Part shown: positions 1 through 64,000 of the stretch, piece by piece | How positions within the stretch are numbered: the stretch's first letter is position 1 | Layout of the letters: each line of letters opens with the position of its first letter | NCBI GenBank assembly: GCA_002633005.1 | Contig: NMRA01000124.1 | Location: forward strand, 124,001-188,000 | DNA: 64,000 bases | Reading direction: 5' to 3' | Source of the DNA: Phoronis australis | Taxonomy: Eukaryota; Animalia; Phoronida | Notes under the pieces: generated by a model | Databases searched by the model: none | The model's input: the letters and a program-made list of their open reading frames with translations, nothing else | Told to the model about the DNA's origin: nothing | Program-made: the position numbers and the translations under genes

Positions 1-1709
1 TGCAAGAGAAGACTTCAGAATGTTCCAGTGAATGTTAAAGTCATCATATTGAAAAGTTTGTTCGTGGTACAACACTTTAGCTGAGATACACTCTTAAAGC
101 GTATCATACCACAAAGACATAGAATACATTAAGCTTTTATGGTGAATTTGCAGAATTCTGTAAGAAATCACAGTTTTCCATGAGAAACAAATTGGATACT
201 GGACAACGTCAAACACTGAAAAAGTTTCGACCATTACATTAGGTCAAGATTTAGTTTTACTTGTGACGCAGGTTTGTTTGGTTGCCATGACTAGCCAACA
301 GGCGAAACTTAAGTGTCAGAATGTTGTTCAAAGAATGAAGCCGATAATACTGCATTATAATAAAACTTAGGTCACAATGCCATCCTGGAGTTAAATCTAA
401 CACGCGCTCACATATTTGAAAAGCTTCCTCACGAATGGACAGCAGTTCGAAGCCATCATCAGAAATTTGTAACATGTCCAACAGCTTGGAATTATTGAGG
501 TCATGGGAGATAACTGCAAAATTTGAAGATGCACTAGTGCATACAATTGCTAAGGGTTGCAAAGTACTTTTAAGGGTTATTGGTGACAATTCTCTAGCTG
601 TTCCCATGCAGTTTGAAGTTCGTCACATTCAAGTCTAAGTAACCAATCACCCAAATCTCCTAAACTAGAGAAACATAGTCGATCTATATGTAGCCTGTAT
701 CCAGACAATGAACATTGGTGACCAGCTGTGTGTTGGTGGCAAATTGAGGTCATTCAAAGCAAATGTAAAGGGCTACAGTGTGTAATATCATTGAATTGAG
801 TAGAGAACAGCAATTAGGCCCAATAAGCTCACATTAAGTTCTGATACAAAGCGGCTAGGAACAATAACATCATTTTTTCTGGCATAAGTTCAACAATGCT
901 ATTCTATTGTGACCCAAAAATAATATTTAGTAGCCCAATAATTCTGGCATGAAGACAATGAAAGTCGACACAATTTGACAATAAAGCTCTGTCAAAATCT
1001 GTCCAGTTTATTTTGAGAACTTCGTCAGTTGAATATGATTCTGTGCTCATCAAGGTCTTGAAAGACACGCAGATTTGCCGCATGACAATTGACCTTGCCA
1101 AAAAGATTAGCCTATATTTGAAATGAAGCCTCAGTGAGGTTGACAAATCACGCTTCACTATACCTACACAAAATTTGCAGCACTGACAAAACCGATTCCA
1201 TGACTCTCAGTAAGATACCTGTACAGGCATTTAGACCTGGCAACAGTAGGTGTCTAGACTTGTCAAAAAAGATTGAGTGTGGTAGTCCTACAGCATTTCT
1301 GGCTCAATAATTTGATTCTCAAAAGTGTGTTTGTATCTAGGTTTAAGTTGATCTATTTCATCCTGCATTCATTATTTTGCTTCAGGAGGGATACCACTTC
1401 CAGATTTATGATTTCAACAACAAATTCAAAATTATACCCGGAAACCCTTCTTTAGGTCATGCAGTTGTAATTGGGTATCATGAGGTGTGTCAATTTTGCC
1501 TCTTTTCTGAGGACATTGTCACAACAAAACATAACAATTGTGATTGTAAAAACTTTGTGCACTTACTTCAACTACACAATGTAAATTTAGAATACCATTA
1601 AAATTGGCTTCCTCAACTCCGTTCCAATGGCCTTCAAAGGGATACAAGGATGAAGTTATCAGTGTGAAAGTCGGCTTAAAAACGTTCCGCAACCCTACTC
1701 CAGTATTAC

Positions 1710-1849
1710 CTCTATGAAGATGGGTGATGATGGGTTCTTCTTGTAAAAGATGGCTTTCGTCCCCCACTGGGGGTCAACACTGCCTTTCACCACAGGTGTC
1801 CTCACAGACTCCTTCTCACAACGCATGATCACAAACGGGTCAGTTGTTC
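1710..1849 (-). CDS. CAPN5: Calpain exon, C2 domain ([46 protein letters not shown])
   Basis: ttcag acceptor, gtaata donor, 140 nt; C2-type DPF/YVI...P.W...IFY pattern of CAPN5/6. Confidence 0.9.
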
Positions 1850-4800
1850 CTGAATTTGTAAAGAGATACGGACAAAATTACGGAAAACACAAAATACTTC
1901 AGCTGAAAATATGACAAATTTCCCCAACGCTCCGTATCTGTCAACTGAGCCCTTAGGAGAAATAATTCTGTGAGCTTATGGGCAAATTACCGAGTAGTAA
2001 ATTAATATGACAAATTTAATATTCACTTGGTAAGTATGAAGGGATTTTCCCACAGAGATTAGAGTTAATTTTGGTTCATCTGAAAGTGACTGAATTTGCC
2101 AAAATTTCAGATTTCTGGCAGATAATGATTTTTTGTCAAGACCATACAATATTTATACCAATAAGATGCTTATACCATACTTTTACAATCACATGAAATT
2201 GAAGAAGACGGAAACTGAGATTTTTCGACTATTACTTGTTCTAGAGATCACTTGCAGCCATATTGGATTTTTCAGACTAGCACTTTTCTCACAAGATGAC
2301 CTGGACACAGCCTTTACAAACACTGAAAATTGGACCTTATGCAAGACGAGAGCAAATGCAGATGTTTCCGTGTATTTTTATCAAGTCATACCGATGTATA
2401 CAATATTACCTTTAACTTTCTTTTCTAGTGAGGTACCCTTTACAGCAGTTACCACGGCAACCAAAGAAGGGGGTTTGCCCAGGCAGGCCAATAGGGGCTG
2501 TTTGGGACATTCTGCAGTCAATTCCCTGGAAATGATTTAACGCTACATTGAATGCAATTTTGAGAAGTTACAATGCCAGAACATATTACCGACAATCATG
2601 CACTCGATACAATATAACACACCTTGTTTCTCAGTGGTTATCAGAAAAAATAGAATTATTCACATCTTTGATGACACAGCTCTTACACAAAGTTGTGGAA
2701 TTGCCTGACAGTTTAATAGGATGACTCACATCCCAAAAAGTGGACCAGTAAAAGGATGCTGCTATTGGTGCAAAGAATGCATGCGTGACACACATCTGGA
2801 GTCTGAAAAACTGTTACGATGCAAGTAAAAGGTGCACAGGGGGTCGTTCGCGTGCTAACTCATATGTAGTGCCAGTCCACAAGTGATCTACGTCACTTGT
2901 GCTGTACTACTAGCAAAGGGCAACCACATCCCGAACATTTCAACGGAATACTTTACTCTACATTTCATGATATTAATTTTAGGACACTCACTTTGCATTC
3001 AGTTTATCATTGGAGTACATTCTCAGAAGGAAACCTCCGTCACAAGATGGCATAAGAGTAGAGGGGATGACAACATAGCGACCTTTTGGCAGGTCAGTGT
3101 TGAGAAAGGCACTTCGTCTCTGTCTAAAGGGGGATTTGTCCACGAGGTTATCCACCCTATGCACACGGTACTGCCGATTTTCCTCAACCTAGAAAAAAAT
3201 ACAAAAGGTAAATAGAAAGTATTTAGAGAAAGAGCAGAGTCAGACTGACATTGCTATTACCGCTAATAGTACAGCCTATTCTCTTAACATCAGCTGATGT
3301 TCACAAATGCATTTTTTCAAAGTAGTATATTTTATTGGTTTTGCACCAAATGATCATTGAAACAGTACGATTGATTCCAAAATCTAATCCACCAGTTCCT
3401 GTCCAAGTAGCATTCCTGAACATCACCTAAATTTCTCCATTAAGTTTTTCACTAAAACCGCTCACACACACAAATGGACCAAATACATAGTACTATTTTT
3501 TTCTGAAATCATATACTTGGAATCTTGAAAATAATTAATTAATTAATTTATGATTAAGTAGCATTACTGTTCTTGAGTAAACTTCACAAGACACTGTGTT
3601 TCGCTGCAACCTTACGTTAGATTGGAATAGTTTAGAGTTCTATCGAATTACTAAAAATTGTCAACTTTAAGGTAGGTGGATACACAAAAAAAATTAATTT
3701 TGACTGTTTTTTACATTTTCATATCATCCTAATCTTTAATTCTTGATGCACAGTATACTGAAGAAAAATAAAATCATTCTGAAAATCCAAAGTTGTTTTT
3801 TTAGCTATATTTGACCAAGCCTCAGTATGTCATATGGCTTGAGTGCTCACCAGCTCAGTGATTGACAACTGGGGCGGAGCTTATATACAAGGACACTAGC
3901 TCTAATCTAACCCTGTCAACAAGCATTGCGTAACCNACAAATTTAAAAACCAACCCAAAGCATATAGTTGTGCCGGTTTCTTTATTTTGCACACATCTAT
4001 ACTTTGCCCAGTTTTCTGTTGTGAAAGTGGTATCACGCTGATCATAGAATTTCTCTCTAGGTTTGGTTGGCTCATGTTATAAACCAAACTTGTCTGATTG
4101 TAGTGAAACAATGTATCTATCTATTGCTTCTGTTATTGTACAAACATGCAAAATTTGTTTCTGAAGCATCAGAATAGGTTCAGAAATAATATAGTTACAA
4201 CTTGTGCTAGCTTTAAACCAGAGTTTCCTGCATGCAGTCCAAAGCACATGACTCACAAGCAATGACTCGAGCCTGCTACCCAACCATAATTAATATGACG
4301 TGAGTGGAATCATTAGATGACAGCCTCGTGTAATCTGTCTGGTGATGTTTGACGCTCACTTTGAGTTTCAATATTTCTCTTAATGAACATTGATCACAAT
4401 TTGTATTTTTTGTTACATTGAAGTACCATGGTTCAACATAATCATAATTCACACCTGGGGATTTTCTAGAAATGTCTCGTGGTTCGAGTTCCCTCCAGCA
4501 CGAGCCTTGTCAGAACCTCGTGGTCCACTCGTCCATTTTCCTTTGAACATGGCTTCATTCCAAGTCTTTTTAAGACTGAACAACGACGTATTCATAAAGT
4601 AAATGATGTCAAGCCTGTTGAAGTGATTAAGGAAGTCGGCATAGGACACCCTGGAAAACAAACACTTAAAATATGATGAGCCAATTAACAATACCATATA
4701 TAATCAAAAGATTTTTGCAGTCCTATTGCTAAGTTGCAATCATGCAGTGGACATTTCAGTTTTTTTCTCAAACAGCCCACTAATCATGACCAGTTCCCAC

Positions 4801-7800
4801 TAATCAATACCACATTCCAGAAAACAAACAGTTCATTAACTGAAAATCAAAACCGCTGCCCAAGACCCACTGAAACGATCCTGGTATTTTTTTTAGGCAA
4901 ATTTTCACCAGGAAAATTTTTTGCATGGGGACGCAATTTGTTGGGATTTTGAGTTCCACCAAATTTCACAGGATTATGTACTGAAAATTTCTTTATGAGG
5001 TGACAGAAGTAACATTGTTTACTTGATTAAATCTCATACCCCGCATGCTCTCACAAATGGCAGTATTACAGTTTGTACTTTGACACTTTATTCAATTAAC
5101 CAAGTGATGTTATCAGTCTCACAGATGTTTTCCAAGGCCCGTCAATAGGGGGCCACAGAACTTGCCGTGATTCTCAATTGCATTGGAACACAAGATTAGC
5201 AGAAATAATTTCTATAAAAGATCCTACAAAATTTCTGTGGTTCTGACATACCTGACAATAACTACTGTGTTTCAATAACACCCATTCACATGTTCCATAT
5301 GGTAATTAAGACAGATTCCAACCACTAGCAAGCTTCAAATTACAGGGGTTTATGATTCCGTAGAGACTGAAGCAGATCATGTCTCATAATAATTTGCAGC
5401 AACAGAGGCAAAAACTAATGGGCACGGTGAAGACTAAGCAAAATTTGTGAATTTGGGGATGGAATTGTAAAATTTGCTTTTTTTTTTCTGGAACTGAACA
5501 ATACGAGTATCCTTTGTGTTATCGAACATACATCAAGAGGTAATAATTGGAAGCCAAACACGCAAATCCAATTTAAAAAGTGAAAATTCTGATTATAACC
5601 AAGCAGTTACATTTGCTGGATAACTCAATGTGTGCCTAACAAACAATCATTGAATACTTCTAGGTTTAAAGCCGACAGGGGTAAAACTTCATCGCTTGAA
5701 AACAATCTGACTGAGAATCTAGCGAAAATGTGGTCACCCCATAATGTATGCAGTGCCAAGTATTCTCCCGAGACAACTCCGCTAATATGCAATAACCCAG
5801 GTGGGGTCAACCTCAGCTAGCACATGCACTTCAGTCATGCAGCCTGATCCCTCAAAGGGATAGAGGAATTGAGTATCCCCTTCGATATTACTAAGCCGGA
5901 AAACTTGACATATCTGATGTTTACTACATGTTGTTGAACGAGTCACAACATCTTGATTTAGACAGAGGTTGCAAAACTCAAAGTGGTTCTTTTTGTCTCA
6001 CGAGAAAACTTAGCTGTGGCGTTTGCACTTTCAACAATAAGTTGTTTCCAATCTCACCAGAACTCTGCCTCCTTGGTGAAGTTTAACCCCAAGCTGTTTC
6101 TCTCATCGGGAGTTAGGCTCTTCCATTCATCGGAGCTGCATAAACAAAGTCAGTAATCATCACTGTTTCTTATGAAAGTAATTCACTAAAATCCATAGAA
6201 TTTCATTCAATGTTTCTATTTAATCACTAAAAAGTGGATATGATGTTCCCCTGTTACTTTTCTTTTAAAAGGCACCATTGATTAAACAGTTAGTTTTAAA
6301 AGGCTGTGTTACAATACAGCCCTTTTTAATTGGCTTACCGTATTCGCCGTAATAACCGCCCATGACCCTATAAGCGCCCCCCACGCGCTTTCAGACTTTG
6401 CTGAAATAAGCGCCCAGTCCATGAACGTGTACATGCGAACAATGACATACCTACAGTCCTACAACTCAGCTACAGTAACATCTTCAATTTATCAAAAAAT
6501 TTTTGCCCTTGTCTTCTAGACCATCAGCGGCACTGCTACATTTTTATTTAGCCATGACTTTACACTTCAAAGTAACGCAGCGCTCCAAAAAGAACGCAAC
6601 AGTGTTGCTACGCTCTCGCGATGACCGTGTCCCACTATGATCTGACCTTTCAGTACAGACACATCGACTGTCTCATGAATAAAAATAACTTGGTGTTAAA
6701 CGCACGTGGCCAGGAAGCGCGCTACATACATGAACCTGTCATCAAAGACATTAGTCGGGAACTATCCATTCATGAAACGGGTAGCATAGCATCGGCAAGA
6801 AATGAATATTGGCACTAATTTCCGACAATTTCAAATACTATAAAACATGTTTGAGTTATTTTTGAGATGGATTGTTTGATTAACCATAATTGGTGTTTTT
6901 AAGCCGAATATCCGATAAAATGACAACTGACAGTGAATGCTTACACACCCTTACACCGAAAAATAACTGCCAGATAGTTACGTACTACGCATCCAGCTAC
7001 ACGGCGACTATAATATGGGCCTTACCGAGACAAATGTCCAAAGTTTTTAGCACAAGACCGGCAAGTGCTGAATGAAACACGCTCTGGTTTAGGCCTACTG
7101 CTTGTGCAAATTTCTTTACACATCTAGCTAGTTAGATTGCGTGGCTCTCGCCAAAAGACGGTCTCTGCTTTGGCAAATGAACTCTGGTGACACGCACGTG
7201 CTCGCTTACTCGCAGACGAACTTCAAAACAAATGTCACGTGACAACAACATGTGTATTCATCCAGACATTTTTCTCGCTGTGTTGCCAATCATACATGTA
7301 GATGGCACGATGTTGCACAGATTTGTACTTACACCTGCCGTTAATCCAGACTCCACGGGAACTTAAAAAATCTTAGAGACGCTACTTATAAAACTTAATG
7401 AGGATTTCAGGTAATTTGCTTGAGTCGAAACTATTTTATTCAAGCACTGAAGTCGCCATACCGTAGACGGTGATTTCGAGGCAGTCAGTCCGCGAGTTTT
7501 GGCCCAGCACAATTTTCTGTAAAATTATCGTAATTTAGCAGCAAAGTTTGATAGCAATGCACAACAGTTTTGTTGCAAGTCTTTCATAGATTACATATAC
7601 GTCACAGAGCATAAATTTGATGAATCTTTGCTTCCGATTTCACCCGTTTCGGAAACCGGGTTTCAACCACCTTGTGTTATAATAAGCGCCACCCCTGAAC
7701 CCAACTTTTCTAAGCGCCCTGGGCGGTTAATACAGCGAATACGGTAATCACAAACAAAATCATAAACACCAAAAACATGAATTCAGAGGTTCAAGGAACA

Positions 7801-10800
7801 AGTTAATGAAAAATTTTTACACTTCAAAAGGTTACAAAATGCCAAGAGGCATGTTGAAGATAATTACAATTCACAGAAATGTTCCAAATAAACCATACAG
7901 ACAGCTATTTCAAAACTTGGAATTCTGCTAGTTTCAGGAGTTGATTTTATCTAACTTTTTAGATACATCATATTTTCTTCATGGCATCTAGGCCTAAAGC
8001 TTGGTTACTTATGCATCACTACAAGAGAAGTTATCAAGTGTCTCTCTTGTATGTCCACTACCAGATGGAGACCTGTTAGTGTGCCTGTCCATGGTGACGA
8101 TCACTTACTGGTCAGACCACGGCCCTTTCCATCCAGCTAAGCCCCACGGGTTCTGTAGTCTAAGCATCTTCAGCTGTTTACTTCCCACAGTACTCTGAAG
8201 TCCTTTGGGTATATCAATGCACCTGACTGCCGTGCCGCAATAACCGTATCCAAGCAGGAGTCCGTAGTCCTCTTCGTTACCAACATCATCTCGGTCACAC
8301 TGACACGATAGACGAATGTAAAAGAGTTACAGTGCTAAAAGACTATTTTGATTTAGACCACTTGCTGCTATAAAATTGATCTGAACTTGTTCCTGATACA
8401 AATGAGAAGTGGGTTCTGAGATTGGAAAGAACTGAGAGTCATTATTGAGTGAGACCATGCTCCACGCATTAAATGACACGTCGAGACAAGCCACCTTGCT
8501 AGGCCTGGTCTTACGAAATAAATGACTCAGTTATTTACAAACCAAAAACCACACATAATTTCACTAAGGACAGTTTGAGACCAATTTCATAATGACGAGT
8601 GGTCTCAATCAAAAGTTGTTATTTGTGACAGAAGGAAGGCCCACAACTGTCTTAAGCTAACAAACTAACAAAAAACAATTACTGAACAGACCAAAATGAG
8701 TATAATCAATGAACGCTACAGAAAAGAGATGCTTTCTTCACATTTTCATCTATTCTCAACCATGCAATGCTTTAATAATCACATTAGTCTTGGTACTTGC
8801 CCAATCGAGGTTGTTTTAACAAAAACACCTAATTATTGGCCACAGGTACGTCATGACAGATACACTTTTTGATAAGCTTGAGGAAATGATATTTAAAGCT
8901 GCATTCTGCCCTGTTAAACTAAAACAAAAACAAAAAAATCAAATTAGGCCTATTATTCTCATAAAATCTGTCTCATAAGTTTCCTCACTGTGATAGTTCT
9001 ATTTTGTTACTATTAAGAGCACCAAAATCATTTGCCACTCAAAAAAAAAACACTTCAGACTTTACTAGCGTCGGCTAACCCTAAAATTGTGAATTAAAAT
9101 ATGGCGCATGTACACATTGCTTATGACTTGAATTTGTGATGGAATGGGATCCTGTCACAGTAAGGAATATCATACAAGACCAAATTTAAGAGAGTAAAAG
9201 GCCCATTTCAATTTTTGTTTTTCAGCCAGTTAAACAGGGTGAAATGCAGCTTTAAAAAACTGTTTCGGTTCATGGTTAATCCGAGTACTATTCACCACCA
9301 GATTTGCCTCATTTTTTTCAGTCTACACTCTACATTGTTGCATTGTTTTGTGTGACCATTTATAACGACTCCAAGACAACGAAATGGGACACCAGAATTT
9401 CAAAATACGGGTTCACTGGACCCCAGCATTTGGAAGTGTAGGGCGAACAGTTAGTTTCCACATCAAGTGACCCTACCTCAATACTGCAGACAATCATCGA
9501 GTCATTTTCCTCTGCGTACTTCAGAAGACTGAACAAGGAGTTTTGCGCATTGTCGTCATCTTTGTCGAACTCCTCCAAAAACAACGTGTGGGACATACCC
9601 CCCGTGAAATCCACCAGCGCATCCGCTACATCAACGTAACTCAGGGACTCGTAATCTCCGAGAGCTCTAAAAAATATATAATGAATTGAAACGAGATCAA
9701 TGAGTAAATGTATAGCAGAAAGCCAACATGAGCATGGAGAAGAAAAGTCATGTCTTCCAAAATCCCTAAATGCACTGTTGCTCTGCTTGAACTTTTTTAG
9801 CATAGAATATTTCACAACAGACAAAATCTGTTCTTCCTGAATGTCATCATTAAAATCTAGATCAAAAATTCAATTTGTTCCAAATTGTTTTCAAACTCCG
9901 TTTTTTATATCCCGTTCCCTTTATTTTAGGTGACGTTCATCACTATTGTTAAAACAAAATCATTAAACAATTTTCAACAACCTTTTTCAGACTTCTTTGA
10001 TTTTCTTTTTACAAATTCCCACCAGAACCTCGATGAAACTGCCCATTAAATAGGACACAGTTTTGTCATTTCTTTTGAAAATCGGTACATAAAACAAGCC
10101 ACATCAATTCTTAAAATGAAAGTCAACAACTTTTCTTAACAAAAAATACTAACTTTGCATACGCTTTTTCCAACAGAGCACTCCAGAACTCGTTCCTATC
10201 CGCTGCATGGCAGAACAACAGTTTGTTGTCTTTCGTTGGCAGTTGGTCGTCAATGACAACATCCAACCAGTCTCCATGACGCCAAAACTGAAAATGAAAG
10301 ATCCCCTGGTGCTGTTGTTCAGGCATCCACTCTTGCTCCTTGCATTTTGGCACAACCTGCAACAATGACAGCTGTACTACAAAGTTTTCAAACAATGAAA
10401 TGAAATTGTCTTCTTGTTTAATCCCATTGAAAATTTTGAGAAAACATAACTGTACTGGTCCGCCATATTGCGTACTAATTTGAATAAAGCTTACCATGAG
10501 ACTTCAAATTTGAAAGGGTTTTTTGCGAGAAAGGCAATTGTGAAATGCAAAGTCCGCAACGCATGCACACACACAGGCAACACTAAACTGTCGATGCCCT
10601 TCCCAAGGCATTCGACAACTCCCTGTATGGAGAAAACAAGCTTTTATCCTCTAACCAAATTTTTAGTTTAATGTCCATCTTGTTTCCCACATTTAGAACT
10701 TGAAGGTTGTGCAATTTACAGGCCTGTAGAAACCCGAGGCTCCATATTTTGTCAACTAAAATTGAACTCTGTAACAATAATAAAAAAACAAATTTGCCAT

Positions 10801-13800
10801 TACCATTTAAATAACACAGCACAGAAGGATTCCTGTTATAATCATAATACAATTGGACGAGATAAATCCAGTTTTAAAAAAATGAAACAGAATGAATAAG
10901 ATTTTTTGAAGTTAAAGTAAAGGAATCTTGTCGGAGATCATACTGGGGTAACAAACCAGTGCCTTCTCTCACAAAATTCACTGTTGATTTTGGCCACTGA
11001 CTGTTAAAAAGTACTCAAATCAGAAATAACATATCAGGCTGAGAAGAACGGACAGGTTAACATGGCTTCAGAGCAGACTCATATATGTCGCATGTCTAGG
11101 TATGTTATAGTTTCTGTTGTGAATACAGTTAGCAGTCTGGGGAATTCTAGGTGATCTATGGTAACTGTGAACCTTGCTTACCAGGTTGTAGTATGTGCAA
11201 ATATCTTCTGTTAGCTATAACCCCTACAAAATAACATTTTCTGAAAGAAAGGTGAATAAATCTCCTAACAAAATTGATTATTCTTATTTAATAATCTTTA
11301 TTTATTTTTTCATGAGATATGCGTGTTTCAGTAATTTTTTTTGCCTTTGAACAGAGAATTTGAAAGGATTGCTCCTCCAATTACTTTGGACTTTTGTCAA
11401 CAAGTTGATAACAGCATTTGGAGGGAACTGTGTCTCCGATTTTAGAAATAGGCCCTAGTTTTTAATTATCCACTATTTACAGCATTTTGAGCAAGAATAG
11501 CCGTACTCTTGATTTTTGAAAGCTTCGTTAGGAAAACTAGGGCCTATTTCAAAAATCTAAGACACGGTTCCCTCAAAAATGCGGTTATTAAAAGGTTATC
11601 TCCCATCTTATTTAGTGGCGTCCATTCTAACTCTATATCAATAAACTGAGCTTTGTCAACTAGTAAAAGTATATATTTTCTGAAAGAACAAAGACCAGGA
11701 AATATAAATATACTTTTTGTATTCATGTGCCATTATTATTTTTACATAAAAACCTTTTAAGTCAAAATTTCATTTTTAAGAAAGGTACATTCATAGCAAA
11801 ATAACCCCTAGGTCAATTTTAATGAAACCTTTTTTTAAATGAAAACTTCACCAGTTACCTCAAAAAAGCTTTTAGGAATTTTCAATTAGTTTGTTCGTTT
11901 GGATTTTATGACGAATCAACTCGCAAAACGTAAGGCATTTTTGTATTCGTCTTTGTCACATTACGCAAAAACTAGGTCTTTATATCAAAAATCGTAAAAG
12001 CGTTTTTGAGACTGATGACTAAATATTAAGTTTGGAAAGTTTCAGCAAAATGCATCCAGCCGTTTTTGAGAACTAGTGTTCCTAAGTTCAAATAAAATTG
12101 ATTTCCCGAAGCCGACAAAAGGCCGATTAAACTGGGACAAGTGAAAGTCTCGAAGTCTTCGGTTCATTATTCGGTGAAAATTTGTTTTCCTTACACATAA
12201 CCTTTTCAATCCTTAACTATGTTAGCTATTTCAACGTTCACTAGCAATGTCAACTGATTTTGCAGTGCGTAACTAACTTAATTATCATTAAAATCTCAAA
12301 TAGACGTATTGTATTTCCCAGCTAACTTTTACTGTTGTTTACGCCCTAGTTTCTAAGTAGGTCACAGTTCATAGCCTGTACACGTGCTGGGAGACTGATA
12401 AAAAACCAAGTGAGAAATGGATTACAAAAATCGAATCGGTGATTAAAGTATGTCGTTCGCATGAGATCGAAACATCAAAACGTCAACTTATTAATTGAAT
12501 AAAGGAATTAGGGTGAGGATTTATCTCTTTTCACAACTTTCTGTGTTCATGACCACAGAGACCTGAGGTGACTCGTAGCATTCGTTTTCAATGCCAACAG
12601 TCGTATGCATGTAGACGCAAAACTACCTTAGTATCAAAACTACGTTTTGTCTTCGTTTTCCCCACACCATTCTATCATAAGTACACCTCGTTGGCTAAAT
12701 ATTATTGGCAGGCAACTTTGTGAATGAAAGGACTGAGGCTTTACGAAGCTGTTCTGTACCTGGTGGTAGATTCGATTTAATTGAAAGCCCTTTAACCTTT
12801 GACCTTGGATAAGTTGTGAACAAATATCCATGCGGTTGTTCAGTTCCAATGTGATTCTGCTAAACCTTATTTTTCTCGCTACGTGATATATATTTTGCAT
12901 TTGAAGTTTCCCGAGAATGAACATAAGGTATTTTGCTAGACATAAGTGAAATATTGTAAAAATGGCCAATTTTTGTGAATAAGGTTGCAGATAACCTTAA
13001 CATGTTGACAAATAACCAATATAATTGGAGGAACAATGTTTTAAAAATCTTTGTTCAAAGTCAAAAACATACTAAAAATGCATATCTCGTGAAAAAATAA
13101 AGACAAATAAGAATAATAAATTTTGTTAGGAAATTTACCCACCTTTCAGAAAATATATTCTATGTTGGGTTAGAGCTAATTTAAGATATTTTCACATCAA
13201 TACAACCTGGTAAACAAGGTTCACAGTTACCTTAATGAAACAAATTTCAATTCAAACAAATGTCGGTAAGAATGCAGTGACATTGCTTTTTAAGCCAAGA
13301 GCAAATACGCCTGTGAAAAAAACTGCCTTTTAAACACTCGTGATTGTAGTAGATTATACCCCAAATGATCATAATTTAAGATAAAAAAACATGACAATCA
13401 CCAATGAATCCAAGCTACCAGAAGTATACGCGCAGACCAAAACTGGTCAAGATACCTACCCCAAGTATGTAGTTATTTAGTAGGGTAACTCTATCTTGTG
13501 TGGTTTATAATCCTCAATCAGAACACAGACGAGCATGAGGCAACTCGTACGGTAGCATTTGGCCTTCTGTCACCCCAACGCTATGAGCGCACCTAAGCCA
13601 AGGTGTGACTAACCCTTCCTTTCATAAAAGTCAATTAATGTGTGAAGCTCAGATGTGCAGCTGAAGTAAACCTGCCCCCTAATTTCTCTAATAATTTGCA
13701 CAGATTTCAAAAATTAATATTATTTATTTTTTATTTTTCAATTTTTTATGACGGTCATTTGTCTTTATTTGTTTTTTTTGGCTTTGAAACTTGTATGGTA

Positions 13801-16800
13801 AAAAGGGTGTTGGTAAGGACAACAACTGTCTCATCCAATACACATTAGGCCAAGTCCATGAATAGGGACTTAAAGCTCAGTTAAATCTGATAAGGGTGAA
13901 AGATGCATGCATTCTCCTCCACTTGCCTGCAAATAGTGTTAGTGTAAAAGTTGCCTAATGGGGGCCATTTTGTGAAATAAACTAAGAAAATAAACTTATC
14001 ATTCTTGAAACTTGTCGAACTCAACTCATTAGTGCCCAACACTTCAACAACTTAAGAGAATCAAACAATCTATTTTGCAAATGAGGAGAGTTCAATTCGG
14101 GGTAGGACTATCACATCGTTGAGCAGTTTTCCAGAGTTTTATAACTTTCAAAAATGGAACAAAAATACATCTATACAAAATTTTAATTCATTTTTATAAA
14201 ATGTGTTTGTGTCCCGTGTAGATTTAAAACTAGAAAGATGTAGCTAAGTCACTCTTTAAAAACATTTGTAAATTGTTTATTGAGTTAAAATATTATTTAA
14301 TACTCAGTAACTAGAAAAGACTAACAGTACAAATTGAGAAATTCTGTAATTCTCAAGTTCATGAAAGACTACTATGACTAATAGCATAACAAGAGCAAAG
14401 CAGTGTTGATATATACCCACATTGTGCATTACAAACAGTGCAAATACAAGAGATGGTCATTATTTTGAACATTCTCACTAAAGGGAGCAATGCTAGTAAA
14501 CCTTAATACCGTAGTCTGTGTGGGATGCAAAGGATGTCAGATATGCTCTTCTCAATAGGAACACACTTGTCACCTTTCATAGTGATTCTACAAGATGTGT
14601 GGAGGATAGGGAGACAGATGACAAAGGACACAAAAAATAGAAACGTCATGCGACAGTAACTTAATTGCCAAACTTCATGAAGAACCATCAAAGGACTTGA
14701 TAGATATCGAGGCAAACGCAAAGAAAAACAAAATTGTCAACACTGCAGTGGCAGTCCCTGATCTCTCCACATGCCAAATGTCATGCAGATCTAGCCATCA
14801 AAGAACCTGTATTGACTCGAAAACAGTAAAAATGGCTATTAGGTAGCACAGAATATGTCGAATCCATCTGAAAATGAGAAAACGGTGCCTTCTAAATAGA
14901 TACCTATTTACTAGAATCCATAAAAATCCATCAAGGAACTCCAAAGATACTCAGGCAAACACAAAAAAATGAAAGCATTCGGAGGAGGGACACTTGGCGA
15001 AATTGACTGAACAGACGACACTGGAGATGATGCTGACAATGTTGATGTTGGTGAACGTGATAACAATCATATGATGAATGAAAATGTCAGAAATGAGTAA
15101 GAAATAGAGTCTAGTGCAATGGAAGGTACCAAAAAGTGCAGGAAAATCAGTCAACAAAGGAACAGCGTCATCAGAAAATCACAAATAATTCCAAAACGGG
15201 ATGTCCTGCGAAAAATGGAAAACATTTTCTGAAAGCCCAATCAAAATTCTATCTAACAGAGTAGTTTCACAGAATTACACAAATTTTCGAAAATTTTCAA
15301 ATTTTGCATTTTTTTGAAATTGGAAGTCAAATACCTCAAAAATGGTAAGTCTGAGGAAAATTGTTACAGTTCATTTGAAAGAATGCACATGTAAATATTA
15401 ATGTCATTTGCTCTTCCTGTTCAAAATGGCACCCCAGCACAATTGAAATGCGTCAGATCCACCATCTTGAAAACAATTTCTGGTTTTAAACGCAGCACAC
15501 GATAATAGCTACTGACAGGATACTAAAACATGAAAAGTGGAGAAGCAATTGATCCCACGATGTGCCTTCTACAGGACCAAATGTTTTTGTCCCGAAATCA
15601 AGGTGCTCAAACGCAATAGTCGATATTTCCCCCATCTTTAGCTGGAAATGAATGATTTACGACATATATGTAGTACCTGTCTGGTACAATAGATTTTCAG
15701 TCGTGTACGTCAAAAATTGCAGCCTCTATGATCATATGAATCTGAATTCGAAAAAAATGGTCACCATGTTCGCCATCTTGAATCTAATCATAATGAAAAA
15801 CAATAGGAATCCAGTTCTTATGGAACTAGTATGAATTTCGTGCAAATCGGACTAAAAGATTGTGAACAAACAAAAAAGAAACTAACTTAGTGTCAGAGCA
15901 ACATACTTGGAGAGAAATTTCCTCAAGTAATTATTACTCGGGGGCACAAGGGTAATCAGATCCATCTAAAAATTCGCTAATACCACCCCATCCATGAACA
16001 TGTCGGTAAAATTTCATGAACATGGAGATACGGCAGAAGATGCCGCACAGACAGACAGGCACGACAGCATAATGCACCCACATATGCTGTCATCCCCATC
16101 CATGGGTGCATTAGTACACTGTGTCAACATCTAGTGTGCTGTTAAAATCAAATATTTATCCTAGTAGGTTACTATTAAATCCAAGTGTTGTAACACCAAA
16201 TAAAGAGAATGTGAACAGAGTACCATAGTTCTATTTGTACAAGACATCAAATCAATGACAAAGAACACATACTTTAAGGAATGGCCAGTAAACCTATACA
16301 AAAACACATAATTTATCGATAAATCAAAGGCGGAACAAAGAAGCTTTAGTTGATCACCAAGAGACACATAAACAACAGGGAAAAAAGATCGGGTGAACTT
16401 TGATTTGAAATGTTCAGTGAGAAGCAAGGAATAAAAGGGGATTATTGACAACAACTCATGCTTGACAACATAAGGCGGGAAGGTGGTACTGTTAGGTACG
16501 CAATAAAATGACATGATGGAGCAATTAACAGCAACAGTCATGCAGTTATAATTGATGTGATATATTTTTATTTTCTTTGTATTTTTTAGTTCTAATGTGC
16601 AACTGTAGTTAATAGATTTGCCTACATCATATGTGGAAAACTAAACACCTAGGGTACTTCAGTTTTCAAAAAAATTGAATAATGTGAAAATTTATCTGTT
16701 TTTGTCAAAGTTATACAAACACAAAAAGAAGCCACACAAAAAGCATTAAATTGTTCAAAACAAGAATTTTTGTTTCAAACTTCTACCGAACTCCAACAAT

Positions 16801-19160
16801 AAGAAATTTTGTCAACTTTTTTCAATGCAGGTCACATTTTCCTAAGCCAACAAGCAGAAAATTACAGGAACGAAACCACAGCATTTTCTTTGTTGCATCA
16901 CATTTTCCGGATCTTTCAAAAATTTGAAATCTGATTGAATTTTCACAGCAATTGCCAACATCAATTCAACACCAATATAACACACAGAAAGCCATACAGC
17001 ATATTTCATTTCTAACTCACCCTACTGAAGAGTTTAGGATTACTGATAATGCTGGAACATGCTGTGACGAACCAGGCATTACCATACTCCCCTTGGTGAA
17101 GGTCATCTGAGGTCACGCCCTCAACGATCAGCCGCGGTACCTTACATAGCTCCTGAAAAATTAATTAACATACACATCAGAATAAGACATATGACAACTG
17201 AGAGTTCAGAATGCATTTATTAATAGTTTTATAGGAATCCAACAATCGGTCGTGGACAACAATTGACCGCAGCAATAAAACTGGAAACGGACAAACTTTT
17301 AATTTTGATCGCTTACTGTTATAAATCTGACCTTGACTTGTTACTTACTCTAATTAGAGGTGAAAGCGATTGGTAGGCATTGGAACAAGTGGCAGTTAGA
17401 TATTCTGTCACTTCATCCAAGAGCAGACGTAGTGTGTAACTGAATAAAGTACAACATGTGACCACTTTTATAATAGTAAGTGATTTTGACAGAGGGAGGG
17501 TTTATGGTACGTTCAACATATTTTTCTAGCAGGTACAAACAAAAACTGAGAAAAAAGTCAATTATTAGACAGAGCCAGTAAAACCCTTGAAACACAAAGA
17601 CTGAGATAAGTAAAGACAAGTCAAATTGCGTGGCACTAGTGAAATATCATATCACACATATTTGGTTAACAGGACCGCCACCCCTAAGGGGACTAGAATG
17701 TACATTTTGTTGGTTGTGTGCAGCTGGAATACCCACTCATTCACAAAGTCACTCAAAAATGGACCCAATTTTTGGGAAGCTCCATAATGAAGTCACCTTG
17801 GGGTTTTGTTCCAAAAACACCTCTTTTGCATTTCCATAACACCATAGCAACCCTTTTGTAGATATTCTTAAACAGCTCATGCAGCCCCACACAGCACAAG
17901 AAGAGACGACGTGGTATAAACAAGTACCGTACATCTTTTTCAATTAGAAAGCACCGTCTTGTTTTAGTTGGAAAAAGAGCTTTGAACCTTTTGTAATGAG
18001 TTCAATTGGAAATATAACAGAAACTTCATCAGAAAAGGGACCCTTTCTCAGGGCAACTGGATGTGGAAAAGTCACTCTCTGCGTGGCACGTGCCGTATAC
18101 CTCTGTAATGGGAGTACCCTCCCGTGAACCACTTCATACCGTCAGAGGTCCTATAGTCGTGAGTGCCCTAAAGTCGTGAACAATCTTATTTCCTCTTCTG
18201 CGCAGTCCCGCGACATCTGGCATTGAAGTTTCCAGCGTTCGTCTGCTTACAAACGTCAAACAAATACCCGGACATGTTGGTATTCACAATATGATAACAA
18301 ACAGTGACTGAGTGGCTTCTTTTTTTCAAATGTATCTTAAAAACAGCATATCACACTAATCCACTTTTTGTGCATTTTTGGGATATATATTTTCAAAAAT
18401 ATTCATCATTTAGGTTTACTCAAACACACGCTCCAGGGGTAACTTGAACAATGTATCAAAATGTCCCAGGGTGCATCAACTTTTGTAAGGCCAAAGCAAT
18501 AAAATACAGAGAGATACTTGATGCTGGGTTCTTAGAGTTTTACGTGAACATTCAGCCTCATTGAAAATGTCTGTGCACATCAAAGTTGGGTGCAAAACAT
18601 ATAACAATTCATTTCAATTGAAACTGAATTAATAAACAATGCAATGTGTTTTTATGTCGTCTAGAATATAAGCACTGTAGTTGACCCGTGTGGTCTTACT
18701 TCGTGCATTTCCGTCTAAACGAAACGGTCACGACTTTAGGGCCTCATTCAAAATGGCCGGCAATATCAGCAACCGCTTCAAAACTCTGCTTACAGAGACA
18801 AACAAGGATTAAGATTGTCAAAACATGTATATTTGTGAAGGCTGATATATGTCCATGACATCACATGAGCAGTTGCTAACGGATATTGGGTAATATGACA
18901 ATCAGCTGCTTATTATGCTTATATTCACGACTTAAGGTCACCAGTGTGTATAACCGATATTGACATTTACTTGGGAGTACTAAGCAGTCACTTACAGCAG
19001 GTCTTTTCCATTCTATATCCTCGTCTACTTTGCTGTGGAAGACAGATTTGTTAGTCGATGGAAACTCTAAGTCTGTGAAAATACTCCCACTCTTAGCAAG
19101 GACCTTCTTTATCTCTGCATATTTTTGCCCCTTGATAGTTTTAATTGATGCGGCACTCAT
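1710..19160 (-). CDS. CAPN5: Calpain-5/6-like (TRA-3 class) gene, spliced, predicted catalytically inactive; 3' end not found (probably outside window)
   Basis: Ten exons (19160-18996, 17152-17021, 10356-10154, 9666-9477, 8299-8109, 6135-6058, 4650-4455, 3188-2992, 2525-2410, 1849-1710) join in frame via GT-AG (1608 nt, no stops). Motifs [55 protein letters not shown] and C2 IFYKK resemble CAPN5/6. Symbol denotes family resemblance only. Confidence 0.93.
2410..2525 (-). CDS. CAPN5: Calpain exon, linker and start of C2 ([38 protein letters not shown])
   Basis: ttccag acceptor, gtaata donor, 116 nt; phase 2-1 bridges both neighbours exactly. Confidence 0.85.
2992..3188 (-). CDS. CAPN5: Calpain exon, C2L second half ([10 protein letters not shown]...[24 protein letters not shown]...)
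   Basis: ttttctag acceptor, gtgagt donor, 197 nt; VEENRQYR and GRYVxIPxT...FLLR motifs. Confidence 0.93.
4455..4650 (-). CDS. CAPN5: Calpain coding exon 7 ([10 protein letters not shown]...[13 protein letters not shown]...[16 protein letters not shown])
   Basis: ttttccag acceptor, gtgtga donor, 196 nt; end of CysPc and start of C2L (TFxxNPQ). Confidence 0.92.
6058..6135 (-). CDS. CAPN5: Calpain coding exon 6 ([26 protein letters not shown])
   Basis: tgcag acceptor, gtgaga donor, 78 nt phase 2-2; SxEW...EFW motif. Confidence 0.9.
6338..7744. mobile_element. Non-autonomous Tc1/mariner-pogo-like DNA transposon (~1.4 kb)
   Basis: TA|ccgtattcgccgtaataaccgccca ... tgggcggttaatacagcgaatacgg|TA inverted termini; repeated subterminal taagcgcc motifs; no transposase ORF. 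Confidence 0.85.
8109..8299 (-). CDS. CAPN5: Calpain coding exon 5 ([26 protein letters not shown]...[19 protein letters not shown]), His and Asn positions
   Basis: gtcag acceptor, gtaagt donor, 191 nt; RLxNPWG and WxGPWSD motifs. Confidence 0.93.
8897..9251. mobile_element. TTAA-flanked MITE (Kolobok-like); related copies near 34322-34652, 35600-35945 and 51490-51720
   Basis: TTAA|agctgcattctgccctgtt ... aacagggtgaaatgcagct|TTAA; shared internal motifs (ctcataaaat, aaccctaaaatt, tacacattg). Confidence 0.75.
9477..9666 (-). CDS. CAPN5: Calpain coding exon 4 ([23 protein letters not shown]...MIVCSIE)
   Basis: ttttag acceptor, gtaggg donor, 190 nt, phase 2-0. Confidence 0.93.
10154..10356 (-). 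CDS. CAPN5: Calpain coding exon 3 ([10 protein letters not shown]...[24 protein letters not shown]...[13 protein letters not shown])
   Basis: tgcag acceptor, gttagt donor, 203 nt; hallmark calpain motifs. Confidence 0.95.
11160..13231. mobile_element. ~2.07-kb non-autonomous DNA transposon with ~230-bp imperfect TIRs (Kolobok-like)
   Basis: ggtaactgtgaaccttgcttaccaggttgta... is mirrored by ...tacaacctggtaaacaaggttcacagttacc|TTAA; left TSD degenerate (ctat); no coding ORF. Confidence 0.8.
14389..16112 (-). mobile_element. Helentron-associated element family A (HINE/DINE-1-like) with a family-B element nested at ~14970-15932
   Basis: Read on minus: 5' atgcaccca...tgggtgcat hairpin plus (tgtc)n at ~16110-16045; ~150-bp internal units; 3' gtggg...ttgctcttgt at 14420-14389. 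Confidence 0.65.
17021..17152 (-). CDS. CAPN5: Calpain coding exon 2 ([44 protein letters not shown]), contains catalytic-Cys position
   Basis: tttttcag acceptor, gtgagt donor, 132 nt phase 0-0; not in the ORF track; matches calpain QGxxGxCWF region with Cys replaced by Ala. Confidence 0.93.
18139..18742. mobile_element. Truncated pogo-like DNA transposon fragment
   Basis: TA|ccgtcagaggtcctatagtcgtgagtgccctaaagtcgtga left end; inverted tcacgactttagggc near 18728-18742; right TIR not seen. Confidence 0.45.
18996..19160 (-). CDS. CAPN5: Calpain coding exon 1 ([19 protein letters not shown]...FTDLEFP...WKRPA)
   Basis: ATG at 19160, 14 nt after acceptor ttcag (exon starts 19174); donor gtaagt after 18996; 165 nt, phase 0. 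Confidence 0.92.
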
Positions 19161-20708
19161 GTTCTTTTTTTTTCCTGAAATTGAAGTCACATTGATTTTT
19201 GAGTTTAACTACATCTTGAGGAGCTGTTTCACAGGAACTAATATTGCTGATACCTGTATAAAGCACGCACGCCTCATAACAAATTTAGGCACGCAGTATA
19301 AGTCATCAGCAGTAATTTGAAATCTACTTTTTCAAGCTATTCGCCCAAGTCAGCTAATTAAATGGTACTTAAAACGAGCTGATTGATTTGAAAAATTCAC
19401 CAGTTAACCTGTCACTGCAAGTATGGTCTAAATATCAGTAAATGTGAATTGTTTTCAAAACTGAGGGTGGAAATAGCGACAAATATTCACAAACAAGCAC
19501 ACACACGGGAAACTCGGTTGATTTGGGAATTTAGTGATACAATACATACAAGCTCATATTCAAAAACTGCTCATATGGGGATCAACTGCTTAGAAGTATT
19601 GTAACGTGTAAGTTTTAGGAAAACAATTTCTGAAATCCTTTCACCAGCATCAAGTAACTTGTGAATTGTCTATTTTCAACGCATGAATGTATAATCCTCA
19701 AAAATTAAAAAACTTTAAAAGTCACACAATGGTTTATTATCACTTGACTGACATTTTTATGACTATGGTCATTTTTTATTTGAACGTGAATTTTCAAAAA
19801 CTTAAACCATATGGGCGACTTCATGTTTGGACTATGTTTTTACTGCATGGCAAAGCAAAAGTTTTTAAAGTCAATAATCTACTGATGTTTTCAGAGATGA
19901 TCATAATTTTCATATAAGAGAAATTTCTATTCATTTAATCTAGGTCATTTGCAGAACAGTTTAAGAGTCATACACTAATGTAAATACAGATAATTGATTC
20001 TTTCAAGTGACTTGAGTACAATGTGAATATCGTATGTAATTCAAAGAAGCCTAAGTCAATTAGGGCATGATCATGCCTTTCATTGGCAGGAACTTAGTGT
20101 AACAATTAAATTCATTTGAAGCTTCTGTCTGACAAAGGAACAATTTTGAAATGTAGCATGTGTAAAAACAGACACACAAGAGATAGCAATTGAATCATGA
20201 TGACCTTTATATGAATTTTGAATGCATATTTATTTAAAAGCATTGAGCATCAGAGCAATAAACTTTCAGATTGAGCTAAAGGACACTAAGAGTTCTTTGG
20301 ACATCAGAAGTGAATACTCGATCCTGTGATGTTTTCCTTACTAGACGTGGACATGTCTGACAAATTCACAACACAACGTGTAGGCCTCATCATTACCTCT
20401 TATTCATGAACATTATGACATAAGAACAAATCTATGACTGCTACTTTAAAACCCGTGACCGCTTTTCCCATTTTGTGTTCAAGTATAATAATGAATGGAA
20501 ACTTTTCGTCCAGTCTTACTTAAGAGGAGATAGGTACTTAACGATTGCAAATATGATAAGTGGCGATGACCTCGAGCTCATCTTGTCAGTCAACACTAAC
20601 AGCGCGACAACCAAGAAATTGGCGACAACGATTTGCCAGGTTGTTTAATATGTGAATGAAATATTTGTTGTTCGAATTATCAAGCTGAAACCATTTAAAA
20701 ATACTCAC

Positions 20709-21070
20709 AGTGCTTTCTATCTCTGCTTTTTCTTTGTTTCTAGTTATTTATGGACATAGTTGATGACCAATTACGCTACAAAGTAGCAGCAAATTTCCCA
20801 AACGAATGACCTCCCTAAGCGATGAAGTTTACGCTGGTTACGGCATCCGGTTTACTACCCACAATTCATTCAGTTTTAGGTCACGATTGCGAGACCAGTG
20901 AAAGTTTTTATTTTCTTTGGGCACAAAGAAATGACGCAGACAAAACGCAATGGCATCGAAAAGCAATGGCTCGAATGAGGAGAAATTAGACGACGTGACA
21001 CTGTGGGCGGAAGTAGACAAACTTCAGTATCGACACAGGCCGCTGGCGGGGGATTGCGGTCGGGGCCGAT
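20709..21070 (-). promoter_or_regulatory. Putative non-coding first exon and promoter of the calpain gene
   Basis: Coding exon 1 starts with an acceptor, so an upstream exon is needed; gtgagt donor at 20708-20703; CpG-rich stretch with GC-box/ETS-like gggcggaagt at 21005-21014. Confidence 0.45.
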
Positions 21071-24000
21071 ACAATACGGCGGCAGATGGCCGGTTTTGCA
21101 GTGAAATTGAAAATGGGAGTGTTACCCGTACTTGTAACGCTTTGCGACCTGTGGGTAGCAGAGATTTGGCGAAGTCGAATTTGTCTGTGTCCCCCTAGTT
21201 TGTGTCGGGGAGTGACAACCCAATAATTGTCGATTTTGGACCAAACCGAAAAGAAAGAAAAGGTTGGGCGCTAGAGAAAAGTTCAAGTACAAAAAGAGGT
21301 CTATGATTCGAATAAGAGTGTTTCAAATTTGCGAATGTCACAAAAATAATTTATATACCACAGTGGAAGTAATGGTTATATTTTCAGGGACTTTGTTTTT
21401 TTAGATTTAATTGTGGAGCGCAAGACAAAATTCTCACTGAATTAAGTTTTAATAAAAAAGTTTGTAGTTTTCATGAAACGAACCCATGATATTTTAATTT
21501 TTAAGACACCAGCCTTGAAGTTCAGCGAATGTCTGGCAGAGAAGGACGAGAATTGGAGATTTGTAATTTAATCACAAAAACAAAACGAATTCCATTGTTG
21601 ATTTATAGGTAACTTCAACTACCCGGTCTATACTAAGGCAATTCCGAACAATATGTTTTTCGGCCGTCGGTAAAACCGATAATGTCCCAAATTTATGAGT
21701 TTGTTATCGCTTCGTATCTGAAATAACAGTGTTCTTCAACACCTTTGTTTGATTGTCTGACTGAAATTATAAAAAGATAGTCAGTGGAAATGCTTTGGAT
21801 CTTGCCGGAGTGTCGCTGACTGAAGTGGAGTATTGCGATTAAATGCTTATGAAATTCAGTTTACTTTCAGTTTCTATGGGCATACTAGTAGGTTCATATA
21901 TCCTATTGGTCTGCCTACTTCTCGTTTTGACTTTTAAACGGTTAGGGCAGGTATAGCGAAATGTTGGACAAACTTAGCTTGACGCACCTGCTAATTTGAA
22001 TCCTGCCACCGCGATAAAGCCCCCATAGAGGCTCTTTTGCTTGTCTGGTACAAAATATGGAGAAAATGAAGGCAAGATATCGTTCCTCAATTTTTGATCT
22101 TTATAAGGGCCGCTAAAATTTAAAAGTTGTAGTACTAGTAGTAGTAGTAGTCGGCAGGTACCTGTTATAGTGACCAAGCTACTGACAAAGCGAAACTTTC
22201 CTCTTGCAGCACATGAAGCCCATGACTGAAAGAAGATAATGCGGGCGGCAATTTTTCGAAACAGCTCCAACTGTTTTTCCAAAAGAAATACTGGTGACTG
22301 ATTCTTCTAAATCACAAAGTCACTTCGGTTTCCGAAAGAGCCCCCTGGGAACTTTTTCGAAAATCCTCGGAACCGACCCCCAAGGTGCATAACTAAGAAA
22401 AAAAATCTTGTTTCACAGGTTATGGATGCCCTTACCGGCATTATTCAAATTAAATCTTCAATTACAAACTCATTGGATCCATAGCTTGACAGGGACGAAT
22501 TCCGCGTTACCATATGGTAGATCTATCATTATTGAGCCGGTGTAGCATTAAATTTTGACTCCCTCAAAAAATGAGCCCGAGTGTCATTTGCAACGTTGAG
22601 AAACTTGTTTTGGCACAGGCTCATTTTTAACGTTGAATAATGACCCGGTTCGCTTTTAAAGGGGTACTGCGAATTTATTGTGATCCTTATGAAACCCAAA
22701 AGATAATTTTTCAACAAATGACAATTTATCAAAAATGCCCGGTCAGTCTGTGTGGAAATATACCGGTACGCCTTGGCGGATTTTTTCTTAAAATTTTCAA
22801 TGATGTATTTCAGTTGCAACGGAACAGTGCGAACAAATTAAGGAAGTTTGCGCTAAGTTTTATCTGGTTTGCACGTTCAACGACATTGAGGGCATTTGTA
22901 CGGCAGGTGAGTCGGCGGATATCATTTCATCGTGTATGTTTCCTATTTCAAATTGGCTGCTCTGTCGAATCTCAGATATATAGTCTGAGGTCGAATACAC
23001 TTTGAGAGCGTCGCTCCAACTTTCGCGTCGGCAACTCGCATTGGGGGTACGGCAAATCCTTTGAACTTCGGGTCAGTGTATTTCAGTTTCAAGGTTAAGT
23101 GTCCAAGTAGGGGTAGTTGGCGCTGGATGCAATATTTCTCTACACTTACCAGTGCAGGGGACCCTGACGTCACAGAACTGACAGCTGGAAGGTATTCCCC
23201 CAAAAACATGACTGCCCTGAGTACTTGCCGATCGTCATTGTGACATAGTAATAATAGACGGCAATACTCTGTAATGTCGAGTTATTTCTGAATATTTATC
23301 GAAGTAAAACAATGGACTTTAGATTTCAATAAAATTTATAAACCATAAATGTTAAAATTCTTCGTTTAGTCGTAGTTTTCGCCGAGGTTGTCTCAGTTGA
23401 AACAGGCCGTGCCGGTTTTTTCTGTCTTCATGTGGAGAAATTCTCGCTTACACTGGTAACCGCTCTGATTCCCTAAGCCCCAGACAACTTTTATGATGCC
23501 TAGTATTCAGCACGCCCTTTGTATAGATGTAGATCTGAGCTAATCAGTGGAAAGGTTATAGCTAGCACTACTTTCGTACTACTACTTTTATTGCACCCAA
23601 ATTGTTTTTCTCTGGCATTTGCACTGCAATGTGGAGAGTAGTTTTAATTAACTTGGTACATTTATAAAATATTACAAAAAGACTAAAAAGTTTATTTGCG
23701 TTGATTTTGACAAAGGGCCACGTTGGTTTTAAATATGTTTTCATTACTTTATTCTTAATACTCCTGTCTCCTTATTTTTTTTTTCTTACCGGTAAGGGTT
23801 GCTATCTTTTATTTTGTTTTTAAACCGGTGAAGTATCAAAACATCTTAGAAGCTGCAAATCCGCCCTACCCCACTTTTGCGGCCAGTGATTTTCAAGTGG
23901 GGAAAATCAAGTTACCCTAGATAACGGAAGTCTGTGTGTGGACGGCACTAAATAACATTTGACACGCATGATGAGACACGCCAGAACTTTGCGTATTAAG

Positions 24001-27000
24001 AGTTAGATGTATATAGAATACAACAAATTGAAATGTATTTCGCTTAGCGCTGGGCAGCCGTCAGAGTACCGTCGGCATCCCCGCCCTCAGACACTCGGCG
24101 CCCTGGTCCCCCCCCCCCCCCCNGGCGGTCTCACTGTCGGGCCATCTGCCCCGGAAAAGATCCTGAATAGAGGGATAGACTTTAGACAACTTTGAACCGT
24201 AGATAAACCGTTTGCGTGTTATCTTCTTTTGTCGGTGGGGAGTCTCGTCAGTGAGCAGGAAGATCACATTGAAACTGATAGTGTCTCACATTAACTCGAC
24301 GCAGTCGAGTTGGCCCAAAACCGAATTGACCTAATTTCATGTGCTGCAATCAACGCGTGTCGAAGTCATTGAGCATATCAACATCATATGAGGCTTGGAA
24401 ATAACTTCGCCATAACCTAACCAGGGTGAGATACGTGATTTTGCGAAGCACATGACGGCTTCAAAAGTAGACTTGTTTAGTGGTCTGGGAGTAGTCTAAG
24501 TAAGTAAAATTTGAAATGCGCCTGACTAAAGACAAAACTAACAAAACACCGAGTCAGTAGCACTGGCAGCTGGACTGTCGATTGTCTGTTGTACAAAAGA
24601 TTGGAAGTAGACTTATTTGCCGAACTAACCATCATGACTGTCGTTCTTGTCTCAGCACGCCTTGAGTGTCAGATTGCGGATAACATCGCCGTGAGAATGG
24701 CCATCATACTATTCATCAAGATAGAACCGAAGGTGGATAGCTCATTAAAAAGCCGCGAATTTTAAACTGTCGTTTGCGCACGCAACCTAGTCAATTACCC
24801 ATCCAGCGTTAACGGTACCGTCATGTTTTAATGTTATAGTATCCGGGGAGGGACACTTTACTATTTTGGGAAGTGGCTATTTGAGCATGAATCTGCATAT
24901 AGCCAAGTTTTCTCCTAAGACCAAAAGAGCTGCTTTGTGTTGGGCAATTTCTGTTTAGATCATGGTGTTGTGCCTAATTCAGTTACACAAGTAAACACTT
25001 GGGGTGTCAAATTTCTCCAGAAAGAAGTTTACAAGTAGATGGATTCTACTCATTGATTCAGTGACTTTCACTCATCAAATTGATGTAACACCTCTCATAG
25101 TCGAATGATTTTCTTCATTTCTTGTTTCTGGAATGTATTTCCCTTAGACAAAAACAAAAACAACTTTTTGTGCACAAATTTAAAATTTATCAATGGACAA
25201 ACATAACCAAATCCCAAGGTTGATCGTACCCAATCGTAGTGAGCAAATCTCGGTCACTGGTCTCTGGAGAAGACTAATGGCACTGGAAAATGTGCATTCC
25301 ATCACCACTGCATTCTGCTGTTGTTTGCGATCTTTCACATCAGGCTCTCACCTTGTCAACCACCAATCAAAATTAATTATTTGAACGAGGTGGCCAATCT
25401 CAGGTAGCACTTATATAGGTCATACAGGACATGCAAATGGATGACTTTCTCACAGCAAGATTACACAAAATTTGACAGAAGGCTTCCATATTTTATTGGT
25501 ACATATAGTTATAATTCAATAAAAACATAGGGTTTAAAAACCACAATTATTTACAAAAGGGGTTATGCTGGAAAAATCTCCGAATTGGTGATTTTTGGAA
25601 GCTTTCAACAAAAGAGTTTCTTTAAACATGCTTGATGCTCTGTAAATGTGGATTGTGTCTTGCTAACTCAGAAAATGTAGGTATCCTAATTTCTCTGTGG
25701 CACAACTTGCCAAAAAATATATATAAGTCGGTAGCCTATCCCTTTGGATTGAAGCGCAAAAGCATGTGTGTGAAGTGTAATGGATACACCCAGTTGCAGT
25801 GATGGATTGTTTCCATTTGTTTGAATGAAATAAATTCTTTGCATGATCTGAGGAATTTAAAAAGGTATGCACTTATTATCCTTTGTGTGTGCACTAGGGG
25901 GCGGTAATGTTGTTAATTAATTTGGTGAAATATAACTGAATATAATGAGCTTTAGTGTTCATGTACATTGTCATTATTGATACAAAGTATTGCCTCAGTT
26001 AGTACAGGACCATAGAAAGGTAGGCTACCAATTCAACAGAAATCTTCAACTTCAGTTGTCAAACTCTGGCCCCTTGACACTAATTTTCTTCTCTGGGCTT
26101 CTGTGACCTTTTTCCACATTGAAGTAAACAGCCATCTGCAATCAACAGTAACACTTTTGAAGTTGAGCTTCATGAAATTATACACAATGTGAAGCACAAA
26201 GTAGCTGAAGTTAACTGAAATTTGCAAGAGGTAAAAAATTGAATATTCATCAAGATTTACCAGATTACTGGAGTTTTAATTTGTTCACCTAAATTTGTCA
26301 TTTTTGGTCTATTGCAAAATTCCAATATTTGAATAGTATACAGAAGAGTTGATTTGATGTCACAAAAATTGTTTGAGAAGTTGATTTTTGTGTAATAAGA
26401 AAGGTATTAGTACCTTTTATCTATGCAGTCAAGTGGTGTTTTTAATGACAAAATTGACTTTCGGGGACATGTTTCTCAAAAGCTGTTTTTGTAACAAACT
26501 GTGTTTTTTAAAAGGGTATGGTAAAACATTACTAGCAGAACTCTTGTGATTTCATATTATCTGATGCAGTTCCATTACATGGAGGTCTTGGTCATTGCTT
26601 AGGATAATACCTGCTGTGGTAGTCTTGTCAAAGTACCATCATTTATTACATTGGACATGTGGTGATATAAATTACGAATTGTCGTTCAAAATTTCGTTAG
26701 CTTTTGACAATTTCATCAGAAAATCTCAAAATTGTATTTATAACCTGATCTGATGTGTAGAAATTTCTATTAGTGGTAAAAAATAAACATTAAAGCTAAT
26801 CAACATACAATTATTTCCAGTTTACATAATTTTGAAAACTACTGCCAAAATGATAGATCATTGCTAAATTACCTCTGTGCCTGCCTTTATTTCTTGTTCA
26901 ACTGCGACACTATAATAAAGCTATCAATCTTTCCAAATAATACACTAGTTGTCTATGGTAATTCACTTATTGAGAAGCCAAATTAATAAACAGCCAGCTG

Positions 27001-28584
27001 ATTACAGGGCTGCAAATTAGGTTCGACTCTTAGCGTGAGTCATTGTGGTTCTAATAAAGAACAAATAGACAAGTTAAATTCATAATTCATGGAACTGTTG
27101 ATTGGATTAGAGCAGTCAATTTGTATTAATCCAGTCCGAGTGCTTCTAGCACTCTGGTGTATGTTGATATGTAAATGTTGACCATCTTTCTTTTGCATAC
27201 ATTTGGACTGGGGAAACGCTAAAAGCAAGCGGAGAAATCAAGGCTGCACAGGTTGTAATTAGTATCATCATTGCTTTTAACTGATTGTTTCTAAGATCAT
27301 CAATGCTTTTAGTTTTCTCTGTCTTTCTCAACAGTTCCCTAATTATTCTATTACTGTACATGTATAGCTTAGCATTTAGCCTAACGTGCCTCTAAGAACA
27401 GTTACACCTACTTGCATAATTATGAGCGTGTGTTGATATGCAAAACATTTGAGCATAACCGAGGAGCAAATTTTTAAAATATATGTGAATGACATGTGAC
27501 TTGCCCATTAAAAAATGTAGCATGTTGATGTGTCCAATAAAGTCTCGCCAATTTCCGTCACACATGACCGACAGCTGAAAATTTATTATTTTATCCAATT
27601 TTTTCGTATAAAATATATAGCATCAAATTAATGCTTCACCATGCTCAATTTTTTTATGATATCTACAGTCACCTAAAATTTTGAAAACTGGGCACTCATA
27701 ACAATCTAGGAAGACCTTGAAAATTAATGTGAAAGGGGCAATTTTGGCGATTATTTTTGTCCAACATTTGTGAAGATTTTACTGTATTCATGTAACACAA
27801 ACTAAATAAAAATGAAAAATATTATGTACGGACAAAATGCATACTAAGACCATCCAGTTCATAACGTGCACAGTACTTTAGCTCCCATTATACTTAAGTG
27901 ATTAGCTTTGGTGCAATGACCAAAGTGCGAAACTAGCAAAAAAAATTTCTTTGAAAAAATGCATTATTTATGATACAGGTGCATGGGCTTAAGTCTACAC
28001 ATAACATTATATACTGTTGTGTTTCTATAAGTATTTCAGTTTTTCTCACCATATGAATTTTTATTATTTCAACAGTGCTGTAACTATTATAATATTCAAC
28101 GTTATTTATTCTTGGCTTTTTCAGTCGACCATTAGTTTCTGAAACTTTGGGCGAAATTGTAAAGAACCGTGTATCAGATGGCGTTTTTTACAGTGCAACT
28201 TTTGGCAAGTACAGTTGCAATGTATTTTTATTGTAATTATAATTTCCCAAGGAATTAGTACCATTTTTCAAAAAATTAATTGTGGATGAAATTTTATTTA
28301 AATCATTTTTACTTAATTCACATGCCAGAATCAATGTATATCTGTTAGCTGTAAATTTCAAAAGAAAAATTCCATTTCTCTTTGTCAAATTAATAATAAA
28401 CACTCTAATGACAGCAGTTGGCAGTATTTATCTCTGTTTTTATGTAACACTTTTCTTTGGTGGTCTCTAGTGACAATTGGTGTGCAAGCCTTATGCCCAA
28501 TCCCTTGTGATGACTAAGTATATTTGGCCTCTGTCTGCAGTAACTGGTCACTACAATGAGCTCCATTGATGTAAAATGTCTTGC

Positions 28585-30650
28585 CACTTTGGCACTTTTT
28601 GCCAAGTCTTGCTAAGTCATATTTTGATGTGTGCTTACTTGTTTCTTTGTTCGCAGGATAAAGGGTGCATTTTTGTCCGATTGACATGAAATTTGGACAC
28701 ATCGTCACAAATATTTATATATCTCCACAATGTCTCCACGATACTTGTTTTTGCCTTTGTTTGAGATCAGTCACCAGATGGTGCTGTAGCATCTATTTTT
28801 ATGTGGGCCAGATGAACAGGAATTGTGGCATCCCTGATCCTCCGGCTGGCCATGGACCGGCCTGCCAGTCAGCATCTGGCCGTTTTTTCACATCTGCTGC
28901 TGTATCTCCAAAACCCCTGGATGTATGTCCATGAAATTTTGTGTATAAGTTTCATTCATGGATAAATCCATCTACCGGTGTGCTCCGTGGTGGCAATTCT
29001 GTTTTTTTTAAGCTTGTGTATCTTCAGAGTTCATTAATGGATTTTCACAACAGTTGGCAAATAGGTATCTATTGGGGAGATGACCCCACTTTTCCTTCTG
29101 TTTTGGATAGATTTAACGTATATTATGGCTTCTAGTGGTCATTTTTACTGTTTCGAGTCTGTTTTTGACATCTGCTTCTCCATCGGCTAAACCACCCTAG
29201 GATGATTATGAAAATTGGCATAGATATTCCTACTGTGAAGAGGGTGCCTGGCGATAATAAGACAGCTACTGACTACTGTGGTGCTACCTAGTGGTATTTT
29301 TTGTTCAGGGCTATATCTCCAAAATCCTTTGCAGCATCTTTGTAAAATAGGGCAAATGTATTTGTATAAAAGTAGCAACTGATTATGATGACTTTCAGAG
29401 CGATCTGACTACTGCTGTTGCCTCCTACTGGCAGTTTTTTGCCTTTTCCTCAAAATCCCATGGAGGTCGAGGTCCTTGGCGGATTTCTTTGAAGTTTCAT
29501 AAATAGGTTTCTATTAAAGAGGCGGTGACACGTTTTTTTTCAGATGGATTTGACATAGTGTATTCCACCTAGTGGGCATTTTTATTATTTTAGAGTTTTT
29601 TTTTGCATCCGCCTTTCTATCGGATGAGCATGGCTGACAATAATTTTTGGATGGCATTGACTACAGTGATGCCCCCTAATGGCAATTTTACTTTTTCCGA
29701 GTCTGCAACTGTTTTTTCTAAACCCCTTGCAGGATCTTAATAATGTGGCGTATGTGCCTATATGAAGCTGATGGTGTATGATGACGAGTTCAGAACAGTG
29801 TCCCCTAGTGCCAGTTTTATTTTTTCTGTTTGCCTCTGTATTTCCAGAGTTCCTTTACAGATTTTCATGAAAGCGAGCAAATAGATATGTATTGGGGAAA
29901 TGACACCACCTTCCCTTCCCATTTCGGATGGATTCAACTTATTTTGCGCCACCTATTGGCCATTCTTACTTTATAAGTATGTTTTTGTTGTCCACATCTC
30001 TGTTGGCTGAAGCACTGTAAGGATGATTATGAAAATTGGCATATACGTTCCTACTTGGACAAGGACTGCAGAAGATGATTTTCAGTTGGCTCGAATGTAC
30101 CGTTTCTGACTACCATTGTACCCCTTATTGGCAAGTTTATTATTTTAGGTTTGCCTCTGTGTCTTCGAAGTTCCTGTACGGATTTTATCAAAAAAAGTTT
30201 CTATTGAAGAGATAAAAACACCTTTCCATTTTCGGATTGATTTGACATACTGTATGCCACTTAGTGTCCATTTTTTTGTTTTGGAGTTAGGTTTTTGATG
30301 TCTGTCTGTCCTAAAGTTTGGTATGCGGACAGATCTGAAATATGTCATCCTTTTTTGCTACAACTTACCTTTCTCGAGTTATTAAATAATTTTTGATACC
30401 TGATCTTTAATTTACTAATTCCTTGCACTACTTTTGTTAACTTACCATAGTTTGTTTCTTAATCATTTTTTGTCATCATCATTCATCATTATCATTAGCA
30501 TTGTTATCATTTTCATCATCATCATTATCATCGTTTTTCGTTCAGTTTTGTGTTCCTCTACAAGGCTGTGTTTTAATCATTTTATCATTATCGGCACCAC
30601 CGCCACCTCATCGCATTTTTCATCACCGTCATCATCATTGCACTCCTCAT

Positions 30651-30684
<34 letters not shown>

Positions 30685-30770
30685 CTCATCACTGTCATCA
30701 TCATCATCATCATTTGCAAATTATCTCTCAATTTCGTTCTCTAGAACACATTTTTGTTTCTATTTTATAG
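28585..30770 (+). mobile_element. Degenerate composite HINE region: family-B-like 5' hairpin, many family-A ~150-bp units, CAT-rich tail
   Basis: Recurrent tatctcc...atgaaattggc...ccnctagtggc...ttt units similar to 39790-40400; ttggca...tgccaa hairpin at ~28589-28605. Confidence 0.55.
30470..30712. repeat. (CAT)n-rich microsatellite
   Basis: Imperfect catcatcat runs; these explain the poly-His and poly-Ser ORFs. Confidence 0.9.
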
Positions 30771-31539
30771 TTTTCGAGTATTTGCTAAACTGTTCACTTT
30801 ACTTGTTTAAACACTGGTTTATTGAACCCGTCAGGAGGTAAACCCTCTAAACTTTTTGTGAGCCATTTAAATTTCTTAGGGTCCATGGAAACAATCCACT
30901 AATTGCGCAACCATAGAATGACGCATCTTGTCTTATCACAGGAAAATACAGAAAGATAATTATAATGAAAAACAAAACACGTGATTCTAATTTCTAAGTT
31001 TTCATTTCGTTAACTCAACAAAAATTGCTTCCAACTATGCATCCGTAAAAATCAACACAGTCTTGAGAGAACGCTGCTGCCACACAAAACTAGTGACAAG
31101 CTGAAAGATCTTCTTTACACAATACATACATACCTAAAGTTTACTATCTTGCAGTCTAAACAATGACTGGGAGGTTTTTGTGGAAAATATTTTTGTTTTC
31201 AGTCAAAAAATTAAGTGGGTTAAGCTTTGTGTTTCATTTTTGCAAATACCAGTATTGTTATCCTGTCTTCTGTAGACATAACATAGTGAGCCATACTTCA
31301 GGTTTTTTACCTTTAATTAATGATGTTATCCTTGTTAGTTTCGTATTCCATTTAGATAACAAGGATTTTTTGCGAAAGTTGCATTTTTGCTTTGTTTTTG
31401 TATATTATGCCACCCATCTGTAATTCATTGTCACATGTGTCGAAGACATTTCCATTGTGGTGTAGCACATTTGTACCCATGCTAAAAGCAATTCTGCTCT
31501 GGTTTTCAACATTTGACTGAAGTGAAAAATACTTCCATT

Positions 31540-32100
31540 GAGACAAAACACTTCGTCATTGAGATTAATAACCTTTCCATTTAAGGATGAAACATATGAA
31601 CCAGGGTTAAATTTTTTTACTCACGTGAGAAAAAAACGTTTTCATTAGAATTTGTAAAATTTTCATTTTACATTTTGTCCTATATGCAAAAACATTTCTA
31701 CTAGAGTGAAGTTCATTTTCATTAGGGTGAAAACAGATTTCCTAGCTAGAATGAGAAACATTTCTGCTAGGGTATATAACTTTGCTATCTACGATGGGTG
31801 AAAAGATTCCACTAAGGTCAAACATGTTTCTAGAAAGGTGAAACACGTGTCTAGATAAGAGTAGAAAAGATTTCTACTTCAATATACATTAGATATATTT
31901 CCACTCTTGTGAAAAATGTTTCCACTGAACTAAAGTTGCATTTCCATCGAGGTGAAAATGTTTTCATTAGGGTAAAAGACATCCTGTCATATGTAAAACA
32001 TTTCCATCAGACCATAAATAGTTCCACCTGTTTGAAGAACATTTTCACTTTGGTAAAACACATTTCCATTGTAATGAAATTTTCCACCAGAGTTAAAGAT
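31540..32100. repeat. Degenerate ~20-bp minisatellite (aaaacatttccactagggtg-like)
   Basis: Recurrent aaacatttcc/t...agggtgaaa motifs. Confidence 0.6.
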
Positions 32101-32912
32101 ATCCCCCAAAAATTTAAAAATTACAAAAATATTTGTTTTGATGTTAATCAATGTTAATAGTTTGCCTGGAGCTTCAAGGATAATCTGGCTGTAATTTCAC
32201 CCAAAATCTTTAGGAACTAATCTGTAAAAAAATGAAAACTAATTTTGATGCTTCAAAAGTGCTTTTACAACTCAAATTCTATGTTATGTTAAGATTCCTG
32301 TAAAACAATTGTCAGAAAATCAGACGAAATAATATGCTAAAGTAAACTCAAGGGGTTGCAATGAAAAACAAATTACCAATAATCCCTGGAGGCTGTCAAC
32401 TTCTATTAATACAAGATGACTTTATCTCTAAACAAGCCATGAGAATTTGCCAGTGACTTTAATGGGATTTCAAATTGATCAAGCAAAGGCCCAAATTGAA
32501 TACATTACATGGGAGTGCATCTCGCGAGTCATTAAATAATAAAGGGAAATTACAAGGGAACAATTTGTTTCTTAATCTTGTTACTATCCGGTAGTGCGTG
32601 ATTAAACAGCTCTTTTAGCTGAGACAAATAACGTCTCAATGGCATAGTCGCCTTCCTCAGATAGTGGTCACATGAGGGAATGGACAGATTTCTATCAGCC
32701 GCTCTGTGATTGGCACTCAATGTCAAGAAGGAACAGTCAGTTGGATATTTTGCCAAGTTAAGCCCAAACTGGGTCACGCAAATGGATATTGTCACAGACA
32801 CGTCTTGTCAACGTTCTTTGATTCATTTCAACCGCCTAACCCCTGTCACCCCAATATAGCTGTTGATCACTACGAATCTGACTTTATTGGACAAATCTCG
32901 TTCATCAACATC

Positions 32913-32986
32913 ATGTTTTCCAATGCGATGTTTCCGTTTTACCACCAACCCACTGCAGCACCTGATGATATATACCGTCACTCATG
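32913..32986 (+). CDS. Candidate distal first coding exon of NPAS/trh (MFSNAMFPFYHQPTAAPDDIYRHS)
   Basis: ATG open to phase-2 donor TG|gtgaga, in frame with the bHLH exon; reversed CCAAT (gattgg) ~200 nt upstream in repeat-free sequence. Confidence 0.5.
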
Positions 32987-33289
32987 GTGAGATAATTTTG
33001 TATTTGCATCCCGAGATTTGATTTTTAGCAATTTCAAAAAACTAAACGTATATTTGAGTTGCATGTGGTGATATCTGGGCTCTTTACTGTTTGGATTTCA
33101 GTTTTGTTGCACGATTTGTTTTTTAGTAATTTTAAGCCAATTACTGTCAGAAAATCTAATTGTGTTAGCTTTTATTTTATAATGTTATGTCTCTAACATT
33201 TTCTTGAACTGTTTCATCCAACTGCATTGGAAATTTCTTGCATTTTAAAATTCTAATTGCGAATGCATCAATGTCATTTTGATATTAAA

Positions 33290-33814
33290 AGGTGCTTTCC
33301 CATTAGGGGAACTTCGGTTTATCAAAGCTTCGCCAAAACTTCGCTTAGCTTTTCCACTAGAAAGCGATGTGGAAGTTCTCGCTAGATGGCGATTCATTCA
33401 TCATTCCATAAACACCAGACGGTGTAGTTCATTCGTACTCTCAAACGAATATTGAGTGGTGTGTTTGAGGCTAGCTGAAAATTGTTCTTCTGCCATTTAC
33501 CAGTGTTTATGAAAATGATCAGTGTCATTTTCCATCAGATGCGTATTCTTTATTTATTTATTTATTTATTTACGCATGTCAATAACAATGAACATGTTTT
33601 GCGGGATATCTTATCCTATGTCGTTGCCGTGATCTCTATTGATAACTTTTTCGTAGTTTTGCTCTGACCTTTCCCACTACACCGCAGTTTCGATGAGTAC
33701 CGAAACTTGGCTTTTAAATCCTACTATTTTCAGCAAAGTTTCACTTGCAGATTACCGGTAACTACCAGTAAACTTTGCTTTTTGCGAAGTTTCGCCTCTT
33801 ATGAGAAAGCACCT
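33290..33814. mobile_element. MITE with ~25-bp TIRs (PIF/Harbinger-like)
   Basis: aggtgctttcccattaggggaacttc ... gaagtttcgcctcttatgagaaagcacct. Confidence 0.65.
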
Positions 33815-35031
33815 GAAATGTTTAAGTTTACTATTTAAGAAATTTGGTTTGGTATTATAGTCATTATCTACAATGTAAGTTTCAATTATAATTATAAAAT
33901 TTCTAAGATGCGTGGGAAATTTGCAACATGATCTCCATCACAAGAACCCAACACTGCAACAGTTGGTCAGCAGTCAACTGGGTATGTGTCTTTCATCTTT
34001 TTCCCGTTGTCCGAATCTTCCAATAATCAATTTTTTTATTCACCTACTGTTCTGAGCCTGCTCACCTGAACATTGCTAGATTTACCCATTGATTTCTGTG
34101 ATGTACAATTACCTGGTCGGTCACTGGTAAGCATGGGAGATAAGTCTTTTTTCAGTATATCGACGGCCTTACTGAAATGTTTTTTTTTAAATATAAACGG
34201 TTAATGTATGGGTTAAAATAACAGTTTCACTTATTTCTTACCATCTTAATTGTTTACATTCACCAGACTGGTAAATAGTGAAAAGTTAGCAAGTAGGACT
34301 TTAAGACATTGATACTTTTAAAGCGGCGTTTCCACCTGTTTTGTTGGCTAAAATGCAGTTAGGTCCGTCTCTTAAGTCGGTCTCACAACATTAACCTTAC
34401 CATGCTAGAGTTCTATTTCCGTTACCAACTGAGGAACATCGAAACCGTCTTTGGCTCAAGAAAACGCTTCAGAGTTTATTGGGGTTCGCCAACCCTAAAA
34501 ATTGGGGATGCAAAAATTTGTGTATGTACTGATTGCCTGCTCATTTGGCAGCTATTCACAATCAGATGACCATGGTAATATTTTTAAATCCCAAAGCCCT
34601 TGGGGTTAAGTATTCAATGTTGATAGCCTGGAAATAAACATGAAATGCAGCTTCAAAGGTGTCATTGAGTTTGACAAACTGATTGCCTTCATAATTAGCA
34701 GGTGTACAGAATTAACTAACCTAAAGCATTGTCAACTGCCTTTATATGTATTAAATGAAATGCTGCCTACCCATTGCCAAGGTGACCCACTAATCATTGA
34801 GTTACTTTATGCTGTTTCATCATGGGTAATCACTGATATAAGACTAATCCAGGTCTCCCCTTTCACCCCATGTTTACAACAGCATGAGATAGCCCTCATG
34901 AATGGATGAATTAAGGGGTGAATATACAATATTCAGAGCTTATTAACACATTTGAGGAGGCATGTAGTACTAGAATTAATGACAGGGCTTTGTGTTTATA
35001 TTTTCTTAAGTGCAAAACTGAGTGCCAGTTA

Positions 35032-35482
35032 CAAGGTACCTAAATTACATGGTCAACCAACGGACTCATAAAAACGGGCACGGACGCATGAACACGACTC
35101 ACGGACCTGCAAACACCGTCCACTGACTCACTAACACGGGAACGGACTCACAAAACATGATCCACGCACCCAAATACACTGGACACGGACTCATATTCCC
35201 GAGGAAACACGGTTAACGGACTGCCAATTAAACACGGGTCACGGACTCATCGGCTTCCTGGGTCAGCTGACATCTCCATTTTGTCCGTGACCCAAGTTTG
35301 GCGGTCCATTAACCGTGTTTCCTCGGGAATATGAGTCCGTGTATTTGGGTGCGTGGATCGTGTTTTGTGAGTCCGTTCCCGTGTTTGTGAGTCGGTGGAC
35401 GGTGTTTGCAGGTCTGTGAGTTGTGTTCATGTGTCCGTGCCTGTGTTTATGAGTCCGTTGACCGTGTAGTTTAGGTACCTTG
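35032..35482. mobile_element. 451-bp foldback MITE, ~200-bp arms, 5-bp TSD AGTTA
   Basis: agtta|caaggtacctaaa ... tttaggtaccttg|agtta; arms built of acggactca-like subunits. Confidence 0.9.
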
Positions 35483-36374
35483 AGTTAGTGGAGTTAGTCC
35501 AGGCTAGAAATTCCCACATAGCCTCATAGCAAATAAAAAGATTTTTAGTGTTCGAAATGAGGTGAGTCTGTTAAATAGGTGGAGAATTACTGTAAACTGC
35601 TTTTGGTATTTTGCAGTTTTATTGCAAGTCAAAATTTTTTATTTTGTGCTTTGCCTGGTTTAGCTGGTTATGAAAATCGAATTATGCCTTTTACTCTCAT
35701 AAAATCGCCCTTGTATTCCTCCTCATGGTAGCATTTATTTCCATTATACTAACATAATCCATCAGTGATCCTAAAATTATGAATTTGAAAATGCTGCATG
35801 TACACATTGTCTGTGAGTTGAGTTGGTGACTGGAAATAGAATCTACATGAAATCAAGGAAAGGAATATTGTGAAACTAATTTATGAGATGAAAAGGTCTA
35901 ATTTGGTTTTGGTTTTTAGCCAGCTAAACAGGGCTATGTGCAGCTTAGTGTACCTATGAAATAGCTTTTTAAACTGTAAATTATTGTGATTATGGGAATT
36001 GCAATGTTAAAAGTAATCAGATTGTTGTTAATACAAGAGGCAACATTCTAACTGAGAGCACAAAAGTGTCTTTCAGTTGACTCAATTTCTAATTCTGGTG
36101 TGCTAGACTGGTAGAGTTGTTAGGTACAAAACACAATTTCTTTCATTCATTTTTGTGTGAATCATTTTGTGAGTTTCTTTCCTCACGTCATTGGCAACTT
36201 GACGTCTTGATGGCAGCAAAGAATTTTAAAAAATGCTAGGAAATATCTTGCTGCATTTAATCTATACAGTTGTTGCCCATCAACCATACTATTGTCAACT
36301 AGCGACAAGACATATTTCATAACATCACCACTGTATCTGAAAATGGCTATTGCTTGCGTGTTGGCACATTGGGG

Positions 36375-36562
36375 CCATGACCCCCAGCTCATTATAAAAT
36401 AACCCACTCATGGCCCCCAGCTCATTGCAAGATAACCCCCTCATGGCCCTCACCTCATTACAAAATAACTCCCCCATGGCTCCTTATTCATTACAAAATA
36501 ACATTTCATGGGCCCCAGGTCATTGCAAAATAACCCCTTCTTGGCCCCCTGCGCATTGCAAA
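36375..36562. repeat. ~33-bp degenerate minisatellite (atggcccccagctcattgcaaaataacccc-like), ~5-6 copies
   Basis: Direct visual tandem units. Confidence 0.75.
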
Positions 36563-39207
36563 GGAGCCCCTCCCCCAGTCATTCGGATCCCACTATAGTC
36601 AACACAGAAATGTTAACTTGCAGAATTTTGTGCCAGTAATTAATTACAGTTTAGTTATCTCATATTAATAAACCTATAATTTTTGGTTGAAACATTAGAA
36701 CCACAGTACAGTAATTCTGTCTCCAAATGTTTGGGACAATTGCCAAAATGTTCACATTCCATTTATCAATGGTTGATTACCATTATGCAAAATTGGTAAT
36801 TTTAGCAAAACGGGAAATGTTTCATGATATCTACACACTGCACACTATGCTTGTAATAGACAATGGTAAAATGTCATTAACTTTTGTGGAGAATTTGAAC
36901 AAAACAGAATTTCACTTGTGGGTCATATTGTGTGCGAAATACCGGTAAGTGAAAAATTGCTGTATGATATAAATTTACTGTTAATCTGTAACCCTTAGCT
37001 TTGTTTAATTGACAAGTTGTGAGGGGAAATTAATTACAAATATTGTATAAGCGTTCATGTCTTATAGCTCCCAAAACTTATGAAATTCACTTTTATCTTT
37101 GATTAACAAAATGTCAGAGTTTTTGCCTTATTCATGTGGAAAATCCCAGACTTTCTTATTATAATTACTTGACTCATGCATGAGAGTTTGATGGATTTAC
37201 CCAATTCCATTGCTTTGGTCATGAAGAGAATCCTATGTTGACATCCTAACCGGTCGAGATTGGGCAGCTCGACCAGTTTGTGCACCACAGAATTTGCCGG
37301 TTCAGAGCAAAGGCATTAAATTGTTCTGTAGGTAATCAGACCACCATAAACACATTAGGGGCAACAATAGTATTATTTTTTAAATTTTTGTTTTGAAAGT
37401 TTGTAAATAGCATATTTGAATAGCTCGTGAAAAGCACACGCGATTAATGTTTTTGAATTTTTGAAAATTGGACAAGAAATGTGACTTTTTACTTACTGGG
37501 CATAGCGCCACCTACTGATTTTTGGCTCCCCAAGTTACATGCCATGGATATTAAACTGGCTGAATATGGTGTGATTTATGCTTCCACATGAATGACTAAA
37601 TTGTCACCTAATGGTGTATTCTGTGAGCAAATCTTGTGTAAAATCAATTGCTTTGGATTGTTTTTACGCATCGGCATATATACCGGTACATATGTGCCCA
37701 TCCACACTTTTAAAAAATGTGTTATGATCACACAAGCTGGGCTTACCACCCACTCCCTCATTTCGCCAGTTTAAGCATACTGGCCAGTAACCTGGACGGG
37801 TATGGTAGTTTTGAATGAACTGCGTAGCCTAAGGTTGTCACTAAAAACTCTGAAAAACATGTCCACCTGAGGTTTACATTGTCTATAAAAGGAGACCGTA
37901 GGTACTATCTGACTTTCCATTTTTCCCTTGTTACCTTTCTTCTTAAATGTCATTACAGGCTGTTTCTACATTTGATAGCAAGATATAATTTACTTCTGAG
38001 GTCTCTCTTACATGGACTTTGATCAGTCTCCGAGTCCCAATCCTCGGCAATATTTCAATTTTTTATGGAGATTCCGACTCTTGTGGGAAATTAATGTTTG
38101 ATGTAGTGACTAGTATTCAGTGCTTTCAAGCCAACATTGCAAGAGTGTTTATGGTTAATCTGAGGTTAATGAGTGGCCTAGCGATTTCTTACCGCCGGTG
38201 TATTTGCTAATTATGCTACTGACTAAAACAGGTAATTGTAGTGCCAGTATAATCTGCAAATTTCGCAGTTTTGATGATGCTCAAGTCCTTAAAGATGTTA
38301 GGAGCCTGCCTTTCCCAAAAAAGACGAAATTAACTATTAAGACCGCTTAGCATTATGAAATTGATCTTTGCTCAGATGAGATGTTATTTATGAGCGTAGA
38401 AAGTTCTGACAGTTTGTTATTATTTGAAGCCATGTTTGGCTCGTGAAATAACCATCTAAGCTCTACTTAACAAATCTAAATCTCAAGCAGCAAAAAACTG
38501 TCAGTTCTTCCCGAATACCAAAAATCCTTTCTGATCAAATCTAACTTACATAAGTTATGATAAGGGGTCTAAAACTGAAATTGATTTTTTGACAAAGTAA
38601 GTTTATAGCGGCTTTAAAAAAACTTATATTATGGCTAACTATTCTCATGGTATGAAAAAGATTCCATACTGCACTTCTAAGTTCCACCATTGATCAGTAA
38701 TCTCCAGTCCTAGACCAGCAAACACTATACAAATTCCCTACCCACCCCTAACCTTGGCACACACAACGAAAACAATCTGTACACTGTGATTTAACCCAAA
38801 ACATAGGGTATCTTTGGTGTGTGTAAATAGATCTACAAGTTCCAAATACTGCCAATTTCCATGTGCGCATTTGCATGTTTGCATATAGTTATTCATGAAG
38901 TGCTTCATAATGAATTGTATTGCTCGGGACTCGGGAGATTTTCTAAAGGAATAATTTTAGTTTTTCAATGTGTTTTTTCCTTGCAACAACTGAGCACAGT
39001 TTCAATTCTACCAAATGTGTGCAACCCTCAAGTTGCATTATATTGGCAAGAATAATGTGTTCTCCAATGACTTCAAAATACTATCAGATTATCTCCACTG
39101 AAGAATTCTACTGGGAGAGTACAGTTATGGTAAGTAGCCTGTGCTGACTGAAAAGTTTTTATATAAGCAGCCAACATTGTACATGTTGGAATCATCCTGC
39201 AATGTGC

Positions 39208-41293
39208 TAATTACGTGGCAAAATATATTTTTGTTCACACTCTATAGGTCGCTTTTTTCCTCCGATTCGCACGAAGTTCACACACAACTAATTCCGGAAT
39301 GGCTGGAAGCCTGTTGTTTTTCGTCATGATCGGATTCAAGATGTCGGACATGGTGGTCATTTTTTTTTCGAATTCAGATTCAAATGCTCACAGAGGCTGC
39401 AATTTTTCACGTACATGGCTGAAAATTGGTACGGATATTGTACCAGACAGGTACTGCAGTTGTGCTGTAAATCATTTACATCCGATGGAAGATGGCGGAA
39501 ATATCGTCCATTGCGTTTGGGCACCTCGATTTCAAGACAAAAACGTTTTGTCCTATACGGAAAGTGCATTGTAGAACTAATTACTTCGAAATTTTTCATG
39601 TGTTAGTTTCCTGTTTGTAGCTTTGTTATCGAGAGCTGCTTAATCGGAAGTTGTTTTTAATATGGCAGTTCTTACGCATTTTTATGCGCCCACATATTTA
39701 TATGTGGACGCATTATGCCGTCATCTCTGTCCGTCCGTCCGTCCGGGCGGCGTCCGTCCGGCGTCTGGCGTCCGGCGTCCGCTGCTCTATCTCCAAAACC
39801 CTTTGACAAACGTTCATGAAATTTGGCACTTATATTCTATTTATGAATGGGACGGCATGTGCGAAGTTTCGGACGGATCCGACTACCGGTGTGCCACCTA
39901 GTGGCAATTTTAGTTTTTTACGCTTACCTTTGTATCTTCAAAAGTCCTGAACGGATTTTCATGAAATTTGGTTTGTAGGCACCTAGTAGTGAGATGACGC
40001 TATCCTGCCGTTTTCAGATGGATTCGACATAGTTTGCGCCACCTAGTGGCCATTTTTAGTGTTTTCGAGTCTGTTTTTGTGCGTCCACCCCTCTATCAAC
40101 CAAACCGCTCAAAGGATGATTGTGAAAATTGGCGTGTATGTGCTTACTATAAGGAAGACAGCTGACAATGATTTTCAGATGATTTGGACTACTGTGGCGC
40201 CTCCTAGTGGTATTTTTTTTTTTTTTGCGCCCATGGCTGTATCTCCCAAACCGTTTGCAGGATCTTTACTAAATTTAGCAAGTGTATTTATGTGATGTTG
40301 ACAACGGACGATGACGACTTTAGGATGATTCTGACTACCGGTATTCCTCTAGTGGCAATTTTAGTATTTGCCTCTAGTGGCAATTTTAGTATTTTACATT
40401 GACCTCTGTATTTTCTTCAGGTGTGTACTTTGTGTTACTTCGTGACTATGAAGGAAAAGTTCCAAGTAGAAATTTGTTTCTGGCATTCTAATGCTGTGCT
40501 AATCTCGTATGTTGGTAAATTTGTTTTTAATTCTATGTTTCTGTGGTGCTTTAAGCAACTGGTGTATAGGATGTGCTTGTATTATGAAGATTACTCACAT
40601 TTTGCCCCTAGCCTATTGAGGAGACAAGGACCATGCCTTTCCATTTTGCAAAGTACAACATACTACATTATTATATGCCCTCTACTGGCCACTTTATGGT
40701 ACCAATAAACAACCCTAGAAGGATACCGTATGCAGTGCAATTGTGGGCGCATTTCAACGCTCTGCGTTGCTCTTGTCATCACATTTAATCGTCTGTGGTG
40801 CCATTTTGAACAGGAAGAGCAAATGACATGAATTTTTGCATGTGGATTACTTAAGGTATACTCTTTCAAGTGAATTTAACATTTTTTCTCAGACGTACCG
40901 TTTTTGAGTTATTTGACTCTCAATTTCAAAAAAAATGCAAAACACTTTGAAATTTTTGTTTCGAAAATTTTGTGAAATTTTGTGAAACTACTCTGTGAGA
41001 TAGAGTTTTGAGTGGGCTTTCAGGAGATATTTTCCATTTTTCGCTAAGAAGTCTCTTTTTTGAATTATTTGTGATCTTCTGATGACTGTTCCTTTGTTGA
41101 CTGTTTTTGCTACACTTTTGTTGGTTTACCTTCTATTAAACAAGACTACAGCCTACTTCTGACATCTTCATTTGGCATATGATTGTTATGATCATGTTCA
41201 TCGTCGACACAACCATTGTCATTGTCATCATCATCTGTAATATTCTTTTCAGTCAATTTCGCCAAGTGTCACTCCTCCCAGCGCTTTCATTTG
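39208..41293 (+). mobile_element. HINE family-B element interrupted by a complete family-A element
   Basis: 39260-39678 and 40777-41293 are the reverse complement of the contiguous 15850-14970 segment. Confidence 0.75.
39679..40776 (+). mobile_element. Complete Helentron-associated (HINE/DINE-1-like) element, family A
   Basis: T-run, subTIR atgcgcccaca plus inverted copy tgtggacgcat, (gtcc)n microsatellite, ~145-160-bp tandem units, 3' subTIR tgtgggcgcat, stem-loop caacgc-tct-gcgttg, ctcttgt end. Confidence 0.85.
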
Positions 41294-43341
41294 TGAAGTC
41301 TTTCACGGCACTTTGGTCAGTGTACAAGCGCTTAAGATTACTTTACTTTCAGAATTCCTCAATTTCAGGCACTGAAATGTCGCCTATTTGTTCCCCCTGA
41401 GGTCAGTCTGTACTTTTGACATGGCAAAAAATGTACCTGATGATATCTTATTTGCTATAAACTAGATATACTATTGTCACTGACTTGAAAAAGTGAAAAC
41501 AAACATCTCATTTTGTTAGGCAATTCTTATCTTATCGCCATCAGCAGACATGAAATTCAGTGCATTTCATCTTTCGAACAAAGCCTTGATATTTTCCTCA
41601 GGAATTTGAGCTGTCCCGAGGGTGAGCTGCCTATTGTGGACAGTCTATCACCATGTAATTGCATTATGATACAAGTGATAGGATTTTGGTTGCTGCAAAA
41701 TATAAATTAGCCACGTCTAATTAATTATGGAAATACTTTTTCTCATACAGCGCTAATTATTGGTCAAGCCAAATCAAAGATTTCAAAATGAAATGGATCA
41801 ATTTAGCATTGAGGAATCTTCCTGTTGAAGTAATCAATAGACTAATAAGTTGGTCCATCCAGGTGTTAACAAGTGTACTTGTAAGAGCACTGGCTTGCCT
41901 CTTTAAAGACCAAAACAAAGGCTACCACATCGGCCTAAATGTGAACCAAAACAATGGTTTTCAAATATTGCAGCTGCTTTTGGCTTTAAGAAAAGATGTC
42001 CTTTCTATAACAAAATAATGGCATTTCAAACTTTTCTTGCGACATTTAGCACCTTAAATCTAGGTTTGGTACAAATTCTTCAGTTTGTGACAGTGAAAAT
42101 TTAATTATTTGCTTAATGTAGAACCTTTTACCAAATTTTAGAAATGGGCAATATTGACTATCTCAAATTCCAAGAATTATGATCAACACCAAAAGATCTT
42201 GAGGTTACAGGTTATGGCGATGCTGAAATTGTTGGATCGATGGCTATTTTTGATGATTATAAACACGAGCTGTCTCACAAAAGCTCTTGTGGCGCTTACC
42301 AGAGATTATCATTTTTATTTTACTTATTTTTATTTATCTATTACTGTACGGTATTAGTCTTATAAATGACGTTGTATCACCTACCAGGGTCTCCTTTTTA
42401 TCTCTGGTAATGAGCTTGTGTCACAAATATCATTTATTATTCGGGACATTATGTCGATCATAAATATCACGAGTACCATAATTACAATCAATTTCAGTTT
42501 GAATTTTGGTGTCTCAAAATTTTGAGACTGTCCCAAACTAGAGCATTTTTTCATAAAGATACTAATTTAAAACACTTAATAAGGTGAACAAGTGAAGTTT
42601 TATTTTGTAACTTTTCATAAAAGATATGTGGCATCAAATTGATGCTCAAATTCTGTTCCATAACTGCCATCAAAAGTATTTTGTAAAAATGTGGTCATTT
42701 ACAACAATATTACAAGACCTTGAATAACAAAAAAAAATTGAAATTATTTTTTGTCCGAAATTGGTGAGATTTACCGTACTCCGATTCTTGGTATGTGACT
42801 AACCTAGTTGAAAGTCATTGATAATCGCGTGAAATGTCTGCTGAAAATGAATATATTTGAAAATGAATATATTTGAAAATGAATATTATTATGTACATTA
42901 AACCGAAAAGCAGATGGCAATGTATCCTTTTAGTGTAGTAATAAAAACTGCACTGTGCTAAGACACTTCAGCTGAAATGATTATCCATAGTGCAGATATA
43001 AAGAATGAATTTCTTCTTAAAAAGAAAAGGCATTTGTCATGGCATGTGTCTTCTTATACAAAATGTTTTATAACAAATAACTTCATAGAAAACATTGTGA
43101 GTTCATAGTATTGGTGTGAAATGTACCATTGTGAACTGTGAGTGACAGCTGCCAATCTACATTTAGTTTTGTTTGATAACTGTAAGTCTAGTTTGTGCCA
43201 GTCACATAAGCATTACATTTTTACGTTTGTTTAGAAACGATATTTTAAAGTACTAAAATAGTCGGGCATTGGGAATTCCTGCATGAGGGTAATAGCTCAG
43301 TCTTAGAAACGGGCATGGACTTGTTCAGGTGTTCATTGCAG

Positions 43342-43372
<31 letters not shown>

Positions 43373-43402
43373 TGTGTCAGTGGGTGTGTGGGGGTGTGTG
43401 TG
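43342..43402. repeat. (GT)n microsatellite
   Basis: Direct observation. Confidence 0.95.
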
Positions 43403-43683
43403 ATAGTCCTTTAAATGTGGACATGCGCAGTGTGTCTTTGGCATAATCAAGTGCCAAAATTTGTTTTTAAAGTTCTCTATTATCCTTGGCTATCATTAAC
43501 TCAAAAGATCGTTGTACACGTGACGTATAAGGAATGCCAACTGCTACAACAAAGTATTATAAAATTGGATTGTGCAGGAGGATTTTTATCATTCTGCGGC
43601 TTAGAATGTGATGTTCTGAGTTTAACGGAAGCTTTGAAAAAACTGCACAGTTTTGCAGTGCTACTGAGAGATAACGATATACA

Positions 43684-43760
43684 ATGTTACCTTACACACT
43701 GAATTCCATGTCTGGGCCTCATGCGGTGTCCACGATGTCTGTCGTAGACAAATGGCACAG
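43684..43760 (+). CDS. Candidate proximal first coding exon of NPAS/trh (MLPYTLNSMSGPHAVSTMSVVDKWH)
   Basis: ATG open to a phase-2 donor AG|gtttga that joins the bHLH exon in frame; MLPY start recalls the Drosophila Trh N-terminus (from memory); cacgtg and tataa at 43517-43530. Confidence 0.55.
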
Positions 43761-44060
43761 GTTTGAGCAGGACAGTAAGCGAAATCATGGTTTGCTGTTT
43801 TACTTGGCATTTTATAATGAAATGCATAGATTTAATCTGTTGTTGTTACTGCTGCGAGTCGCCCCCAACTTCCAGCCAATCAGAATGACTGAATTTTCAT
43901 TTGCTTGCCAAAGCAGACCATTTTACTCAATCCTCCTTGGTACTGTGAAATAGTGTAGGAAAAAAGATAATGTCTAAAATTGGAGTAAAAATGATGGTCA
44001 GTTTTTTGCCACTGGTTTGCTGAATAGCAATTGGAATTAAAATGTACCCGTACTTTCCAG

Positions 44061-44302
44061 CGTCCTGGAGTTGCGAAAAGAAAAGTCGCGAGATGCGGCA
44101 CGTTCACGACGTGGAAAGGAAAACTATGAATTCTATGAACTGGCCAAGATGTTGCCACTGCCTGGAGCAATCACGAGCCAGCTAGACAAGGCATCCGTAG
44201 TCCGACTGACTATCAGCTATCTGAAGCTGAGAGACTTCAGTAGCCATGGCGACCCACCATGGAATAGAGACGAGCCTCATCCCTCAAACAAGCCAATCAA
44301 AG
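44061..44302 (+). CDS. NPAS3: NPAS/trh bHLH exon ([17 protein letters not shown]...GDPPWNR...PIK)
   Basis: tttccag acceptor, gtgaga donor, 242 nt phase 2-1. Confidence 0.96.
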
Positions 44303-47300
44303 GTGAGAATTGTGTGCCCACTAATTCTGAAACTTTTTCTCAAGTAACCACAATACACTCTGTTGGGTGGCAGACGTTTAAGTGATGGATGCAGAAGATA
44401 CAAGACCAAATATTTTGGTTTTGTAGAAAGTGTTAAAAATGGTGCAGTTAACATAAAGATTGATGGAAGCATGAAGCTAGTATTGTACCCCATGTTTAGT
44501 CCTGTTGAAAGAGGGCTTAAAACAACTTATTTTCACATGTGACCAAAGTATGCCAAAAATATTCACTATCCTCCTGTCTAGCCCAAGGGATTTCCAAAAA
44601 TTCCAGCTGTAAAGGCAAACTGTTTTTGAGATTTTTGTTTGGAATCTTAATGACGAAGATGAAGTTAGATTGTTTCTTATGAGCCTGCATGGCGGTAGAT
44701 TTGTTGGCTTTAAAATCAGGGGTCATTATTCATTATGTGCAGAGTATTCAGACCAGGATTCACAGCAAGCAAAAATATTTATTTTTCTCCTTAGTCTGAA
44801 TTGCGATCCCAAATTTATATCAAAATGGTGAACATGTGACTCAAAAGTCTACCAGGAAATTAAAAAGTGGTGCCTGTGTCGGCAACACTTTCCTATCCTA
44901 ATTATATGGACTACTGCCTTGGGTGGAACATCTGCTGTTTAGGCCAGATGACCACTCTGAGAAATGGCAGTCGAATGCGAATAAAGACATTATGTGTAAT
45001 GCTCTCCACTAATCTGTGTGTCATTTGGCTCAATGATTTATCATCCTCTCTACACCCACAGGTGGTCTCCACGGGATCAGTCAAGGATTGATGATGCATC
45101 CATTTGAAACACAGCAAGGTGCTCATATACTGCAGGTGATGTAAATAAATCACTTTATTTTTTAAAACATTTAATGAACATATGGTGTGATGGCAATACA
45201 AAATTCTGCATAGTTATTACTGTAATTCTCCTCTTATTTCGCACACTTGCTTCATTTCGCACAATCAAAATTTTTTAAGAAATAATGTTTTGTCCCTCAT
45301 CTATTTCGCACTAGGCTACTTGGTAGAAATTTATTGCCTGATCTAATTTGCACACAGATTTATCTGTGCTTCAAAAAATATCAAGAAAAGCTCTGTCATT
45401 AATTCTAGCCATACACACCCCTTTAACATTGTATATTCACGACTTAACTTGTCCATCATATGGGATTTCTCATGTTGATGAAGGAAACAATGATGGGGTA
45501 AAGTACCTTTATGTTAAAACAGCGTAAAATAACTAAATTACTGTGAATTGGATAATATTGGGACATCTAGGCCACGTTTTGTTCAATTCTCACTCAGTCA
45601 GTTGGTGATGCTTGATTGCTCAGTTAATTTGACACACCCATCAAATATCGAGTTTGTATATTCAGCTTATTTGGCATACCTCGGCTGTCAGGAAAATGTA
45701 TTTAATTCATTTTGTGTATAATATTTGGAGAATTACCATTCTAATGTACAGCACTCACATAATATCATTCTATTAATTGAGAAAAATCTACTGTTATTTG
45801 CATACTTTGGAGATGATTGTTATGATATTAATCACATCTTAACCCTGGCCCAATACTTTATGTACAGCTGTTCCATGGCCACATAAATTCATGTACTTAG
45901 GAGAATTAAAAAATGTCATTGATATTGTCAAGAGAATTGAGTTAATCCAAACTAGGAAGTGTGAATGTGAGAGTGGATGTTTTTCCTTTTACTTGTGCTG
46001 TTAATTTCTTTTATTTTAGATAAATTATTTTAAAAAATACAACTTTAGCAAAAAAATCCTCTCCAAAGGCACAGACATCTTTCCCTTTAGGTTAGCGAGG
46101 GCCCTGTGACTATCACTAAATTGGTAATGCTAACAGAAGCAATAAAACTTGGTAGTTTAAAATGTAATGGTTCTTGGTACTAGCTGTAGTGTTACAATGA
46201 AAATCACAGCAAGTGTCCTTAGTCATTATTTTCTTACATCCACCTCAATCAAACATCAGTTAGCTGAAGTCAGGACACTTGAGATTTTCTGCTTCTAAAT
46301 AAAGTTCACGCTTCGTTAAGACATAACTTGTGATTAGAGGGTGTGAAGTATGGTGCTATGTTGTTTGTGAGTGCCGTAATTATTAAGTTTTTTTTTTGCT
46401 TCTTTGTGTGTGCACTCACTGGATGTTGCAATTCTTTTGTTATCGATTTGAAATTTACACACAACATACTAAGCTTATGAAAGAGCTCGAGGACTATTTT
46501 TTGGTTGAAATTAGACACACATGCTATGAACATTCCCACTAAATAAAATTGGTTCTAACCCCGGTGTTTAAGGTAAACGGCGGGGTATGGAAAATTGAAC
46601 TAGACCGTATTTATCCACCTTGGCTGAGACGCGCTCGGCTCATGCTCAAAGGGATGCCGCCAAGCTGCTCTATTCATCGAGTCACGAGCGAGGATAATTG
46701 ACTTCGCTCATGCGGATATGATCAGCTGATTACAGTCTAGCCTAACAANNNNNNNNNNNNNNNNNNNNNNNNNNNNNNNNNNNNNNNNNNNNNNNNNNNN
46801 NNNNNNNNNNNNNNNNNNNNNNNNNNNNNNNNNNNNNNNNNNNNNNNNNNNNNNNNNNNNNNNNNNNNNNNNNNNNNNNNNNNNNNNNNNNNNNNNNNNN
46901 NNNNNNNNNNNNNNNNNNNNNNNNNNNNNNNNNNNNNNNNNNNNNNNNNNNNNNNNNNNNNNNNNNNNNNNNNNNNNNNNNNNNNNNNNNNNNNNNNNNN
47001 NNNNNNNNNNNNNNNNNNNNNNNNNNNNNNNNNNNNNNNNNNNNNNNNNNNNNNNNNNNNNNNNNNNNNNNNNNNNNNNNNNNNNNNNNNNNNNNNNNNN
47101 NNNNNNNNNNNNNNNNNNNNNNNNNNNNNNNNNNNNNNNNNNNNNNNNNNNNNNNNNNNNNNNNNNNNNNNNNNNNNNNNNNNNNNNNNNNNNNNNNNNN
47201 NNNNNNNNNNNNNNNNNNNNNNNNNNNNNNNNNNNNNNNNNNNNNNNNNNNNNNNNNNNNNNNNNNNNNNNNNNNNNNNNNNNNNNNNNNNNNNNNNNNN

Positions 47301-50300
47301 NNNNNNNNNNNNNNNNNNNNNNNNNNNNNNNNNNNNNNNNNNNNNNNNNNNNNNNNNNNNNNNNNNNNNNNNNNNNNNNNNNNNNNNNNNNNNNNNNNNN
47401 NNNNNNNNNNNNNNNNNNNNNNNNNNNNNNNNNNNNNNNNNNNNNNNTCACTACAATAAGCGTCCCCTCCCCGTGAAATGAATTTTTCTAAGCGTTTGTT
47501 TGAGCCAATACAGTATACAGCTTTCCACCAAGGCTAGGTGATGCAAGACATTATTACTTGTTCTTTGTTGCATTATAGTAACTGGTCTTGGCTAATTATC
47601 ATTTTATGGCCTGGTCATCCATTCAGCCCAAAGTAGTTCCAGAGGTGGCTTATCAGCCAATTATTCACGCATGCTGACTCACAATAGAAGCCTGATAAGA
47701 GTGAAGGTGGATAAATGCGGTGTTCCTACAGTTTCTTGTTTTAGTGGATGTGTTCATGACATGCAAGATGGCACAGTGATGACCATTATTCAAACTTTTG
47801 CTTTGCGATCATTTGAGGGAAGCTTTGCAAATTTAGTATGCATATGGTTAGATCTAGTTATCAAGCACAACTGTAGTACAAGGTTATTGTTCAAGACCAG
47901 GGGACCGTTCCAAGAAACTGACTTGAGTTCATTTTTTACTTAAATCTAAAATTTGCCTAAACCTCCAAACTTTAAAACTTCCACATGCAATAAATTAGTC
48001 AAACTTAAGACAAAACTTAAGTCAAAAACTTAAGTCAAAAGCTTAAGTCAAACTTAAGACCTCTTTCTGGAAACGGGCTTAAGACAAATTTAAGTTTAAT
48101 CTTAAAATTGACTGAAATTTAAGATTTGTCTTAGCTAAGCCAGTTTTCTTGGAAGGGGCCCTGGATCTACAACAGCTTATGTTGATTAAACCGTTAATTC
48201 TAATGGCTAAAACTCGTGTTTTGAAAGTCCATCTTTTCAAAATAATTTTTGATCCTAAAATCACTTCAACTTTAATAGACAAAACACTTTTGTACCTTCA
48301 CATTTGAGTGAGGAATTCTTTCATCAGAAATATTGATGCTCAACCTACATATTTCCTTGATCATTGCTAACGGTCTTAAAAATTCAGAATCCAAATTTCT
48401 CCCTATCGCACTCAAAAAGCTGATGAAAAAAGGTGATTTAATTCTGGGACACATTGGGGCACATTGCATGAAAGTTGCCTCTTCTGGGTCTGCAATAAAG
48501 GGGACTTAGGAATCAAGGAGGTTACCTGGGCAAAGAGAGAAAGGGAAAAAGATCAGTAGCATAAACGGGTGTTGAGACATGAAGTTAACAGTTATATATT
48601 TTATGAATTAGCTTTAAAGAAACTGCTGTTTTTTCCAGCTTTTGCGGTTTTAGTCTGATTTTCTGTCTTCTTATCTGGGATGAGAAATTCCTGTTAAGGC
48701 ATGCTACTTTGTGATAATGCGAGTTGTGTTGATCAAATTAGATGAAAACACATTGGCCCGCAATTTGTCCGCGCTATGATGATACAAGTTAATTTGTTGG
48801 TTGCTCTATCAGCGACTAATCAGCTTTTTATCACGTGAAAGTATGCCAACATCTGAAGACATGAAAAGGGATACAAAGTTCGTTTGACAATTCAATTATC
48901 TGCTGCCGGCATTGTAGGCTGTTAGCTCCATCGTACAGATTGTTGGGTAGCCAATCAATCGGTTTGTCTACTCTTTCGATCAGTCTCTTGGGAATTGTTG
49001 AGCAAGATGATTTGACCACAGAGACACCTGGGGATTTGCACTTTGGAATGTTGCCTTTTGTGCAAGACTGACAGTTTTTCATGTTTTCTGCTTTTAGCAG
49101 GATTAGGCAAAAGAAGCAACATAGGTTCTGGTCTGTGGATTTTTGAAAATTGATGCGGTGATGCTGTATCAGTTTTCCTAATTTTTAAAGTGAAAACGTA
49201 ACCTGGTACTAGATAAAACTTGTTCTAGTTCCATCATTTTTTCCCCAGTATCACCAGTCTTCTTTCCCCGGTGGTGCAGTGGTGCATTTCAGTATTTCAG
49301 TGACTGTTTTCTGGAGGGGGATAGTAGTCAAATTAACGATACATTTGCATGCTCCTAACTATGTTAATGTATAGCAGTAACTAAGTGACAATGCTATTTG
49401 AACATCATCTATGCTAAACAAAGTGCAGTCCTAAATGTGAAAACATAAAATTCTGCTAGATAGGTGACCTTTGCACTCAGATGTACCTTTGGGGCTTACA
49501 TAGCCCCATCATGCAGTGTTATTCCCCAACGCCACAATACTTACTGGACACGGTTGAGTGATTTACGGCGAATGGTTTTTGACACAAAACTTTAATGTTT
49601 TGAAAGAGGTGATAGTAGCTGAGTTGACAAGCCTATTTGTTAAAAAAATGGGAAAGGCACAGGTTTTTAAGTGAGTTGAGCACAGACCAAAAACAATTAT
49701 TTCTCTTGTCTTTACCCATAGAATTGAAAGAAACTAGGAACTATATTTTTATTAGTTTTATGTTTGAATTAAAGTTAACTATGAAAGAAATTCCGTTGTC
49801 AGTTAAGAGAGCTAGACCACCACCCCTCCCCAAATGTCATTATTGTGAGTCATATGGTCAGAAAATTTTTGCAACGGAATTAAATCTGCACTTTCTGTCA
49901 AAAAACACATTTTGATTTTGGCTGCTTACAGTTATAAAATTGGTTTTACCTGAGTGTTCCTTACTCAGTTAAGAGATCAGGTATCTAGGTGCACTGTGTC
50001 TTTGAATTTTATGAATGACCTGACAGTTCTTTCCAAGTAGACAAATCACACCAATTTTGAATAAGGGGAAATTTGAGACCAATTCCATAACAGCAAGTTG
50101 CCTAAGTAAAACTATTTGGATAGAAAGCGTGGATTTAATGCTGCTTTAAATTAAGATAATTTTTTAGTTGCAAAACTTGTTCCTAATTTATAAAATGCTG
50201 TCATTCAGCAGCAGTGCACTTTTGACGTTTTCCTGAGTTTGAACGACCTACCTAGTTTCATTAAAGGTGGGTTAATTTGCCTACTGTCGTGTGCCTAACG

Positions 50301-53300
50301 ACTGACATCTTTGACGTAGGCAAGGATGCTGAATGCCATTGAAGAAAATTGATGGTTTCCTAATCACTACAGATGTTGATGAAATCTATCAAACTTGATT
50401 TTAAAGTTGGCGCAAAGGCCGATTAAAACGAGTTGCTTGTTTTCATTAAACGCATTTTCTTTTGGTTGTATTTGAAATACCTTATGTCAATTTTTGGTTT
50501 ACTAGTGGCTGTTCCAAGTTTTGTTGTGCAGTTCATTTGATTAAGTTATTGGAGTTGCGAATGATGAATTATACTTATGTAATTCCGAAGCGGGGAAAGT
50601 CTGGAACCTTTACAACAAGTATATGATAAACTCACTGTTTTGTAAAATGTTTTTGCCAATCTTGCAATACCCTTAAATTTATTTAATTATACTGAACTAA
50701 AAGTCGGACACAGACAAGACTTCTGTGTCATTGCTGTGGTCACATGGCATGTGTGCATTGAACCTTGAAAAGGTTTAAAGTAAAAGCAGTCTTATCTTAG
50801 CAAGGTTATAGAATATGTTGGCACTTCAAAGCTCTTGCAATTGAAACCAACATGTTACTCACGGCAGTTAGGAAAATATTTAGATGCATTGCAAATTTTC
50901 TGTCTTACCGGTAAGTTGCTGAATACATGTTTACATCATTTTTGGTTGTTTTTTGAATTGTTTGGAATTGGAACTAGACAAAATTTTTGGAAGTTTTTAC
51001 AGTTTTTCATTTTTGCAAACATGTCAAGATCAGTATTATTGAGTTGTTTCAACCTTTTCTTAGTTGAATTTTTCTGCTATTATTGTCAGAGACGGAACGC
51101 AAGGACATGGGAGTAATTGATTTCAATATATACATTTCTTTGCCTATTTTAAGCACTCAATTTGGCCTAGAATTGAAATTCTATTTTGCCAAATTTCTCC
51201 ACAAAAATTAAGCAAATGTCTGTCATTAGCTTGGTTTGTACTATGAATCTGGTTTTCTTAATCAGCATTTGGTGGAAGTTTCCATCACAAGTTGCAGCTA
51301 AATCAGTCTTAGAAAAATGGGAAATGACAATTTTAACAATTATTTTTGTTCGAAATAAGTGTAGCATTATAGTAATTCTAATTTCAACCATCTTATTTGG
51401 CAAACTCGGTTGACAGATTTTTTACTCGTCTCATTTGACAACAACAATTGACATAAGTGAAATTGATATTAAATCTATATGTCATAATGTTTAGCTGGCT
51501 AAAAATCAAAATCAAAGTAGGCTTTTTGCTCTCATAAAATTAGTTAAATGAGATAGAATTCTGTTTCCATTACCAACAAGAGCATCGAAACCATAATTGA
51601 CTCCAGGAAAAGCTTGTGGCTGATTGGGACTAACCAAACCTAACATTTGCAAAGATCGGATGAGCATGATAATGTTTTAAACCCCAAACACCTTTGGTTA
51701 AAAATTCAACATTAGCTTAACAGAAGCAAAATAACTTCCCGAATGGCGGTACCATATTTGACCATGCTTGACGCTGTAAGTAAAAACAAAAACCCCAAGC
51801 TAACCATGAAATGCATCGAAAATGGCATTTATATACAGTATTGTCTATAGAGTACTGCCTTTGGGGAGCAGTGACAGCAACGGTTGAAGGAGCTGTCGCA
51901 CAATTATAGTATCAGGTGCACCTTCAGTTTTGAGCAGTCGTTAAAATCCAACGATCTAGATCGGGGATCATTGAGCAATAATTCAAGATCGTATGAGCGT
52001 TGTAATGTTTCTAGCCCCCAAAGCTCGTAACGGGGAGATGCATCTTTAATGTAACGTTTCCTGTAACTTAAAGGTATAATTCAAGACTATTATGTCTTGT
52101 TTTTTTTTGCAGTCTCTAGATGGCTTCACATTTGCATTGTCTGTCGATGGTAGATTCCTCTACATATCAGAAACTGTCTCCATTTATCTTGGTCTGTCTC
52201 AGGTAAGGGAAGTTGTCTCAGATTTAGTATTTATAATTTAAGCTTTTTGTATGTGTGCTCATTTTGTACACCTACACATGAGCATGTGCCAGGCCCCTAT
52301 CCAGCTCCCGTGATGGTTTGCTTCCATTCACGCATCTTGCAGTTTATTTTTGTATTTTGTTTATTTTTTGCCAAAATAAATGACCCAAGCCTCGCCCCTC
52401 TTGTTTCTTTGGAAACCAACTTGGACGTTTTTTTATGAACAAATATTGATCACCAATAAAATTAATTTAAGCTCCTAAATGCTTTTATTATGACTATATT
52501 TGATTGCTTTTCTACACACAGCTGTTATCCTATTTCCTTGTCTATATGGATGTCACATGACACTCTGTCACATGACACTCTGTTTTCACACATCATTCAC
52601 TCCTTTGTCTGTGTCAGTCCAGAATTAACTGTGATTTTGTTTTTCCTCTTTTCTCCAATTTTCCTTCCTTACTTCCACCCATCATTTTAATTATTCTTCT
52701 TATGTCCCATGTAGGTAGTTTGGTTCATTTGTCATTCTATCATTTGTTTTAGTCTGTTGTTACACTTAATATGGTTAACATTTGATTTATTCCATGTTTA
52801 AGTCTAGGTTTAGTCCTATATCTCAAACTGATTGTAAGGCTCTTATGGATTCACTGTCAAATCTTTTTGGCCAGTTCTATTCAACCCTCAGTGCCCATGT
52901 GAGCCTACATTAGTCTATTCAGCAAAGAAAATCATCCTTGGGATTGTCTCAGTTCACTACTTGACACCCCTACTACTTAGGCTAGTCCAGTTTCAAGAAA
53001 ACACAAGCCCTGAAAAGCACTATTTTGATATATTAGTTCTGGAAGTGAGTGAGGAGGCGTGGTGATTGGAAGCAGGAGGGGTGGTGATGGGAAGGAGCTG
53101 GGGTGGTGATGGGAAGGGGTGGTGATGGGAAGGGGTGGTGATGGGAAGAGGGAGGGGTGGTTATCATGGGAGGAGTAAGGGTGGTNNNNNNNNNNNNNNN
53201 NNNNNNNNNNNNNNNNNNNNNNNNNNNNNNNNNNNNNNNNNNNNNNNNNNNNNNNNNNNNNNNNNNNNNNNNNNNNNNNNNNNNNNNNNNNNNNNNNNNN

Positions 53301-56300
53301 NNNNNNNNNNNNNNNNNNNNNNNNNNNNNNNNNNNNNNNNNNNNNNNNNNNNNNNNNNNNNNNNNNNNNNNNNNNNNNNNNNNNNNNNNNNNNNNNNNNN
53401 NNNNNNNNNNNNNNNNNNNNNNNNNNNNNNNNNNNNNNNNNNNNNNNNNNNNNNNNNNNNNNNNNNNNNNNNNNNNNNNNNNNNNNNNNNNNNNNNNNNN
53501 NNNNNNNNNNNNNNNNNNNNNNNNNNNNNNNNNNNNNNNNNNNNNNNNNNNNNNNNNNNNNNNNNNNNNNNNNNNNNNNNNNNNNNNNNNNNNNNNNNNN
53601 NNNNNNNNNNNNNNNNNNNNNNNNNNNNNNNNNNNNNNNNNNNNNNNNNNNNNNNNNNNNNNNNNNNNNNNNNNNNNNNNNNNNNNNNNNNNNNNNNNNN
53701 NNNNNNNNNNNNNNNNNNNNNNNNNNNNNNNNNNNNNNNNNNNNNNNNNNNNNNNNNNNNNNNNNNNNNNNNNNNNNNNNNNNNNNNNNNNNNNNNNNNN
53801 NNNNNNNNNNNNNNNNNNNNNNNNNNNNNGAAGGGGGAGGGGTTGTGATGGGAAGGGGGAGGGGTCGTGATGGGAAGGGGGAGGGGTGGAATTGGTAGTG
53901 ATGTGGAAGGATTATCCCTATCAAAAATTTCCTCTCTGATCTTTAGGCACCTTTCCCCTTTGGTCAGTGAGCCCTGTTCCAGACCTGTGTGTGTGTGTGA
54001 GCATATTGTCATCATTTCCATCCAGCTTCCATCTGGCATTCGCTGCGGTATCTCCTAAATCCTTTGCAGGATTTTCATGAAATTTGACAGATGTGTTCCA
54101 GACCTATCAACCTGACGACAAATGACGACTACTTTCAAGTAGATCCAACCGCAAATCACTTGACTAATTAATTTAAGTCTGAAAAGATCTCTGCTTTAGT
54201 CGGCCACTGAGCCATCGGGCACCACCGATCAAATACAGAAGTCCAGTCAGTGCATTAGTAGTGCGCATCTCCTCTTTAAACTCCTGAGTATATATAAATT
54301 GTGTAATTCTTATATTGATATTCAAGTTCATGAATGCTATAATCGGACAAAATCTGATGAAATTCAGGGACAAAATTGCAAGCAAAACGTACGAGTCATT
54401 GTCTCAGTTAGCATCAACGACTGCCGTTTTTCAATTCTTTTCTGTCATGTATGCTTAAATGAAGCCATTGATAACTGTGTAAAATGTTGAATAAAACAAC
54501 AAAAAGTAGACTCGTTACAAATTACCCACGTCTCTTTTACTTACAAAAACTGACTATCAGACAAATTGTTAAACAGGCAACAAAAACAAGGATTTTAACT
54601 GCAATGGGCAGACATTGTAAAGATGAGCAACGAATTATTGTAAGGTCAACTTTCTTAATGTGAATCCAAAAATATGACTCTTTGATTTTTCCTCAAAATT
54701 CCAACTTGATGTCTAGTAAGTTGTTCTAGGCCATAAAGTTTTCCAAAAGTCTTGGAATTTCCCTTTAAATGCATTTCTTCTACCTCCATTTTCCCTAGGT
54801 AGAGATGGCAGGCTCCAGTATATTCGAATATGTTCACCGCCATGACCACGTGGAGTTGGCCCATCTGCTGGGTATTCCCACCCCGATGGGGGACGGTGTT
54901 TCGGTGCCATCACCAGATTCTGTACCTGAGGAGGACTGTGATAAATCACCATCATCAAATGAAACCACAAGCGACTCCTGTCTGAATGTGCAATCAGTGG
55001 TGTCATCTATTGAGAGAGGTGTGTACTTCTTATATTTGTGATCATGCACTTCATCATTCTCTGTTGTGAAGATGTCATAGTGTATTATGGAGCTCGTTTT
55101 CTAAACTTGATTGTTTTTGTGTAGCATAACTACATATTCATGAATGAATATTTTCATAATTACATTTATTTGGTGTCCCTGAAAATGTGTTTCAATGTTT
55201 TATGCCAACAGAAATAATATTTAACAGTTACAATATAATGTAGCAGGTAGGTATCCAGAGGAAACTGTCCAGGAATCTGCACATAAAAGCTCCCCCTATT
55301 GTTCTCCATTGTCAGATTCATCCTTGGTTAAACCCTGCATCTTTTCCTGGACATACTTTAAATATAATGGGTTGAAAATGGAGATTAAAACGAAAATGAA
55401 ATGTGGTATAAAAGGCACCAATTTACAAATAAAAATGAAAATAAAAATACAAACTCTCGAACATGCACAGCTGTTCGTCATTGAGCACATGAGACATGTC
55501 TGATATCCATGTCTGATATCCATGTCTGATATCCATGTCTGATATCCATGTCTGATATCCATGTCTGATATCCATGTCTGATATCCATGTCTGATATCCA
55601 TGTCTGATATCCATTTCTTTCCTGCATTTTACTCTCTTGTATATTCTCTGTTTACCCGGTTAGTTATCTTAACAAAAAGATGTACAAGCTCGAAGGTTAG
55701 TGTATTTTCTATAAATTTAAAAAATTCATGCTTTTTCGATAATTAGACTCAATTAATGTCTGTAATGCATTTTGAAATTCATTAATTGATAAACTTTAAT
55801 CAACATTTTTTGACATCGAATAGACTGTTAATGAAATACGAAGTAAGGTGGATTTTTGTCCTACCTCTGTTAGCACCATGTTGCTAACCCGTTATTGTAC
55901 AACAGGTGTCCACTTGAGGCTTGTAAGACCTCATGCTGGTTTTTCAATGGCAAAGATATAGAACTTTTGCAAGGTTATTGAAAGTGGATAAGTTTGTCCC
56001 ATTTCTCCTGGTCTATTGGGAAACTCACAAGAGGACTATTGATATCGACAAGCGTGTACTAAAGTAGTGATTTTAAATCATTGTACAGCTGTTGTTTATG
56101 TTGCTATTATTACGTTGGTTTTTACAGAGAAATACTCGGCCACAGAGTCAGTAAGGGGTTATGACAAGTGTTTCTGTATCCGTATGAAGTCAACACTGAC
56201 AAAGCGTGGACTGCATGTGAAGTCTTCGGGCTACAGGGTGCGTCTAAACACGAGTATGACGAGCTGGTTTGGGTTTGCTTGTATGGCTTCACCTTTGAAA

Positions 56301-59300
56301 TGTTCTGTAGGGTGTGTCAAAATGTCATTAGGCAAGTCTTACGCTAATAGGATTCACACGCAAGTGGACGAGAAAGCACTTTTCACCACAGAGTATTCAG
56401 TGAATTCCTCACTGCAGTTAAAGGCACGCACATTAATTTGGGAATCAATTAGGATGGGTCAACGTTTGGCTTAAACTCACTTAGCGGGTTTTTGGGTAAT
56501 AAAGCCTGAAATGTTAATGTAGGAGTTGCTTCATATGAGTGTATGGCAAGCTGCTTTGGGTTTACTAGTATGACTTTTCCATTAAAATGTAGTCTAAGGT
56601 GGGTGAAACATGAGTTTATGACAAGCTGGTTTGGATTAACCTTTATGGCTTGACCATTAAAATGTAGGCCTACTGTAGGGTGGGTCAAAACAAAAGCTGG
56701 TTTGAGTCTCCATTGACATGTACAAAGGGTGGGTCAAAACGTGCGTATGACAAGCTGATTGGAGTTTACTTGTATGGCCTCTCTTTTGAAATGTGTTGTG
56801 GGGTGGGTCAAAACATAAGTGCATTATATACTGGTGTGGGTTTACCTTAGTTTGTGGATTCTCAATTGAAGTGTACAATGGGTAGGTCAAACCATGTACA
56901 TGACAAGCTTGTTTGAATTTGCTTGCATATCCTCACCACTTACCTAGTGATCTCAATCAATAGACAAACGGCTATATATACATGTAGTCGAGTAAGAATA
57001 AGAACTCATACAGTAGGGTAAGTAAGTAAATAAGGTACCTAATAGAAGGCAACGGATTATAATTTTTTTATAGAACACAAAACGTACTGATGAGATATAA
57101 ACTAGTTAAAACAGTTACGAATATTGAGGTAAAATAAAAAAATTTACGAGACGAAATCATATTCTTATGATGTAATAGGCACTTTTTGTAAAATAGTGAA
57201 AGAAAGCACACTGAGAATTTACATTGACCCATAAGTCGTGGCAACACGCAACAGAAATGAATTGTATGCGTTTTTACAATGTACTAAATTTTGAAGTAGA
57301 ATCATGGCATTTCTTGTCCACTGGTCCAACAATTCTAAAAGCCTTTATGCTCGGAATATGTCCCGAAAATAATAGGTGCGTCGCAAGCTCCGTTTCCAGA
57401 GATACAAAGGAGACCGTGTATAGGCGATATAAGGTCATTTATTATGACTGATAAGGTACAGAAATATGAGTGTACAAATAACATAAAGATAAAATAATAA
57501 TCTCTGGAAAGATGGGCAATAAAAAGCGCCACGAGAGATATGTGGCTAGTTTAATTTTAAATTTTTAGGTATGTTTAGGAGATTTTTTTAAAATATTTTT
57601 AAAACTGTTAATTGAATTACTTTCTTATCTGAATAGCCTCTTTTATCAGATTCCAATGCTGTGCCTAATTATAAATCAACATTGTCGTTTTCATAAAACC
57701 ATTAAACGAGATGGTGCAGACTGTGATAAAGTTCCAAACACTGAATATTGTTGGCATGAGTATTTCATGATCTGCACCTGTATCCCCCCAGACTGATCAT
57801 AGAGAATGTTGCCTTTGTAATTGGCCATACACTAAAATCTGATTGATTTGTGGCCATGTGTTTGGATGGCTTGAGAAAAAGGTGTCTTTTTATTGAAAAT
57901 ATTACTATGTTATGTGTTGCACTGTTTCTGCTGTTAAAAAACTTGTAAGCAATCTACAATATACTCAAACACCTGTCATTAGTGTACTTCTGCACGCCAA
58001 AAGAAATCTGACAATATATAGCTCAGAATTTACTGGCATCGCAGTTTGGAGCAAGTGAAATTCACGTTCATAAATGAAGGGGAAATTTAAAGGAGCATTG
58101 TCCAGATGGATACACTATTTAATAGTCACTTCCCAGAATAAAAGAACGCTCTCTGTGATTCTGCAGTATTTACCCACAATGTAGCGGCACGTTAGTAGGG
58201 CACTTGCACTAAGAGTTGTACATGGTTACCATTCTAATCATTTTAAATGACAGAATTTGCCATTCATCTTTCTAATGCAAATGAATTTTTTGTTATTGCA
58301 TAGTAATTTGTACTACTGAGTGGCGGGCGATAAAGCATTTATCACTCATCCAGCTTGACTCAAATGTTTGCTGTGACCCTGAAGTCTATTATGATACAAT
58401 GTATTTTTCTATTTCTGCAAAAGAGGGACTCAGTGATGTGTGAATTTGGATTGATCCACTGTCATTTCAGCTGTGAGCAGAATTAGTCATGATGGAGATA
58501 CAGTATTTTGTCTGTTTGCTGTCAGTGTGACACTCTTTTGTTTTTACTGTTTTGCTCTGAAATTTATAAACATTTTCCTCCCTTTCTAGGTGGTGCACAT
58601 CCAGGCCCACTTTAGACCTCAGTTCAGCTTCAACCTGCAGAGGAAAGCCTCACCCCCTCTTGTGGGCGTGGTGGGCCTGGGGCTAGCCCTTCCCTCCACC
58701 TCAGTTCATGAGCTTCGACTCGACCCCGATGCCGTAGTGCTCAAGATGCAGTCCAGCTTCCGCATCCTTTATTGTGACACCAGGTGGCGTACGCATGTCA
58801 AAGTGTTTGAAGCAGATGGTTTAGTATGCATATATTAAGCAGCTGGGCTTTGACTTCCCCTTGCCATGGTGCCTGAGGATCAGATCCTCTTCTTATTAAT
58901 ACTGAAAGTAGTTCTCTGTAAGCCTGTTTGTGCTCATCAAGATCAACATTAGTTATGAGTAGTAAGAGCTCACTGAATAGAGCATGTAAATGTAAAGTAG
59001 ATGGCTTAATTGAACTGAGATAATGATCCCCACAGCTTTTCTGAGGGTCTGTCCCTAATGACACCCATCAACTTTGTTGGAGTGCCAGTGCACACAGTAG
59101 TTAATACACAGTTGCAGTAACAGAGGTTCATGTGAGTGTGCTACATAAGGCTGATGTCCTGCCTGATTTTTGTCAGTGTTTACATGCAGTTAGGTCAGTC
59201 CAGCCGTGCGCTAGCAGCTGTACCCAGAGGGCAATTATGAACGAGGTGTTTGCAATCGCGATACATTTAGGTGGTGTTCGCTTATTTGGACTGTTGTACT

Positions 59301-61716
59301 GTAATTTTAATGATTTCAGTACTGTGTTTGATTTCTCAAACTAAAGATAATGCCATTAAGACTTCAGTCTTTGACGTTCATTCTTTGTCCTCAAGATATT
59401 TTGTACTAGAACAAGCCTTTTGTCTGATTACATGCGAATCATTGTCATGTTTGCCATTACCAAGATAAGGTGTAAAGGGAATGATAGAATGATATTTAAG
59501 AGCTTATTTAGACAGAATAACACCACTTCTGCACATTATGGCAAGATGGCTACTTATGGACATTGTCTAACAGAGGGTGTGATATGGCTGTAATTCTAAT
59601 TCCATTGTGTTTTACTTTTCTAGTGCAAGAATGGAAGCTGTGCTTGACTGGAGTTCCCACGATCTCGCCTCAACCAGCTTGTATGATCACTGCTTTGCAG
59701 AAGATTTGTTGCTACTGAGAAAGGCCCACGTTGATTGTATGTTTTGGTTGTATTGAGTCCTGTCTGGTCAATAATGTAGAAATTGTTGGATGTTTCAGTT
59801 AACTTTTTAGACATCTGGGAACGTATTTGGAAAAAATAACAAAATAGATTATTGCTCATCTTGTCCGACAAAATTCTGAGAGATTTGATGAAGCAGAAAC
59901 TGCTGACCGTTTGCTGTTACGATCATTATAGCTGCATGCATCTTGCCTCTGTTTGGCTGTCGAAATGTGGAAATCTGATCCGAAGCGTTTTGGAGTTAAA
60001 AAAACATACACATTCATCAGATGCTGAATTGTTGCCATTTTCAAATTTTGCAATTTTAATGTTGGGCAACCCCAATGAAGTCAGAAGCATATTTCTTGAG
60101 TCACTGATGGTTTCGATGTTCATGTTTATAACACTTGGACAGAATTCTGTCTCAGTAAGGAATATTATGTGACTGATTTTTGCACCCTCATATTTATGTG
60201 TGAGTGCATATTGTCATCATCTCTGTGTAGGCATCCGGGTCTGTATCTCCTAAACTCCTTTCAGGATCTTATGGAAATTTGGCAGGTATTGTTCCTACGC
60301 GGCTTATGACAGATGACGATGAGATTTGGACCAACCCGCATTCCGCTGTGCCCCTTTTAAGTGGCAATTTTAGTTTTTTACACTGTCTTGCATCCGTATC
60401 TTTGGAGTTCGTTGGCGGATTTTCATAAAATTCGGCAAATACGGAGGCTATGATGCCATTCCATTTTTGGACAGATTCAACAAGGAGCGTTGTGAAATTT
60501 GAAAGATGTATTCCTATGGAGCCCTCGACAAACAAATGAGTGTTTAACTCATCCAGGTGTGCTCCATAGTGGAAAAAAATTTTCACGTTAATTGTCTTTG
60601 TATCTCCGGATTTCAGTAATATATGTTTTCGTGAAATTCGGCAAATAGGTTTCTGTTAAGAAGACAACAACGCCTTCCCATTTTTGGACAGATTTGATGT
60701 TTTTTGCGCCACTTGGTGACCATTTGAAAATTTTTTCTTTTGTTTTTGACGTCTGCCTCTCTGTCTGCCAAACCTCTCAAAGGACGATTTTGAAAATTTA
60801 CAGTTGTGTTCCTGATGCAAAGACCCTGGCTGACGTTGATTTGCAGATGTTTTTGACTATTCTGGTGTGCCTAAGGGCCAGTTTTTCTTCTTTTCATCTA
60901 CAACTGTATCTCCTAATAAGCCTTTGATGGTTCTTTGTGAAATTTGACAGTTGATGGGCTTCTATGGTGATGGCAACGATGAATTTCTGACCAACTGTAC
61001 CGGCTGTAACCTGTGCCCCCTAGTGTCAATTGTTTTTACGTTTACCTCTATATTATCGTAGGAGTTCCTAATGGCTTATTTTAATGAAATTTTGTAAATA
61101 GTTGGGTACTACAGAGACCACCCCACCATCTCAATTCGGATGTGTTTGACACATTATGTGCCATCTCAGTAATGACCATTTTTATGATACTAAAAACACT
61201 CAAAGAAGCACTCCGCGGTGCTATCATGGGCGCATTTCAAGGCTCCGCATTGCTTTTGTAAGAGGTCTAATTTAGCTTCAGTTTCTATAGCCAGTAAAAT
61301 AGGATGAAATGCATTTTGAAGAATGGTATATCTCAGGCAGTGTAATTATTCCTGTCACTAAGTTTTAAGACGTAATCCCAACATTCCTGTTGGGCTATGG
61401 AAAGTGTTGACTATTTCTTGTGGTCTCCATTTCATCTAATAATAGCAAAAAAATTATAACACTGCAGACCTTCAAATATCTGCTTATGCATATTTCCTGT
61501 CCTCGGGAGACCGATTGGTGCGTGATCTTCTCAATCAATTGTCAACCCCGTGTCCAACATTTCAGTGCTTTCGAAGGGTCAAGTGTTAACAGACTACTTC
61601 CGTCTCCTCTGCGGTCATGGTGGATTTATCTGGGTGCAGATGTGTGGAAATGTCTTGTTCAACAGCAAAAGTCCCGAGACTCTCAACCAGTTCGTGGTCG
61701 TGCTCACCATAATCAG
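44061..61716 (+). CDS. NPAS3: NPAS1/NPAS3/trachealess-family bHLH-PAS transcription factor gene, spliced; 3' exons not found in window
   Basis: Exons 44061-44302, 45062-45135, 52113-52202, 54799-55018, 56128-56237, 58590-58783, 59624-59736, 61566-61716 join in frame via GT-AG; b[42 protein letters not shown]...[15 protein letters not shown] and [10 protein letters not shown] are diagnostic. Confidence 0.95.
45062..45135 (+). CDS. NPAS3: NPAS/trh exon ([24 protein letters not shown])
   Basis: cacag acceptor, gtgatg donor, 74 nt; FExxxGxHILQ motif. Confidence 0.9.
47901..48160. mobile_element. PIF/Harbinger-like MITE with internal aacttaagtca repeats
   Basis: cag|gggaccgttccaagaaactg ... cagttttcttggaaggggcc|ctg inverted ends. 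Confidence 0.65.
52113..52202 (+). CDS. NPAS3: NPAS/trh PAS-A exon ([30 protein letters not shown])
   Basis: Poly-T gcag acceptor, gtaagg donor, 90 nt; not in ORF track. Confidence 0.96.
53050..53905. repeat. G-rich minisatellite (ggggtggtgatgggaa-like) spanning the 53186-53829 N-gap
   Basis: Same unit on both sides of the gap. Confidence 0.8.
54799..55018 (+). CDS. NPAS3: NPAS/trh PAS-A exon ([25 protein letters not shown]...SSIER)
   Basis: ccctag acceptor, gtgtgt donor, 220 nt phase 0-1. Confidence 0.92.
55495..55614. repeat. Perfect 13-bp tandem repeat (catgtctgatatc) x~9
   Basis: Direct observation. Confidence 0.95.
56128..56237 (+). CDS. NPAS3: NPAS/trh exon ([36 protein letters not shown])
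   Basis: ttttacag acceptor, gtgcgt donor, 110 nt. Confidence 0.94.
56250..56930. repeat. Degenerate minisatellite (gggtgggtcaaaacatg...tgacaagctggtttgg-like)
   Basis: Recurrent ggtgggtcaaaac and acaagctggtttg motifs. Confidence 0.6.
58590..58783 (+). CDS. NPAS3: NPAS/trh exon, end of PAS-A and start of PAS-B ([11 protein letters not shown]...[13 protein letters not shown]...ILYCDT)
   Basis: tttctag acceptor, gtggcg donor, 194 nt phase 0-2. Confidence 0.9.
59624..59736 (+). CDS. NPAS3: NPAS/trh PAS-B exon ([37 protein letters not shown])
   Basis: ttttctag acceptor (alternative aag 6 nt downstream), gtatgt donor; SLY..C.AED..LRK.H.D motif; phase 2-1. Confidence 0.88.
60177..61259 (+). mobile_element. 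Degenerate HINE family-A copy; another partial copy at ~61760-62116
   Basis: 5' ttttgcaccc..gtgagtgcat, internal units, 3' tgggcgcatttcaaggctccgcattgcttttgt. Confidence 0.7.
61566..61716 (+). CDS. NPAS3: NPAS/trh PAS-B/PAC exon ([27 protein letters not shown]...IIS)
   Basis: tttcag acceptor, gtacaa donor, 151 nt; KGQVLT.Y.R...GG..W.Q motif. Confidence 0.92.
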
Positions 61717-63532
61717 GTACAAAAGGTTCAAATCGTCACTGCATACACGTGCACACATTTGCAACCCCTATAAACTCTTTAACTTCTTGCTCGATCTTTA
61801 CAAAATTTAGCAAGTATATTCCTATGAACTTGACAGCAGACAGCAACTTCTTTCGACCGGATCCGATAACCACTGTGCCTCCTATTGGAAATTTGATTCT
61901 TCTACCTTTGCCTCTGTTTCTTTGGAGTTCCTTGATTTTCATTAAATTTGACTAACGGTATTTTATTTGACAGATGATGATGATGCCTTTCCATTTTTGG
62001 ATTGGTTTGACTTATTCTGTGCCATCTAGTTACCATTTTTGATACCAATAAAAACCCCTAGAGACAATAAGTATTTGCAATGCAGCCATTGGTGCATTTC
62101 AATGCATTGCTCTTGTATTATATGATGTATTTGTCTAGGTTACAGAACGCTCAGGGTTTTTAAGTTGGAGAAATAAAAAATCTGCCATTAGGTCAAGCAT
62201 GGAAATTTATAAGCAAAATTTTTGATGAGTCTTTGTCATAATGCTGCTTTTGGTTTACCAACGGGAGATGTATAAAAAGCCATTCATGTACAAATTAGAG
62301 ATGAATACTTAAAACCAATAGAATGCAGACTGTCACAATATACTGCTTGTGAGACATATACAATACATTCATCTTAGGAACTGAAGTGAGCGATCACAGA
62401 GATGTTATGCTCTAATAAAATCAGCGTCCCAATTGTATGAATTGAGGACATCTAACTGAGTGACTACGAGTGTTTAAGAAACAGTAAAAATTTGGTGTTG
62501 GGGGCATCAAGGCAAACATAGTCATTAATTCGGACAAGTACAGTTGTTTGTTCTAATTGTAGACATTATTGCTTAGTTTTACTAAATATTCTGAAAGTAT
62601 CTTACAAAGCTCCACATTAAATTAAATAATCAAATTTTATGATATTAAAGATTTTTTATTGTAATCATTGAAGTGTTGATCAATAACATGTAACGTAAAA
62701 CAATCTTGTTATTGCCAGCAATTAATTTTTTGTGTCTTCAGCAGGTCTAAAAATGATGAAAGCCTTCCTGCTGAGAATTGACATACTTTCGTAACACAAA
62801 ACTATTGGCTAGTAAATTTCTTTTGATTAATTGCTTGCTATTTTTGGTTTTTGCATTCCTCTGCTCTGTCCACCTAAGCTGATCTCTCTATCTGGAGTTT
62901 CTTGACTTGTTTTTGTCGCAAGTCTTCATTAAAGGGATACTTAATGCTATGTTTTAGTTATTAGACGTGCAATGCCAAATTAACACTTATACGTTTGAAT
63001 CAAACTAAGTATTCAGCTTCACAATAGTGTAATTGCTATTTTGATTTAGTCATTGAAATCTCCTAAGTAAAGACGTTATAGAAGCATCGCTGTAAACAGC
63101 TGCTCGCCTACTAAAGTTTTCATCGAGAACATTTCATGTAGGCACAAAACTCTTCACTCAATAAATGTGTTTTCCAGAAAATCAACTCCTTCAACAACTC
63201 CCACTGCACTTAATAAGTCCACATATTTTGTTTCATACGTGCAGAATTTTGCTTTTGAATAAAGTTTTAGTCAATGTAACCCTCCGGTTCACATAAACGT
63301 AGTCACGGGTTTCCTGAACAAAATATTGGAATGGGTCCCTATGGTTGCAAAGCAAGGCCCAGCTGTGTGGAGTGTGGGGGGGTCCCCATGTTGTAACGCT
63401 CTTAACTTAATGGAGGATTTGGCTCTCCTCTAACATAAAACATCTACACACACCTTCCAAGATTGACTGCTGCACCTATCACACAACAAAAGTCGAGTCC
63501 ATCCACTCAGCATTCACGAGAATTTTATTGAT

Positions 63533-63938
63533 ATTCCACCATAGAGATCCTATGGAAACAATCGATTCTTCAACTGCACTTGTGTTATGTTTCATGCGTT
63601 CATTCCACCATAGAGATCCTATGGAAACAATCGATTCTTCAACTGCACTCGTGTTATGTTTCATGCGTTCATTCCACCATAGAGATCCTATGGAAACAAT
63701 CGATTCTTCAACTGCACTCATGTTATGTTTCATGCGTTCATTCCACCATAGAGATCCTATGGAAACAATCGATTCTTCAACTGCACTCGTGCTATGTCTC
63801 ATGCGTTCATTCCACCATAGAGATCCTATGGAAACAATCGATTCTTCAACTGCACTCGTGCTATGTCTCATGCGTTCATTCCACCATCATCCTATGGAAA
63901 CAATAAATTCTTCAACTGCACTCGTGCTATGTCTCATG
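63533..63938. repeat. 69-bp tandem satellite, ~6 copies, each with a ccatag-agatc-ctatgg hairpin
   Basis: Units start at 63533, 63602, 63671, 63740, 63809 and 63878; near-identical. Confidence 0.95.
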
Positions 63939-64000
63939 CTCTCATGCCAACTTTTTGTTCTTCTGGGCTTGCGCATTAAAAATGTGAAAGGACTGTATTG

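Follow-up and report, generated by a model that had tools for sequence, protein, structure and literature searches.

In a 64,000-nucleotide stretch of the Phoronis australis genome (contig NMRA01000124.1, positions 124,001 to 188,000; hereafter the window), a calpain gene carries alanine and tyrosine codons at two catalytic positions. We asked whether such a gene is decaying, is a private loss of proteolysis, or belongs to an older lineage with another use. Our reading, with a probability of roughly 0.7, is that it is a spliced and transcribed member of a second Tra-3/CAPN5 clade, named Tra-B here, whose protein is predicted not to cleave peptides and is likely a membrane-attached scaffold.

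The window sequence and RNA joints gave ten coding exons on the minus strand, which start with an ATG at 19160 and extend to 1710. Every intron is GT-AG, and the 536 codons (385+151) contain no stops or frameshifts. The features, with their support, are as follows.

18996..19174, minus strand: coding exon 1, with the ATG at 19160 and 14 bases of 5′ leader; RNA joint 17151-18995, loose read ends at 19174, weak Peptidase_C2 match
17021..17152, minus strand: coding exon 2, PC1 subdomain; Peptidase_C2 E 1.4e-08, best PDB match CAPN5 6P3Q, RNA joints
17095-17093, minus strand: Gln75 codon within exon 2, the kept oxyanion glutamine
17075..17077, minus strand: Ala81 codon GCC at the catalytic cysteine position; read from the window, 6P3Q alignment, multiple alignment
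10154..10356, minus strand: coding exon 3, PC1, with calcium-site-1 Glu155; Peptidase_C2 E 7.8e-25, RNA joints, alignments
9477..9666, minus strand: coding exon 4, protease core; RNA joints, Pfam match
8109..8299, minus strand: coding exon 5, PC2, with Tyr248, Asn280, Trp282, Gly286 and Asp293; RNA, Pfam, alignments
8246..8248, minus strand: Tyr248 codon TAC at the catalytic histidine position (CAPN5 His252); read from the window, alignments
8152-8150, minus strand: Asn280 codon AAC, the kept catalytic asparagine; read from the window
8132..8134, minus strand: Gly286 codon GGA, replacing the calcium-site-2 glutamate (CAPN5 Glu290, calpain-2 Glu292); alignment, ligand list of PMC4631099
6058..6135, minus strand: coding exon 6, end of the protease core; RNA joints
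4455..4650, minus strand: coding exon 7, start of domain III (CBSW); RNA joints, Pfam
3189..4454, minus strand: interval hiding an mRNA exon absent from the assembly, with a lone N at 3936; loose RNA read ends
2992..3188, minus strand: coding exon, end of domain III; Calpain_III E 2.4e-10, RNA joints
2410..2525, minus strand: coding exon, CBSW-C2 linker and start of C2, with two cysteines, one at 2485-2483; RNA joints, alignment
1710..1849, minus strand: coding exon, C2 domain; C2 E 2.7e-05, loose read ends at 1710, the mRNA going on outside the window

Eight of the ten exons have a Pfam match at E ≤0.1, six of them above the curated cut-off, and along the gene the matches follow the order Peptidase_C2, Calpain_III, C2, which is the Tra-3/CAPN5/6 layout. 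The CysPc protease core (PF00648) is present, with exons 2-5 passing the Pfam cut-off, and is followed by domain III (CBSW; PF01067) and a C-terminal C2 domain (PF00168) whose last exon lies outside the window. The gene is closer to CAPN5 than to classical calpains, 6P3Q being the top match for all three exons tested (2, 3 and 5). The initial annotation had described ten canonically spliced exons free of stops and frameshifts; this holds for the exons found, but the model is incomplete, with a domain-III exon missing from the assembly and more exons outside (beyond 1710, plus a non-coding exon upstream of 19174). Head to head with the calpain gene and about 25 kb from it is a bHLH-PAS transcription factor gene, with an exon at 44041-44310 on the plus strand (bHLH_HIF1A E 2.4e-22) that we take to resemble NPAS1/3/trachealess; the gene probably continues to 54799-55038 and beyond, and its region contains assembly gaps (runs of N) at 46749-47447 and 53186-53829. 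At 63532-63903 and 55299-55659, open frames translate into recurring peptides that reveal tandem repeats.

Three stranded raw-read RNA runs (X6, X7 and X8) and one contig set from the same species were mapped on positions 1-19600 of the window. Read strand agrees with a minus-strand gene, and eight of the nine junctions are spanned directly by RNA joints. Each of these has 228-375 reads in X6 and in X7, and 1-10 reads in X8 from similar sequence amounts; the RNA level of the gene is strongly sample-dependent. At the ninth junction reads exit at 4455 (386 and 326 reads) and return at 3190 (214 and 200 reads), and the sequence between these loose ends, translated by eye, resembles the domain-III stretch of the orthologues; one exon is therefore missing from the assembly. 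That the gene simply skips a domain-III exon was considered and rejected, as the RNA reads carry that exon. The single N at 3936 is probably a collapsed gap over this coding exon, and assembly-based gene models would be short by about 40 domain III residues, in frame. RNA-to-assembly differences fall in no exon among the 40 of 1260 rows listed, too few to confirm the Ala81 and Tyr248 codons, and the four DNA runs that contain 86-99% of the words of 8100-10400 come from one sample that may be the assembly source and are thus not independent. Intronic repeats at 6300-7850, 11100-13700, 14800-15000 and 18100-18900 attract RNA reads that match them at 88-95% identity, in most cases from both strands. 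At 14814-14874 several hundred one-strand, loose-ended reads occur in all three runs, and an abundant transcript from elsewhere may contain a copy of this segment.

HMMER alignments to human CAPN5 (6P3Q) place alanine on Cys81 and tyrosine on the catalytic histidine without gaps, and the multiple alignment gives the same placement (CAPN5 positions 75, 81, 252, 284 and 286). Both catalytic replacements proposed at the outset were thus borne out in the assembly sequence, as GCC at 17077-17075 on Cys81 and TAC at 8248-8246 (Tyr248) on His252, as was the retention of Gln75 and of the catalytic asparagine. The catalytic set of the window protein is Gln, Ala, Tyr, Asn in place of an intact Cys-His-Asn triad, with Trp282 kept. 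Calcium ligands were taken from the calpain-2 list of PMC4631099 and mapped through the 6P3Q alignment ranges. Site 1 is kept (Val65, Gly67, Asp72 and Glu155), and site 2 has lost its first glutamate, a third lesion beyond those of the initial annotation, while keeping Asp293 and Glu318; the two sites are thus not both complete. At the Gly286 column the glutamate is found in 42/42 other Tra rows and 32/40 Tra-B rows. This site-2 glutamate helps to shift a tryptophan out of the calpain cleft, and the calcium switch of the window protein core is probably weakened too. The calcium residue of the C2 domain (CAPN5 Asp589) maps to an exon outside the window.

We predict with high confidence that the window protein, a calpain shell with neither nucleophile nor general base, does not cut proteins; Cys81Ala is the laboratory dead mutant of CAPN5. 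C81A CAPN5 is inactive and yet S-acylated like the wild type, with linker Cys507/512 as the sites, and linker cysteines are likewise the S-acylation sites of CAPN6 (bioRxiv 10.1101/2022.01.25.477766). The CBSW-C2 linker of the window protein has two cysteines, one of them at a position where 97% of Tra-B rows have Cys. The earlier view that this Tra-3/CAPN5-type gene is intact and expressed, and that its product very likely has no proteolytic activity, is accordingly supported by spliced RNA, by the absence of stops and by the inactivity of C81A CAPN5.

A word-index protein search with exon 5, a short query, yielded no match. HMMER search with the same exon yielded 109 proteins, of which 91 have His in the His column, 15 have a different residue there and 3 have nothing aligned. 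When a full-length Solemya protein was used as query, and then a profile including the window exons, a distinct group ranked ahead of ordinary CAPN5 among the best 120 of ~7800 and ~7600. This group, our Tra-B, is from bivalves, gastropods, a chiton, Lingula, annelids and nemerteans; the named matches listed include no member outside Lophotrochozoa, which is weak evidence of absence. The window model was aligned with 84 proteins, most near-redundant vertebrate and crustacean rows having been left out. An IQ-TREE LG+G4 tree of 60 rows places the window protein inside Tra-B at 100/100, and Tra-B as sister (89/88) to an intact molluscan group, Tra-A. A site-heterogeneous LG+C20 PMSF tree of 39 rows, with six trait columns removed, again places it in Tra-B at 100/100, and gives vertebrate CAPN5/6 (eutherian CAPN6 not among the rows) as a clade of their own at 99/98 that excludes it. 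The calpain tree that had been called for to find orthologs has thus yielded an orthologous clade. The window protein also has the Tra-B residue at 18/21 clade-specific columns; its best overall identity is ~52%, with about 40-45% to active Tra proteins. Its membership of Tra-B is, we consider, practically certain.

Column counts were made over 40 Tra-B rows besides the window protein (5 of them placed by FastTree only) and 42 other Tra rows, with two distant calpains left out. In the other Tra rows (eutherian CAPN6 not among them) the Gln, Cys, His and Asn are each found in 42/42. In Tra-B the nucleophile column holds Thr in 15, Ser in 10, Cys in 6, Ala in 3, Gly in 2, Val in 2, Pro in 1 and Arg in 1; His is kept in 21/40, the oxyanion Gln in 19/40 and Asn in 39/40. 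An intact triad is absent from 35/40 Tra-B rows, 18/40 lacking both Cys and His, and is kept in the other 5 (Owenia, Lineus, Liolophura, Sinanodonta and Mactra), so that by sequence Tra-B is not uniformly dead. Mytilus, oysters and Lingula each show stable substitutions, and the residue at the His position varies among Haliotis species. In four molluscs an intact Tra-A occurs together with a Tra-B copy; the latter is without Cys or His in Mercenaria, Solemya and Mytilus galloprovincialis and has an intact triad in Mactra. Gigantopelta (P0119/P0139) and Babylonia (P0123/P0147) have two Tra-B copies each, both dead, and among nemerteans the Tubulanus protein P0142 has all four catalytic positions changed and Lineus keeps all four. 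An AlphaFold model of the Lingula orthologue (Val/Tyr), taken as a stand-in, has pLDDT 90 and superposes on 6P3Q at 1.6 Å over 338 columns. Of the 99 columns conserved at ≥90% in both groups the window protein keeps 93, and the relaxation is therefore aimed at the catalytic residues. Tra-B thus appears to be an ancient, mostly dead, lophotrochozoan second paralogue clade of Tra-3/CAPN5, whose ancestor may have been active.

These counts change what can be said of the origin of the lesions. The initial annotation had proposed an independent loss of proteolysis in the CAPN5/6 lineage, convergent with CAPN6. Separateness from eutherian CAPN6 holds, vertebrate CAPN5/6 forming its own clade, and the convergence holds at the level of the Tra-B clade, but neither can be read as the private loss of one gene, since most Tra-B proteins have no intact triad. 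The accompanying argument that Cys to Ala needs two base changes is weak, given Ser or Thr, each one base from Ala, at this site in 25/40 relatives. Closest to the earlier proposal is a history in which the Tra-B ancestor was active and catalysis was lost about ten separate times, the loss in the window lineage being an event of its own. The intact triads of an annelid, a nemertean, a chiton and two bivalves fit this history, as do the 10 triad losses counted on the 60-row tree when return is disallowed (6 changes when it is allowed). So does the instability of the grouping of the window protein with Lingula, whose support falls from 87/91 in the 60-row tree to 47/5 in the better LG+C20 PMSF model; the Tyr248 that they have in common may be parallel and not of one origin. 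Against it, a two-state model with regain beats irreversible loss for Cys (LR 9.3) and His (LR 8.0), with LR 0 for Gln, though this model cannot date the loss because the Cys rates saturate (55 and 11) and one rate regime is applied across lineages. Moreover no loss is seen outside Tra-B over 10.6 branch-length units (eutherian CAPN6 not sampled), versus 12.6 units inside, and relaxation is a property of the clade either way. We regard a separate loss in the window lineage as somewhat improbable, if still a serious contender.

A further conjecture, which we hold only tentatively and think doubtful, is that the site was switched off near the origin of Tra-B, then drifted among Ser, Thr, Ala, Gly, Val and Cys, and that a few members such as Mactra, nested among dead relatives, regained the full catalytic set and perhaps proteolysis. 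Tra-B itself would be more than 500 million years old under this conjecture, an age that comes from its spread over four phyla and the general knowledge of their divergence. If true, Tra-B is a natural series of the death and revival of one enzyme.

The window gene is very probably functional: it is intact, spliced, expressed and constrained, by the RNA, the stop-free frame and the conserved columns that are expected of a functional pseudo-calpain. For the clade to which we assign it, we propose with moderate confidence that an early lophotrochozoan duplication left Tra-A as the protease and Tra-B kept for binding. The C2 domain and S-acylated linker cysteines would target the Tra-B protein to membranes, and its protease-shaped core and domain III would there hold partners, probably cytoskeletal or signalling, as with CAPN6. 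By this analogy a membrane or cytoskeletal scaffold is a plausible specific job, for which we would give even odds.

The main alternative to a scaffold is that calpain substrates still dock in the inactive cleft and that the protein, as trap or competitor, protects the targets of active Tra-A. Ala at the nucleophile is a classic trapping change, Gln75, Asn280, Trp282 and calcium site 1 are kept, and active and dead paralogues occur side by side in several molluscs. However, a Tyr for His would alter the shape of the cleft, as would the Lys, Arg, Phe, Leu or Gln found there in relatives. The oxyanion Gln is missing from 21/40 Tra-B rows, and by the calpain mechanism the loss of the site-2 glutamate should hinder calcium-driven closing of the cleft. 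The range of bulky residues in the His column and the frequency with which Gln is lost thus argue against a trap, which seems unlikely. Far less probable is a decaying pseudogene, or assembly error at the two codons. The terminal branch of the window protein does exceed all others in Tra-B (0.96 in the LG+C20 PMSF tree, whose median is 0.36), which could mean partly relaxed selection; there is an assembly gap within the gene, and Ala81 and Tyr248 were read from the assembly. Yet the 536 codons are open, conserved columns are largely kept, and the same catalytic columns are altered in most orthologues. A lack of expression had been named, along with dN/dS near 1, as the sign of a young pseudogene, and hundreds of junction reads in X6 and X7 speak otherwise. 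Hydrolysis through another nucleophile, suggested by the Ser or Thr often found with kept His and Asn in Tra-B, is scarcely credible here, the window protein having Ala and no His and a C81S CAPN5 core being without activity (PMC7001764).

The scaffold-like Tra-B that we favor is present in published trees but, within the open-access literature searched, not recognised as a mostly dead clade; that search found no paper on a non-proteolytic lophotrochozoan Tra clade. Two Tra calpains each were reported for Aplysia, Lottia and oyster (AplTra1/2, LotTra1/2, CraTra), and the accessible sections of that report note catalytic loss for another calpain family and not for Tra (Hastings et al., 2017; PMC5650170). 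A supplementary alignment (Rawlings, 2015; PMC4631099) includes oyster K1QU26 with Thr at the nucleophile, a protein absent from the main text; a figure of the same paper may class it as a non-peptidase. K1QU26 clusters with a Tra-B protein; its entry (P0321) is a model of 1496 residues in which the calpain core occupies 911-1184, and separate genes may have been fused in it. Tra-B proteins are labelled 'calpain-5-like' in databases (oysters, mussels, abalone, snails, Lingula), and expression studies may mistake a dead paralogue for a protease.

Non-proteolytic calpains are common, and one more is unsurprising; the clade is the useful part. Surveys count at least one replaced triad residue in 337/3795 (PMC4631099) and 344/1234 (PMC3315469) homologues, and dead calpains are frequent in protists too (PMC3563603). 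These share with the window protein the replacement of triad residues but belong to other subfamilies and domain layouts. The graded states of the Tra-B active site, from Q-C-H-N to E-G-R-Y, could be used to study the non-cutting roles of calpains and the possible return of activity in a pseudoenzyme. Active calpain-5/TRA-3 has the same domains and, as 6P3Q, is the best solved match for exons 2, 3 and 5, whereas the window protein lacks the equivalents of Cys81, His252 and Glu290 and is not an orthologue of the active molluscan Tra-A. Nor is it an orthologue of vertebrate CAPN6, as it groups outside the vertebrate CAPN5/6 clade. Eutherian CAPN6 (calpamodulin) is nevertheless a close parallel, with the same CysPc-CBSW-C2 layout and with Cys81 replaced in a gene kept as functional; it regulates microtubules and actin via a small G-protein (PMC3731218). 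Microtubule binding has been shown for CAPN6, and the window protein is known here from sequence and RNA. CAPN6 arose separately, carries Lys81 and has lost activity in placental mammals only; the window protein has Ala and the further change of His to Tyr, in a clade over four phyla. Tra-B is thus an independent and much older parallel to CAPN6, of the same domain layout and in tractable animals such as Aplysia and oysters.
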